A stretch of 64,000 nt of DNA. It comes from Geosiphon pyriformis uo1. Lineage: Eukaryota; Fungi; Glomeromycota. This document shows positions 1 through 64,000 of this stretch, one piece after another. The stretch lies in the NCBI GenBank assembly GCA_016748015.1, contig JAAOMT010000046.1:496001-560000 (forward strand). Reading direction: 5' to 3'. Each line of letters begins with the position of its first letter. The stretch's first letter is position 1. The position numbers were made by a program, and so were the translations under genes. A model generated the notes under the pieces. The model saw only the letters and a program-made list of their open reading frames with translations. It did no database searches and was not told where the DNA came from.

Positions 1-911
1 AATAGCTAATTATATGTAAATAAAACACTAATTATATTTATTTTAAAATTATTTGTAATTATATTATAATAAATAATAATTAAAATATATTTATTAATAC
101 AAAAAAAATTTAATTCAAAAATAACTTAATAATTAAACTTTTAAAAATTGTTATTATTAAATTTAAATAGTTTAAAATTTTTTAATTATAAACGAAAATA
201 AAACAATTTAAATTATAAAAAAATCTTAATATTTATTTATGTGTTAATATTTTAGTTAAATTTTATAAATTAAGGCTTTTTTGGCAAATGTTTAAGTTTT
301 AAAAAAGTTTATATTTTTTTAATATTAATGTGGTTTTAATTTGATAATTTATATATTTTATTTGTTACATTTTATAGTTTTATAATTGCTATTGTTTTAT
401 TTTCAAACATATTAAAATATATCATGTAAAAATAAGGTAAGAATGTATTAATTATATAATATGTTTAAATATTAACTGTATAATTATTATTAAAAAATTA
501 TTATTTTTATAAAGAAATTTTTTTTTATAATTCATATTTTGTATATATTATTGCATGAATCTGTTTTTTTAATATTTAATAGTAAAAGCGTATTTTAAAA
601 AATTGAATTATATTCAAAATTTATTTGCATTAAAGACTAGTAAGATAAAGATTATATATAGACAAATATAATTAGCAAGATATCACCTGCTTAAAAGCAA
701 AAAAGACAGCAACCACAGATAGGGGAACTTTTATGATCATAATGTTAGAAGGTAATTTCCCGGGTTTTGATCTTTTCAAAGGCTAAATTTGATTGTTTAT
801 TGTTTATATTATTAGTTATTATGAAAAATAAATAGAATCAGGAATTTGGGATCGAAAAAATTACAGATATCCTATTTAAGACTCGACTATAAATTATTAG
901 AGAAATAACAA

Positions 912-948
<37 letters not shown>

Positions 949-1265
949 GTAATCCATTTCCTGATATGAACCCTTCATTAGCAATTGGACACCCTTTACC
1001 ACAAGTGAAATATTAAATAAGGATACAAAACTTTAAAAGTCACGTCAGACATTTTTTTAAACTCTAAATAACCAACTTTTGGAATTGAAATCAAGACATT
1101 AATATTACTAACTATGCTGCTGAGTCAGGAAACATTTACACATAATTGCACAATAATGATGTTAAATAAATTATTTCTAAATCATGGATTGGGTTATTAA
1201 CCGGGTTTGTTATTTTTTTTTAGTTCATTTTTAAAAAAATCCGTAACGATTGATAAATGTCACAT

Positions 1266-1312
<47 letters not shown>

Positions 1313-1353
1313 TAATAAATAATAATAATAATAATAAATAATAATAATAATAA
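1266..1353. repeat. (AAT)n microsatellite
   Basis: Direct inspection; others at 912-948, 2475-2513, 18265-18300, 18868-18934, 19174-19228, 26881-26926. Confidence 0.95.
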
Positions 1354-2473
1354 TCATAAATTAGGGGGGTGATCTTAATCAATTGAAAATGGGAAATCAC
1401 GTAAGATCAACATTAGTATTGGGAATATACCATTTTTCTTTGTTTCAACATCGAGAAGTAAAATATTTGAAAAATAACCTTTCTTCCCACCCTCAAAAAG
1501 ATTTCGATTTCTCTTTATCGGTGACAAATTAAAATAATCATATTGGGAAAATTTTTTGCACGTTTTAGATTCGGGTTTTTGTAATGGATAAGTTAGTGAA
1601 CGTTTGTTGTTAATCAAATTATGCACGTGCATATGTATTTGTATTTGTGTTGAATATCGATATTCTAAATAGTATTTGGTTATTTGACGATTTTTTTATT
1701 TTAACCTCATTTGAATTTCTTTCCAAGTTTTCCATCTTTTTTTTTCTTCTTTTTTTTTGGTTATGATGTTATTATTGTTATTTTTTCAGGATGACGATTT
1801 TCTTTTCTGGAATTAATCATGTTCCTAAATACTCTCACAATAGACAACAAAATAAGAGAGAAAAAAATCTCATCTTTTTTTTAAATCGTGCTTCTATATT
1901 CGGTTTAACATGGAGAAAAGTTAAAAAATGGGGATATTTTATATCGTAATGATATTCCGACGCCGTAAAAAAAAAAAGATTTGATAGGGAATTTGATGAT
2001 TCAATAGAATAGGAATATTCCTATTATCCATCCTATTCTTTAACTAAAATTTCGTTTGTTTGAACTCCTGCAAAAAAAAAAATTCGCCATAATATGCAAA
2101 CACAAAAAAAAATATACACACTATGAGAAAAAGATTTCTTCATCAAAAAATATATATATATATATATATATATGCCACGACTCTTCCTCAAAAACCCCTG
2201 GATCTCAAATTTGACATATAATTCACGATGACCATTTTTTTCTTAGCTAACAGGTTAAACCCACCTTTTTCCTGCACATGAATACAATAATATGATAGAA
2301 TTTAGATCTTCCATACATACCCTATACCTGATACACAGAATTGGATGAGGAAGGAAGTCGCTATCCTATACTTATCATTATTAAGAACATCATGAGCATT
2401 TTTGAGGATACTAAATGCAATAACCCGAGCAAAAAAAAAAGGGGTAATGGTCAGTTGCCTATTCTTAATGATC

Positions 2474-2514
<41 letters not shown>

Positions 2515-5194
2515 GGGGACTTTTAAACTGTCCCACTTTTACACATCGAAAAATATTAGAACTGGATTTGCAACTACAGGAAATCAGATAATGGCATAAT
2601 AAGCTTCCGTCTAATTATCTCTCAAAAAAAATAAATTTCACATCCATGATCGGGATTAAAACTTTGATACGTAAATAATTTTGTGACCATTGTTGGTTCG
2701 AAACATTCTGCGAGTAGATAAATTAGCTTTACAACTTTAAACATAAAACCAATTACTATTGGTCGAAGGTGTGTAAGTTTTCAGCCTATATTAAGGGAAC
2801 TTTTCAAGTTTCGTGGGTCCACCCCTTTAGGATATCTCTCTTACGACGAAAGAAGCTTATAAACAATTAATTCGCAAATATCTCGTATTTTAGTTAGCTT
2901 GTATTACCTCTCATCTTTAGTTTTATAATATTTCAGATTTATCCAATTATCCAATATTGAAATTTTCCATTATTTTGGGTGTTCAAAGAATCAGAAAACT
3001 TAATCTAAAACTTACAAAGTAATTTTTTACTTTTATTAAAATTATGTTAAATATAGTATTAAAAACTTTTTCTTCAAATTTATTTTATATTTATCATTTG
3101 TCAATTAATTACAATATTTTTTGTGACTTTATATTTATTATAACTAAAAAATTTACAGTTTATAAAAAATACCAACAATAGCAAAAAAATCCCTATCTTA
3201 ACAAACACAAATTTAAGTTTGTTTAAAAGTTTATTATTTATTTATTAATAAAATTTTAATATAAAATTATTAATTTACATTTGTTTTTTACCAAAAAAAA
3301 TTGAATTTGCAATATATTTAAATAAAAAATCTATTTATAATATTTGTAAAACAAAATAAATAATGTTTTATGTTTTATTTTTTAATAAAAGTTAAATAGC
3401 TTTTAAATAAGTTTATTATTATTTTAATATTATTAATAATTTTAAAATATTGTTTTATTAATAAATATTATTTAGTTTTAATAATTATTTTGCAAATATT
3501 AAAAATTTTATATGTTTTTAAACAATAATGTAAAAGTAATTTATTTAACATCTTTGATTTTATAGTAAATTAATAAATTAAAATATTATTATTATTATTA
3601 TTATAATATATGTTTTTGTAATTTATAATTTATATATTTTTTATTATTTATATTTTACAATTTTTAAACCTTTTTGGTTTTTAGTTTTATTTATAATCAA
3701 AACTAAAAAGAAAAAAAACCAAAATAATTTTAATTTTAAAAATAATTAAACAAAATAAGTAAAATTATTTTTCTAAATAATATAAATTTAAAAGAGTTTT
3801 TAATTATTGTTAAAGCATTTTTTAAAAAAAATTTCAGTCTTAATATTATATTTATTTACAAAAATTTTAAAACTTTAATCAATAAATCTGTATTAAAATT
3901 TTGGTTTTTCTAAATTAAGCTTTTTTATTAGTTTTATATTAATTAATATTATTATAAATATATAAAGATATTATAAAATTTACTAAATATTTTACAAATT
4001 TAATTAATAAAAAATCTTAATTGCTTAAATATAAAAAAAATTGTTTTGGTTTTTTAAACAAATTAATATTAGTTGTAAAAATATTTTTTAAATTAATTAT
4101 TTTTGTTTTTTTAAACTTACTTATTTTAATTATTATAAATAATTTATTTTACAAATTTTAATAGTTTAATTTGTTTTATTATTTTATTTGTAATTTATTA
4201 TAACTTTATATTAATTTTGTTTAAGTTTTCTAATATGTTTAACAAAAAATATTTGTTTAAAAAAGTTTTATATATAGTTTTAATATATTTAAATTATTAT
4301 TATTTTAAATTAATATATCAAATCTAAAATTAATTTTTTTTAAAAATTATTATTTAACTCTAATTATTTAAATAATATTAACCAAATTGAATTTATTAAA
4401 ATAAATATTATACTTACATAATTTATATTTTAATTAAAAATTTTTTAATTATTTCAAATTTTTATAAAATTTTTTATATAGTTTAAAATAATTTTTATTA
4501 ATATGAATAAAACTTAAATTTTGGTAATTATTTATTATTTTTATCAAAAAAATTACTTTTTAATAATTATAAGTTAAACTTTTGAATTAAATTGTTTATT
4601 TGTTTTTTTAATTTATTTAATTTATAATAGTTTAATCTTTTTTTTAATTTATTGTATTTTTAAAAATAATTAATTTTGTTTAAATTATTAAAATACTATA
4701 AATAATTTAATAAAAAAATACTTAATTAAAAGATATTTTATTAAAATTATAATATGTTTAAGTTATTTTATTTCAACCTATTTATAAAACAAAAATTGGT
4801 TTACTTAAAAAGTTTAATAATAATTGTTTTAAGTTTTTGGATTTATAAATTAAATTTGATTTATTATTCAATTTTAATCTTGTAATTATTTAAATTAATT
4901 AATATATTGTTTATAAGTATAATATTTTTTTGGTTTATATTATTAATTGATATTTTTTATTGTTTTTATATTTTAAAAAATTTCTTAAAAATCTTAAAAT
5001 AATATTTAAAAATACAAACAAAATTTAAATTTTAAATAATTAATTAAATTATTTTTTATAAATAAATTAGATTACTATAATATAAAAACTTCTTTCTCTC
5101 ATTTATTCCAAATTTCCAAAAAGAGAGCCATAATATTTTTTGAAAGAAGTTTTTTCTGTTTTTCATCATTTAGTCTACTATTTCCAAATCATTT

Positions 5195-7037
5195 GTGCTT
5201 AATTATGAGGCCACTGTTGGCCCTAGTATTGCAGTTCTAAACAAGTCAATAATGGAGCCCAGCTTTAACATTAGTGTTAAGTCTGCTGAGTCCAGAAAGA
5301 AGAGGAGAGGTAGTGTTTTGGAGAATGATATTGGTAATAGAAAATTCACTGCTACTAGAGTATCAAGTAGTTGTTCCTGGGGTTCTGAAACTGGTGATAC
5401 TACTGAATCTGATAGTGTGGACATGGAAGAGGAATGTTTGGTTGAGGAAACCAGCTTTGATCATAGAAATGGTAGTGCTTTTGCTAAAGAGGACTTGGAA
5501 CAGATGTCTAAAAGTTTGAAGATTCTTACTAAGAGAGCTTTTGGGAAATCACTGGGGAAAATTGACTTCTTGGGTGATGATTTTAATAATATACTCTTGG
5601 ACAAACCTGTGGTTCTCCCTCCCCCTTTGAAAAACTTGGTCAATATTTCTGTTAGGAAATCTTTTGCCTTGGACATCAGCTTGGACAATATTGTTGGAAA
5701 ATCTGCTCAGAAAAAGCTTGTGGTTGTTAGAAAATTATTTTCAAAAATCAATGGTTTTGGAGAGGCCTCTACCCCCTCAAAATTTGCTGGGGTTGTCAAA
5801 ACAATGTTTACATCTGAATTGAGTTTGGTGCAGGCTTCTAAAAAGGCTGAAGAGATAAAGATTTTGGTAAACCCCAATCTCAAAAAATCATCTGGGTGTT
5901 CAGATCGGGCTGTGATATTAAAAGAAATTCCTGTTAAAACATCACCTGAGGCTGTGTGTACTGCACTATCTGATTTTGGTGTGGTGGTGTTGATCAAGAT
6001 GCAGTTGGTAGGTTTATAGCAGAAGGCTATAATTAAATTTAGTAAGAGTGAACAGACTGATTTAGTTGTGGCTTGTTGGTCTATCCTGATTGGGAAAGAT
6101 GCTGTGCATGTGGTCAGGGCTGATCACGACAAAAAATTGTAAGACTTAAGAGATCAACATAGGGCATTGCTCTATACTCTGTCAATGGGTACGACTGCTC
6201 ATGACATCTGGGATTATATTAGCTCTGTGGGTGGAAAACCATATGCAATAGATTGTTATCCTGTTATGTATGCTCAAGTTAGATGTGTTGTTGTTTGTTT
6301 TGAATTGGCTGATTTCTTGAATGCTGTTATGAGAACTACTCCAGTTTTAAGGGGTGTGAATATGCATTGGTCTCTTTTGGGTTTTTCTAAATGTGCTGAA
6401 TGTGAGAAATTGGGTCATACATCTTTGGGTTGTATTGTGAATGGAAATCCCTCCTCTGGGAAACATTCTCGCAAATCCCTGTCAGACATAGATAAAAGCA
6501 GATTGGCAACTATCTATGCCAAGCATTCAGCTCCGATTGCTTGTTTTGTTGCTTTTGGTGGAGTTTTTTGGGCTAAAATAGCTGGTGGGAATGGTTTTTC
6601 TCTTCTCCTTATGCATGAAGTGTTGGTCATTTCTGGCTCCTCCTCAGAGATAAAGCCTACTATTCTTGATACAAGTAATATTGAAAAGAGGTTTGCTGTT
6701 TTGGAAAGCAGTCTTGCCAGCCTTGTGGAACAAATTGGTGAGTTGGCTAAGAGGTTGGACTCATTTATGCTGGCAGTTTCCCAGCCTAGCCTTGGACGTT
6801 AGCTGCTAGTGACCCCCCCCATCAAAGGATCAGATAGGTGATGTAGTGATGAGAAAGGGTTTGGATAAAGCCACAAGTGGTGAGACTGCTATGACTTTGG
6901 ACTCTTCTGCTTTTTCTGAAGTAAAAAGATTGGAAAACATGTTGGAAGGACTTTCTGCTTCAGTTCTAAGCCTTACAGCAAGGTTTGATGGTTTGATTTT
7001 GGCTGGCAGTGCATCTTTCAAACCTTCTTCTCAATAA
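5195..7037 (+). pseudogene. LINE A ORF1 (gag-like, CCHC zinc knuckle), disrupted
   Basis: ORF fragments 5195-6019, 6167-6802 and 6846-7037 are separated by TGG/CAG-derived stops and a frameshift; CxxCxxxxHxxxxC near 6391-6432. Confidence 0.85.
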
Positions 7038-8388
7038 TCAGTCTAGTTTGGAAGATTGCCACATGCAATGTTAGGAGTATGAATAATTCTGCAAAACAGG
7101 ATGATGTTATTCATTGGTATAAAGAAATAAACAATTTGATTTCTATTGTTACTGAGACTAAGTTAAGAGGCAAAATCCACCTGTGGATCATAAATAAATT
7201 TGATAGTGTCCAGGTTTTTACTTCTGGTTTGGACTTTGGTCATTTGGGTTTTGGCATTGCAATTATTATAGACAACTCTTTGGTAAGATATATGTGTAAA
7301 GTTTCCAAAGTTTCTGGTTGACTCCTCTCCTTCAAATTACTTTTCAAGAATAATCTTTCAGTGTTGATTTTGGGACTCTATGCTGGTGCTTTGTCAGTGG
7401 TTTGGTTCTCTCAAGTTGGTGAAATCAACTCTCTCATTGCAAAGGCAGTGAATGAGTCTTCCTTTGTTATTTTGGGTGGTGATTTCAATGAAGATGGGAC
7501 CCGAAAATGTGCTAGCTTCAAAAAGTGCTTTGATTTAGGTTTAGTTGATTCTTTGTATGGAAGTTTATTTTTCAAGACACTTACATGGTCCAATTCTTGT
7601 GGTGTCATTAGAGCTTTCGATTATATTCTCATTTCTTCAAGTTTGGTTAATGCTGTGATAGATGGTAGTGTGGCCAATGTTGAAGATTATTTTGATAAAG
7701 ATCACAAAACTGTTTCAGCTTCTGTGGGTTTGAGTGGTTTGCTTGATGTCTATTTGAGTTCAATATGCAAGCAGACAAATAAAGATCATTGGAAGTTTGA
7801 TATTAAAAGTGTGGATGAAGTGAAATGGAATGAATTTAAGGATGCTACTGTGGCCAATGCTGCCATGTTCTTGGATAAGTTTGAGACAGCCAAGAAGTTC
7901 TTTGATCTGGATGCTATGTGAGATATTATCTGCAAAGTGATTATTTTTTCAGCTAATGGTATTTTTAAGAAGAAATGGTTTAAGAGTTATGATGGGGTAT
8001 TCACCAAAGAGTTTTCCAAGTTGCATAAATTGAAGATTTTGGTTTTGAAAATTGTCAAGACTTCTCACGAGGCAGACTCTGGCAGATTTGAGTCTCTGTT
8101 AAGATGCTGGGTTTTTTTGAATAGTGACAAAGCTTTTGCTGTTTGGGATCTTATGAGTTCTGATGCAAGTTTGTTCTGCTCTTTATGGTGTGAGGAGGTC
8201 TTATCACACTTTCAAGCTTGCCGAGTCTTTGAGAACTAAGGAGTCAGGCATTAGATTAGCTATTGAGAGAAAAATGGAGAATTTTGTGGTCAACAAAGAC
8301 CACACAATCCATAGTGTTTTGGAACGTCCATTCTACAAAATGGTATTAGATCATTTGGTTTCTGATGACAGTTTGATTTTGAACCCAG

Positions 8389-9259
8389 TGTTACAGATGA
8401 CTATTTCTGGTGTTGGATTAAATAACAAACCTGTAACTTGGTGCTCAAATCTAGTTACAGTTGATAGTAATCTGAAGGTTTGTGTCTGAAAAGTTTGTAT
8501 TTGAAGGGTTTGGTTGAGTTTTTTGTATAATGAACAGAGATTCAATGGTAATAGTTTTATCCGTAGCTTTCTGAAACCACAGTTTTGTTAATTTCTTTCT
8601 CAGCTTGATAGCCAGTATTTCTCCTGGTAAGCTATCCTTAATCGAGTGTTTTACCCTTATTTCTGGGTCTTTTACAAGTTACATTTATCCTAATGTCAGT
8701 ACTCCACGTGTTAATTCTCAATAGAGTTAGTAAACAACAATAAAATCAAGACAAGAAATAAAGAAAAGAAAAGAAAATAAAGAAAGAAAAGAAATAAGCC
8801 AAGGCAATTTGCAAGTTAATATTCTGTCAATAGCCATGATTAAGAGCTATTGTTCCAGTGTAGTTAAGTATCAATTACTATTAACATGAAGTGTTGATAG
8901 TAGCAGCAAGTTTGAGATAACAAACAGTTATTTATTTGTGGTTTGGAAAGTTGTTTAGATAAAATCTAAACAGAGAGGTCTGTCTTTTTAGCTTCTAATC
9001 CTACTGCTATATATACATAATTGAGATTCTTTAATTCCTCAATTTTTTACAACAGGAATCCTGGAATTCCTGGAATCCTGCAATTTTTTTGAGAGGAATC
9101 TTGGAATTCTGGAATCCTGCAATTCCTTGTAAGAATCCTGTAATTCCTGAAATCCTGCAATTCCTGAGAGAAATCCTGGAATTTTACATTTTACTACATC
9201 TACTTCTGATTGGTTAATAACTATGCTAATATATATTCCCTATATTTTTATGAGTAACA
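8389..9259 (-). mobile_element. Solo LTR of Gypsy family A (871 bp)
   Basis: TGTTAC...GTAACA termini and 4-bp TSD CCAG (8385-8388 / 9260-9263). Removal restores the LINE frame LILNPVEVKSKVD. The reverse complement matches the LTR at 42292-43112. Confidence 0.93.
9053..9183. repeat. Degenerate GGAATCCT/GGAATTCCT tandem block in the family-A LTR (also 42367-42498)
   Basis: Repeated 8-9-mers visible in both family-A LTRs. Confidence 0.8.
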
Positions 9260-12200
9260 CCAGTAGAAGTTAAGAGCAAGGTAGATGGTATAATAAAGGG
9301 CTGGACAAGGAAGAAAGCCATGCTAAAAAGTGTTCCTGATTTGTGGCAGTGTCAATACCTGCTTTTGAATTATGTTGATGATAATACTTTTTCTGGTGTA
9401 ATGGATGCTATTAGTTTGGATGACTTGACACATGTGATTAAAGATTTGTCAGAAAATAAAGCTGCTGGCTTGTCTGGCATTTTAAATAAACTTTGAAAAC
9501 ATTGTAATGATTCTGTGCTAGGCTTGCTTCTGGATCTTCTGAATATTTGTTTGATTTGTGAGTCGATTTCCTGTTGTTGGAAGAAAGCTTGGGTGTTGAT
9601 GATTCCCAAACCCTATGAATAGGAGGGTGTCTTAACAAACACTAGACCAATCACTTTAATTGAGACTGCTCGTAAGATTTTTTCTAAGTTGCTATCTGAT
9701 AAGATTTTGTCAGTGTGCAGTTTATTCAATGTACTTCGTGAAGACAATTTTTTTGTACTTAAGGACACAACTACTCAGTCTCTTATTTTTGCTATTGGTT
9801 CGGTTGTTAAAGATGCTTTGGAGAAGGATCATGAACTTTGGCTTGTGCTACAGAATATATGTAAAGCCTATGACTCTGTAAGTTGGCATTACTTGCATAA
9901 TAGTTTGGTTCAGATCAAAATATGTGGGCATTTTATTAGATTTTTTGGCTTTATTCACAATAACCGTGTTAATCAAGTTATAACTGATTTTGGTTTAACT
10001 GGTACATGATGGTCTTGATCAGGGTGAGGTTTTTTCTCCTTTGCTGTGGAGAATCTTTTACAACTTCCTTTTGTATAAGGTCAAGAGTAAGAAAAGTTTG
10101 TGTGAATACTGTATTAATACTAAATTTGTTGTTAGAACAGATAGAATAGAAAACCAAGGCAGTTTGACCTCATTTCTGGCTGCTGGTGCATTTGTAGATG
10201 ATACCATTTGGGTGGATAGTGGTTAGGCTGCCACTCAGTATATCTTGGACATAGCGAGTGAATTTTTTAGAGTAAATGACATTTCTATTAATAATGAGAA
10301 AACTGTGGCCATTTCTATTAATCAGAGAGTTAGTAGTACATCATTGTCAATTAGTGGTCTGCTGATTTCAATTGCTCGCAAAAAAGAGTCTCATTGATAC
10401 CTTGGCATTTATTTGTCATTTGAAAGTTTGTCCAAACCCAGTCTGACTAAGATGCATTCAGATATTAGGTTTTTTGTCAATTTGGTTTTTAAGAAAGCTA
10501 TCTTGAACAAGCAATTTCTTTATTTAGTATTAGCTGTATTGCAACCTATTGTCAGTTATAGGACTCAGTTCAGTTTTATTTCTAGGAATGTGTGTTTGAA
10601 GTGGGATACTTTAATTAGGAAGGAGTTGAGACTTAAGGCTGGTCTTTCAAGTGACTTTTCCAATGAGGCCCTTTACCATCCTTTTTTGTATGGCTTGAAA
10701 TTTTTTGAGCAGTTGCAAACTGAATGCAAGGTGGCTTCTGTGTTGTGTTTCACAAATGCTAGTAGTGTTCTTGGTCGTTTGTTCAATCATAAGTCTCTGG
10801 ATCTTTAGGTTTTGGGTTGATTGCCTATTTACTCCCTATGTCGTCCAATCAGATTGCATATTAGTCTGGTCAATAATTTTTTGGCAGGTGTCATTAGGAT
10901 TTTTTTGGACTTTAACATGTCTCTCAGCAATTTCAATATTTCTGCATTCCACTTTTCTGATGGGACACCAATATCTACAGTCCTAAATGTTTCTTTGTTT
11001 TATAATATTTCTTTTTCCCTCAAAAAGTTTGGGATCGTCTTTGCTGAGCAGTTATATATCAAAAAGAGTTTAATTTTTGATTGAAAAAACTTTTGTCATT
11101 GGAAGAGACTTGATCCAAAGGGCTCTGTTCCTCATTGGTTTACTTTGGTTTGTGACTTTTTGGATCAATCTTCTATTTCTGATGATCTGCATGTTGTGAG
11201 TTCACAGGATGCAAATGTTTACAGCTTGGGTGTGATTTCCAGATTGGGCCAATGTCTCTCTTCAGCAAATATGGGGGTTGTTAATGTTTACACTGATAGA
11301 TTGTTAAAGAATTTAGGTTCAGGTGAAATGAAATGTGGTGCAACTGCTTATTTCTCGGATCTGGGCTTAAGTATAGGTGCTAAGATTGGTGGATTGGTTT
11401 CTTTGACTATGATAGAACTGCAGACAATTGCTTTGGTGTTAGAGTGTGTTCCTCTTAACAGTTTTGTGGTAGTCTATTCAGACAGTCAGGCTGCTTTAGA
11501 TGCATGTGTGGCAGAATCTGCTCTGGTGTCTCCAGATTTCTGAAACTGCTGTTGGATGGAGTGGCATGGTATTATCAATTTAATTAAGGGAAAGTGGCTT
11601 GATGTTTCTTGGCATAAAGTGAAAAGACATTCAGGTGTTGTAGATAATGAGCGTGCTGATGAGTTAGCTAGTCTGGCTGCAAGCTCTTTTTTGGCACTTC
11701 CTGTTTTGGTTAAGAAAAGATTTATCAAGACTAATGAAGTAGTGATATCTGAGAACATTCATTATTTTGCTCATGAAATTTTCAGGTCTATTGATTGTGC
11801 TTATTGGGAGATTGATCCTGGTTTTAATGTTATTGATGACAGTTTACTTGGTGATATGAACTGGTTTTGTACTGCTTTGGTGTGGCACCCTAACTCCCAT
11901 ATGGCAACTGGCTTTACTAGTAACTTTACAGCTAGTTTGCATTCTTGTTTCTTAAAGACTCTCCACTACCATTTCTTAGTTGCTGTGAGAAAATGCCTGT
12001 ATAGTAAGGCCTACTCAAGTGTCTTATGTCTGCACTGTGGTGAAGTGGAAAGTTCTGACCACTCTTTTGTTTGTACATTTGACTCTAATGCCCATAAGAG
12101 CATTCTCAGGTTTCATTTGGCCAAGTGGCATTGTGTTTCTGGATTAGACTTGCATTTATCTCGTGTTTCACAGGTATTTTCTCTGTGCACATCTAATGAT

Positions 12201-12701
12201 GTGTTGTATACTGCCATGAGTAAAGGTTTTGTGTTCAAAGATTGGGTTTAGGAAGCTTCGTCCATACTAGATGATGCCAAAGTTGTGGGAAGGTTTATTG
12301 TTGATTTTGTTCAAGAATTGGGTGCTGCTCATCACACAGATATTTGGGTGATTAGAGCTAAATATAGGGCTTTGATGGAAAAAGGTGGTTTAATTCTACT
12401 TGATAGTTCTGTATATCCTATGACTCATGGTCTGTCATATATGTTTTCTATTGAAGTGATTAGGTTGCTTGAAATTGCTGAGACAGTTGATGTCTGCTTT
12501 GGTTTTCGTAAATATTGCTGCTTTTTTCTGGTATAGGTGGTATGGTTTCTGTTCTAATAGATTCATAGTGTTGCTTTGATCAGTTCAAGTGGCTGGTCAC
12601 ATGTAGAAAGTGCATGATTAGCATCTAGTTTAAATTACTTAGTTTGATGTATTGTATTAGGTGACTTTTGGGCCTCACTCGTTAAACGTTAATAAAAAAA
12701 A

Positions 12702-15700
12702 TAATAATATAATATTAATTAAAAAAATATATTAATTAATCAATTTTGTTTTAAGTTGTATAATAATATTTAAAATTTGTTGTTAATTTTATTAAATTCT
12801 AATATATTAAATAAAGTTATTAAAAATATAGTTTATTATAATAATTAATTTTTTGAATATTATATAAAATAATATTTTTGAAATTATACTAATAATTTTG
12901 TATTTGTTTTTTTTATAAAAAGTTAGTTGTTGGTTTTATTTTAAAATAAATCTAATATAAATTAAACAACTTACTATAAATTTTTTATAAAACAAAATAA
13001 TTTTATTAATATATTAATTTTTGTTTATATTATAAAAAATTTGGTTATATTATTTGTTAATAAAAACAATTAATAAAATTTTAATAATTTTGTTAAAAAA
13101 TAATTAAATTTAAATACAATAAAAATATATGTTTAAATATTTTAGTTTTGTATTTAAATTTTAAAATTTTATTAATACAAAAAAACAAATATTTTTTATT
13201 ATCTTTTATTTTAATTTTGAATTCAAAATTTATTAATATTTATATTGTTTTATAAATTATTAGCAAAATAATTGGCTTAATTTATTATTATTAACAGAGT
13301 TTATATATTATAATCTATTCTAAACATTAATTAAAATAATACTATTAAAATTTAAAAAATTTAAAAAAAGTTAATTTATAAGCTTAAAAATAATATTAAT
13401 AAAAACAAAAAAAAGTAAATAAGTATAAAGGTTTAATTTTTACAATACACTATTAAAACAATTTAAATTATAAAAAACTTGTTAAATTAATTTTATAACT
13501 TATAAATTAAAATTGCCAATATATTTTAAAATTTATAATGGTTTTGTTTTTTTATTAAAATTTTATTACAATTTAAGTTTACTTAAATAAATAAAAATTT
13601 GAATTTAAAAAATTTGAAAAATATATTTTTTTAAAGACTATTTAAAAATTTACAAGAATATAACAAATATATACTAATTAATTTAAGTGTTTTATATTTA
13701 ATATTTAAACAAATTCAGTTTATTAAAAAAATAATATTTAAAAAAAAACAATATTATAAAAAAATAAATAATTAAATAATTCTAAACTATTCTAAAACAT
13801 TTATAAATTTATTTATTAATTTATTTAATAATTAATATATAATTTTTTAAATATAAATAAAAAAATCAATTATATTTAATTTTAGTTTTTTAAATAAGTT
13901 AATATTAATTATAAATTAAATATTTTATTTTTGTTTTTGTTTTTGGACTTAATTGCTTATTTGTTTAATTCATAAAAAATTTGAATTATTTTAAGTAATT
14001 TAACAAATTAACTTTATATTTATAATTAAAACTTTTTAAATATTATATATTTTTATATTATTAAAAATTTTATTTTGAAATAATTTTTTTAGTTAAATAA
14101 AAAATTATTTTTATTAATTTAACTTAAAAACAATATTAAATTTAAAATTATAAAGAAAAAAATTATATTAAAAGTAATTTAAAATTTGTTAAAAATTTTA
14201 TTTTTATTTTATTTAATAAGTACAATTTAATTACTGTTTATTATAATTATAAATATTATAAAATAAGTATGATTTATGTTTTTTTATATATAATTAATTA
14301 TTTAAGCGAATTAAAGCTAAACTATATTAATATTATAAAAAAAACTTATTTAAAAAAGCCATTTTTTAAATTATTTTAATTATAAAATCAAATCAGCCAA
14401 ATTTTTATAAGATTAAATTTGATTTTCTTAAAAATTTTATATTTTTGAAGTATTATTAAGTTATTATACATTTTTGTATATTTAAAACAATTTAAATTTT
14501 TATTTATATTAATATTAATAACATAATTAAATATATTAGATTTATTTTTTATACTATATTTTATTTTTAATATTATTATTTTATTAATAATTTTGTTAAA
14601 AATATTCATATGTTTTAAAAACTTATTACTTTTATTTTTATATAATTAATAAATATTATAATTGATTTTAGAAAATTATTTAAACACAATAATCAAATTA
14701 ACCAATTTTTTCAAATTAAATTCCAGAGAAACCAATCAAAAAAAACCAATAAATTAATAATAACAATAATAAACTTAGCCAAAAACACAATATTAAAAAG
14801 ACCAAAAAAATAAAAGCTTTAATATAAAATTTTATATTAACGAAAAATAATACAAAAAACTTAAAATTACTAGTAAACTTGAAAAAAAACCTGAAAAAAA
14901 AGATAATAATATCTTATAATCTGAAAATATATAATTTAAACTTTAAGATTTATAATATTATTATTATTTAAAAGTTTTTTATTAAATACAATACTTATAC
15001 AAAATATTGGTTTTTATAATAAATATATTCAAAAATTTTAAACATTCAAAAATCACAACAATAAAGCATTAATAATAATAAAAATTAAAAAAGTAAAAAA
15101 TAAAACATGTTTAATTATTAACTTAAAAAATTAAATTACTAATTTTAAAAACAATAAAATTAAAAAAAGATTGACCAATTTGACTTTTAAAATATTGTTT
15201 AAGATAATAATTTCTTTTTAATTAGCAGAAAAAAGATTCTAATACTGTTTTTTTACCAATATAAATTAGTAAATAAGAATAATAACAGTAAAAAAAAGTT
15301 TTTAAAATAAATAATAATATATTATTATAAGTTAATAAACTTTAATTTAACTAAAATAATAATACCAAAAACACTAAAAGCGTTTTTAATATTTTTATTA
15401 AAAAATATATTCAGAAAAATATTATTAAGTATAATAGTAAATAGAAAAAAAAACAGAGATTATTACAAAAAACTCTAGAATTTTAAACATAATTAAAAAA
15501 AAATTACTAATAAAAATTTTAATAACAGTAATTAAAAAAGGTTTAAAAGCAAAATTTACACAAAACAACTTAATATTGTTTTTTAAAACTGACTTAAATT
15601 TAATAAAGTTAAATAAAAACTTAAATAAAAAATTAACTAAAACTAATTTAATTTTAAATATAGTACTAAATATTAAAATAAAAATTGTTTATTTAAAAAA

Positions 15701-18262
15701 CTTTTAACAACGAAAAATTGTTTCTTAGATATTACCAAAAACAGTACCAAAAAACAAAATAAAAATTGATTTAATATTTATTTAGTTGGTCTAATTTTTA
15801 AAATTAGATAATTTATAAACTAATCAGTTAAAAACATATTTAAAAACATGATTTGTTTTGCTTTTAGAACTGGTAATAATTTGCCAAAAAATATTACATT
15901 TGATAATACAATTAGTAATTAATTTTGACTTATCTTAAAAAAATATTAATATTATTACTTATATAATTAAATTTCTATATAAAAATACATTTGAAACATG
16001 TAAATTATGTTCTATTTTTAAAGATATTCTATTATAAAGTTTTATAATTATTATTAAATAAACTATATTTATTTATTAAATCAATTAATTATTATTATTA
16101 AAATATTAATTAATTGTTATCTGTTTTTTAGAATTTTTCTTTATTTTTTGTATTTATATAATTTTTTTCTAAGTAAATTTTGGTTTTTTATATTAAAATT
16201 TTTTTTGTTAATTGCTTTTCAAATCTAATTGTCTTTTTTAATGCTTTATATATTTTTGTAGTTATAATTATAACAGATAGAAATTTTTTTAATTTTTTTT
16301 TCTAAGTAATTAATTGTATTGATTTTAATTTAAGCATTGGCTGAAATCATATCTACAATTTTACTATCATTAAAAATATTTTCAGTCATCAATAATTCAT
16401 TAACTGCTATAGTATAATTTTTGAAATTTTTAACCAATTGTTGTGTATTTAATAGTAAATTGTTAAATATATCTATAATAATTAATATTTTGAATTCTTA
16501 AATTTCTAATTCTTAATTATAAAAAAAAATAATTTTTTTTTGTCAACAGTTTTGAATTGTAATAGATATTATTTAAAACTATGATTAAACAATATAATCA
16601 ATTATTTGTTTTATGTTTAATTTATTTTTAAAAAATAAATTAATATTAAATAAAATTATTATATATATATTACATATATTATATTAATTATTCAATATTA
16701 ATTTTTTGTTAAATTAATGTAAAATATGTTAATAATATAAATACTTATATTTGTCTTTAAAAAATTTGATAATATCAATATTTATTAATTAAAAATATAA
16801 TATTGTATTTCGAAAAAAATAGTGCAAAGTAATATTAGTTAATTAGAATAAATTTTTTTTAGTTTAAGTATAATAAAAAATTGTATTATTAACCAAAAGT
16901 AATATATGCTAATTTCGTATTTAAAAGTCTTTATTTATATGTTTAAGCTATATTTTTCATATATCTAAATACATCTATGCTTTGAAATTGAATTTGTTAA
17001 TTACAGATAAGTTGAAAATATTAATTTTTTTAAATTTTTTACATGTTAAATTACTAAAAATTGTAATTTATAAGATCCAGTTAAATTTGTAACAAAAAAA
17101 AATTGTAATTTAAAATTTATCCTATAAAAAACCCAATTAATTTAATATAATAATAATAATTAATAAATATTATATACTAATTTTTTTTCTGTAATTTGAT
17201 ATTTTGCAAGTATTTAATTTAAATTTCATACAAAAAAATAATTCTGTTTTATTAGCATTATATATATTAACAAAATTAAATTTGAATATAATGGTTTTTA
17301 ATTTTTTTTGTTTTTTTTGGTAAATTTTTAGTTGATATACTTTTTGTTTTATTATAAAATTAATAAATATATATAACTGGTTTTGTTTTTTGAAATTTTA
17401 TTTTATTTTTATGTATATTAAAAAGTTTGGCAAATTTTTTTTTCTTTTTAATTAGTTAATTATTAAATTTAATAGTAGCTGTAATTATTTGTTTTATCTA
17501 ATAACTTAAAATTTGGTTTAATAATAGAAATTTAATGCTTTTGTGTTAAATAAATCTTTTTAAAATTTCATTAATTTTAATATTTAACTACTTTGTATGT
17601 TTTTTAATTATTTTAAAGATAGTTAAATAAAAAATATAAAGTTTTAGATATTTATAATTGAAGTAAGTTATAATATTATCATGTTTTATATTATAGTAAT
17701 TTTTAGAATATTGACAAATTTTTTTATAAAGAGTATTATTAACTGTTGTTTATTTTTGTTTTTTAAATAAAAATTCTAATATTATAATAATTTAACAAAT
17801 TTGTTAAAAAATATATCTATAACAATAATATTAGATTTGGTTTTAACAAATTTAAATTAAAATACAATAGAAGTTAAATAGTTATACATAAAAACAAACA
17901 AAATCAAAAAGAATAAGTTCAATATAAATTAATTTAAAAAAAAGTTAAGATAAAATCAATTTAATATATTTTAACTTTTTTTTTAATTATCAATTAATAT
18001 CTAATATGTAATATTTGTTCTTATATAAAAATAAATTTCGAATAAATATTTAATAAAATTATGTTTTTGTTTCTTTATAAATTGTTTTTATATAAAAAAA
18101 AAATTGTTAATTAATTAATTTAGTTCTATAAAAATATTCATTGTAAAAAGTTATTCTTTTATTGAGAGTTTTTTTTATAAAGATTTGATTGTATTAAAAA
18201 AAAAGCTAATTGTTATAAAAAAATTTTATTTAAGATTTCATCTAAAACTACAAAGAAATTTA

Positions 18263-18304
<42 letters not shown>

Positions 18305-18340
18305 CAAGTAACTATTACTGTTTTTTAGTTATTTATAAAG

Positions 18341-18376
<36 letters not shown>

Positions 18377-18866
18377 TAAAAGCAAAAAAACCAGCTTTTT
18401 AATCAGTTTATTATTAAAAACAATATTAGAATTAATCTTAATATATTTTTTAAAAAAACTTTAGCCGAGAAAAAATTACTAGTTAAAGATAAAAAAAAAT
18501 GCTTTAAAAATTATTAAAAGCAGTTTTTTACTATTAATATTTAAGAAAAATATTGTTAAGATGTTTTGTTTAATTGCTTTTATAATAAAAAGATTTTTTT
18601 TTGTTAAAACTTTATTAATTACTATAGAAAAAATAATATTTAAACTTTTATTTTTAATATTTTAACAAATCTGCTTTAATTTAAAGATATTACTTAAAAA
18701 AAAGTATAAGCATATATAATATTATAAAATTAGTAAAAAAATATAAATTAATTAAATATAAAAACTATAACCAATTTTAATTAGTTTTAGTTTTTTAAAT
18801 TATTTTTTTTTTAAATTTATTTTCTTTAATTCTTTTTATTTTACAAATTTTAACAATAATGTTAAC

Positions 18867-18935
<69 letters not shown>

Positions 18936-19173
18936 TAATTTTAATTTAATTAAAAATAATTTTAAAACAATTTTAAAAAGTTGAATTAATATTATAAAAC
19001 TTATTGATTTATGATAATATGTTACTGTTTACTTTAAAATTTTAGTTTTAGTTTTTTTTTTTAAATTAAAAAGAAATTAATACTTTAAAAAAACAATAAT
19101 AGTAAATTATATTATTTTAAAATTTTGTTTTATATGTTTAAGCTATTGATTAATTTATTTAGTTGCTGATAAT

Positions 19174-19231
<58 letters not shown>

Positions 19232-19330
19232 GACTTTATTTTTTGAAAATCCAAATGCAAAATTTAATTTTAATGATTGTAATATTTACAAAAAACTGAA
19301 TAATATGATAATTTACTTATAAACTGTATA
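12702..19330. other. Extreme A/T desert (others at ~1-640, ~3020-5083, ~26190-28300, ~36183-36937)
   Basis: Many 60-nt lines contain only 0-6 G/C; no credible ORF; sharp transitions to CpG-containing host DNA. Confidence 0.85.
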
Positions 19331-19730
19331 AAAAATACTTTTAGACATTTAACTAAAATACATTATAATACTTTGACGGGTATGGATTATCATTTAATCA
19401 GGCTGGTGAACCAGGTAAAACAAAAAATGATCATCATCGCTGTAAAACCTATTAAAGGAAGATAAATAAATAAACAATACTGACCATTTTCAACAATATA
19501 TAATGAAAATCGTGGTCAATTTGTAACTGTTTAATGTATATGTTAACAATATATATTTAAATATATATATACATATTGACGCAGTCTATGGAACTAGACA
19601 GGACGCGAGACGCAGTCAACACTCACGTCAATTACGTGTTTTTTTGTATAATACTTGATGTTTAGAATGATTAATTTTCAACAGGAACTTGTATGTTCGG
19701 GAAGGGGAATTTTTTAATTGTAATAGGCTC

Positions 19731-19732
<2 letters not shown>

Positions 19733-19765
<33 letters not shown>

Positions 19766-19773
19766 AAAAAAAA
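19733..19773. repeat. Poly-A tract
   Basis: ~40 nt of A with one T. Confidence 0.9.
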
Positions 19774-21291
19774 TGTAAAATGATTATTGATAGTGACAAT
19801 TGTTCTAACATTATTTATATAAATTGGATAGTTTAAAATTTTAATTGGTACTAATCTAATATTTTCGTCGTGCGCAAAAAACAGCACATCTCACCTATGA
19901 CTCAATCTCAAAACTTTGTCTTGAAAAAAAAAAAAACTAAGCATTGATTATCAGCACGATTAATCATATGGTAATAATTGAGTCATCGTCTTACAAAGGT
20001 AACAACAATACCAACGAAATTAATCAATAAGCACGCACATATTTTTTGAATTTTAATCCTATATAGACTCATTTGAAAATCGGTTTAAAAAAAAGGTAGA
20101 GTCGTACTATTGTTTAAAATTTACGAGAATTGGGAGGAGGAGGGGGGAGGTGGTTACTTTAAAAGGTAAAAAACTAGTGAGCACGGACTCTGTGTGTGAT
20201 AGATAAACATGTGAACATTTAGCTATAAAATACAGAAAAAAGTTTATTACAATTTATGTCATCACATTTCGTCAATTTGAGGTGGTAAATAGCCTTTAAA
20301 GGTTTCTTTCATTTTTAATCAAGTAAAAAAATTTGGAATAAAGAAATTTATAAGCGGAGTTTTTTTCTCTGATTCAAATTTGTGATTATCAACCGAAAAA
20401 AGGCCTGTAAACGTTTACTCAAAATAGAAAATGACTTTATATTTATTTATTTTCAGCTTGAAAACCGTGTTTAACACAAAATCTCGGTTTTAAAAAACCC
20501 CCCCCCCCAAAAGATTTGAGTTTGTATCAGTTACCACGCCACGCCACGCCACGGGAATTTTTGAAATAGGTTAAATTTTCAGGGAAAAAAAACCCAATTA
20601 CCCCTATTTCTTAAAGCATCTACATCTAGTTGTTGTAACAACTCAAACTTCAATATTAGGGATTCAGTTTTTGTTATAAATGATTTATTATCAAAATGGC
20701 TTATTTCAGATTCTTTTTTTTTCGAAATAGCGTCATCATAATTTACATGCTTGTTCGCTTTAATAGTAATTTTTTCGATTTCAAATTTACATTTTTTTTA
20801 GAATATAGAAAACTTGATTATAATGTATTTATATTTTGTGCTGCTGCTACTATTATTATTTTTACTTTGAACTTACTCAGAATGAATTTAAAGTTTACGC
20901 GTTTTTTGAGCTTGAAGCTTTTTGTGTGGGGAATTGGTGGATTTTTACATTACGAGATTTAGTTGGGGGGGAGGGGGGTATAATGACCTTTTAGGAATTT
21001 AAATTGTATTTTGATTTATATTTATAATTAAAGCCCGTCATGCCAGCATTTAGAACGGACCTGGAGACGTGTAAGTCTTTTTTTTTTTTTAAGGGTGCCA
21101 TATTTATCGAGTGTTACATAGCACTCTTTAACTCGCTCACTTTTAAGTTTTGACAGACAGGTAGTAGTAAAAAAAAGATTTGTTTGCCAAGTGTTACTTT
21201 TTAAAAGGGTGTAGGGAAGAAAGGCTGAAATTATGACATCATTTTATTTATCTAAATTTATTTATTTATTTATTTTTTTGCCATTGATTTT

Positions 21292-21955
21292 TCAAATTAA
21301 CAGAGATTGAAGATCAGTAGGTTTCGATATTCGTTGTTCTTGAGGTAGTTGACCATAAGATGAGGAAGAAGAGCGTGAAGAGCCACGCGAATGTGATTGA
21401 TAATATTCTTTAGAATCCGATTCACCAGAGGATGAAGATGGTGTCAAATAGTCGTGTACAGAAATTTGAGAACGTAGATGATGAATCTGTAAAAATGAAT
21501 AAAAAAATTTATTAATTTATTTTTTTATTCTTGTTCAAGTTTTTTTAAACTTTGTATTTTGAGACAAAAAGAGACAATTACCTCATCTTCCAATTCACGA
21601 ATTTTAGATTTAGCATTAAGTTTATCTGAATTAGCATCCTCTAATCGCCGTTCCAACTCGTTAATCCTTTTAACGGTATCAATACTTTCTAATTCTTGTA
21701 CGCGTCGTTCCAAGAATTGACACTTTTCTTGCATATCACGTTCACGTTGCTTTCGTCGATCACGGAAACGTGCACTGGCACCCGCGTTGCGACGACGTTT
21801 TTCGGCCAAGAGTTCCGTGGCGGGATCAATTTGTGAATGACGCGACGATGATGAAGATGAAGAGGAAAAGCTGTCATGATGATGATGGTGATGATGATAT
21901 GAATGATATGGATGATGATGATGATGATGATTACTACTACTACTACTACTACTAC

Positions 21956-21988
<33 letters not shown>

Positions 21989-22514
21989 GCGAGGAGAGTT
22001 GAGGTGGAGACGAAATGGTCATTGGTGAAAGAGAACCAGTTGATGAAGGGGAAAAAGACTGTCGACGTGATGGTATATCATAAAGTGATGTAACTTCCGA
22101 GTAAGGATGATATCCCTTTGTGTTGTTGTTGTTGTTGTTGTTGGTGGATGATTGATAAGAATCGATAGAATGCTGTCGCGTTATAACTGGTTTTGATGAT
22201 GGACCAGTCCCAAGATATGTGGAAGGTTGAGTGTGAATTGATGAAGTAGAAAAATTCATTTCATGTGTTGGACTATGTATTGGTGAAAGTATTGGAATTG
22301 ATGGAGATACCATACGAGATACTGGCGGTAGTACTGAAGGTATCGTTGATTGATCACCATTAATGTTATTACTATGACTATTGTTATTACTATTGATCGA
22401 ACTATTAATGGTTTGGGAATTGTTTTGATTATTTAAGCGTGAAATTGTTGTGTTTGTTATTTCAAAACTAGCGATTGGAGGTAACCGGTTGGTAGTTTGA
22501 GAAAAACGAGACAT
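21292..22514 (-). CDS. bZIP transcription factor (NAGASARFR basic region, related to CYS-3/MetR/Zip1-type fungal bZIPs); 2 exons: 22514-21582 and 21486-21292; 375 aa
   Basis: Basic region EKRRRNAGASARFRDRRKQRE followed by heptads (LERRVQELE..LERRLE..IRELEDE). The GAG|GTAATT donor at 21581 and TTTTACAG acceptor at 21487 define a 95-bp phase-0 intron. Exon 2 continues the zipper (IHHLRSQI) and is open for 64 codons to TGA at 21294-21292. CpGs are retained, there are no internal stops, and the N-terminus is N/S/H low-complexity as is typical of TFs. Confidence 0.93.
21487..21581 (-). other. Spliceosomal intron of the bZIP gene (95 bp)
   Basis: GT..AG ends, T-rich 3' tract, TTAAT branch-like motif; removing it keeps the frame and extends the leucine zipper. 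Confidence 0.88.
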
Positions 22515-23484
22515 GTTTGATGTATGATGATGATGATAATGATGATAATGATACGATTTTTTCGTGATGATTTTATGTCAAGAAAAAAAATTTTTTTTTT
22601 TTTTCCAAAGAAAACAATTTAATTTCTAGTGTAACAATGAATGATTGGAAAAATATATTCGTGAGAAAAGATCGTTCAATGAACTGCAGAGTGAAAAGAT
22701 TTCTTTATTTCCAAAAATAATAAATTGTCAAATTGCAAAAAAAAATTTCATAAAAGAATTTAAGTTGTCGGGTTAAAGTAGAATTTTTTTTGTATTGTTA
22801 TCGTGGTTCGTCTTCGTGAAATAGAGGATAAAAGATAAAAAATTTTAAGAAGCTTCAAACAGTTGAAGTAAAAAAGATTGATAATCAAGTCAAAGAAGAA
22901 AAGAAAAATGACAATTGAGTATCGTAAATAACAAGAGACAAAGATATGGTTATTTTCTACGGGACAGGCTGCTTATATCTCAGTTTTGTGTCATCATCAT
23001 CATCATCATCATCGTCGTTGTCATTGTCGTGACGGTGAGGTGAACATGTCGCGTGAGTTAAGTTTTTTTTTTGTTGGAAGCTGTTTATTCAATTGGAAGT
23101 CAGCATATTTTTTTTTACAAGGATAAAAGAAGGGTTAAGATATATTACCCTATAAAGAGTTATAATAATAAAACTTTATACTAAATTATGTGAACATTGA
23201 CAATTTAATAAATTTTCCTTTCTAGATAATGTATTGGTACAAGATTTTTTTTTTTTTAGAATAAAAGTCCTCCCATCCCTCCCCCCATAATATTGATTAA
23301 CCGGGTTGTACCATACTTTAAAAGAAATTGTATTTGTTACAAGAATGATGCCATGATTGTTTTTCTGCAGGTTTGGAAAGATCAACAACGACTAAAAAAA
23401 ACAAACGAGAAAAACTTGACCAAATTTTTTAAAATAAGAAATTAATAGTTTTTTTTTTGACTTGTATATGAATTTTTTTCTTCC

Positions 23485-23607
<123 letters not shown>

Positions 23608-23866
23608 TGGGAACTAAAAAAACTTTTGCACTAAAAAAGGATGTAATAAATAGTGTCAACATCAAAAAGTGCGACAGTTTTGTACTAGATCAATTTTTGG
23701 CTTATCTAATTTTATCAAATATCTGCAGTTTATATATTATTGCCCATTACAAAAACCCAGTTGGGGGAAATATTTTTTGTAATAAAGCTCAAAAGAAAAA
23801 AAAAAATAATGTGTGTGCGTGTAAAATGTGCATAAAAAAAAATTGTTCGATTAATAACTCTAACCA

Positions 23867-23891
23867 GTGTGTGTGTGTGTGTGTGTGTGTG
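23867..23891. repeat. (GT)n microsatellite
   Basis: Direct inspection. Confidence 0.9.
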
Positions 23892-24648
23892 AAACATGAG
23901 TGAAAATATGTATCTGAAAAAGAAAATTTGGTGATGAATGATGAAATCGTGAAACCTTCATCAAACATCATTCAGACGTAATGATCCTAAGGCGTAATAT
24001 TGAAAACACCCTCAATTTTTAAGTATAGCATTTATGGATTATTCAGTAACCTCGGATAATAGAAATTTGAAATTTATGGGGAAAAAAAAACATGGTCAAA
24101 ATACAAAGGCGTACAAATATGACCAATTTTTAATCAGGTATTTGATTCTCTAAAAGAGATACACAAATAAAAAATCCTATAAACATTTACTCAAAAAAAT
24201 TCAAGATTATGAAAAATACGATATTCAACACACCTCTCCCAACTGATACATGAAAAAAAAAAAAATGGTCAATTTTTTTTTATTGAAAAAAATAAAAAAA
24301 TAAAAAAGGGGAAATAAAAAGGGGAAATAAAAAAGCCTGTACCCGTCTTTTCATCTGATAATTTACGATTTCAATCATCATTCGGAAAATTCCATTTTAC
24401 CCATTTTTTTTTTACCCATTTTAATCTTTTTTTTTTTTTTTTCTCATTTGTAACCAAAATTACGCATTCTCTATTTTCTCAATATTTTTATCATGCGAAA
24501 GTGAGGCAGATAGGAGAAAAATGTATTTTTTATGATTTCTGTATGGATGTGTATCAAAAAATAAAATAAAAATATCGATATCGTAAAAGTGGGCAAAAAA
24601 CTTTGATTTGAACATTCACTTTCCTTTCCCAAGATATTAAATTGTATG

Positions 24649-24650
<2 letters not shown>

Positions 24651-24683
<33 letters not shown>
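24651..24683. repeat. (AATC)n microsatellite
   Basis: Direct inspection. Confidence 0.9.
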
Positions 24684-24684
<1 letters not shown>

Positions 24685-25808
24685 GCATTTTTGCCTAGTT
24701 CCTATTTTAAAAACTGGTATGTGCATTGGGGGGAAGGGATCCTCATACGATATTGAATGATTATATCGTAATGGAATTCTATGAGAATTTTCCGGTTTGA
24801 CGAAATCATAAAAAAAAAAAAAATTCCCGATATTAAAAATATTAGTCAAATTTGATGGGAAGGCGTCCCATGAAAAATTATCACTTTTTTGATTGGCTCA
24901 TGATTGTGGCAAAGCACAAAAGGTTACTTGTTGGATAAATTTAGGAAATTCGTGCGTCTAAAAGTAGGCGTAAAAAATTAAAACTTGGCGAAAAAAAATA
25001 TTTATCTGACATATGGGGTAAATCTTTTTTTAAAGTCTAGAAGAAAAACAGTTTTCGGATACCAGTTAAATACTCAGCAGCATCATGTATATATCCCTAG
25101 CCACCATGCATAATTCTCGAACCAATTCCCCGGGAATCAATGCAATCCTTTCCAAAATCTATAAACATTCGATCATGTTAAAGCATTCCCCATTCCCCAT
25201 TCCCCATTCTCATTCCCCATCCTGCATCCCACATCCCCCATCCTCATTGAACATGTATGATTTAATATAATCATCGATTATTACTGTTTACCATTCTAAC
25301 CACAAAAAATCTGATTTTTTTAAAACACCCCATTTCTAAAATAAAATAAAAATATCCACAAAATAAAATAACCCTCCTTCCTTCTTTTAAGTTTTATTTA
25401 GTACATAACTAAACACAGTTAAAACTTTGTCACTTAACGCATATCAGATAATGGGGAAAACGCCGAATTCCCGATTGCACCGTGAGACGGTGAATTTCGA
25501 AATTTTGAAAATTTCCCATCTTACTTACATAGTGGTTTGCGCGATTTGCGACTCCTATTGAATATCATGATCTAGTCGTAATAAGGTGTATTACATTTTG
25601 TGGATGCGCAGCTGATATTTGTATACACGCACGCAAAAATAGGGAATAAAACTTTGTTAATTATCGATAAATATATATAATTTACAAATTTATATATATT
25701 AATAATCAATTTTTTTTATTGGAAATTTTTTCATTATTAAAAATCGTTGTATCTTTTTTTCTCAGGTCTGAAATTATTACGATCACGAGCCAATTATACG
25801 AATATATC

Positions 25809-25866
25809 GCACACACACGCACACACACACACACCCACCCACACACACACACAAACACACACACAC
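25809..25866. repeat. Imperfect (CA)n microsatellite
   Basis: Direct inspection. Confidence 0.9.
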
Positions 25867-26878
25867 AAACAGACAGACAACTCGAGTTTATGTGACTTCT
25901 CATTCTATTGTATTATTTTAGGTGGGGAAACATCATAATGATAATAATAGAAAGTGGGTAAATAAGGTTGCATTGCCGCGATAATCATTAAATAAATGAT
26001 TACTGATCAGATTCGTCACTAAGAGTCATTTTCGTAAAACGATGAAATGATTTTGAAAGGTGTGTATTATAAAATTTACATTTAACCAAGAAATTAGTTC
26101 AATTGAACCAGCACATTAACTTTATTCTTGTTTAAAAAGAAAATATTTCTATTGAAAAAATCACGTGAGTTAGATTTCATATCCAAGTTTCTAAATTATT
26201 TATTTATATTTTAAAAGTGTTAATTAAATTACTATTATTCGTTTTTGTTTTAAGTTTGAAATTATTAAAAGTTTTTTTTGAAAAAAATACTATTTATACA
26301 GCGAAAACGAAAACATATTATAAAAATATTTAAAAATTCAAAAATTTCAATAAAAATGATTTTAAAACATTATTATTATTTTATTTTTATTATTATTTTT
26401 ATTATTACTACTATTTATAATTGAAAATTTATTTTAAACATTATTATTAAAACAAAATTCACAAAATTCCATTTTTAAATTAACAATATTAAAAAAATAT
26501 AAACTAAGAATTAATATTTGGCAAAACACCAAAAATCAATTTTTGTAATTTTTGATTAAATCTTTTAAAATTTAAATTGAAAATAATTAATTTTAAAAAG
26601 TAATAATTAAATTAGTAAAACAAAGATTACTAAAACTTAATATTACCAAATTCATATAAATTTTATATATAATATTTAAAGTTAATTAAAAACTATATAT
26701 TTACATTAATATTAAAATAATATTCAATAAAAATTAATTATAAAAAAATATTTCTTGATTTTTGTTAATTTATTTCTATTATTTAATTTTTATTTTATTT
26801 AAATAAAAAAATTTATTAAAATTTATTAATTTTAAAATACTATTAATTTATATATTAAATTCTAAAATTTTTTAACCA

Positions 26879-26928
<50 letters not shown>

Positions 26929-28446
26929 AGTTAATAAGTAAAATCCAAAATTATTTAATTCAAAAAAATTATTTTTATTTTTATTAATAATTAATAATTA
27001 AAATTCAACTATTATTTACTATAATATAATAAAAATATATATTTTAAAATAAATATTATTCAAGCCAATTAAAACTATATTATATATCAAAAAAAAATTT
27101 ATTTATTTTTAAAACCAAATCAAATTAAATAAACTTTAAAAATATTTAATTTTATATAATTAAACTAAAAACAACAATTACAAAATTATATATATATATA
27201 TTAAACATTAAAATTTTAACATTGATAAAAAAAATTTTTTACTTAGTTTTTAATATTATATATTAATATTTAATTATTATTTTTGTATTTAATTATTATT
27301 TTATAATAAAATTCAATTAATTTAAAATAAATAACTTTTACAATTTTAAAAATCATCAATAATTTTTTAAATCAAGTTTTAATATAAAGTTTTTATATAA
27401 AATTATATAAAATAAATTATTTTTATTTGTATTATATAAAAACTAAACATAAAAATAATCAAATAAATAATTATAAACAATTAATATTTTAATGTTAAAA
27501 GTTTTATATATAAAAATACATAATATTATTTAAATAAAAAATAACCAAAAAAATTTTATTATTATTAATTAACCAATTAAATATTAAAATTATAAATAAT
27601 ATAATATTAAAAATATCAAAAAAGTTTCTAAAAATATTAAAATTACCAAGAATTTTAAGCATTTTAAAAATATTAAAATAATTAAAAATAATATTTACCA
27701 ATAAAAAAAAATTTAATAATTAAATAACTAAAAAACAAATCCCATTTTTATTTTTAAGTTAATATAATTTTAAATAAAATCATTATTTAAATTTATAAAT
27801 TCAAAATATTATTATTATTATTATTATTAAATTTATTAATAATTATTTTATATTAACAAATATTAAAATTATAATATCAATATCAATATTAATATTATTA
27901 TTATTATTTATTAATTTATAAATAAAATTTAAATGCTATTTAATATTATATATCAAATTAAATAGTCTAAATTAAATATAACCAGCTATTTAGACCAATA
28001 AAAACAATATTACATATTTATATTAATTAAAATAATATAATTAATATTAAAAAAAATATAGTTTTAGTAATATTAAACAATTTTACTATATTATTTTTTT
28101 TTTATTATGGTACAAATCATTTATAGTCATCAAACAATTTATATAATTTTAAATTGTATCTAGTCTTCCAATTTTAATAATATTAAAAAACTAAATCATA
28201 AATATGTTAGATTAAGTTCTTCTCTTTCACATTTATAGTTTAATTTTTTGAATTATATTATAATTTATAAAGTTATTAAAGTTTAAAATTAGCCACTTTT
28301 ATTATTAATCTTTAATTTTCGAATGCTGATCAATTAGATTTTAGCCAATCAACAATCACTAAAGTCACATTACCACGTAATAAATTATTGAAGTATTATC
28401 ATTTTCAGAAAGGCTTTCAATTAATATTAATCAAATCTTTAAATAG

Positions 28447-29130
28447 TCACTTTTTTATAAAGATATAATATCTCTCAGTCTGCATGTCTTCTGCTGGTGA
28501 TATGGCACCATTAATCATGAATATTCTATTTACACCACTACTATATTTGGTTGTCATTATTGGAACAGAAATCCAGATATCAATATTGTTTACACCAGGC
28601 GTCAAAGAAATCATAAAAGTACTATGAGCAATTGTTGGAGAATTTGGGAATGTTATTTGCACTCTATTTGTAACCTTGTGTTATTATAATGTGGATATTT
28701 ACTTTAAATTCACAAATAACCTTTCAATAACTATAATGTTGTATTTCAAAGAATTGCTTGGATCTAAGAGATATACAAAATCCCCTGTAATAAAGATTTC
28801 TGGTTAAATTTAATATTTAAATAATGAATTATACCAAAGAGAAATATAATGACTAAAATACCTATCATGTATTCGACTGAATCATGATCTAGTTTTAAAA
28901 TTGGTTTCCTAGGTTGTAAAAGGAATTTCGATTGTTGAATATTTCAACAACTTATTAGAATATGATATATAATAGCTTATCACAATAATCAAGAAACTTA
29001 CATCAGTTGGTGTTAATTTAGGGGAATCAGATTGGAATTGAAAGATCTTTGGCTTTATCTTGATTGAGAAAACTGAAGTTGTTTTAAAGCCCATAATCTT
29101 GAATAGCTTTTTTTTGTTAGTGTTGTACAT
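28447..29130 (-). pseudogene. Probable decayed intron-containing gene of unknown function
   Basis: Two ORF fragments are linked by canonical-looking introns 29001-28909 (GTAAGT..CCTAG) and 28861-28800 (GTATTT..ACCAG). The spliced frame KPILKLDHDSVEYMIEIFITGDFVYLLDP...VQITFPNSP contains TAA stops. No recognisable domain. Confidence 0.4.
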
Positions 29131-29368
29131 TTTTTAACGAGTTTGTTTTGATGCAAAAAATGTATGAAATGTATTAGTTCAAGTAAATAAAATCCAGATT
29201 TTTTTGTAAAAGCCTAATAAACTTCTTATTTATAAATAATATATTAAAAACACATGTATATTAACCAATAAAATTTAATTATATGAATAAAAACACATGA
29301 AGATTGTCATTTAAAATTTCGGACTGATTTACATTTTTGATGATTATAAATGGTTTGCACCATACAAA

Positions 29369-32300
29369 TTTTATGAATGAAACCCAACTGCTATCTAGTA
29401 CATAGAACCAAACTAAGTAAAACCAACTAAATGCAGTTCATGCACAGACTACATGTGGCCAGCCACTTGGACCAGACAAGGCAACATTATGCACTTATGC
29501 TGACAAAAGCACCACCATCCAAACCAGAGAAAAATTGACACAATTTGTATCTACCAAACCTAATAGCAAAGGATTCCATAATACCAAGTATACAAACAAC
29601 ACCAGCCGACAACCTAGAACCCATACTGCCAAACAAGCCAGAAACCAGACTATTATCCCCAACCAAGCTGGCTTTTTCCATATTTACCCTATGTTTGGCT
29701 CTAATAGACCATATCTTATTGTGATGTAACTTCACCAAAAACCTAACATATTCAACAAGGACTAGAACAGCTTCCTTTTTCCCCTCAAAAACTAAAACAG
29801 CTTCAGCATACTAATCTCCTATTACAAAACTCTTGCAAATTACTGTATAAAAACTCACATCCAAAAAACACAATGAAAGTAAAAGCAGAATAGCAAATGT
29901 AAATGGACTTGAAAGACCAGACATTGACATCTATTTTTCAGTAACTTCAACCAAAATGTTTCCACAGAGACCAGAGTCATCAGAACAGGTAAAAACATGA
30001 TTAAATAACTCCATCTTGCCACACATAAAGCACAACACCCCAAGATAACTCTTCTTATACAACTTTTTTCTAATTGTAACCAGCAGCTATTTGTATACAG
30101 CCTTTATTAAATATGTGCACAGATTGGCTGATTTTCTACTGGTAAACCCAAACAGCATATATGAATCAGGGTGCCAAATTGCTGCAGTAGTCCTCCAATC
30201 TATTTCTCTAATCATAACATTTGAAACAATATCAAAACCCAGACCAGTCTCCCAATGGGCACAGCATATTAACTGGTGTAAATCTCGAACAAAATAACAA
30301 GTATTGTCAGATACAGCAGATTTCTCAGCAATCATAAATCTTTTTCGAATTCCAACCGGCAAAGAAAAAGATAAGGAAGTTGCCTCATTAACTAATACAT
30401 CAATCTTAACATTGCCCACTACACCTGAATGCCCCTTAACCTTCACCTACTTAATTGAAATATTTTTATTCCTAAGAAAATTGTCTATATGCAATCTTTT
30501 GATCCAACATTGGTTACAGAAGTTAAGCATAGTAAGAGAAATCTCAGAAGTGCATGTATCAATCACAGATTAACTATCTGAGTATAAAACCACTAAACAT
30601 GAAGATGGAACACACTCTAAAGTCAATACTACAGTCTGCAATTCAGTTAAAATAGAGGACAAAAGCCCATTCACTCTAATCTCAATACTCGCATCTGCAG
30701 CCGAAAAGTATGCAGCCATTTTACCTGCCACCTTAGCAAAACCAGCATATTGTAAGGATCTATCTGTATAAACCTCAATACAATCAGACCACATCTCTAG
30801 TAAACTATCACAAACATCAGAAAATCTATCAGAATTTAAGACACTCAGCATATTCTTTCTCTTAGTAAAAGTAGTTCCAACTCCCAAAGAAACAGATTTG
30901 GTCATAAAATCAAATGTTAATGAAAACCAATGAGGCACTGAGCCTCTTAGATCCAACCACTTCCAACAATGAAATGTTTTCCAGTCTATCACCCTTCTAT
31001 TTTTATCAAGAAGTCTGTCACCAAATACAATACCAAATCGTTTTAATGACAAAACAGATTTAAAATACAAGGACTGATCTAAAATGTCAGATATTAGAAA
31101 GTTACCAAACTCACAAAAGACACAAGACAGATTGTTTGTTAATGACAACTCATTATTCAGAAAAATTTTCTCCACTCCAGCCAGAAAATTGTTTACAGAA
31201 CTAACATGCAACCTGACTGAAAATTGTAAAGGATCCAAAGGAGCCCAGTCCAGAACTTGTAAATCCAAGAATCTATAATTAAATAATCATCTCAGAATGC
31301 CACAGTTATTGAAGAATAAGATCAATAATGCCAGCTTCCCTTTAGACTGTACTTGCTCAAAGAGCTTTAAACTATACAAAAAAGGATGGTGCAAGATCTC
31401 ACTGAGAAAGTCATACAGCAAACCAGCTTTGGTCTTAAGACCTTTCCTAATCATAATGTCTCACTTACAACACATAGCTAAAGAAACAAAACTGAATTGT
31501 GTATGATAACCAACTATGGACTACAAAACTGCTGACACCAAATAACAAAATTGTTTGTCTGTGATAGTCTTTCTTAACATTACATTAGAAAAAAACTTGA
31601 TGTCTATATAAGCTTGAGCCAAACTGAATTTAGAGAGACCCTCAGTTGACAGAAATATGCCTAAATATTGGTGTGGCTCTCCCTTTTTAGCAATTGAAAT
31701 TGGCAATCCATTGATCAACAGTGAGGCATTCTTAATTCCTTAATTGATTGAAATAACTACTGTTTTATCAATATTAATTGAGATGTCATTGATCATAAAA
31801 AATTCACATGCAATGTTCAAAATATACTGTATAGAAGCATGATTACTACTGATCCAAATTGTATCATCAACAAATAAACCAGCAGCTAAAAAAGAAGTTT
31901 TTCCTCTAATTGTCTTAATCCTGTCAGACTTAGCCACAAACTTAGAATCAATCCTGTATTCACATAAGTATTCATGTCTTTTTACCTCACACAGAAATAA
32001 GTCATAAAAGACCCTCCAAAGTAGCAAAGAGAAAACCTCCCCCTGATTCAACTTATTATGTACTCTGTAGCCTTCTGAGAGCCCAAAATCTGTTATCACT
32101 CTGTTGACCCAGTTCTCATGAATGTTACCAAAAAATTGGATGAAGTGTTTACACATTTTTATATGATATAAGCTTGCTCACAAATGATGCCAGCCTACTA
32201 AATTATAGGCTTTGTGCATATCTTGTAGTACTAACCAAAGCTCTCTGTTTTTCTCTAGAATATTTTCAACAACCAAACCAATAACAAAAATAGGAGACTG

Positions 32301-35300
32301 GGTGGAAGTACTCTTCAACACTAAAAAATTGTTACCACAAAGAACATTAAACTTGCTATAAGCCAATGATATTTGATCAGATAAAATCTTAGAAAATATT
32401 TTACATGCAATATTAACTAATGTGATAGGTCTAGTATTTATTAGAACACCATTTCATTCATAAGGTTTTGGAATCATAGAAACCCACACTTTTTTTTAGG
32501 GATTAAGAACTGCACCCTGACTTAAACACAAATTCAACAGTCTTAAAAGACAGACCAAAACCTCTTTATCACAATGCTTCCAAAGTTCATTAAATATCCC
32601 TAACAACTCAGCAGCTTTATTATTTGGCAGGTTATCAACAACCAAAGACAATTCTTCCATACCAATTACATCTATTACATCAGAAAAAGCATTATTATCT
32701 ACATAATTTAGAGGCATATATTGTCGAGACCAGAGGTTAGGCATTTTTGGAAGAATTAATCACTTTCTTGTCCACCCTTCTATAATTTTATCGACCCTGA
32801 GCAATACCTCTTTAGACTCAACAACCAGCTTATTATCCACTACTAAGTGATCCAAAACTATCTTGTGAAATAGATGTTTCAAGATGCTTTTTATTATTTT
32901 CTCTTTGTTAAAACAAAAATTATCCATATGGTAGTCAATCGTCTTTCTTATAGTAGTATTCTTAGCAATTCTAGACTTGCAATATTTGGACTTTCAATAC
33001 TTCTTTCTTACTACTAACAAATGCTTAACCAGCTTCACTAAGCTCATACCAGTTAAAACTATGCTATTAACCTTGGAAGCCTCAACACTATTAATAGCCA
33101 ACCAGACCTTAATAAGATGGTTGAAATTCAATAAATCACCAGAATTCCAACATTTCAAAATCTTTGCAATAAGCTGTTCCAATTTAAAGAATCTTAAAGA
33201 TTGTTTATTCCTTGAACAGTCACATTCACCATATTACATCTTAGAGAAAACTGTATTGGCAGCTTGTACTATGGCCTCTTCTAGCATTTTTCACATTGTA
33301 TTTAAGTTACTGTTGTCTTCTGCCTCTTCAAACATATCCAACCTAGCCAACAATTCAGCAAACATGTGGTCTTTAAAGCCCAACTATTAAACATCATTTA
33401 CATCCTTTAAATTGAATTTCTACTGGTTTTTGTTGGCTTGCCTGCAAATGCTAATAAGATGGGCATTCAGTAGTCCACTCAGACCAATTGAAACTGAAAC
33501 TGACTTATAATCTGTATCAAAAAACTCAGACACATCATTGACCTTATGTGATGTAATAGTAGACACCAAATTTCCACTCACTAAAATAAAATCAATTACC
33601 CTCTCAACACTCTTAGAATAGCTTCAAGTAATAGCTTTGGCCAGCAAGTGTCCATCAAAAGTGTTAACTAGATCCAAACCCAAACAAAACTTGAAACTTG
33701 CACTTTTTTGAGATCCATTCTCATTAAAGTTACCACCCAAAATCACAAAAAAGCTGGAATTAACCACCTTGAAAATCATAAAATTGATAACAGCAGCTTG
33801 ACCAAAATGTGTGCCAACAGACACACCAGTATATAGACCCAAAATCATAACTGAAAGCTTGTTTTTGAACAAAAAACACACAGAAATCAACTGACCAGGA
33901 ATCTCATCTACTTTCAAAACATGTTAAGCCAAAGAAGTATTCATGATAATGGCAATGCCAGCACCTCAAAAACTAACATCCAAACCAGTAGTAAAGACCT
34001 AGACACCATCAAACTTACTCATAATCCAAGACTTAATATCAGATCTCAATTTTGTCTTAGTAACAATAGAAATCATATTATCCAAATTCTTATGTTAATG
34101 AACAATGTTATCTTGTTTAGCCAAATTCATCATACTCCTAGTATTATATGTAGTCACCCTCCAAACAAGCTTACTCATTGATGCAAATAATGTGTCAAGG
34201 AGTCTGAATTTACACACAACAGGTTTAATTTCCCCAAAATTAAGTTAATAGAAACTTCAAGAGCTATTATTTTAGATTTTAATCTGCCAACTTTAGAAGT
34301 CAGAACTTTTAAATTACTTAAACCCAAATCAACTGTTTTTTCTTTTATCTTAAGAGATGAAGGAGGAAGAGATGGCTGTAGAATATCCAAAACCATATTA
34401 GCATCTGACATTGACAACACAAGAATAGAGACATTTGAATGTCCAACTTTGGAAACAGGCACCAAGGGCACCAGCTCCACACCATTCAATCTGTATAAAA
34501 CATCTGATACTTGATTAGCTAACAATTTCAAAGAGTGTTCTAATGAAGTCTGACAATTGTTAATTGAGAAACTATCATGATTAGCCAGAGTATCCCCTTT
34601 ATTATGGACAATACCAAGAGAAAAAAAACCAGTCCCAAAACCAGAACTGAAATGAAAGCCACCAGAAAAAGAAGCGATTGAAACTACTTACGTCCAAAAC
34701 TTGCCACCAAAAGCAGCAGAACAGAAAATAGGAACATTTTTCTTCACATACAGCTTTGCTAGCTGAAGGCAATGTATATCTAAAGTGACTTTTTTAATAA
34801 ACCTTGAAGATTTAGCATTAGGTGCAATAGTTGTATCACACTCCATAGCAAAATAACCAAAGCATTCACAATTCCTACAGTAAACCAAATCCAATCTAGT
34901 CCAAGAAAGTTTAATACCACCAAAAATTGGCTCAGTTCAATATGCAAATTCAAGACATGCTTTAGATTCAAAATCAACCACAGCATATCAAATTTGGTTG
35001 CCAGTATCAAGTGAGTGATTAATGATGTAAGTTTTGCTGCCAATCTTGTCCAAAAGAGTGCCCAGATCATGAGCAATTGTATTCACAGACAAAGTAAACA
35101 ACAAAGCCCTAAACCAATCCCTTGATGTCCAGATATTGCAATCTCTTTCAGCCATAGTCACATGTACCGAATTTTTACCAATTAGAAAGAACCATCTAAC
35201 AGCCAAAAGCTCAGCCTGATCTAATTCAGCAAATTTCACTACAGCCTTTTGCCATAATCCAATTAGTTAAACTTTGATCAACTTAATTTTGCCAAACTCA

Positions 35301-36182
35301 GCTAGAGCAGTGACAATTATTTTCTTCAGTGTGTTTATGAGAATTTTTTTGATGACCACAGCCCAATCTGAATGAATTCCTTGTCTCTTAAGATTGTTGT
35401 TTACATTGATCTCTTTTTTTCTGGCCAATGATATGGCTATTTCCATGCTTTTTTCTGAAATAAAGATAGATCAGATGATCTCTTCAAATTTTGAAGGGGT
35501 AGTGGTCCCCCCAAAACCATTAACTAATGAAAATAATTTTCTGATGAATTAAGTTTTGGCTGTCGCTGATTTTCCATCCACAGCTAATAGATTAATGTTC
35601 AAAGCAAAAGATTTTTTTACTGACACCTCAACTTGAATTTTTATGATCTTAGGATCAATTCACTTTTTATCAAGAGAGAATTAGGGGAGGAGAGAAAAAG
35701 CCCACTTCTTTATCTATTTCAAAGTTTATAACTCTAACAGAAGGACCACTAATTAAACCAATATTGCTCTTCTTAGCTTTGGGAGTAGAAGCTGCTGAAC
35801 CAAGAAGAAAACCACTATTTGAGCCCACCACAAAGCCACCAGCTTCATTGTCACTGTACTTACTGTCCATATTCAAATACATACCCTCACTGACACCAGG
35901 TTTGACCAACAAAATTTTCTTTTCATCTCCAGAGTGTTTTATATTGCCAACAGAAACCTTCTTCTTTTGAGAGAAAGTACTATCAACAGAGCCATAAAGG
36001 GCACCTTTTGGGCCTTTTTTTATAGACATAATGCTATTTAAAGCAGCCTTTAGGCTTACTACAAAGGAGTTATTAGCTTGAAAAATGTTGAAGGTAATAT
36101 AACAAGTGAGATAAAAAACAAAAACTTCTTTTTCAAAATTTGCTTTTTGGGGAATTTGGACGAAGGAAAGAAAGAAGTTTTA
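29369..36182 (-). mobile_element. LINE copy B: near full-length decayed element, no nested insertion
   Basis: Same 5' terminus as copy A. ORF1 has CRNCECFGYFAMEC; APE GGNFNE; RT QGEVFSLLLW and LFVDDTIW; RNase H VYTD..YSDS..KVKGHSGVVGN. The 3' UTR is homologous to A and C but the AATAAAA tail is missing. Confidence 0.93.
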
Positions 36183-36937
36183 TTATATTATTTAAAAATA
36201 ATAACAATTTATTAATAATTAAAAGTATTAACTTATTATATAAAACCAAATTTTTTTTATTTATAATTATTCTAAAATTTAATTAATTATATTTTATTAT
36301 AATAAACAATTTCCAAATTATGAATAAAATTAATAATTTTATTAATAATAACTTTAATAATTTTATTAATAATAACTTTAATATTATTAAAAATAAATAG
36401 AATTTTACAATACTAATCTGTAAAAACAATTTTTTTGTACAAAACAATATATATTATATTATTAAATACACAGAAAAATAATATTTATAATATATATAAA
36501 AATATAATAAACACTTTTGACAATAATATTTATTAAATAATAAATAAATTTAATATTTTTTTATAAGTATTAAAATCTATTAAATCTTACTACAATAAAG
36601 ATATAAAACATTAAAATATTTTTTACTATATAAATATTTTTAAATTATTAAAAAAAAATAATAATATAAAGTTTTAATAAAATAAAAATACAAATTAATT
36701 ATAATATTATTTATAAATTCAAAAATTATATATAAATTAAAATATCAAATCAAAAAATTTTAAATTCAATTAATGTTTCTAATTATATTTTTATTAATAA
36801 TATTAAAACTAAATTCAATTTCTTAATAAGTATAACAAATAATTTTAAAACCATTATAAATAAAGTATTAGGTATTTTTTAAAAACAGCTGTTTTATTTG
36901 TTTTAATATATTTTTTATAAATATTAACAATAAATAA

Positions 36938-39900
36938 TTTTTTTTATTAACATATTTAATGAGTAAAACCCAACTATTATCTAGTATATAGAGCCAAACT
37001 AAGTGACCCAAACTAAATACAGCTTATACACTTACTATATGTGGTTAGCCACTCAAATCAGACAAGACAACACTATACACTTATACTAATTTATACATTA
37101 CCATTTAGACCAGAAAAAAAATAACATGGCTTGTAATAACCAAAACTAATAGCAAAAGTCTTAACAATACCAAGCAGCCTAACTATCTTATCAAAAAACA
37201 TTGAGGACACCTTACAAAGCAGTCCAGAAATCACACCACTATTATGAACTAAACCAATTTTTTCTATTTTCATTCTGTGCTCTAATCTCACCAACCATGT
37301 CTTAGCATAATGCAATTCTACAACAAATCTTATATATTCAACAATCTTAACAACAGTTTTTTTTCTATCTTTGAAAATACCAAAAGTCTTATCACATTAT
37401 TTCTTCAACATAAATTTCTTATACACTACAGTATATAAACCAACATCTAAAAAATATTGAGAGAGGACCTGCAAAATAGCAGAAGAAAACAAATCATAAA
37501 CACCAGCCAAAGCAGTTTACTATGCAGAAGTCTCAACCAAAATTTCACCACAAACAATAATATTCTAAGTATAAGTAAAAGCATGATTCAAAAACTCCAT
37601 CTCACTACACAACAAATACAGCATACCAAAATAACTTTTATTGTACAACTTTTTTTTGACTGCTACTGGCAGCCACTTGTGTATAACTTTTATCAAATAT
37701 GTGCACAAGTTGGAAGACTTCTGACTAGTAAACCTAGTGAGCATATAAAAATTGGGGTGCCATATCTTTGCAGTAAAAGTCTAGTTTACATACTTAATCA
37801 ACATATCCAGAACCACACTTTCGCACACCAGCCAGTAATAAAAAAGAAGACTGCACAGCTATTCCAGCTGCAGAATTAGTCTTTACATTACCAACAACTC
37901 CAGAATGGTCCTTAATTTTAACCCAATTCACAATAAAATTTTTATCCCTAATCAAATTAAAAATATGCTGTCTCTTAATCCAACACCAGTTATGAAAATC
38001 AGATATAGCAAATAACAATTTCAATATACACACATTAATAGCAGCTTGGCTATTGAGATGTAATACTACTGTACTAGAAGGTGGAACACACTTTAAAAAC
38101 AAAACAACAACTTGCAACTTGGCCATAATAAAAAACAAGAGACCACAAACTGCAACATCAATACTTATATCCAAGACTGGAAAGTACATAGCTGCACTAC
38201 TAGTAATATCAGCAGAGCCAACATCCTTTAATAAACCATCTATATACATTTCAAAAAGACCAAACCAAATCTTGTGCAAACCATTTCTCACAGCAAATAG
38301 CTTGTCAGATCTCAGAATATTCAAACCATATAACCAAGCAAAATTAACACAGTTAGATAGAGATGAAATATGACTCAACAAGTACTTAGATGTAATCCCA
38401 AACCAGCAAGAAACAGAGCCCTATAGATCCAGTCTCTTCCAATAATGAAAAGTCTTTCAATCCAATACACTACCCTTTTTATCAACAAATCAATCACCAA
38501 AAGCAATCCCAAAGTGTTTTAGAGAACAAACAGAATCAAAGTACAATGCTTTTCCAAGAATCAATAATATTAGAAAATAACCAGAATTGCAAAAAGCATT
38601 AAGAAAATTGTTTGCTAAAAAAAGCTTACTGCTTAAAAAAATTTTTACTATACCAGCCAAAAAATTGTTCATCAGACTAACACATAACTTGACAAAAAAT
38701 TACAAAAGATCCAAAGGAGCCCACCCTAAAACTTGTAAGTCCAAAAATCTATAATTAAATAATCATCCAATAATGTTTAAAACATTAAAAAAAAACACCA
38801 AAAAACCCATCTTTTCTTCAGATTGCACCTGTTTAAAAGATTTTAAGTCATACAAAGAGGGATAATATAAAACAGTATTAAAAAAATCATAGGGCAAACA
38901 TGTTTTAAGTTTTAGATCCTTCTTAAGCATAGCATCTTATTTGTAATACATATTAGCTGAGACAAAACTAAACTGAGTCCAGTAGTTAATTATAGATTAC
39001 AAGACAGCCAATACTAAATATGAGAATTGTTTATTCATAATAGTCTTCCTAAGAACAACATTAACAAAGGACCAAACATTAGAATAAGCCTTGGAAACAC
39101 TTGGCTTGGATAAACTTTCAGTAAACAAAAAAATCTTCAGATAGTAATGTGTTTCATTTTTCTTGGCAATTGAAATCAGCTAATTATCAATATTTAAAAA
39201 AGCAACCCTAACCTCCTGATTAATGGAAATAGCCACTATTTTTTCATTGTTAATAGAAATATTATTGATAACAAAAAACTTACTGGCAATGTTTAAAGTA
39301 TATTGAGTAGCAGCCTAACAGTTTTTGATCCAAATTGTATTATCAACAAACATGTCTACTATAAAATAAGAACTTATTTTGCCACTACTTTCAACTCTGC
39401 CTATCTTTGAAACAAACTTAGTATTGATCTAGTACCCACACAATTGTTTATGTTTTTTAATTTTACACAAAAGCAAATTGTAGAAGATCTTCCAAAGAAA
39501 AAGTGAAAAGACTTTATCTTAATCCAAACCATTATGCACTCTATAGCTATTTAACAAGCCAAAATTAGTTATCACTCTGTTTATCCTATTTTTATGTATA
39601 TTGCCAAAAATCTTATGAATCTGTTACATATTTTGATCCATTGTAAGCTAGCCTTCAAGTAATGCCACTTAATAAAATTGTATACTTTATGTATATCTTA
39701 CAAGACTAACCAAAGTTTTCTATCCTTTTTGAGAGCATTTTCAATCACTAACCTGATAGTAAATACAGAAGATTGTATGGATATATTCTTTAATACTGAA
39801 AAGTTATTACTCTAAAAAACATCAAACTTGTTATATGCAGATAAAATATGATCAGACAGAACCTTAAAGAAAATTTTCCTAGCAGTCTCAATCAAAGCTA

Positions 39901-42291
39901 TAAGTTAAGTATTTGTAAAAATCCCATTTCAGTCATAAGGTTTAGAAATTATTGAAATCTATGCTCTTTTTCATAAAGCAAAAACACCACTGACAGCCAA
40001 ACATGTATTTAATAGCTTTAAAAGCCACCTCAAAACTTTATTACCATTATGTTTTCACATTTTATTAAAAATGCCAGACAATTTAATAGCTTTGCCATTA
40101 AGTAGACTATCAACAACCAAGAGCAAATTACTTATACTAATAAGATATATTACAACAAAAAAAACATCATCTTTTACATGATTTAATGGTGTTATCAGAG
40201 ATTTTTGGTCTCTTTTCTTGAATGTTGTTAATGTTGATTTGCTGTAAATTTACATTCTCAAAAAGTAGTTGGACTTTTAGTAACTGAATTTATCTTCAAA
40301 TTATCTTTTATAATTTGAACTACTGAGCTTATAAGTGGAATGGCCAATTCCATGTCAGTTGTTTTGTGTAGTTACATTGTAGTAAATATCAATTCTTTTC
40401 CAGGAATTGCTTGTCTAAAAGCTTACTAAAATGTGTAGTTACTTTGCTGTAAAAGTTAACTCTTCTACAGGAATTTTGTTTGTAGGCTACCCTAATAATT
40501 GTAATAAAAAAATAAAAGAAAAATAAAAGAAATGTAAAAGAAATGGGATTTTATCAAGAGAAACGTTTTTTATTCAGGCCTGGAGTCACTAACAGATTAC
40601 TGAAATTAATAGCTAATCAATTTTAAAACATTAGTTTGTGTTGAGAGAATTTCAAATGTAATAATCAAAAAATTTAATTTTCGAATATTTAATTTTTATT
40701 TGAATGTGTAAAAAGTGATTTGTTCCAATTAAAATATCTAAAGTAAGATACTATGAAAAGATGTATTTTTTTGAAGAGAGAAGCTCTTTTTTTATATAAC
40801 TTGTTGTAGTACTAGTCTTTGAACTTGCACTTTTCTCTTTGCTACAATTTGGGTAAACTAAAGATACATTTTAGCAAACTACAAGTTATTTCACTAAACT
40901 ATTGATTATTTCGGCCAATTTTTATTAATTTTGGCAAATTTTGACTATGTTAAATAGTTCAGAGTATTGTGTAATTTGATCATCTTAATTTTTATTGTAC
41001 AAATCGAATTATTGATTAAGTAATAATATTTGATAATTTGATTAATTAATAAGTAATAATTAAAATAATAATAATATATGCTAATTAATAATAAGAATTA
41101 TGAGGGTAATTTCATGCTAATTAATAGTTAAAATTCTACTGGTAACAATGGCACATATTGTCTAGTCCAGAGATTAGACAACACCAAAGACACTTTCCAC
41201 ACTCTTATTCAGCTTTCTATAATTCTATTAACACTATGCTTCACCTTATTTGGCTCCAAAACCAACTTTTTATTTACTACTAAATGATTCAAAACCACTT
41301 TGTAAAAAGACTTGTCTAAAATATTCTTTATTATGCTCTCTTTATTCAAACAAAAGCTTTCTATGTACTTGTTAATTGCTTTCTTAATAGACATCTTTTT
41401 AGCCAATTTTGACTCATAAAGCTTAAACTTTCTGTACTTCTTTTAAACCATTAACAAATGCTTAAGAATAATCATTGACTTTTTATTAAGTTAAATCATA
41501 TTCATAATCTTACAAGCCTTATCAGAGTCTAGAGTTGACTATTTTTCAATGAAATACTTAAAACCAAGCATATTACCTAAGCCCAATCTCTTAACAATCT
41601 TGGCAACTAACAATTTCAACCCAAAAAATTTTGAATATTGTTTGTTTTTTAAATACTGATATATACTAAACCAATATTTAGAAAATGTCTTATCAGCTGA
41701 TTCCATTATTACTTTTTTCAACAACTTCCATATTATATTTAAATTATTACAAGCTTCTGTTACCAAGAACTCATTCTCTACTGCTGACAACTTAGCTATA
41801 GAACACTCTTTAAATTTCACTCATTTAGTAACATTTGCATCCTTGATCTTAAACTTTTAATGGTCTTTGTTAGCCTGCTTGCACAAGCTATTTAAATGAA
41901 CATTTAGAAGTCCATCCAAGCTAATAGATACCATAACAGCTTTATGATTAGTGTTGAAAAATCTAGAAACAGATCCAATCTTATAACCAATAACAGCTAA
42001 AGACAAATTCTCACTAAAAAAAATGTAATTAATAGTTTTCTTAACCTTTTTTGAATTGTTTCACATAAAAGTTTTGGTTAAATAATGGCCAGAAAACAAA
42101 TTGACCAAACCCAAATCCAAACAAAACTTGAAATTTATACTCTTTCCAAACTCATTTTTATTAAAGTCATTACCTAATATCACAAAATTGCTGAAGTTGA
42201 CAGCCTTTACAATAAGAGAGTTTATCTCCAAAGTCTGTTCAAATTTAGCTTTAGACAAAGCACCAATATACAAGTTCAAAACTGTAACCGA
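36938..42291 (-). mobile_element. LINE copy C: 3' two-thirds (APE C-terminal part to poly-A tail); cut at 42291 by Gypsy A and containing a solo LTR
   Basis: Poly-T at 36938-36945 plus the conserved 3' UTR; RNase H MYIDG..LNSQAA..KDHSGVVGN; RT MFVDNTIW; APE ILGNDFNK. Confidence 0.9.
40190..41147 (-). mobile_element. Solo LTR of Gypsy family B (958 bp)
   Basis: TGTTAT...GTAACA termini; TSD ATGG (40186-40189 / 41148-41151); colinear with the LTRs at 51302-52271 and 60183-61152. Confidence 0.95.
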
Positions 42292-43112
42292 TGTTACTCA
42301 TAAAATATAGAAATCATATTAGTATATAAATTAGCCAATCAAAAGTAGACATATTAAAATAAAAAATTCCAGGATTTCTTTTAAAGAAATTACAGGATTT
42401 CAGAATTACAGGATTCTTATATAAAAAATTGCAAGATTCCAGAATTCCAGGATTCTTCTTGAAAAATTACAGGATTTCAAAAATTCCAGGATTCCTGGTG
42501 TAAAGAATTAAGGAATTGAGAAATTGAGGAATCTCAATTATGTATATATAGCAGTAGTATTAGAAACAGAAAAGACATCTGAATTCTACTTCTTAATTAG
42601 CATTCATATATTTACACTATCAATAAATATACTTATTAATTATATTAATTCAATTGTCCACTATTAACACTTTATGTTAATAGTAACTTATATTTGATCA
42701 CACTGGAACAATAGCTCTTAATTATGGCTATTGATGGAATACTAATTTAATTGCTTTGGCTTCATTTTCTGCATTTTCTTTTATTTTTTTTTGTTGTTTT
42801 TTGTTGTTTACTAATTGATTAAGAATTAAGCACTAAATTACTGACATCAGGAATTGCCTGATAAAAGATTCCAAGCAAAAGGGTAGACACTAGAAATTAA
42901 AAATTACTTATCAAAGGATTGTCAGCCATCAAACCAAAAAAAAATTAATAGAATTGTGATTTCAAGAGGCTACTAAAAACAATTATTGAATCTCTGTTTA
43001 TTATACAAAGAACTCAACCAAAACCTTTAGATAATACTCATCATATTAGCTATTAAGCACCAAGTTACGGATTTGTTATTTGATTTGAGACTCCAAAAAA
43101 TTATCTGTAACA
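42292..43112 (+). repeat. 5' LTR of Gypsy family A (821 bp)
   Basis: Homologous end-to-end to solo LTR 8389-9259; TG..CA termini; GGATTCC/GGAATT tandem block; TATATA box near 42543. Confidence 0.9.
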
Positions 43113-45028
43113 TTTAGTGCTTTCTGTAAAATGTAAATCAACAGAAAACCAGTACCAACAACAATCATCTAAAACAGTGACAGAATCCAAAAAAATAGGG
43201 ACAAACCACTTAGGATTTACAAAATCCTTATTCCAACATTATCACACTTATCTCAGATTAACAAATAGTAATTGACCAACAGAATCAGCTTTTAATTGCT
43301 ATATCAATGAAAAAATTACATACTATTTGGGAGGTTAAGAAAATCCAGAATCTACTTTTAATAATTTCTTCAATAAATTATTTCAAAGCACCATTCTTTT
43401 ACAAAACTATTTATTTGCACTCCTAATCATAGAAATAAACAGAAAAATTGAAAAATACACTAAGCAAAAATTTTCTATTACTTTTGCTGACAAAAGAAAA
43501 AGAAGATTACAAACACCAGCAAAAACTCCAAAGCAAATACAAGTATCTACTTAAAAAAAACAAAGAGTTGATTTATCTGCCAATCTATTATACTATTACA
43601 CACTTAAAAGCACCATCAATATAATATCAATAGACATGTTCACCACAAACATAACAACACCACTAAACAGAATTCCATTCCAAAGTAAATAGAAGAAAAC
43701 AGAGTTATTAAAAACATATAATGATTATTTTGAGAGATTTAAATCATAATTTCTAATACCATTAAGAGTTTAATCACTGCCACTACAACCAGATTTTGGA
43801 GCCATTAGTTCTTGGGAAATAACTGACTCCAAGAGAAAAAAAGACAGCGATCAAGAAATTAATAAGCAAAATCCAATTCTAGAAAACCTGAAAATTTAAA
43901 CCCTAATCATTTCAACTCAGCAAAATCAAAACAATTCAAATATTGTTTCTATTGTTCTTCAAAACTTACCTCCAGTAAATGTGATCAATTCACTACTCCA
44001 GCAGCAACTGCAACAACAATTTCAATTACAATTGCAACAACAACTATTATTAGCACTGATAGCATACACATTTATCACCAAAATTAAGAAATTTACCAGT
44101 AAAAAAAACAATGCCCAAGTATGAGTTAATAACATGGAAAAAGCCATCACAGTTAATGGATAATATGACATTAAAACATTATAGGCAATTCCATATTTTC
44201 TACAGAATACTGCTAACTCATAGTATCAAAGTTTGGCAAATAAACTCCAAGATTTCAATGCATTTAAAATTGAGTTCCTAAGATATTTTAGTAACAATAA
44301 TAACATTAACTGTTTGGTCAATACATTCATCACTATAAAACAAAAAAATGCCAAAGCAGTCACCACTTACTTAGAATGTTTCTATCAAAATCTGCACCAG
44401 ATCCAAACAATTAATGCTAACTATTTTATAGAGCCACAAATTTTAAACCAGTTTATTTGTGGCTTATGCAGTAGCATCCTCCAACATATACACCCATTAC
44501 ATCCAGTCAACCTTCAAGCAGCAGTTACTCACGCCAGAGATTTTGAATCAGCAGAACTTAAAGCCAATCACATCTAAGCCATAAATCTAGTAATGAATAG
44601 ATTATCTAACTTGGATTCCAAATTGAAACAATTCAGTAATTCAATCAATCAGAAATTAAAAAGGTATTTAGTTAACAATTAGGCAATTTATCAACCATTA
44701 CAATGATACAATAATTCAGAAAACTCAAATTGTTTCCAAAATCAGACACATTCATTATTAATAACCAATTAACTATGGCAACCAGAGATGCACATTTGCT
44801 ACGATTGTAATAAACAAAATTATGTTAGAGCCAGCTGCTAAGTTTATAGCAATAATTTATAATCAGAAAATCAATATTGAAACCACAATTGCAGATTTTA
44901 AACTCTGAGCTATTACCCAAATCAAGATCAATACCAACCTAATTACACCCAAATGATACAGCAACCAATATACATATCTCCAATTTATCAACCAGTAACA
45001 CTCATAATATATCAACCATCATAGCCAT

Positions 45029-46043
45029 TGTTACCAGTAGAATTTTAGCTATTAATTAGCATAAAATTACCCTTATAATTCCTATAATTAATCAGTATAT
45101 TAATATCATTTCAAATTATCATTTATTATTTAATCAATTATCACATATCACGATTCAATTAAAATAATCTAATTAGTATAACAGAAAGTAGGATGATCAA
45201 ATTACACAATATCCTGAACTTTGTAACATTCAAAAATTTGCCAAAATTTACAGAAATTCGCCGAAATTTATAAGAAATTCGCCGAAATTTACAGAAATTC
45301 GCCGAAATTATGAATAGTTCACCCAAATTAATCAATAGTTCAGCGAAATAACTTGTAGTTTATCAAAATGTATCTTTAGTTCACCGAAATTTGAGCAAAA
45401 AGAAAAAGTGCAAGTTCATAGACTAGTACTACAACAAGTTGTATAAAAGAAAAGCTTTTCTCTTCTGGAAAATGTATCTTACTTTAGATTTATTACTTAG
45501 AACCATTCCTACACACACAAAAAGAAATAAATATTAAATAATTCAAAAAAACCAAATTCTTTAATTATTGCACTTGAAAAATCTTCAAAACCCAACTAAC
45601 ATTTCGAAATTGATTAGCTACCAATTTCAGTAAATTGTTAGTGACTTCAGGCCTGAATAGAAAACATTTCTCTTGACAAAATTCTATTTCTTTTACATTT
45701 CTTTTATTTTTTTCTTTTATTTTCTTATTACAATTATTAAGGTAGTCTACAGATGAGATTCCTATAGAAGAGTTGACTTTCACAGCAAAGTAACCACACA
45801 TTTTTAGTGAGCTTCCAAACGAGCAATTCCTGGAAAAGAGTTGATGTTTACTACAACATAACTACATAAAGTAACTGGTAAGGAATTGGCCATTCCACTT
45901 ATAAGCCCAGCAGTTCAAATTATAGGAGATAATCTGAAGATAAATTCAGTTATTGGAGGTTTAACTACTTCCTAAAAATGTAAATTCACAGCAAATCAAC
46001 ATTACCAACATTTAAGAAAAAAGACCAAAAACCTCTGGTAATA
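45029..46043 (+). mobile_element. Solo LTR of Gypsy family B (1015 bp, expanded U3 tandem repeat)
   Basis: TGTTACCAGTAG...CTGGTAATA (terminal CA mutated to TA); TSD CCAT (45025-45028 / 46044-46047); TATAAAA near 45442, AATAAA near 45527. Confidence 0.93.
45234..45352 (+). repeat. Tandem ~20-bp repeat (AAATTCGCCGAAATTTACAG) in U3 of the family-B LTR
   Basis: Three near-perfect units plus degenerate flanking units; fewer units in the other three B LTRs. Confidence 0.85.
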
Positions 46044-46305
46044 CCATCAATAATGTATCAACCACAAACCATTCAAATACTATACTAATGACTGTGTTCA
46101 ATAGAAATCAAAGGCTGAGAACCATTCAGCAAAACTGAAAATTGGCAATAATTGTTTATTAACTGATCCCCAGCATATTGCAACAACCCTTAGAGTCACA
46201 TCCAAGAAATTTAGGAACTGAGTATGCCTAAAACCCAAATTCTTAGAACTATTTATAACTCCTGAAAACACACAAATCAACAATCAAAAAACCAACTAGA
46301 AACCA

Positions 46306-48665
46306 CAAACCAGACTTAAACTTCAAGCTCTTACAAACCAAAGCATTTTACTTGGCACATATACTGACAGAAATGAAACTAAACTATGTTTTATAGTTGA
46401 CAATAAAATAAAAAACAGCTAACACCAAATACAAAAACTGCTTATCTGAGATGGTTTTTCTTAGAACCAAGTTGGTAAAAAAATGAATGTCTAAATGTGC
46501 TTTAACCAAGCTAGGCTTCAAAAGACCTTCAATTAAAAAAAAGATGTCCAGATATTGATGGGCCTTTTTTCTTTTAACAACAGAGATAGGCAAACCACTA
46601 ATAGACAAAGAAAATTTGTTTACTCTGCAATTAATAGGAATGGCTATTGTTTTGTCATTATTAATAAAAATGTTGTTAATCTGAAAAAATTCACTAGCAA
46701 CATTGAGAATATATTAAGTAGCACTCTGACTGCTACCAACCCAGATTGTATTATCAACAAAGACACCAGCAATGAAAAAAGAAGAAAATCCAGTCTGAGA
46801 CTCAGCATAACCATTTCTGGAAATAAAATAAGAATTCAATCTATACCCATACACATTTTTTTGTCTCTTGACTTCACACAAAAGAGAATCATAAAATATA
46901 CACCAAAGAAGAGGAAAAAAGACTTCTCCTTGGTTCAAACCATTATGTACACAGTAATTATTCATTAATTCAAAATTAGTCATAATCCAGTTAGTATAAT
47001 TTTCATGAATATTACCAAAAAATTGAATAAATTTGCTACACATTTTAATCCTGACCAAACTTTTGCTAAGATGTTCTTAGCCAACCAAATTGTACATCTT
47101 ATGTATATTCTACAAAATTAGCCAGAGCTCTTAGTTCTTCTTCAAAGCATTTTTAATTACTGAATCAATTGCAAAAATGGAAGACTAAATTGACATATTC
47201 TTTAAAACTGAAAAATTGTTTCCACAAAAAACGTCAAAAGTGCTATATGCCAATGAAATTCTGTTAGAGAGAATTTTGGAGAGAATTTTGCAAGCTGTTT
47301 TGATCAAAACAATAGAATAAGTATTTGTTAGAACACCCTCCCATTTATACAGTTTAAGAATCATTGAAACCCAAGCCTTCTTTTAAGAACTGAATATTGA
47401 TTCACTAGATAGACAAAAATTTAAAAGCACTAAAAGCATATTTAGAACCAATCTGTTATAATGTTTCCAAAGCTTATTTAATACATCTGAAAAACCAACA
47501 GCTTTGCCATTAAGCAAATCTGAAATTACACTAAACAGTTCATTAAACCCAACCAAACACATCACACTAGAAAAAGCCTCATCAAAAATGTATTTTAAAG
47601 GTTTGTATTAACAAGACCACTTATCAGAAATATTAGCAACCACTTTTTGTTTTCTAGTTTATCCTTCCATGATTACATTCACCTTAGACTTAACCATATT
47701 AAGCTCCAAAATCAGCTCATCATCAACAACCAAATGGTTTAGAACCACTTTATAGAAAAGATGTTTCAACACACTTCTAATAATATGACCCTTATTCATC
47801 TCAAAACTCTTTATTCTCCTATCTATAGCAGACTTGATGTTTGCCTCATTAGCTCTCAAAAATTCAGCAAGCTTGAAAGCACAATAAAATTTTTTTATAC
47901 CAAAGAGAACAGAATGAATATGATTAAAGCCCACACCAAAGTTCACAAGATCCTGAATAACTCAAGCCTTAATATTATCCAAAAAAATCTAGCATTTCAT
48001 AAGAAAAGCAAACTTGTCAGTACTTTTCTTATGAGAAGCTTTAATTATCTTCAAAACCAAAAGTTTTAGCTTATGAAACTTAGACAATTCTTTGGTAAAA
48101 ACACCATCAAAGCTCTTGAACCATCTCTTCTTGAATACCTTATTAGCTGAAAGAGTTATTATTTTGTAAATAACATCCCACAAAGCATCCAGATTCAAGA
48201 ATCTCTTAGAAGTAACAAACTCATTAAAGAACATTGCAGCATTGACTGCTATAATGTTTCTAAATTCATCCTATTTTGCTTTATCAGCACCCTTAAAATC
48301 AAACTTCTAATGATCTCTATTAGCTTGCTTGCAAAGAGAGTTCAATTGTACATTCAACAAATTATCCAAATTCACAGACACAGAAACAGCATAATAATTG
48401 GTATTAAAGTGGTTACTGACATTCAAAACATCACAATACACCACTGTATTGATCAGATTTAAAGAAATAAACATGTAATCAATTGTTTTCTTAACATCTT
48501 TTGAATTTTTCTATGTAAAATCTCTTACAATTAAACTCCTTGACAAAAAATTAACCAAACCCAAATCAAGATATTTTTTAAAACTGGCACATCTACAGGA
48601 GCCATTTTTATTGAAATTGCCATTCAAGATTATGAAAGAAGATTCATTCACAGCCTTCATTATTA
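46306..48665 (-). mobile_element. LINE copy D, downstream part (APE C-terminal part to RT thumb), 3'-truncated
   Basis: MKAVNESSFIILNGNFNKN, QGEVFFPLLW, VFVDNTIWV, KQFLYLVLAV; homology ends at ...KFKSGL near 46306. Confidence 0.9.
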
Positions 48666-51301
48666 CAGTCAGAGATTTTAAATTTTGTAGATTAATTCTG
48701 GAATAATCCACAAAAAATTTTTGTAATCTAATTGGTGTTCAGTATTATTAGCATAGAGAATTTAATAATATTTTATTAATCAAATACTTCAAATAAAAAT
48801 CGAAACTAACAGTAGAAACATACTTTTATAAACACAAAGTTTTAGAATCCATAAAGATTCACACAACTTTACATAGTAGTTTTTTATTAAATTAGATTTA
48901 AAATTATGTCTTGCTTTATAATAAATGCTAAAAACTTACTCTGTTTATTTGAATCTTTTACCAGTAAATATAACAAAAGTCAATTAGTAAAATGTAAGAC
49001 CAAAAAAAGTCAAAGATGGCAACATGCATCAGCTAGTATTGCAGCAAAAAGAATAATGAAAATAACTAAGTATTTTCCTAGATTAACTATATTATTTGAC
49101 TTTCTAAACAATTACTCTTTATGTAAAAGACATTATAATTAGATTGTTATTAAAAGTCTTTTATTAAACAAATTACTAAATCAAATGATTCAACTTTTTT
49201 AGATTTAGAAAAAACAAAAAAAAAGACCAAAACTTTCTAATAATAACAAGTTGTTAGAATTAGAAAAAACTTTTTCTGATTTTGGAGTCCAAGTATTCTT
49301 GCCAGATCTAATATATGAAGTTTATATAAAACAGATACAAGAGCTAAAAGATATTAATCAACAATTATTATCTGAGAATGTGACATTAAAAAAACAATTA
49401 GATGAAGTATTTAATAATCAACAAGGTCATATTAAATCTGTAACAGAAATTGCCAAAAGAGAACGAAGTAATTTATATAATAATATAATAAGTTTGAAAA
49501 AAAATCATGAACGTTTTAGTCTAGATAGTTTTTTAGAGTATTGTCTTTTAACATGGCTTGTAAAACAAAATCCAGTTATTGTAAGATTTATTGAAACTCT
49601 TACTTATAATGAAAATAAATATCAAAATAAAAAGGAAAAACTTTTTAAGTGTGCTGTAGTAATTAATGCTATATACAGATCAAGGCACTTAAAATATGTT
49701 TCCACTATTAATTTAGCCACTTCAACAATCAAATATTCAATAACAAGATTGAAAATAGTCATTGATATTGATAATCATATTATAAGTTTCAGTTGTTATA
49801 AAAAGTTTACTAACTGATTAGAAAGTTGGCTATAAAACAGTTAAAGCTTCTTAAAGAATTTTTATTTTTAGCCTTTAACAATAAACAAAAAGATCAAAAA
49901 AATTACTTAGATCATGGATATAATACAGTCATATTCAATATTGTTACGAGTTTTTTTGCTTTTAATTATGATCAAATTAATGATATTTAAAATATAGATT
50001 CTTGGTTGTATTCTGAACTTCTTAAAAAAGAATATGAGAAATTATTTTTTTTAATTTCAGATATGATAAATGAAATTTATAAAGAACTTACTAATTATCT
50101 TACTATTATTTTAGAAGAGCTTTGTGCAGAGAAAAGTCAAGAAACAAATATGATTAATGAATTAGTACAACATTAAAGCCAAATTAGTTCTTTAAAAAAA
50201 TGCTTAGTTTGTTAATTGTCTAATATTAATAATAAGAAGTGAGTTTGTCCTACATGCCATAACAAATTACCAACAATCACTAAGATAAATCAATTGAATA
50301 AATCAGTTAACATTGCCAAAAAACTCATTCCTTATTCTTACACATTTGAAAATACATAATTGTATCTGAAAATTGAGGTTTATATGCCGCAATTATATGT
50401 TTCTGATCCAATAGCCATAAACCCAAACTCAATTGCCAATATTTGAAAGGTTTTTGAGCATATTGAAGAACTATCCAGCATTAAAGATAGTAGCTGTAAA
50501 TGGGTTGTAGTAACATGTGATAGAGTATCTTATTATTATGCATAAATGATTAAAAAAAACTTTTCTTGGCTTATATTGGTTTTGGGTACTCTTTATAAAG
50601 AGATGAATATGCTAAAAGCATTTGTTGAGCTGAATTGAAATATTAATATAAAATACTTTGCACAATGTTAAGGATATTAGAGTGAAAGTCAACTGCAGTT
50701 TTTTTAAAAATGTCCTGATTATTATAAGTCATAAGATTTAATATGTAATATATATAGACATACAATGGCTTCTGAATTAATGTGGTTATATGTTGTTTTT
50801 AAGAAAAATTCATTTGTTGAAGGTTACTTAGAATAAGCCCAAAATGAAACAGATTTCATATTCAGGTTAAAGTATGAACAAGTCTTTTTTTATTTACAAA
50901 CAATTACTAACTTTTGTACTGAAGTTCATTTTAATAGGTTTTCATTAAAACTTGCAGCTAGACAAATGTTTGTACCAATTTGGTCTGCTTGGTGCTATCT
51001 TATTTACCAATTAATTAAAATTGCTGATAAAGAACAATAACTATGATTGAAGCCTAAAGTTTGCAAGCTGATTCAAGAAAGAATTGTAATTTCTTGATCT
51101 AAACTTTCAAATTAACATTAAGACTATGATACAATATTTGAAGAAATTAACAAAATACTCAAATCATTGATTTTTTCTACACCTTCACAATGACATTGAG
51201 AAATTGCAGTGCATAATTATATTAAATTTGAGAGATTGTGTACTAACTTCTTTAATGTTATTGGATATTTTAAAAGTAAAATATACAGGTCTTGTATACA
51301 T

Positions 51302-52271
51302 TGTTATCAGAAGTTTTTGGTCTCTTTTTTTGAATGTTGTTAATATTTGTCTGTTGCTACTTTCATGTTTTTTGAAAGCAATTGAACCTCTAATAACTGA
51401 ATTTATTTTTAAATTATCTCCTATAATTTAAACTGCTAAGCTTATAAATAAAATGGCCAATTCTGTGCCAGTTACTTTGTGTAGTTATGTTGTAGTAAAT
51501 GTTAACTCTTTCTCAGAAATTGCTTGTCTGGAAGCTTACTAAAAATATGTAGTTATTTTGCTGTGAAAGTCAACTCTTCTACAGGAATCTTATCTGTAGG
51601 CTACTCTAATAATTATGATAAAAAAAAAACAGAAAAATAAAAAAAATGTAAAAAAAATAGAATTTTGTTAAGAGAAACGTTTTCTATCTAGGCCTAAAGT
51701 TACTAACAGATTACTGAAATTGGTAATTAATCAATTTCAAAATGTTAGTTGTGTTGAAGGAATTTCAAGTACAATAATCAAAAGATTTGGTTTTTAAATA
51801 TTTAATTTTTATTTGAATGTGTAAAAAATAATTTGTTCTAATTAAGATATTTAAAGTAACATATTATGTTAAGATACTATGAGAAGATACATTTTCTTGA
51901 AAAAAAAGCTTTTCTTTTATACAACTTGTTATAGTACTAATCTTTGAACTTGCACTTTTCTTTTTGCTGCAATTTGGGTGAACTAAAGATACATTTCGGC
52001 AAATTACAAGTTATTTCACTGAACTATTGATTATTTCGGCCAATTTTCATTAATTTTGGCGAATTTTGACTATGTTAAATGGTTCAGAGTATTGTGTAAT
52101 TTGATCATCTTACTTTCTATAATACAAATTGGATTATTAATTGAGTAATAATATTTGATAATTTGATTAAATAATAAGTGATATTCGAAATAATAATAAT
52201 ATATGCTAATTAATAATAAGAATTATGGGAGTAATTTATGCTAATTAATAGCTAAAATTCTACTGGTAACA
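51302..52271 (-). repeat. 3' LTR of the complete Gypsy B
   Basis: Direct repeat of 60183-61152; preceded by a purine tract. Confidence 0.96.
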
Positions 52272-52274
52272 TAA

Positions 52275-52284
52275 TTTTTTCCTT
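52275..52284 (-). promoter_or_regulatory. Polypurine tract (AAGGAAAAAA)
   Basis: Purine run 3 nt upstream of the 3' LTR; probably eroded by G->A changes. Confidence 0.65.
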
Positions 52285-52289
52285 AAGAC

Positions 52290-52830
52290 TGAGTTCCATC
52301 AAAGTTCAAGCACTATCTGTGATATTAAAATAGTGGTCCAAAATAATTAAAGTGATTTGGTCTAAAAATTGTTAAAATTTCAGTTCTATAAGCTTTCCAA
52401 TGTATTGAATCTTTATTAGATAAAGTATTGGATTTTGTAAAATATTTTTACAAGTGTTGAATAACTCATAGAGTCTAAATGCTGCTCTAAGTTTGTAGTG
52501 AGTGTTTGTTAGTCTGGCTGCTGTCTTGAATTCATTGTGAATTTGTTTTTGTATAGCTTTTAGAGTAATGTTTATTGTTTCAAGTTCTAGTTTTTGTTTA
52601 TAAAGTGTTTTTCCAATATGAAAATATCTATATATAAGGGTATGTTTATTGTTCTGTTTGTTGAAGAATAGTAGAAGTTTTTGTTAAATTGTGGCATTTG
52701 GTGAAATGTCAATAGGGGCAGATAAAAAGTTTTCTTTTAGTGCTTGCTTCAAAAGTTTTGGTAATTGATTTCCAGAGTAACTTCTTGTTATTTTCTATAA
52801 GAGTGATAATTCTGGGAATTATTTTCTACT
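52290..52830 (-). pseudogene. Extra ORF (ORF3) between integrase and the 3' LTR of Gypsy B, unknown function
   Basis: Hand translation gives 103 stop-free codons at 52683-52375 (QKLLLFF..YRYFHIGKTLY..KLRAAFRLYELF..IQYIGKL). It extends both ways through CAA/CAG/CGA-revertible stops and is absent from the ORF track because it lacks a start codon. Confidence 0.6.
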
Positions 52831-53199
52831 AGTGCTGTGGTTTTTTTTTGAGTATAATTAATTTGATTTCCATTAATTATTATGAATAGATCAAGAAGTG
52901 TTTTCAAAGCTAACATTAATTTTTGGAATATTTGTTGAATATTTCGAAGAATAATCATGATAATTGACTAATTAATAAACAAAATTTTTAAAAAAAATAA
53001 AGAAAATTATTTTTGGATATGGGGTTTTTATTTGTTTTTAGGTTTGAATGTTTCTTGTAATTATTTACTATTTTTGTTTTATATTTTGTGTATTTTAAAG
53101 GAGTTATTATAAAAATGTTAAATTAAATGTTTAAGTTTAATTGTTGTTCTATTATAATTATTGGTTCTAAATTTCAGAGAATATCTTCAGGATTAATTA

Positions 53200-54506
53200 G
53201 AGGAGAATGTGTACCAATTTGTGGAATTAATGGTTCAGGATTGTTTCTGGAATGATAGTATTTTAATCAATCTCCATGTACAACTTTTGCTAGTACTTTG
53301 TCATCAAGTCTTAACTTGTATGATCTATTGCCTAGAATTTCATAAATATAAAATGGTCCATCCCATTTATGTTCAAATTTTCCACTCCATTGTTTTTTAA
53401 TCTTAGTTCTGTGTAAGAGAACTTTATTTCCCACTTTAAATTTGTTAGTAACTGGTGACAATTTGTTGTTATGTCTTTCTTTTTGTTGGGCTTAAGAGTG
53501 TTTAATATGAATGGCTGCTATGTGTTTTTTTTTTCAATATACTAAAAAGAGTGTAGGCTCTTTTTTGGAGTGTTTTTTGAAAGTTTTCTTCATTGGTTGG
53601 TTGTACTGAATATGTTTTTACTGTAAAATTAATTGGCAATGTTGCTGTCTTTTCATAAGTAAGATCAAATAGTATGTGTTTCATAGTATCTTGTTTTAGT
53701 GTTCTGTATGCTAATAACACTGATGGAATAAAAATATCCCATTCCTGCTCAAAATCTGTTGAGACTTTGGCTAAAGATTCACACAATGTTCTGTTGAAAC
53801 GTTTTACAAGTCTATTTGTTTGAGGATAATAAAGTGATGATAGAGGTCTTTTGATATTGAATCATTCACAAATTTCTTGTATCAAGTTGTTCACAAAATG
53901 TGTTCTTTGATCAGATAAGAGTTCAATTGGGCATCTATGTCTACAAATAATGTCTTCATAAATGAAATTTGCTACTGATTTTGCATCTGTTCTTTGAATG
54001 GCTCTAGTTTCAGGCCATTTGGTAAGATAATCTACTGCAACTGCAATATAACAATTTTTTTGGGTTGTGATAGGTAATGGTCTGACTAAATCAATTCCAA
54101 CTTTGTCAAAAGGTTGTTCAACTTTGATTGGATTTAAAGATTCTGTGGGGTGAGTTCCTTCTCTTTTTTGACAACTATTACAAGATTTTATATATTGTTG
54201 AATGTCTTTTTACATATAGGACCAAAAATAATGTTTAAGAGTTCTTTGAATTGTTCTATCTCTTCCCAAGTATGCTGAAGATAGATTTGTGTGTATGTTG
54301 TATAGGATTGTTTCTTTTTCATTTTACTGTACTAACTTGAGTAGTTGGTTTGGGTTTTTGTGATTTTTGTAATAAATTTTGTTGTAATGTATAAAATATT
54401 GTTTGAATTGGTGTTGTAATCGATGTTTTTCACTTGGAGACCAATTTTCTGGCATGATAAGAGTCTCCAAATAGTTTTTAAAGTTGTTGTAATTTCTGAG
54501 ATTCAT
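53200..54506 (-). pseudogene. Gypsy B integrase (HHCC, DDE core, GPF/Y tail; no chromodomain seen)
   Basis: HTN..SCNSCQK, VGIDLV.PL, VDYLTKWPE, LLSDQ.THFVN, LV(E>K)RFNRTL, VLLAYRT, KFEHKWDGPFYI. Confidence 0.92.
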
Positions 54507-54599
54507 TGTTGTTTTGTTGTTTTGTTGGTAGTAATAAGTTGTAGTGAATTTGTTGATAGTGTTAATCTTGTCTTATTTTTGAAAGGCTATCAACATTAG

Positions 54600-55900
54600 T
54601 GTGTAGTTTTCTTGGTTTGTGGTGTACAATATATTTGTAGTCTGCTAGAAAATTATTCTATTGAGACTGTTTGGCACTTTGTTCAGTTTTTTTTTTATTG
54701 AGCCATTTAAGACCAATATTGTCAGTTATGATGTCAAATTCTTTTCTATTCTTTAGGTATTGTTGAAAGTGTTTAAGAGCCCAAATGACTATAGCAGCTT
54801 CTAATTCAGTTGAGCCATATTTGAATTCTGTAGATTTGAGTGTTTTATTGGCATAAGCAATAACTTGCTCCTGGCTATTTTCATTCAATTGTGATAGAAT
54901 GGCACCAAATGTTATGTGTGAAATATCAGTGGCTAGTTAAAACTGTTTGTTAAAGTCTGGGTAAACAAAAACTGAGGCTGTTGTCAATTTTGTTTTGAAA
55001 ATTTTAAAGACTTTCTGCTGTTCTTTAATCCATTGATATAGCATGTTTTTGTTGATAAAATAATTGAGTGGTTTGGCAATTTCTGATGAATTTTTAATAA
55101 TAAGAGGTTAATTCTACAAATCTTTGTAGTTCTGTGGTATTTTTGGAAGTTTAAAAGTTTTTGACAGCACTAATTGTTTTCAGATTTGGTTTGGCTCCAT
55201 CTTTGCTGACAATATGTCCAAAAAAGATTAAACTTGTTTTTCCAAAGTGACACTTCTTAATGTTCAATTTCAATCTTGCTTTCCATAATTGTTGAAAAAC
55301 TTCTTACAAGTGGATAAGATGAGCTTTAAAACTTGGTGAGTACACATTAGTATTATCAAGATAGACAACTACTAACTGTCATAAAAATACTTCATATACA
55401 ACATCCATAAATTGCTAAAATGTTGTTGGTGCATTATAGAGTCTAAAAAGCATAACATTGAACTCATAGTTTCTTTCTTGGGTGGTAAATGCTGTTTTGG
55501 ATCAATTTTTTGGGTCTATTTTGACTTGTCAGTATCCACTTTCCAAGTCTAAAGTTGAGAAGAACTTGGCTTTTCCTAGAGCATCTAAGATGTCATTAAT
55601 TTTTGGAAGAGAATAGGCATCTCCAATTGTCATGCTATTGAGTTGACAATAATCTACACAGAATCTGATTTTTCTATTTTTCTTTTTAACAAGAACTACT
55701 GATGAGACCCAAAGACTTCTTGATGATTGAATCAATCTGTTATTGAGCATTTTTTGGACCTCTTCTTTTATAAATTGGTGGCTAGCAGATGGAACTTGAT
55801 AAGCTTATTGTTGTTTTGGTAAAGCATCTTCTGTATGGATTTAATGTTGAATAATATCAGTTTTTTTCAGATCATTGTTGTTTTTTGCAAATATATCTGC
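54600..55900 (-). pseudogene. Gypsy B reverse transcriptase and RNase H
   Basis: WVSSVVLVKKKN.KIRFCVDY.QLN, FSTLDLESGY, VVYLD(D>N)TNVYS at 55363-55352, FFGHIVSKDG, VIAYANKTL..YGSTELEAAIVIWALKHF..IITD. Confidence 0.93.
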
Positions 55901-56369
55901 AAATTCAGCTATTAGCTGTTTCAATTGTCTTTGTTGTTGGGGTTCTAAGGGACTCATGTTGATTCAAGAGAGTTTTTTTTCCAAAAAGTGGTAGTTTTCA
56001 GTAATAAGGATAATATTTGGATTTGGAAGTAGAGTATGTCTTACAATTTCGATAAAATTAAAGACAATTTGGAAGTTTTTATCTTAAAAGATATTATTGT
56101 GTATGATTCCAATCTCTGATTTGTTCAATAAAACAATAAGAGTAATTATTGGGATTGTAAAATGTAACTTGAAATTTTTTTATTCCTTTGGAAATATAAA
56201 CATTTAGGATTGAGATTTTATGCTTTAAACAAATTTGTTTATTGGATTCAAAGATTTGTTGAATAGTGATGGGTTTTGAGCAAGTGTAAATTTCGTGATG
56301 TTTTCCAAAAGATGAAATCTGGTGAGATTTATTCTGTGCATTGAGAACTATATTTACTGGAGCTGTAAA

Positions 56370-56800
56370 TCATTCAGTTGAACCAAAATCTTGCATTTTT
56401 CTTTTACTTTTTCCTAATTGTTCTCTGTTGTTAACTGATTGTAAACTCAAAATGTTAATTAAGAGTAAGTAAATTGCTTGGGCAATTTTTTTAGCATGTT
56501 CAATTCTGAATAGTTTGTTTGTTTTATTTTGTAACATAATAGTAATATCTCCAGTATATCCTGCATCTATGACTCCTTCTCTAACATTGATTTCTTTGCT
56601 TGCCAATGATGATTGGAAAGCAATTTGGACCATTGCTCCTAGTGGTATTTTAAGAGCAATTCTGAGATTGATTTTGGTTAAAGATTTTGGTTGGAGAACC
56701 AAAGTGTCTTTGCCAGAATATTTTAGATTATATCCTGTATCAATTTCGTGGGCTTTTTTTGGTTTTATTCTTTTTCCATTGTTGTTAAAGTATTTGAATT
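56370..56800 (-). pseudogene. dUTPase domain within Gypsy B pol
   Basis: All five trimeric dUTPase motifs are recognisable: AHEIDTGYNL (I), QIAFQSSLASK (II), GVIDAGYTGDITIML (III), KIAQAIYL (IV), KRKMQDFGST (V). In frame with gag and PR. Confidence 0.92.
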
Positions 56801-57799
56801 GTATAGCAGATTGGTTTTTAGTAAGATAAATTGAAGTTGTTGTAATTTCTTCTTCTGGCTTAGGTTCTCCAAACTTAATTTTTTTTTGGTCATTTTTGTT
56901 GGGTAAGAGAATACTAAGCACATAGCATTTTGAACACTATTTATTATTACAAGGCATGATGTATTCTTCACACAATTGAATATTTATCTGCTCTAATCAT
57001 TGAATTTGAGCTTCTTGAGTCAGATAAGTGTGACTTGCAATTTGGTGATATGTTTTTACTTTATCTTTGTAGTTGAATCTAGCTAATTCTATTATATACT
57101 CAATGTATTCTGCTTCTTTTATTTGGTGGACATCTTTTTGTGTGGCTCCATTAATTAAAGTTATTGCTAGGTCAAAGATTATTTCAGCATCATAAGAGTA
57201 GTGGTAAAGTTTGTTGAGAGCACTGTTGTATGTTGTATTAAAAAGTGTTCCTCTTCTGACTTTTTCTGAGATTGATAGAGCATATTGACAGGTTTGATCA
57301 CATACTCCTCCTTTTATTGCAACATCAATCTAGTTGTATTCTTCTGGTGGCATATCTTCATATGTGAGACATGGAGTGTTGTCCTATTTTCCACTTCTTT
57401 TGGGATATTCAAATCGTTTTCTATGACATGCTTTACAAAAGTAGCAGATGCAAGTTTCATATTCTTCTTCTGGAGAAATACATGCTCCCATTGATGAAAG
57501 TTTTTTGTTACAATCTTTGCATTTAAGTGGGATGTAGGGTGGTTGTTTTCATGATTCTGGTGTAGAATATCTAACTACATTCTATTCTCTGGTCTTTTCA
57601 AAAATTTCTTGTTCTGTTTCCTTGGCCCAACTGGATGTTGATCCAAGAGCCATAAAAGTTTCAGTAATTGGTAGTTTTTTTTTATTTTTAAATTCAAATA
57701 CTGGAGCTTTTTTGGATTTTTTATTAAAAGTACCACAAGTAACAGATACTCTAGTGTATTGTCTTTGGTATAAAATCTTCATTTCTTGGGTTTTCCAAT

Positions 57800-58110
57800 T
57801 TAAATTTGCATTGGCCTTGAAAAGCCAATTATTTCTGACAAGAGCTTAATATTGTAGTGCATCCATGACTAAAACTTTAACTGGAATGGTAATTCCATCA
57901 ATTGTAAATGGAAAGTTGTCAATTTCTTCTACTGGTGTCTTTTTCATTCTATCTGCTGTAACAATAACAGTTTGGGCTGGTCTGTCAACCGTTTTTTGAA
58001 GCTGTTGCATCAATTGGTAGGTGATAATACTTCCAGCTGATCTACTGTCTAAAATTAACTGAATTGGTTTTCCTTCAACTTTAGCTTTAGTATACATTGT
58101 TGTAATTGCT
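57800..58110 (-). pseudogene. Gypsy B aspartic protease
   Basis: KPIQLILDS(G>R)SAGSIIT ... IPVKVLVMDA ... ALV(G>R)NNWL. Confidence 0.88.
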
Positions 58111-58449
58111 TTTTGTTCATTGACTGCTGTATTGCTAAGCAAGAATGGTAATTCATTGGCTTCAAATTCAAATGAAAATATATTTAAGAGGTTGGCATTT
58201 TGAGCAATTTGAGCTGATGAAATAGTATTGTTAGAAGAGTTTGATCTTAATGTTGCAACTTCACCTTCAGAAAGTGCAGTTTGTTGAAAATCCGATTCTT
58301 CAGGTATTGTAAGATAACTGGGTTGAATGTAATAGTAATTGAGTCTTTGCTGACCAGAATTTTGGAGAACTAATTGGTTGTTTAAATTGATTTTGTTGTT
58401 ATTGTTCTGAAATTGATTTTGAAGTGTGAATTGGTTATGTTGAATCACT

Positions 58450-60137
58450 CTTTAAGCTGGTACTTGATATTGTTGTGTAGGTGGTTGTTAATACTGTTGA
58501 ATTGGTAGAAATTGTTGGTATTGTTGTTGTAGAGTAGGTTGATAGTAATTGGTTTGTTATTGGGGTTTTAAGAAATAGTAGACTGGTAGTGGAGGCTAAT
58601 AATAAGATTGCTGTTTTGAAGAGTAGTATTAATTACTCCTGTTTTATTGGTTTTTTTGTAGCTTTCTGCAATCTCATTTCCAATGTTCTGAAATTCCATA
58701 ATAATGACAACTTTGGTTTTGACTGTTTGATAATGGTGAGTAGTTGGTTTGGTTTTGTTATTGTGGTGGCTAATATCTTTGTGGTTGTTGCTGTTGTTGC
58801 TGGTTAATGAAATAGTTCTCAATCTTCTTTGTAAGTTGGTCAATTTTTTTTTCAGCTGCTGAGCTGGTTTCTCCAATAGCAAGATTCACAAGTTTGGTAT
58901 GGTTTGTTTTTTCTATTGCCATTTCATAGTTTTTTGCATGTCTAATGGCTGTTGCTAAGTCTTCTGGGGCATGTAAGCGAACTTTTTTGATTAACTTGTC
59001 TTTCAATCCTGCTATAAACTGATCCAAAATCTGGGCATTGGAATAGTATTCATTGGTTTCTAATTATCAAATTCATCAAAGAAGTTTGTTAAATCTCCCA
59101 AGATAGGTTATAATAGTTTCAAATGTTTCTTGTTTGATATTTCAAAAGCAATTGTGGAAAGTGATAGAGATGTTGTTGTTAGTAAATTGTTATAAAAAAG
59201 CATTTTTAAATGCTTGCCAGTTTTCAAATGGTTCTTCTAAATTTTCAAACCATTCTTTTGCAGTTTCTTAAAAAAAGTATGAGATTGCTTTGAGCATTCT
59301 TGCTGTATTCTAACCATTTGCATCTCCTGCTTTTTGAACTTTGTCAAGCCATTCTTGAAAGCTAGTATTATTATTTTTACCAGTAAATTCTGAAATCTTT
59401 GCAATATAAGCAGTTGACATTTCTTTTTCGTTTTCTGTAATTTTTTCTGATTCTGATTCAGTTTTTTTACTTTCTAAGTTTTCTGAATGATTATTTTTGT
59501 TTTCCTGTAAGTAATCAAGAAAATTGGTACTGGTTGATATTGGTTCTTGCTGTTGAATAGGATTTCTAAGTGACTGAAAATCTTCTGGTCTGAAGAAACA
59601 GTTAAGTGGTGAATTTGGTGTTTGTAGTTAAGCAAGTAAAATTGGAAATGATGTAATAGAAAGTGGTAATTTAACACTGGTTCTTTGTTCAGATGTTTGT
59701 AAGTGTTTTGTAGTTGTCTTTAGTGTTTTTGAAGTATTTGGGGTGGTATTTGAGTGTTGTTTCAGTTTTTGTTTGCCTTTGTTGTTTGTTTCTGTCTCTG
59801 ATTCAAAGTCAATAGAGTATTTAGACTGTACTGGATATGTTTCTTCACAATACTTGATAATGTTAAAATTAAGTTCTTAGAAGTAGGTGGCAAGTGTTTT
59901 ACTGTTAAGGTTTTCAGTTCCCAATTGTAAATAGTGCACTAAATTATTGTAGAGGTTGCTTTTAATTTTTGAAATGTTGTAATTTCCAAGAAGATAATTG
60001 TTGATACAGTTTTCAATATACTGATAAAGTGTTTTTTTAACAATTTCAATTCCATTTAGAATGTTGAATCTTTGCTTGCAATAGATGTAAATTGACTGAT
60101 AATACTCTAAAGTTGTTGTGTCTGGTGTGGTCACCAC
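58450..60137 (-). pseudogene. Gypsy B gag
   Basis: AYIAKISEFTG, AFKNAF, DQFIAGLKDKLIKKV..PEDLATAIRHAKNYE, a decayed CCHC knuckle near 58670-58710 and a Q/N-rich tail; same frame as PR. Confidence 0.85.
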
Positions 60138-60169
60138 TTTGAAGTTGTTATTGCTGTGTTATTTCCATA

Positions 60170-60180
60170 GGAGAGCACCA
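60170..60180 (-). promoter_or_regulatory. Primer binding site TGGTGCTCTCC
   Basis: Lies 2 nt inside the 5' LTR and begins TGG (complement of tRNA CCA); family A has the related TAGTGCTTTCT. The cognate tRNA was not determined. Confidence 0.8.
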
Positions 60181-60182
60181 AA

Positions 60183-61152
60183 TGTTACTGGAGGTTTTTG
60201 GTCTTTTTTCTTAAATGTTGTTGATGTTAATTTGTTGTGAATTTACGTTTTTAGGAAGTAGTTGGACCTCCAATAACTGAATTTATCTTCAAATTATCTC
60301 CTATAATTTGAACTGCTGGGCTTATAAGTAGAATAGCCAATTCTGTGCCAGTTACTTTGTGTAGTTATATTGTAGTAAACGTCAATTTTTTTTCAAGAAT
60401 TACTTATCTGGAAGCTTACTAAAAATGTGTAATTACTTTGCTATAAAAGTCAACTTTTCTACAGGAATCTTATCTGTAGACTACTCTAATAATTATGATA
60501 AAAAAAGAATGGAAAAATAAAAAAAATGTAAAAAAAATAGAATTCTGTCAAGAGAAACGTTTTCTATCCAGGCCTGAAGTTACTAACAAATTACTGAAAT
60601 TAGTAGCTAATTAATTTCAAAATGTTAGTTGTGTTGAGGAAATTTCAAGTGCAATAATCAAAGAATTTGGTTTTCAAATATTTAATTTTTATTTGAATGT
60701 GTAAAAGGTAATTTGTTCTAATTAAGATAACTAAAGTAATATACTATGTTAAAATACTATGAGAAGATATATTTTCTTGAAGAGAGAAGCTTTTCTTTTA
60801 TACAACTTGTTGTAGTACTAGTCTTTGAACTTGCACTTTTCTCTTTGCTGTAATTTGGGTGAACTAAAGATACATTTTGGCAAACTACAAGTTATTTCAC
60901 TGAATTATTGATTATTTCGGCCAATTTTTATTAATTTTGGCGAATTTTGACTATGTTAAATGGTTCAGAGTATTGTGTAATTTGATCATCTTACTTTCTA
61001 TAATACAAATTGGATTATTGATTGAGTAATGATATTTGATAATTTGATTAAATAATAAGTGATATTCGAAATAATAATAATATATGCTAATTAATAATAA
61101 AATTATGAGGGTAATTTCATGCTAATTAATAGCTAAAATTCTACTGGTAACA
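60183..61152 (-). repeat. 5' LTR of the complete Gypsy B
   Basis: TGTTAC..GTAACA termini; direct repeat of 51302-52271; followed by the PBS. Confidence 0.96.
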
Positions 61153-61502
61153 ACATCTTAGCTTTATTGCTAAATCAAATTGATTTTAAGTTCAGATAAA
61201 AAAGACATAGTTTGTAAATCCAAATGTCTTTAATCATGTTTTTCGTAATATTGGCCATGAATAGATATTAAGCAAAAAAATGAAAAAATTCAATAAAATT
61301 GCACAGATGAAAATAATAGACTTTCTTAAAGCAAAACAAATTAAAAAAACATTGTTAGGTACTTGGAAACCAATTCTAATAATAAGTAAAGAAGCAGATC
61401 ATCAAAAAATGTAAATTTGTTAATAAAATTACAATTATTATCTATTATTAACTTTTTAATATCTCTTTTAAGTGATTATGTTTTCGAAGCTTATCAAGTT
61501 AA

Positions 61503-62330
61503 TTGTATGACAGCTTAATAAATATCCTTCAAGAAGTTAGAAATATATTGTATTATGTACAGTTTTATTTATATTGGGTTGAGTGCATTACTATTTATAA
61601 TTGGAACTGTAATCAGTTAATACACAATATTTGTATTTTTGAAGATGTCAACTATAAACCCAATGTTTATGATACAATTGTTTTTATAGTGAATGATAAT
61701 TTTGATATATATAGTCTGGAAGTTGTGTGGAATATAAATTGTAGTAATTGTGGTACTAATGCTCATATTGTTTAATGTAATGCTTGGCCCAAAGCTGCAA
61801 TGTAAAGATTATGGGTCAGACTCTCTTATTAATACATATCTTATGAGATCCTAAACTTTATCCAGTTCTATTATTTAAACACATGGTTGAAGTATCTACT
61901 AGCTACTAAAAAAGAGACTACTGGATAGGTTCTATAAAACTTTGGCAATTACTATTGCCAATTGTTTGATAATAATAATTTCCAATACATGGCTCTTTGT
62001 TATTCCTTTCTATTAACTCCTATTTGCAACATTTTCCACAAGCTAAAGAATTCGAATCACATACAAAAATCTTATCAGCCATCAAGATTGGACTTAATGC
62101 CAATGCTATCATTGTATTATATATACCCATTTTTAAAACATGATATGTTGAGTCTAGGTCTGAATTTTCATTTTGCATGATTATGTTTGGATTATAAAAA
62201 GCATTCAACATGGATTTATTTATTCCAAAAAAGTTGATTTTTAATATATCTTTAAAATTATCAGTTAAACTTTCACTCACTAATATTAAATATTGGTCAA
62301 ATAATGAATATAATTGCTAGTATAGAGTTT
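61503..62330 (+). pseudogene. Second ORF of the DNA transposon, unknown function, disrupted
   Basis: ORF-track entries 61503-61775 and 61962-62180 share one frame; the intervening stops are TAA/TAG/TGA, each revertible to CAA/CAG/CGA; contains CSNC. Confidence 0.5.
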
Positions 62331-62939
62331 TTTTTTAATTACAGATATCAAAGTTGGTGTGAAAACATATTTATTGGGTATATATCAAAATTTTTATATT
62401 CTGAGTTTTATTACTGGTCATATTTCTCTTCCTAAGAAAAAGTAAATTCAAACTTCATTTCTAGTTGATTTGCTTGAACAATGTTTCATTAATAAACTTG
62501 TTCCTGGAGAATCCTATTGGATTATTATTCTTATTTATAGGTCTGTTAATTTTTTCTTTCAATATGAAAAAAAAGTAATTTTGTTAGCCAAAGTTTGATC
62601 CAAAGTAATTTCATTAATATTTACAGCAACAGTCTCCAAAATACTACTAATCTCTAAAACACTACCAGTCTTTAAAGCATTAAGAGCAGTAGTAATGTAC
62701 TATATGTTAACTATTATTAAAACTTTCATAATACTTACAAACAACAAGCCAGATATAATAGTTCTATTATTGTCTTATGATGGCAGTGATAACTTATAAA
62801 AAAGAAAAGTAATTGAATATTGTAATATTTCAGAAATTTTGTTTAGTGTTCTATAATTGTTTCTAGAAACTTCTTTAATTTTTTTTACTACCATAAAAAA
62901 AATGATTTCCATTGACAAATCAGAAAATTTTCCTAACTG

Positions 62940-64000
62940 TATTAGAAAGTTGATTTCACCAGCTTAAGAAAAATGAACTGCCAAGAAGATGCCCACATAC
63001 AGCCCTAAAATTGAAACAGAAAGCTTATTTTTAAAGAGCAACTTGACAGAAAAAAACTGGTCAAGCACTTTAAAAATTTTACACATATGATGAGCAAGAG
63101 AAATGTTCATAATAATAGCAACACCAGAATCCAAGTAATTAGAGTCTAAACCAGAAGTAAAAACATGAACACTATTAAACTTATTAGCAATCCATAGATG
63201 AATTTTATCTTTTAACTTAATCTTAGTAACAATTAAAATCAAATTGCTTATATTCTTATGCCAACAAACAATATTTTTCTGTTTTGCAAGATTGTTTATA
63301 CTCTGAGTGTTACATATAGCAATTTTCCAAACCAAACTGTTTATTGAGATAAAGTGAAAACCAATAAACCCAAACCAGAACACAAATAATCCAATCTTTC
63401 TAAACCCAAATTAACTGATATTTTCAGAGCCACCATTTTTAACTTTAAGCCATCCATCTTGGTAATAAAAATCTTGGAACTACTTAAGCTAAAATCAACA
63501 ACTGCATTAAAACCAACCAAAGGAAAAGGGGTAGATAATGTTAACATATTATCCAAAACCATATCCAAATCCAAATTAAAAGCCAAAAAAACAAGAGCAA
63601 CCAGAGGAGAAACATAAAAAGATGTAGCCAAAGACACCAATTTAACAAAGCTCAACTTCTTTACAAGAACAGAAACCTGGTTAGCCAAAAGCTTTATAGA
63701 GCATTCCAAGACCACCAAACACTTATTTAAGCCAGAAACAATAAGGGGAGCAGAACCCAAAGAAGGAGATATCACACTCAAAAGTAAACCAACACCAGAT
63801 GAAACTAATGAAACCACATGAAACAGAGAGCCACCAGCAATTTAAGCCCAAGTTTTATCTTCAAATAAGACAGGGCATACAATAGGAGTCTGTTTTTTCT
63901 TATATATGTTGACCAAATGAGCCCAATCCTAAGAAGTTATCACATGTCTGCCATGACCACCAAAATTCTCATTCATTACACAATCAGCAAAAATATAACC
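62940..64000 (-). mobile_element. LINE copy D, upstream part (ORF1 C-terminus and ORF2 start); runs off the window
   Basis: LECSIKLLANQVS (ORF1), SLVWKIAICN..VFTSGLDS (APE). It joins the 48665 part in frame (GEINFLIMKAVNESS) once the DNA transposon is removed. Confidence 0.9.

What the first reader, a model, noticed from the sequence alone, without database searches (positions are those of the whole stretch)
51302..61152. Candidate host-TE conflict system: a Gypsy with three accessory modules and a mutation-protected LTR repeat, in a genome that hypermutates its TEs
Seen: one element carries a Cys-rich insert, a dUTPase and an extra 3' ORF. Its U3 repeat keeps CpGs and barely diverges while the rest is riddled with C->T/G->A changes, and family B is the top layer in all three of its nestings. 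Established: TE-encoded sequence-specific anti-silencing proteins that bind short repeats in their own element exist (VANC of Arabidopsis VANDAL elements), and dUTPases limit uracil in retroviral cDNA. Inference: ORF3 or the Cys-rich domain may bind the TTCGCCGAA-type U3 repeat and shield the promoter from methylation/deamination. Caveat: dUTPase prevents dUTP misincorporation, not deamination of genomic C, so it would not itself block the observed mutations.
Basis: partly seen in the sequence, partly recalled or inferred. Interest (0 to 1): 0.8.

Follow-up and report, generated by a model that had tools for sequence, protein, structure and literature searches.

The report
Fungal retrotransposon with mutation-spared promoter
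A fungal jumping gene carries an extra gene of no known family, and in this copy the promoter part of both end repeats has escaped most of the C-to-T damage that riddles the rest, likely because a bound protein kept it poorly methylated; whether that protein is the element's own is untested.

Summary
Real, but not as first read. The element is a decayed Ty3/gypsy of a Geosiphon-type fungus: gag-protease-Cys-rich-dUTPase-RT-RNaseH-integrase, then ORF3, an unnamed soluble helical protein ending inside the 3' LTR. The dUTPase position is known, and both it and the Cys-rich region recur in another Geosiphon gypsy family. ORF3 has several diverged subfamilies and an intact metagenomic relative in the same place; no family or fold matched. 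TE copies carry all-context, both-strand C-to-T hypermutation. In this copy the first ~300-370 bases of both LTRs, up to the TATA box, lost 3 of 86 C/G sites, against 22% or more in the coding regions and 15-28% further along the LTR. The spared zone is wider than the 20-bp repeat; one solo LTR shows no such zone and the other gives no clear sign. Per-copy CpG survival in the repeat (7 of 16) is not above coding CpGs (34%). Best reading: promoter occupancy, binder more likely host than ORF3. A VANC-like ORF3 shield is about 13%. The scan noted similar non-env ORF3s in other genomes; sameness untested.

The parts
60183..61152 (-). 5' LTR, 970 bp, TG..CA; TATAAAA at LTR position 351, AATAAA at 460
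60852..60948 (-). U3 array in the 5' LTR: five degenerate TTCGCCGAA-type units at 20-21 bp spacing; 2 CpGs left
60852..61152 (-). Low-mutation U3 zone of the 5' LTR (positions 1-301): 1 of 43 C/G sites lost
60165..60180 (-). Primer-binding site starting TGG two bases after the 5' LTR; cognate tRNA not identified
   Evidence: sequence
58650..60158 (-). gag (weak Ty3_capsid match, E 3e-4, below cut-off), broken by stops; end approximate
57861..58088 (-). Aspartic protease, PF13650 E 4e-6
56925..57521 (-). Cys-rich region, in frame between protease and dUTPase: several CxxC-type clusters around a helical stretch; likely zinc-binding (inferred); no Pfam or PDB sequence match
56376..56762 (-). dUTPase, PF00692 E 3e-15; conserved motifs whole in a family copy (P0179), altered in this copy (motif labels recalled)
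55079..55850 (-). Reverse transcriptase, broken by stops and frameshifts; limits approximate
54658..54936 (-). RNase H, PF17917 E 1e-23
53156..54518 (-). Integrase (H2C2, rve E 3e-9, C-terminal part; homologues carry PF24626)
52252..52958 (-). ORF3, about 235 codons, sense strand; its last codons overlap the PPT and the first 20 bases of the 3' LTR; broken here by a frameshift near 52790 and stops
52275..52284 (-). Polypurine tract, decayed
   Evidence: sequence
51302..52271 (-). 3' LTR, 970 bp
51971..52067 (-). U3 array in the 3' LTR: five units; 3 CpGs left
51971..52271 (-). Low-mutation U3 zone of the 3' LTR (positions 1-301): 2 of 43 C/G sites lost; best breakpoint at position 368
51298..51301 (+). 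Target-site duplication ACAT (right copy 61153-61156)
40190..41147 (-). Solo LTR of the same family, TSD ATGG; U3 not spared (10 of 54 lost); 1 CpG left in the array
45029..46043 (+). Solo LTR of a sister subfamily (76-79% alike), TSD CCAT; eight-unit array with three perfect TTCGCCGAA and 8 CpGs

Best explanation
This is a decayed Ty3/gypsy retrotransposon of a Geosiphon-type fungus whose U3 promoter region, in both LTRs of this copy, has taken far fewer C-to-T changes than the rest, likely because a dimeric transcription factor bound to the phased 20-bp array kept it poorly methylated; that factor is more likely a host protein than ORF3, which is predicted to be a soluble accessory regulator of the element's own expression. 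Shown: the anatomy, the both-strand post-insertion hypermutation, the low-load zone ending near the TATA box, the array's spacing of about two helical turns and its dyad form TTCG-C-CGAA, and ORF3 as a conserved, fast-diverging gene without a membrane segment. Inferred: that mutation follows cytosine methylation, that the array is bound, that binding lowers methylation, and what ORF3 does. The Cys-rich region and dUTPase are polyprotein parts that would act in the particle or during reverse transcription and would not affect genomic C-to-T change.
For: At sites where both solo LTRs keep C/G, the 3' LTR lost 2 of 43 in positions 1-301 against 36 of 130 beyond (p=0.001), the 5' LTR 1 of 43 against 20 of 130 (p=0.03), with 0 of 43 losses shared, so copying one LTR onto the other does not explain it; best-breakpoint permutation p=0.002 at position 368; TATAAAA at 351 and equal GC on both sides of position 370. 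Internal load of this copy 72 of 332 and 14 of 38. Pooled contigs of one run: 5 of 27 C/G sites in the array show 8% or more loss against 13 of 25 in the adjoining U3, p=0.019; array CpGs 33/10, <8/<8, 8.5/<8, <8/14.5% lost against 68/28% at the one usable outside CpG. The ORF3 codons inside the LTR are less hit in other copies, 20 of 263 against 773 of 5798, p=0.006. CpG lost about twice as often as other C (0.46 against 0.22-0.28) and no per-copy strand bias (chi2 131.5, df 119, p=0.20) fit methylation-linked decay. In R. irregularis TEs are CG-methylated and expressed copies less so (10.1101/2021.03.30.436303, passages). L001 and another gypsy family in the window also have short U3 arrays of their own, as promoter enhancers commonly do.
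Against: One element only. The solo LTR at 40190 is not spared (10 of 54 against 40 of 160) and the one at 45029 shows no drop in private losses (7 of 47 against 10 of 94; confounded by subfamily differences). The 3' zone starts abruptly at the LTR edge (3 of 8 and 5 of 12 hits in the last ORF3 bins; PPT decayed), 200 bases from the array, which looks more like a homology boundary than a protein footprint. Per-copy CpG survival in the array is not above background (7 of 16 against 483 of 1439, p=0.43), and private losses in the array over four LTRs, 7 of 75 against 85 of 513, are not significant (p=0.13). Pooled shares are depth-weighted towards majority alleles and understate loss: the CpG at 52057 reads 8.5% lost but is lost in all four window LTRs. 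The LTR-encoded tail rests on four codons, and a sister subfamily (8 proteins) shows no sparing. Surviving TE CpGs are enriched beside AAA/TTT tracts anywhere (31 of 82 against 16-23%), so context explains part. No methylation or binding data were seen.
Confidence: 0.42

Rival explanations
1. One reading: ORF3 (not the Cys-rich region) binds the U3 array of its own family and shields it from methylation and so from C-to-T decay, a VANC-like anti-silencing system in a fungal LTR element.
For: ORF3 30% alike between L001 and the window against 56% RT, 58% integrase core, 53% integrase tail; subfamilies 23-37% alike, one pair 61%; small, no membrane segment; four confident helices; array unit number 5 or 8; L001 has ORF3 and a five-unit U3 array sharing the TT(C/T)GCC half. 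VANC targets are variable tandem repeats and VANC is less conserved than the transposase (PMC5735166, abstract and section 9).
Against: No DNA-binding family or fold: best Pfam hint DUF1016_N E 0.015-0.037 in 1 of 36 and 1 of 32 members, far below cut-off; best VIA Z 4.8. Unmutated relatives are acidic (pI 5.2-5.9). L001's array has a CpG in 1 of 5 units. VANC lowers methylation throughout the TE, whereas pol here is heavily hit. A trans-acting shield should reach solo LTRs.
Confidence: 0.13
2. The low-load U3 is a replacement, not protection: both U3 tracts were overwritten by less-mutated sequence through ectopic or cDNA-mediated gene conversion, or pulled towards the majority allele during assembly polishing.
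For: Abrupt start at the 3' LTR edge; very many copies are on hand as donors (63110 contigs laid from one run); solo LTR 40190 lacks the zone.
Against: Needs two tracts of like extent; no shared derived change (0 of 43); eight scattered differences remain between the two U3s; pooled contigs and the ORF3 tail point weakly the same way in other copies.
Confidence: 0.25
3. No shielding at all: CpGs persist in the array because active master copies are selected to keep and re-expand the motif and because A/T-tract context slows CpG loss; the low-load zone in this copy is patchy mutation.
For: 7 of 16 against 34%; coding CpG survival ranges 0.02-0.85 by site and tends higher in TTCG/CGAA context, p=0.065; tract enrichment; pooled data cannot separate inherited from post-insertion variants.
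Against: Does not explain why private losses are scarce over the same 300 bases in both LTRs (permutation p=0.002).
Confidence: 0.15
4. On ORF3's job alone (compatible with any of the above): it acts on RNA, as a Rev- or CERV-like exporter of unspliced genomic RNA, and has nothing to do with the array.
For: Small soluble helical accessory protein with a short basic PYxRK-type stretch in three of the lineages; precedent in Cer1 CERV (PMC10309623, abstract).
Against: No sequence or fold match to any such protein was returned; no RNA evidence was available.
Confidence: 0.3

Closest known systems
dUTPase-bearing fungal and rotifer gypsy elements (Postia PosPlaTy3-5, Phanerochaete elements, Tuber Tmt1; bdelloid Juno, Vesta, TelKA) - PMC2864245 and PMC5408684, passages read
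   Same: dUTPase between protease and RT (stated for PosPlaTy3-5 and the rotifer families); rotifer families also carry varied family-specific ORF3s, and Juno an extra zinc knuckle by the dUTPase.
   Different: A 200-residue multi-Cys region precedes the dUTPase; ORF3 matches no env, GDSL or DEDDy family in Pfam; host is a glomeromycotinan fungus; RT clade was not placed on a tree.
VANC/VANDAL anti-silencing system of Arabidopsis - PMC5735166, abstract and one section read
   Same: TE-encoded accessory protein that diverges faster than the core enzyme; short motif in a tandem array of variable unit number in a non-coding part.
   Different: LTR retrotransposon, not MULE; no DUF1985 or DUF287 match; binding and demethylation untested; only U3, not the whole element, is spared.
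Sense additional ORFs between pol and the 3' LTR of plant LTR elements (aORF-3S) - PMC7264820, passages read
   Same: Position and orientation; present in many copies.
   Different: Those are mostly env-like with membrane segments; ORF3 has none and runs into the LTR.
CERV of C. elegans Cer1 - PMC10309623, abstract read
   Same: Non-env accessory protein of an LTR retrotransposon that regulates its own expression.
   Different: No similarity was returned by any search; CERV comes from a spliced mRNA and acts on RNA export.
Foamy-virus Tas and HTLV-1 Tax with their U3 response elements (recalled, no call)
   Same: 3' accessory ORF and short repeats in U3 through which transcription is driven.
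   Different: Vertebrate retroviruses; analogy of layout only, no homology shown.
Repeat-induced point mutation (RIP) - PMC13297926, passages read
   Same: Dense C:G to T:A change restricted to repeats.
   Different: No CpA preference (CA 0.24, CC 0.28, CT 0.22, CG 0.46) and no per-copy strand bias here; many copies keep open frames.

Membership tests
Ty3/gypsy LTR retrotransposon | Direct LTRs with TG..CA ends, TSD, PBS and PPT | tested here: met
Ty3/gypsy LTR retrotransposon | Order protease-RT-RNase H-integrase | tested here: met
Ty3/gypsy LTR retrotransposon | Placement of RT in a named clade | not tested
   no reference RT set was on hand
dUTPase-bearing gypsy elements | Trimeric-type dUTPase (PF00692) in frame between protease and RT | tested here: met
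   E 3e-15 in the window, 3e-22 to 7e-23 in family copies; dCTP-deaminase model scores lower
env-like ORF3 | Membrane-spanning segment | tested here: not met
   highest 19-residue hydropathy 0.44-1.33 in 6 of 6 proteins
VANC-type anti-silencing protein | DUF1985 or DUF287 domains | tested here: not met
   no such Pfam match in 36 and 32 members
VANC-type anti-silencing protein | Diverges faster than the core transposition enzyme | tested here: met
   30% against 53-58% between L001 and the window; RNase H stretch 44%
VANC-type anti-silencing protein | Target motif in non-coding tandem repeats with variable unit number | tested here: met
   5 against 8 units; different array in L001; that they are targets is untested
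VANC-type anti-silencing protein | Sequence-specific binding to the motif | not testable with these tools
   needs EMSA, DAP-seq or ChIP
VANC-type anti-silencing protein | Known DNA-binding fold | tested here: inconclusive
   model pLDDT 80-92 only at residues 81-160; best Z 4.8; no Foldseek match at E 0.001
VANC-type anti-silencing protein | Loss of methylation across the element, in trans | tested here: inconclusive
   mutation load as proxy only: U3 spared, pol and one solo LTR not
RIP | Dinucleotide preference (CpA-type; recalled) | tested here: not met
   four LTRs
RIP | Strand-coordinated changes within a copy | tested here: inconclusive
   no over-dispersion between 120 copies (p=0.20); adjacent same-strand excess 2423 against 2281+-31, not corrected for residue composition, absent in ORF3
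APOBEC-type editing of cDNA | One-strand G-to-A bias, shared by both LTRs | tested here: not met
   47 C/T and 35 A/G differences; losses mostly private to one LTR

The most novel reading that the evidence does not exclude
ORF3 is a new class of retrotransposon-encoded DNA-binding protein that co-evolves with a phased palindromic array in its own U3 and keeps the promoter out of reach of an undescribed, all-context C-to-T genome defence of Geosiphon: the first VANC-like counter-defence in a fungus and in an LTR element, readable as a mutational footprint in the DNA.
Probability: 0.13. Interest if true: 0.85.

Novelty: new variant of a known kind. Interest (0 to 1): 0.5.

Why it matters
Accessory ORFs of LTR retrotransposons are mostly unexplained. 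Here an unnamed, fast-diverging family comes with a candidate target array and with an intact natural ORF3-LTR pair (L001), so a binding test is direct. The genome's heavy C-to-T decay works as a long-term record of which bases were shielded, so paired LTRs could map promoter protection without culturing a fungus that is hard to grow. The all-context, both-strand hypermutation itself is not RIP-like in spectrum, and my searches found no description of it; the species' genome papers were not in the library, so it may be in print.

Tried and rejected
No whole genome is held, so only four LTRs could be compared base by base. ESM Atlas gave no answer for three sequences. First ORF3 model was poor (pLDDT 43) and its Foldseek search empty. 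Second model: no Foldseek match at E 0.001 in PDB or BFVD, best VIA Z 4.8; this shows neither a new fold nor absence of a known one. No PDB sequence match for ORF3 or the Cys-rich region at E 10; the Cys-rich region was not folded (both jobs went to ORF3) and was searched only among proteins of 451-2000 residues. ORF3 homodimer prediction: no verdict, alignment not used. No RNA holder listed. The DUF1016_N hint was rejected as below cut-off and seen in one member per scan. A likeness of ORF3's helical core to a widespread unnamed protein family of arbuscular fungi is recalled only; neither profile search returned such proteins. Copying of one LTR onto the other as sole cause of the low divergence was rejected (0 of 43 shared losses). 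Lack of targets was rejected (equal GC). cDNA editing was rejected. The flanking decayed gene gave no Pfam match. Sequence look-up of ORF3 in earlier findings gave nothing; a word search on the protected repeat gave nothing.
Full report
Anatomy. The stretch 51302-61152 is one LTR retrotransposon on the minus strand: two 970-bp LTRs 90.6% alike, TG..CA ends, a 4-bp TSD ACAT, a PBS and a decayed PPT. Translation and Pfam give gag, protease, a Cys-rich region, dUTPase (E 3e-15), RT, RNase H and integrase in gypsy order; the gag-to-dUTPase frame holds 28 stops in 1355 codons. ORF3 runs from 52958 to 52252, across the PPT into the 3' LTR, and is broken here. All 88 homologues found among 96 candidates are named Geosiphon pyriformis by their source, as are the 120 listed of 221 for the Cys-rich region, so the host is that fungus or a close relative. 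No whole genome is held. Two more LTRs of the family lie at 40190-41147 and 45029-46043, each with its own 4-bp TSD.

The accessory modules. A dUTPase between protease and RT is described for Postia PosPlaTy3-5 and for rotifer families (PMC2864245 and PMC5408684, passages). The Cys-rich region keeps about 17 Cys over 120 homologues, has no Pfam or PDB match, and with the dUTPase recurs at 31-33% identity in gene models of another gypsy family. Both are polyprotein parts, not special to this family. ORF3 is a real gene: many open 221-residue copies, further Geosiphon subfamilies and two metagenomic lineages at 23-37% identity, one pair 61%. Locus L001 shows RT-RNase H-integrase-ORF3-PPT-LTR with ORF3 intact; there ORF3 is 30% alike to the window's, against 56% RT, 44% RNase H stretch, 58% integrase core and 53% integrase tail. 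It has no membrane segment, a confident four-helix core at residues 81-160, and no family or fold match.

Hypermutation. TE bins have CpG o/e of 0 to 0.3 (0.59 in the bin with the eight-unit array), host-gene bins about 1. Of 87 LTR-LTR differences 82 are transitions, 47 C/T and 35 A/G; loss by context is CG 0.46, CC 0.28, CA 0.24, CT 0.22. Over 120 and 55 protein copies, changes explicable by GC>AT outnumber AT>GC-only ones 2152 to 130 and 688 to 91 (columns with under 20 rows or no 60% majority were dropped). Copies show no strand over-dispersion (p=0.20); an excess of adjacent same-strand changes in gag-pol was not corrected for composition and is absent in ORF3. This is post-insertion, double-strand decay, which a dUTPase would not prevent. 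Methylation as its cause is inferred: TEs are CG-methylated in R. irregularis and RIP signatures were not detected in G. margarita (10.1101/2021.03.30.436303, passages).

The array. Five degenerate units sit at LTR positions 209, 229, 249, 269 and 290, eight in the 45029 solo LTR: about two helical turns apart, with a dyad core TTCG-C-CGAA. The exact nonamer occurs only in that solo LTR. CpGs left: 3, 2, 1, 8. At the four array CpGs held by most copies the window's LTRs keep 7 of 16 (my count), against 483 of 1439 at 26 coding Arg CpGs whose survival spans 0.02-0.85 and is inflated at CGA codons; p=0.43. Surviving TE CpGs favour A/T tracts, 31 of 82 against 16-23%. Pooled contigs of one run lean the other way: 5 of 27 array sites against 13 of 25 adjoining sites reach 8% loss, p=0.019 (edges, one transversion site and minor gain sites left out), but these shares are weighted to majority alleles and cannot separate selection in master copies from shielding. 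L001 has a five-unit array TT(T/C)GCCCT-type with one CpG, and another gypsy family in the window has a CpG-free array of its own.

The spared zone. Divergence between the two LTRs is 4 of 203 before the array, 4 of 97 in it, 8.5% in the middle and 45 of 269 at the end. Polarised on the two solo LTRs, positions 1-301 lost 2 of 43 and 1 of 43 C/G sites, against 36 and 20 of 130 beyond; none is shared; the best breakpoint is 368, permutation p=0.002, near TATAAAA at 351, with equal GC on both sides. The internal load is 72 of 332 and 14 of 38 (a protein-level measure, so the comparison with DNA sites is rough). The solo LTR at 40190 lost 10 of 54 there against 40 of 160; the one at 45029 shows no drop. 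In 79 of 88 ORF3 copies kept at 74% identity or more, the four informative LTR-encoded codons are hit 20 of 263 times against 773 of 5798 upstream, p=0.006, but eight proteins of a sister subfamily show no such drop. So the sparing is real in this copy, covers U3 and not the array alone, and its generality is open. Its abrupt start at the LTR edge keeps conversion or polishing in play.

Mechanism. I take U3 as a promoter whose phased array was likely occupied by a dimeric factor, lowering methylation and so decay (0.42). A host factor is the more likely binder because U3 arrays occur in other families, ORF3 shows no DNA-binding signature, and its unmutated relatives are acidic. ORF3 as a VANC-like shield stays open at 0.13 on its fast divergence and the variable array (PMC5735166, abstract and section 9). 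An RNA-export role like CERV (PMC10309623, abstract) is as plausible for ORF3. Being the top layer in three nestings needs no more than recent activity and high copy number (63110 contigs laid; not a copy count).

Novelty. Known kind (dUTPase gypsy with a sense 3' ORF; PMC7264820, passages), new variant: an unnamed ORF3 family and a U3-limited mutation shadow. Searches returned no description of this element or of this mutation spectrum; PMC11952901 (passages) notes only the LTR expansion in Geosiphonaceae. The species' genome papers and their supplements were not seen and may bear on this. Two earlier notes of this scan describe non-env helical ORF3s of dUTPase gypsy elements in other genomes; they led me to two papers, and I could not test whether the family is the same (one search found no look-alike). 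Foamy-virus and HTLV analogies, dUTPase motif labels and the RIP CpA rule are recalled.

Noticed in passing
TE regions across the window; homologous proteins P0003-P0057, P0171-P0290: All-context, both-strand GC>AT hypermutation of TE copies (about 16-18% per sensitive codon at the median) with host genes untouched; spectrum unlike RIP or cDNA editing. Possibly the more general finding.
   Followed up: partly
51298-51301, 40186-40189, 45025-45028: All three insertions have 4-bp TSDs reading (A/C)CAT on one strand, a possible target preference (n=3).
   Followed up: no
42283-43112 and about 8540-9260: LTRs of a second gypsy family with their own U3 array (AATTCCAGGATTCC-type), without CpG in the array; 5' LTR followed by a PBS-like stretch and a truncated gag.
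   Followed up: partly
52252-52300; L001:3100-3148; P0116: ORF3's last codons double as PPT and LTR start; the LEEEIMLP-type end is kept in metagenomic relatives but replaced in other Geosiphon subfamilies.
   Followed up: partly
ORF3 N-terminus (alignment A5): A helix plus beta-hairpin module seems common to the full-length lineages; low model confidence (pLDDT about 50).
   Followed up: no
55850-56369: About 170 further residues between dUTPase and RT with no Pfam match in the open piece; a possible fourth insert or linker.
   Followed up: no
L001:1-3713: The relative is also CpG-poor (o/e 0.19 in pol) but nearly intact, with one stop in integrase.
   Followed up: partly
L002:398-811: An ORF3 relative is preceded by a 137-codon frame of unknown kind, not by recognisable pol.
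   Followed up: no
49200-51301 and 61157-62500: The element sits in a long decayed coding stretch that continues across the insertion; no Pfam match.
   Followed up: partly
21525-22577: Host bZIP gene (PF07716 E 3e-7) in a region with normal CpG, flanked by stretches of 8-13% GC.
   Followed up: no
TE regions: Surviving CpGs outside the arrays are enriched beside AAA/TTT tracts (31 of 82), hinting at a flank preference of the methylation or decay step.
   Followed up: partly

Follow-up and report, generated by a model that had tools for sequence, protein, structure and literature searches.

The window analysed here, a stretch of 64,000 nucleotides, holds a host bZIP gene, retrotransposons in decay and long AT-rich deserts (Table 1). 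The main bZIP exon matches G9A89_016070 of Geosiphon pyriformis at 100% identity; this fungus belongs to the Glomeromycotina and is related to the root-symbiotic mycorrhizal fungi. The match bears out the early-diverging fungal host supposed in the preliminary description of this DNA. The full-length Ty3/Gypsy element carries a gag-like region, protease, dUTPase, reverse transcriptase (RT), RNase H and integrase; protease, dUTPase and rve have Pfam matches and the other parts were recognised from the translation. Of its 24 alignable stops, 16 lie at positions that are mostly occupied by Q, R or W in distant homologues. At least three Gypsy families with a dUTPase between protease and RT, including the one at 56373-56936, are present in Geosiphon, whose genome contains 41.2% LTR elements (PMC11952901). 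A gag fragment of another retrotransposon family lies on the plus strand at 44224-44574, and an unclassified stretch with 26% GC (28150-29300) adjoins a desert. The non-repeat stretch at 500-3000 is CpG-rich, lacks a long ORF and is probably a flank or part of another host gene.

Table 1. Features of the window discussed in the text, by position from its first base.
Feature	Positions	Strand	Remarks
Further non-repeat controls	19400-21000 and 500-3000		
LINE_A, degenerate non-LTR retrotransposon with RT and RNase H	5170..12660 (approximate limits)	+	GC 37%, CpG O/E 0.12
AT desert	12700..19350		GC 11%, TpC O/E 0.65, GpC O/E 2.2; mostly without assignable source element
Probable relic, LINE 3' end	14197..14639	-	GC 9%; in AT desert 12700-19350; aligns with 36940-37405
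Host bZIP gene, main exon (G9A89_016070)	21528..22514	-	Control; CpG O/E 1.3, GC3 0.24
Gene-flanking non-repeat DNA	22600..26200		Control; GC 28.5%, CpG O/E 1.04, TpC O/E 1.03
End-stage relic, LINE 3' end	27915..28088	-	GC 10%; aligns with 29370-29565
LINE_B, degenerate non-LTR retrotransposon	29300..35950 (approximate limits)	-	GC about 34%
End-stage relic, 3' part of LINE_A family	36172..36936	-	GC 8% vs 37%
Solo LTR S40	40190..41147	-	TSD ATGG; inside a LINE; orientation as the element's LTRs; outgroup
Solo LTR S45	45029..46043	+	TSD CCAT; opposite orientation; partly divergent subfamily; outgroup
Full-length dead Ty3/Gypsy element	51302..61152	-	Many stops; 4-bp target duplication ACAT
3' LTR (L51)	51302..52271	-	TG..CA, 970 bp
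Segment of the preliminary description, within the 3' LTR	51381..51540		21/160 differences from 60261-60420
Inferred U3 (promoter) side of LTR	51946..52271	-	
dUTPase region	56373..56936	-	Basis of the codon-resolved spectrum
5' LTR (L60)	60183..61152	-	TG..CA, 970 bp; of the four LTRs, nearest the family majority

Our starting point was the claim that 51381-51540 aligns without gaps to 60261-60420 and that all 21 differences are transitions, which realignment confirmed. Both segments lie in the twin LTRs of a single ACAT-flanked element. Because twin LTRs are identical at insertion, these differences arose in the chromosome, and errors of reverse transcriptase are ruled out as their source. 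Over the whole LTR pair there are 83 transitions and 5 transversions at 968 sites, and of the transversions all but one lie together in a patch at the end of the LTR. This patch (51302-51384), which also contains one indel, looks as if it had been derived from another subfamily by template switch or conversion. At the 21 sites where C/G had been taken as ancestral, both solo LTRs have C/G at 14, one has it at 6 and neither at 1; across all 83 transitions the corresponding numbers are 38, 27 and 18. At these last 18 sites both outgroups have T/A.

Each of the four LTRs carries both C>T and G>A changes. The protein-level changes reported earlier are likewise all present, namely YLDN (55363-), FVDN (46761- and 39350-), LDSRS (58052-) and the terminal CA>TA of solo LTR S45, one terminus of which is altered to give TG..TA ends; two other LINE copies (10191+ and 31874-) have FVDD instead of FVDN. 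APOBEC3-type editing of cDNA, which is one-stranded (G>A on the coding strand) and precedes insertion, produces C>T changes with a TpC preference, as seen here. However, the Geosiphon changes are found on both strands, were acquired after insertion as the twin LTRs diverged, and include cytosines preceded by a purine, so the suggestion that retrotransposon cDNA had been edited by an APOBEC-type enzyme did not hold.

The observation is confirmed as real and strong, and it extends well beyond 160 bases. When 58,063 contigs of run X1 were aligned on 52280-61153 and variant places were counted at a share of at least 10%, we obtained 1773 transition and 258 transversion places. Among 17 variants listed for 60255-60375, 13 are C>T or G>A and one is a transversion, and at the other three many or most copies have G/C where the window copy has A/T; the underlying depth-weighted shares come from assembled contigs and give direction only, not rates. 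No RNA source was listed for the element. Runs X2 and X3 covered the element in scattered places only and were left out of the evidence. The contigs of run X2 differ from the window copy over 52280-61153 by A>G or T>C at 119 places and by G>A or C>T at 37, i.e. they represent a GC-richer relative or a less eroded copy.

The dUTPase region matched 195 proteins, the best 120 of which, all from G. pyriformis, were analysed. Their 2150 residue changes from the majority require a GC>AT transition in 67% of cases, the others being ambiguous (10%), transversions (10%), AT>GC (8%) or multi-step (4%). The asymmetry is strong: E>K occurs in 387 of 1592 cases and K>E in 1 of 1360. After block edges had been trimmed and codons resolved with the window DNA (157 usable columns out of 188), C>T was found at 1713 of 12635 site-copies, a rate of 0.136, compared with 0.0077 for T>C and 0.001-0.004 for each transversion with these best 120 of 195 copies pooled. 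Of the 112 sites, 103 show C>T above 2%. The copies are open reading frames, in which changes that create stops are invisible. A second and a third Gypsy family (76 and 15 representatives; nine of ten representatives checked were G. pyriformis) likewise show frequent E>K (0.18-0.20) and D>N (0.21-0.22) replacements, compared with 0.07-0.11 for A>T.

A few frequent changes other than C>T mark subfamilies of the dUTPase family. With one such marker, the best 120 copies could be split into two subfamilies of 41 and 72, within which the rates are 0.11 and 0.14 for C>T, 0.008 and 0.002 for T>C, and 0.0001-0.002 for transversions. Both subfamilies are hit at 84 of 102 C>T sites but at only 6 of 676 other changes, which shows that the C>T changes are recurrent rather than inherited. 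For non-coding DNA, the protein data may underestimate T>C, given the 18 of 83 twin-LTR sites with T/A in both outgroups and a C>T rate among four-LTR singletons only 5-fold above that of T>C.

The 120 NCBI proteins P0343-P0462, annotated as hypothetical in G. pyriformis, all derive from this one retrotransposon family and represent mutated fragments of it. Their identity to the nearest other copy has a median of 89% and a maximum of 94%, so there is no young copy among them. A search for relatives of the family beyond G. pyriformis returned mainly Geosiphon, and Ambispora was not named among the 10 dUTPase-family relatives checked. An intact relative of 1064 amino acids with 49% identity (P0481) lies on a metagenome contig.

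We next consider sequence context. The earlier context counts were reproduced; sorted by 5' base they amount to 9 of 17 sites after T, 5 of 11 after C, 6 of 19 after A and 1 of 12 after G, the three CpG and three ApC sites of the original count together forming the six ApC sites. A sample of 160 bases is too small on its own to establish a context bias. In larger samples, the proposed TpC excess on both strands of LTR and LINE elements was borne out after context normalisation, in the four LTRs and in the best 120 of 195 dUTPase copies. In these 120 copies, with third-position contexts taken from one mutated copy, the rates by 5' base are 0.199 for TpC (47 sites), 0.108 for CpC, 0.105 for ApC and 0.064 for GpC (p=1e-9), while the 3' base has no influence (CpA 0.134, CpC 0.139, CpT 0.123; p=0.48). 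LTR DNA shows the same order (TpC 0.217, CpC 0.197, ApC 0.128, GpC 0.088), with TpC changed at 70 of 322 sites in the four LTRs and ApC plus GpC at 54 of 469 (p=1.4e-4). A context-flat reading of the four-LTR singletons was overturned by this 5'-T effect. Among trinucleotides in the best 120 copies, TCG is fastest at 0.32 (3 sites), followed by TCA (0.24), TCC (0.17) and TCT (0.17); purine-flanked cytosines are also mutated (ACA 0.15, GCA 0.05).

CpG is the fastest dinucleotide context in these best 120 of 195 copies, at 0.228 on 5 sites only, and is nearly exhausted in the transposable elements (TEs; O/E 0.06-0.12). CpG contributes just 116 of the 1713 events (7%) in these copies and 11 of 152 in the LTRs, which rules out plain CpG decay and agrees with the earlier statement that CpG decay alone is insufficient. 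UV damage at pyrimidine dimers, imaginable for a photosymbiotic fungus living at the soil surface, would account for the lead of TpC and, in LTR DNA, of CpC. We nevertheless regard it as highly improbable, since tandem CC>TT changes are not in excess (51 double changes observed vs 59 expected; p=0.31 for CC pairs in LTRs), purine-flanked cytosines mutate freely, and TpC is undepleted in gene flanks.

Mutation of a copy by Neurospora-type RIP is strand-coordinated and burst-like. Over 560 bp in 102 copies we found no strand-coordinated runs (p=0.91), although many successive rounds would blur them. The C>T load per copy ranges from 4 to 32 in the best 120 of 195 copies (mean 14.8, variance 24.7), a single broad distribution, and sites on the template strand are hit more often than those on the coding strand (0.168 vs 0.099 in the same copies), a difference explained only in part by context. 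With RIP of Neurospora crassa and other Pezizomycotina, the Geosiphon pattern shares nearly pure C:G>T:A change on both strands of repeats and AT-rich relics beside GC-richer gene DNA that, judged by composition, was spared. Unlike in Neurospora, there is no preference for CpA, no coordinated runs were seen, the composite RIP index of the Ty3/Gypsy element is negative (-0.44), and erosion proceeds to 8% GC, far beyond the roughly 80% identity that Neurospora RIP requires (quoted in PMC6572847). Membership in classical RIP, raised as an option in the preliminary description, is thus not supported, and the process escapes detection by the standard RIP index in the element tested.

A true RIP that is homology-triggered, premeiotic and RID/DIM-2-dependent could still be envisaged if it had an unusual target and had acted through many cryptic sexual cycles. 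The arbuscular mycorrhizal (AM) clade is stated to possess RID (PMC8298701), and RIP targets differ among fungi, TpCpG being the one described in Pucciniomycotina (PMC3318451). Together with the indifference to CpA and the uncoordinated loads, the classification of seven Glomeromycetes as no_rip in a kingdom-wide survey that does not include Geosiphon (PMC12543289, supplement 12) makes this explanation quite unlikely.

The end point of the process can be seen in the deserts. In the window, 21 of 128 bins of 500 bases have less than 15% GC. In an alignment that scored transitions as near-matches, the highest reversed control was exceeded by 5 of 40 desert segments but by 0 of 25 gene-flank segments. 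The best case, 36172-36936, is collinear with LINE_A at 12470-11695 and has T at 111 of 163 C positions and A at 90 of 112 G positions, the reverse T>C and A>G changes numbering 10 and 11. Its alignment score is 265 against a shuffled maximum of 53; those of 27915-28088 and 14197-14639 are 88 and 92, each against 56, and only the first part of the latter aligns well. Over the three aligned relics about 12% of source C/G survive (about 88% lost), fewest after T, the sources being relatives rather than true ancestors and the old alignments also holding many transversions. Among the cytosines that survive in deserts, those after T are fewer than expected (O/E 0.45-0.67) and those after G more numerous. 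For most desert DNA, transition-tolerant alignment within the window assigned no source element, and when the deserts were scanned with purine/pyrimidine patterns derived from Gypsy proteins, no score exceeded the reversed control. The measured rates imply a GC equilibrium of 2-7%, close to the deserts (8-11%) and far below the gene flanks (26-29%).

TpC preference is typical of several APOBEC-type deaminases, and a DNA cytosine deaminase favouring a 5' T could act directly on the double-stranded DNA of repeats or heterochromatin, with CpG lost separately through ordinary CpG methylation. The lead of TpC over other non-CpG contexts in proteins, LTR DNA and desert survivors, and the indifference to the 3' base, would fit such an enzyme. 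However, the rates at GpC and ApC (0.06-0.11) are still some 50-100 times those of transversions, and strand-coordinated clusters are absent. Uracil excision often adds C>G and C>A changes, but these reach only about 0.001, and the hits on both strands of LTR and LINE elements after insertion exclude the editing of single-stranded cDNA. We therefore consider direct deamination by such an enzyme unlikely.

Gene-flanking DNA, which extends over kilobases and is rich in microsatellites, has 26-29% GC, with O/E ratios of 1.04-1.09 for CpG and 0.88-1.06 for TpC, and at several borders a step of 100-200 bases takes GC from about 30% down to about 10%. Such contrasts favour a process specific to one compartment, on grounds of composition rather than of a single-copy mutation spectrum, the composition being that of about 8 kb comprising the flanks of one gene and an unannotated stretch. 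The opposite explanation is a spectrum common to the whole genome, caused for instance by weak repair of deaminated cytosine, with genes and flanks shielded by selection or GC-biased conversion; indeed, a flank GC of 28% could be held by selection or biased gene conversion. The low GC3 of the host bZIP exon (0.24), the high transition/transversion (ts/tv) ratios of related elements in other fungi, and the loss of Rev1 from all Glomeromycotina (10.1101/2025.09.02.673565), which could lower transversions everywhere, are compatible with this explanation. Loss of Pol zeta was ruled out as the reason for scarce transversions, Geosiphon being reported to keep it (10.1101/2025.09.02.673565). CpG and TpC near expectation in flanks whose GC lies far above the implied equilibrium, the sharp GC borders, and a rate difference inside a single LTR all speak against a genome-wide spectrum, which we judge to be improbable.

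This difference concerns the inferred U3 side of the LTR (51946..52271), where 11 of 85 C/G sites carry transitions compared with 56 of 167 elsewhere in the LTR (p=5e-4). After adjustment for context, the 11 observed transitions stand against 28.5 expected, about 2.5-fold fewer. The U3 side also retains most of the few CpG shared among the LTRs and may be a protected promoter or enhancer. In solo LTR S45, a CpG-containing motif of this side forms a tandem repeat.

Comparison with other fungi indicates which parts of the signature are distinctive. In an integrase cluster of Rhizophagus irregularis (16 sequences), 53 of 174 changes are GC>AT, 79 AT>GC and 21 of transversion type, so that GC>AT is not in excess, unlike in Geosiphon; in nine further clusters, mostly of metagenome fungi, GC>AT accounts for 31-49%. 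All ten clusters are young, having been selected at 90% identity, which makes the comparison with Geosiphon uneven. A first scan of metagenomes with the integrase of the window found no relatives. From related Gypsy loci in soil metagenomes, 80 of 394 were kept for DNA comparison. The ts/tv ratios of 27 locus pairs with at least 85% identity range from 2 to 41, so a high transition ratio by itself is not special to Geosiphon. The median CpG O/E of these loci is 0.75, and one cluster shows C>T at 0.028 and T>C at 0.004. In three polarised clusters CpG and CpC lead, TpC being lowest or average in two of the three. In one small cluster (L005, L015 and L023), unpolarised changes are more frequent at TpC than at the other two purine-independent comparisons, GpC and ApC (e.g. 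TpC 9/102, GpC 0/31, ApC 3/76), with very small numbers.

A reasonable hypothesis, and the one to which we give somewhat better than even credence, is that a DIM-2/DNMT1-type enzyme methylates the cytosines of repeats whatever their context and that the repeats subsequently decay by deamination, likely at a steady pace in vegetative nuclei. We infer both this mechanism and its repeat-specificity from the patterns described above. A candidate methyltransferase would methylate repeat cytosines irrespective of context, and deamination of the methylated base would convert C:G to T:A on both strands, at a rate that, as observed, is two to three times as high after T as it is after G or A. Methylation as the mark of the target is suggested by CpG, which has been lost from repeats alone and which, where any remains, mutates faster than the other contexts. 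The 5'-T preference could stem from the methyltransferase itself, or else from deamination or repair; we found no description of such a preference for DIM-2. Relics that have lost about 88% of their C/G suggest that decay would continue once copies are no longer similar. The process would also kill elements and in this way serve as a genome defence. Given uncoordinated loads and erosion far past recognisable homology, a steady chromatin-guided process fits better than the premeiotic bursts of RIP.

The premise that RID and methyltransferases acting outside CG occur in Dikarya only is weakened, since the AM-fungal clade is said to have DNMT1, DNMT2, DNMT5, DIM-2 and RID (PMC8298701). By LC-MS, 32.5-49.5% of all cytosines are methylated in R. 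irregularis (PMC8298701); in our view, CpG alone could hardly accommodate such a proportion. In R. irregularis and Gigaspora margarita, which belong to the same subphylum, TEs are methylated, genes largely are not, and repeat CpG has decayed, the last of these as in Geosiphon; the accounts consulted for these species map methylation at CpG only and report no RIP signature (10.1101/2021.03.30.436303, PMC8298701, PMC13443276). If methylation-linked decay is correct, methylation outside CG is predicted for Geosiphon, with a context profile that can be measured. Also conceivable is a dedicated mutator defence, independent of RIP and directed at transposons, which would operate without sex or persisting homology and would end in deserts of 8% GC. 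It could be either a methyltransferase acting as a deaminase or a TpC-preferring deaminase of double-stranded DNA, but we hold this reading to be doubtful. If it were true, it would represent a new repeat-mutating system in a lineage scored as RIP-absent.

Methylation-linked decay has its closest described counterpart in Zymoseptoria tritici, where Dim2 raises mitotic C>T mutation more than tenfold in methylated regions, at CpA (PMC8016269). Both fungi show C>T dominance in repeats with missense and nonsense changes in TE genes, and in Z. tritici more than 95% of the changes are C>T, are confined to methylated repeats and accrue without meiosis (PMC8016269). The contexts differ: in Z. tritici more than 98% of changes are at CpA and CpG is spared, whereas in Geosiphon the 3' base is indifferent, a 5' T is preferred and CpG is erased. 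The enzyme and the mitotic timing have been shown for Z. tritici (PMC8016269); for Geosiphon we only infer them. The TpCpG hypermutation of Pucciniomycotina resembles the Geosiphon pattern in that a 5' T raises the rate and TCG is fastest, but partial matches to TpCpG are not elevated there (PMC3318451), whereas in Geosiphon TCA, TCC and TCT reach 0.17-0.24 and all contexts are hit. The process is apparently an undescribed variant of repeat-associated C>T hypermutation, with an outcome like that of RIP but without the RIP context. Index-based hints of RIP exist, with caveats, for Entomophthorales (PMC11105155). Full-text literature searches listed no account of the signature for Geosiphon or other Glomeromycotina, although the Geosiphon genome paper may hold an earlier mention; the passages of PMC11952901 on the LTR elements of Geosiphon do not mention RIP.

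Mutational defence against repeats has been thought of largely as an ascomycete trait. Our interpretation, if true, would place repeat-directed mutation outside Dikarya by the evidence of alignments rather than dinucleotide indices, which are blind to the process in partly eroded elements. In practice, TE ages based on divergence are inflated in the Geosiphon genome, many of the hypothetical proteins annotated under G9A89 represent TE fragments altered by mutation, and dead TEs make up at least part of the ultra-AT intergenic DNA. Finally, when both are read in the same LTR orientation, the solo LTRs at 40190-41147 and 45029-46043 share the target duplication ATGG, by chance or through a target preference.
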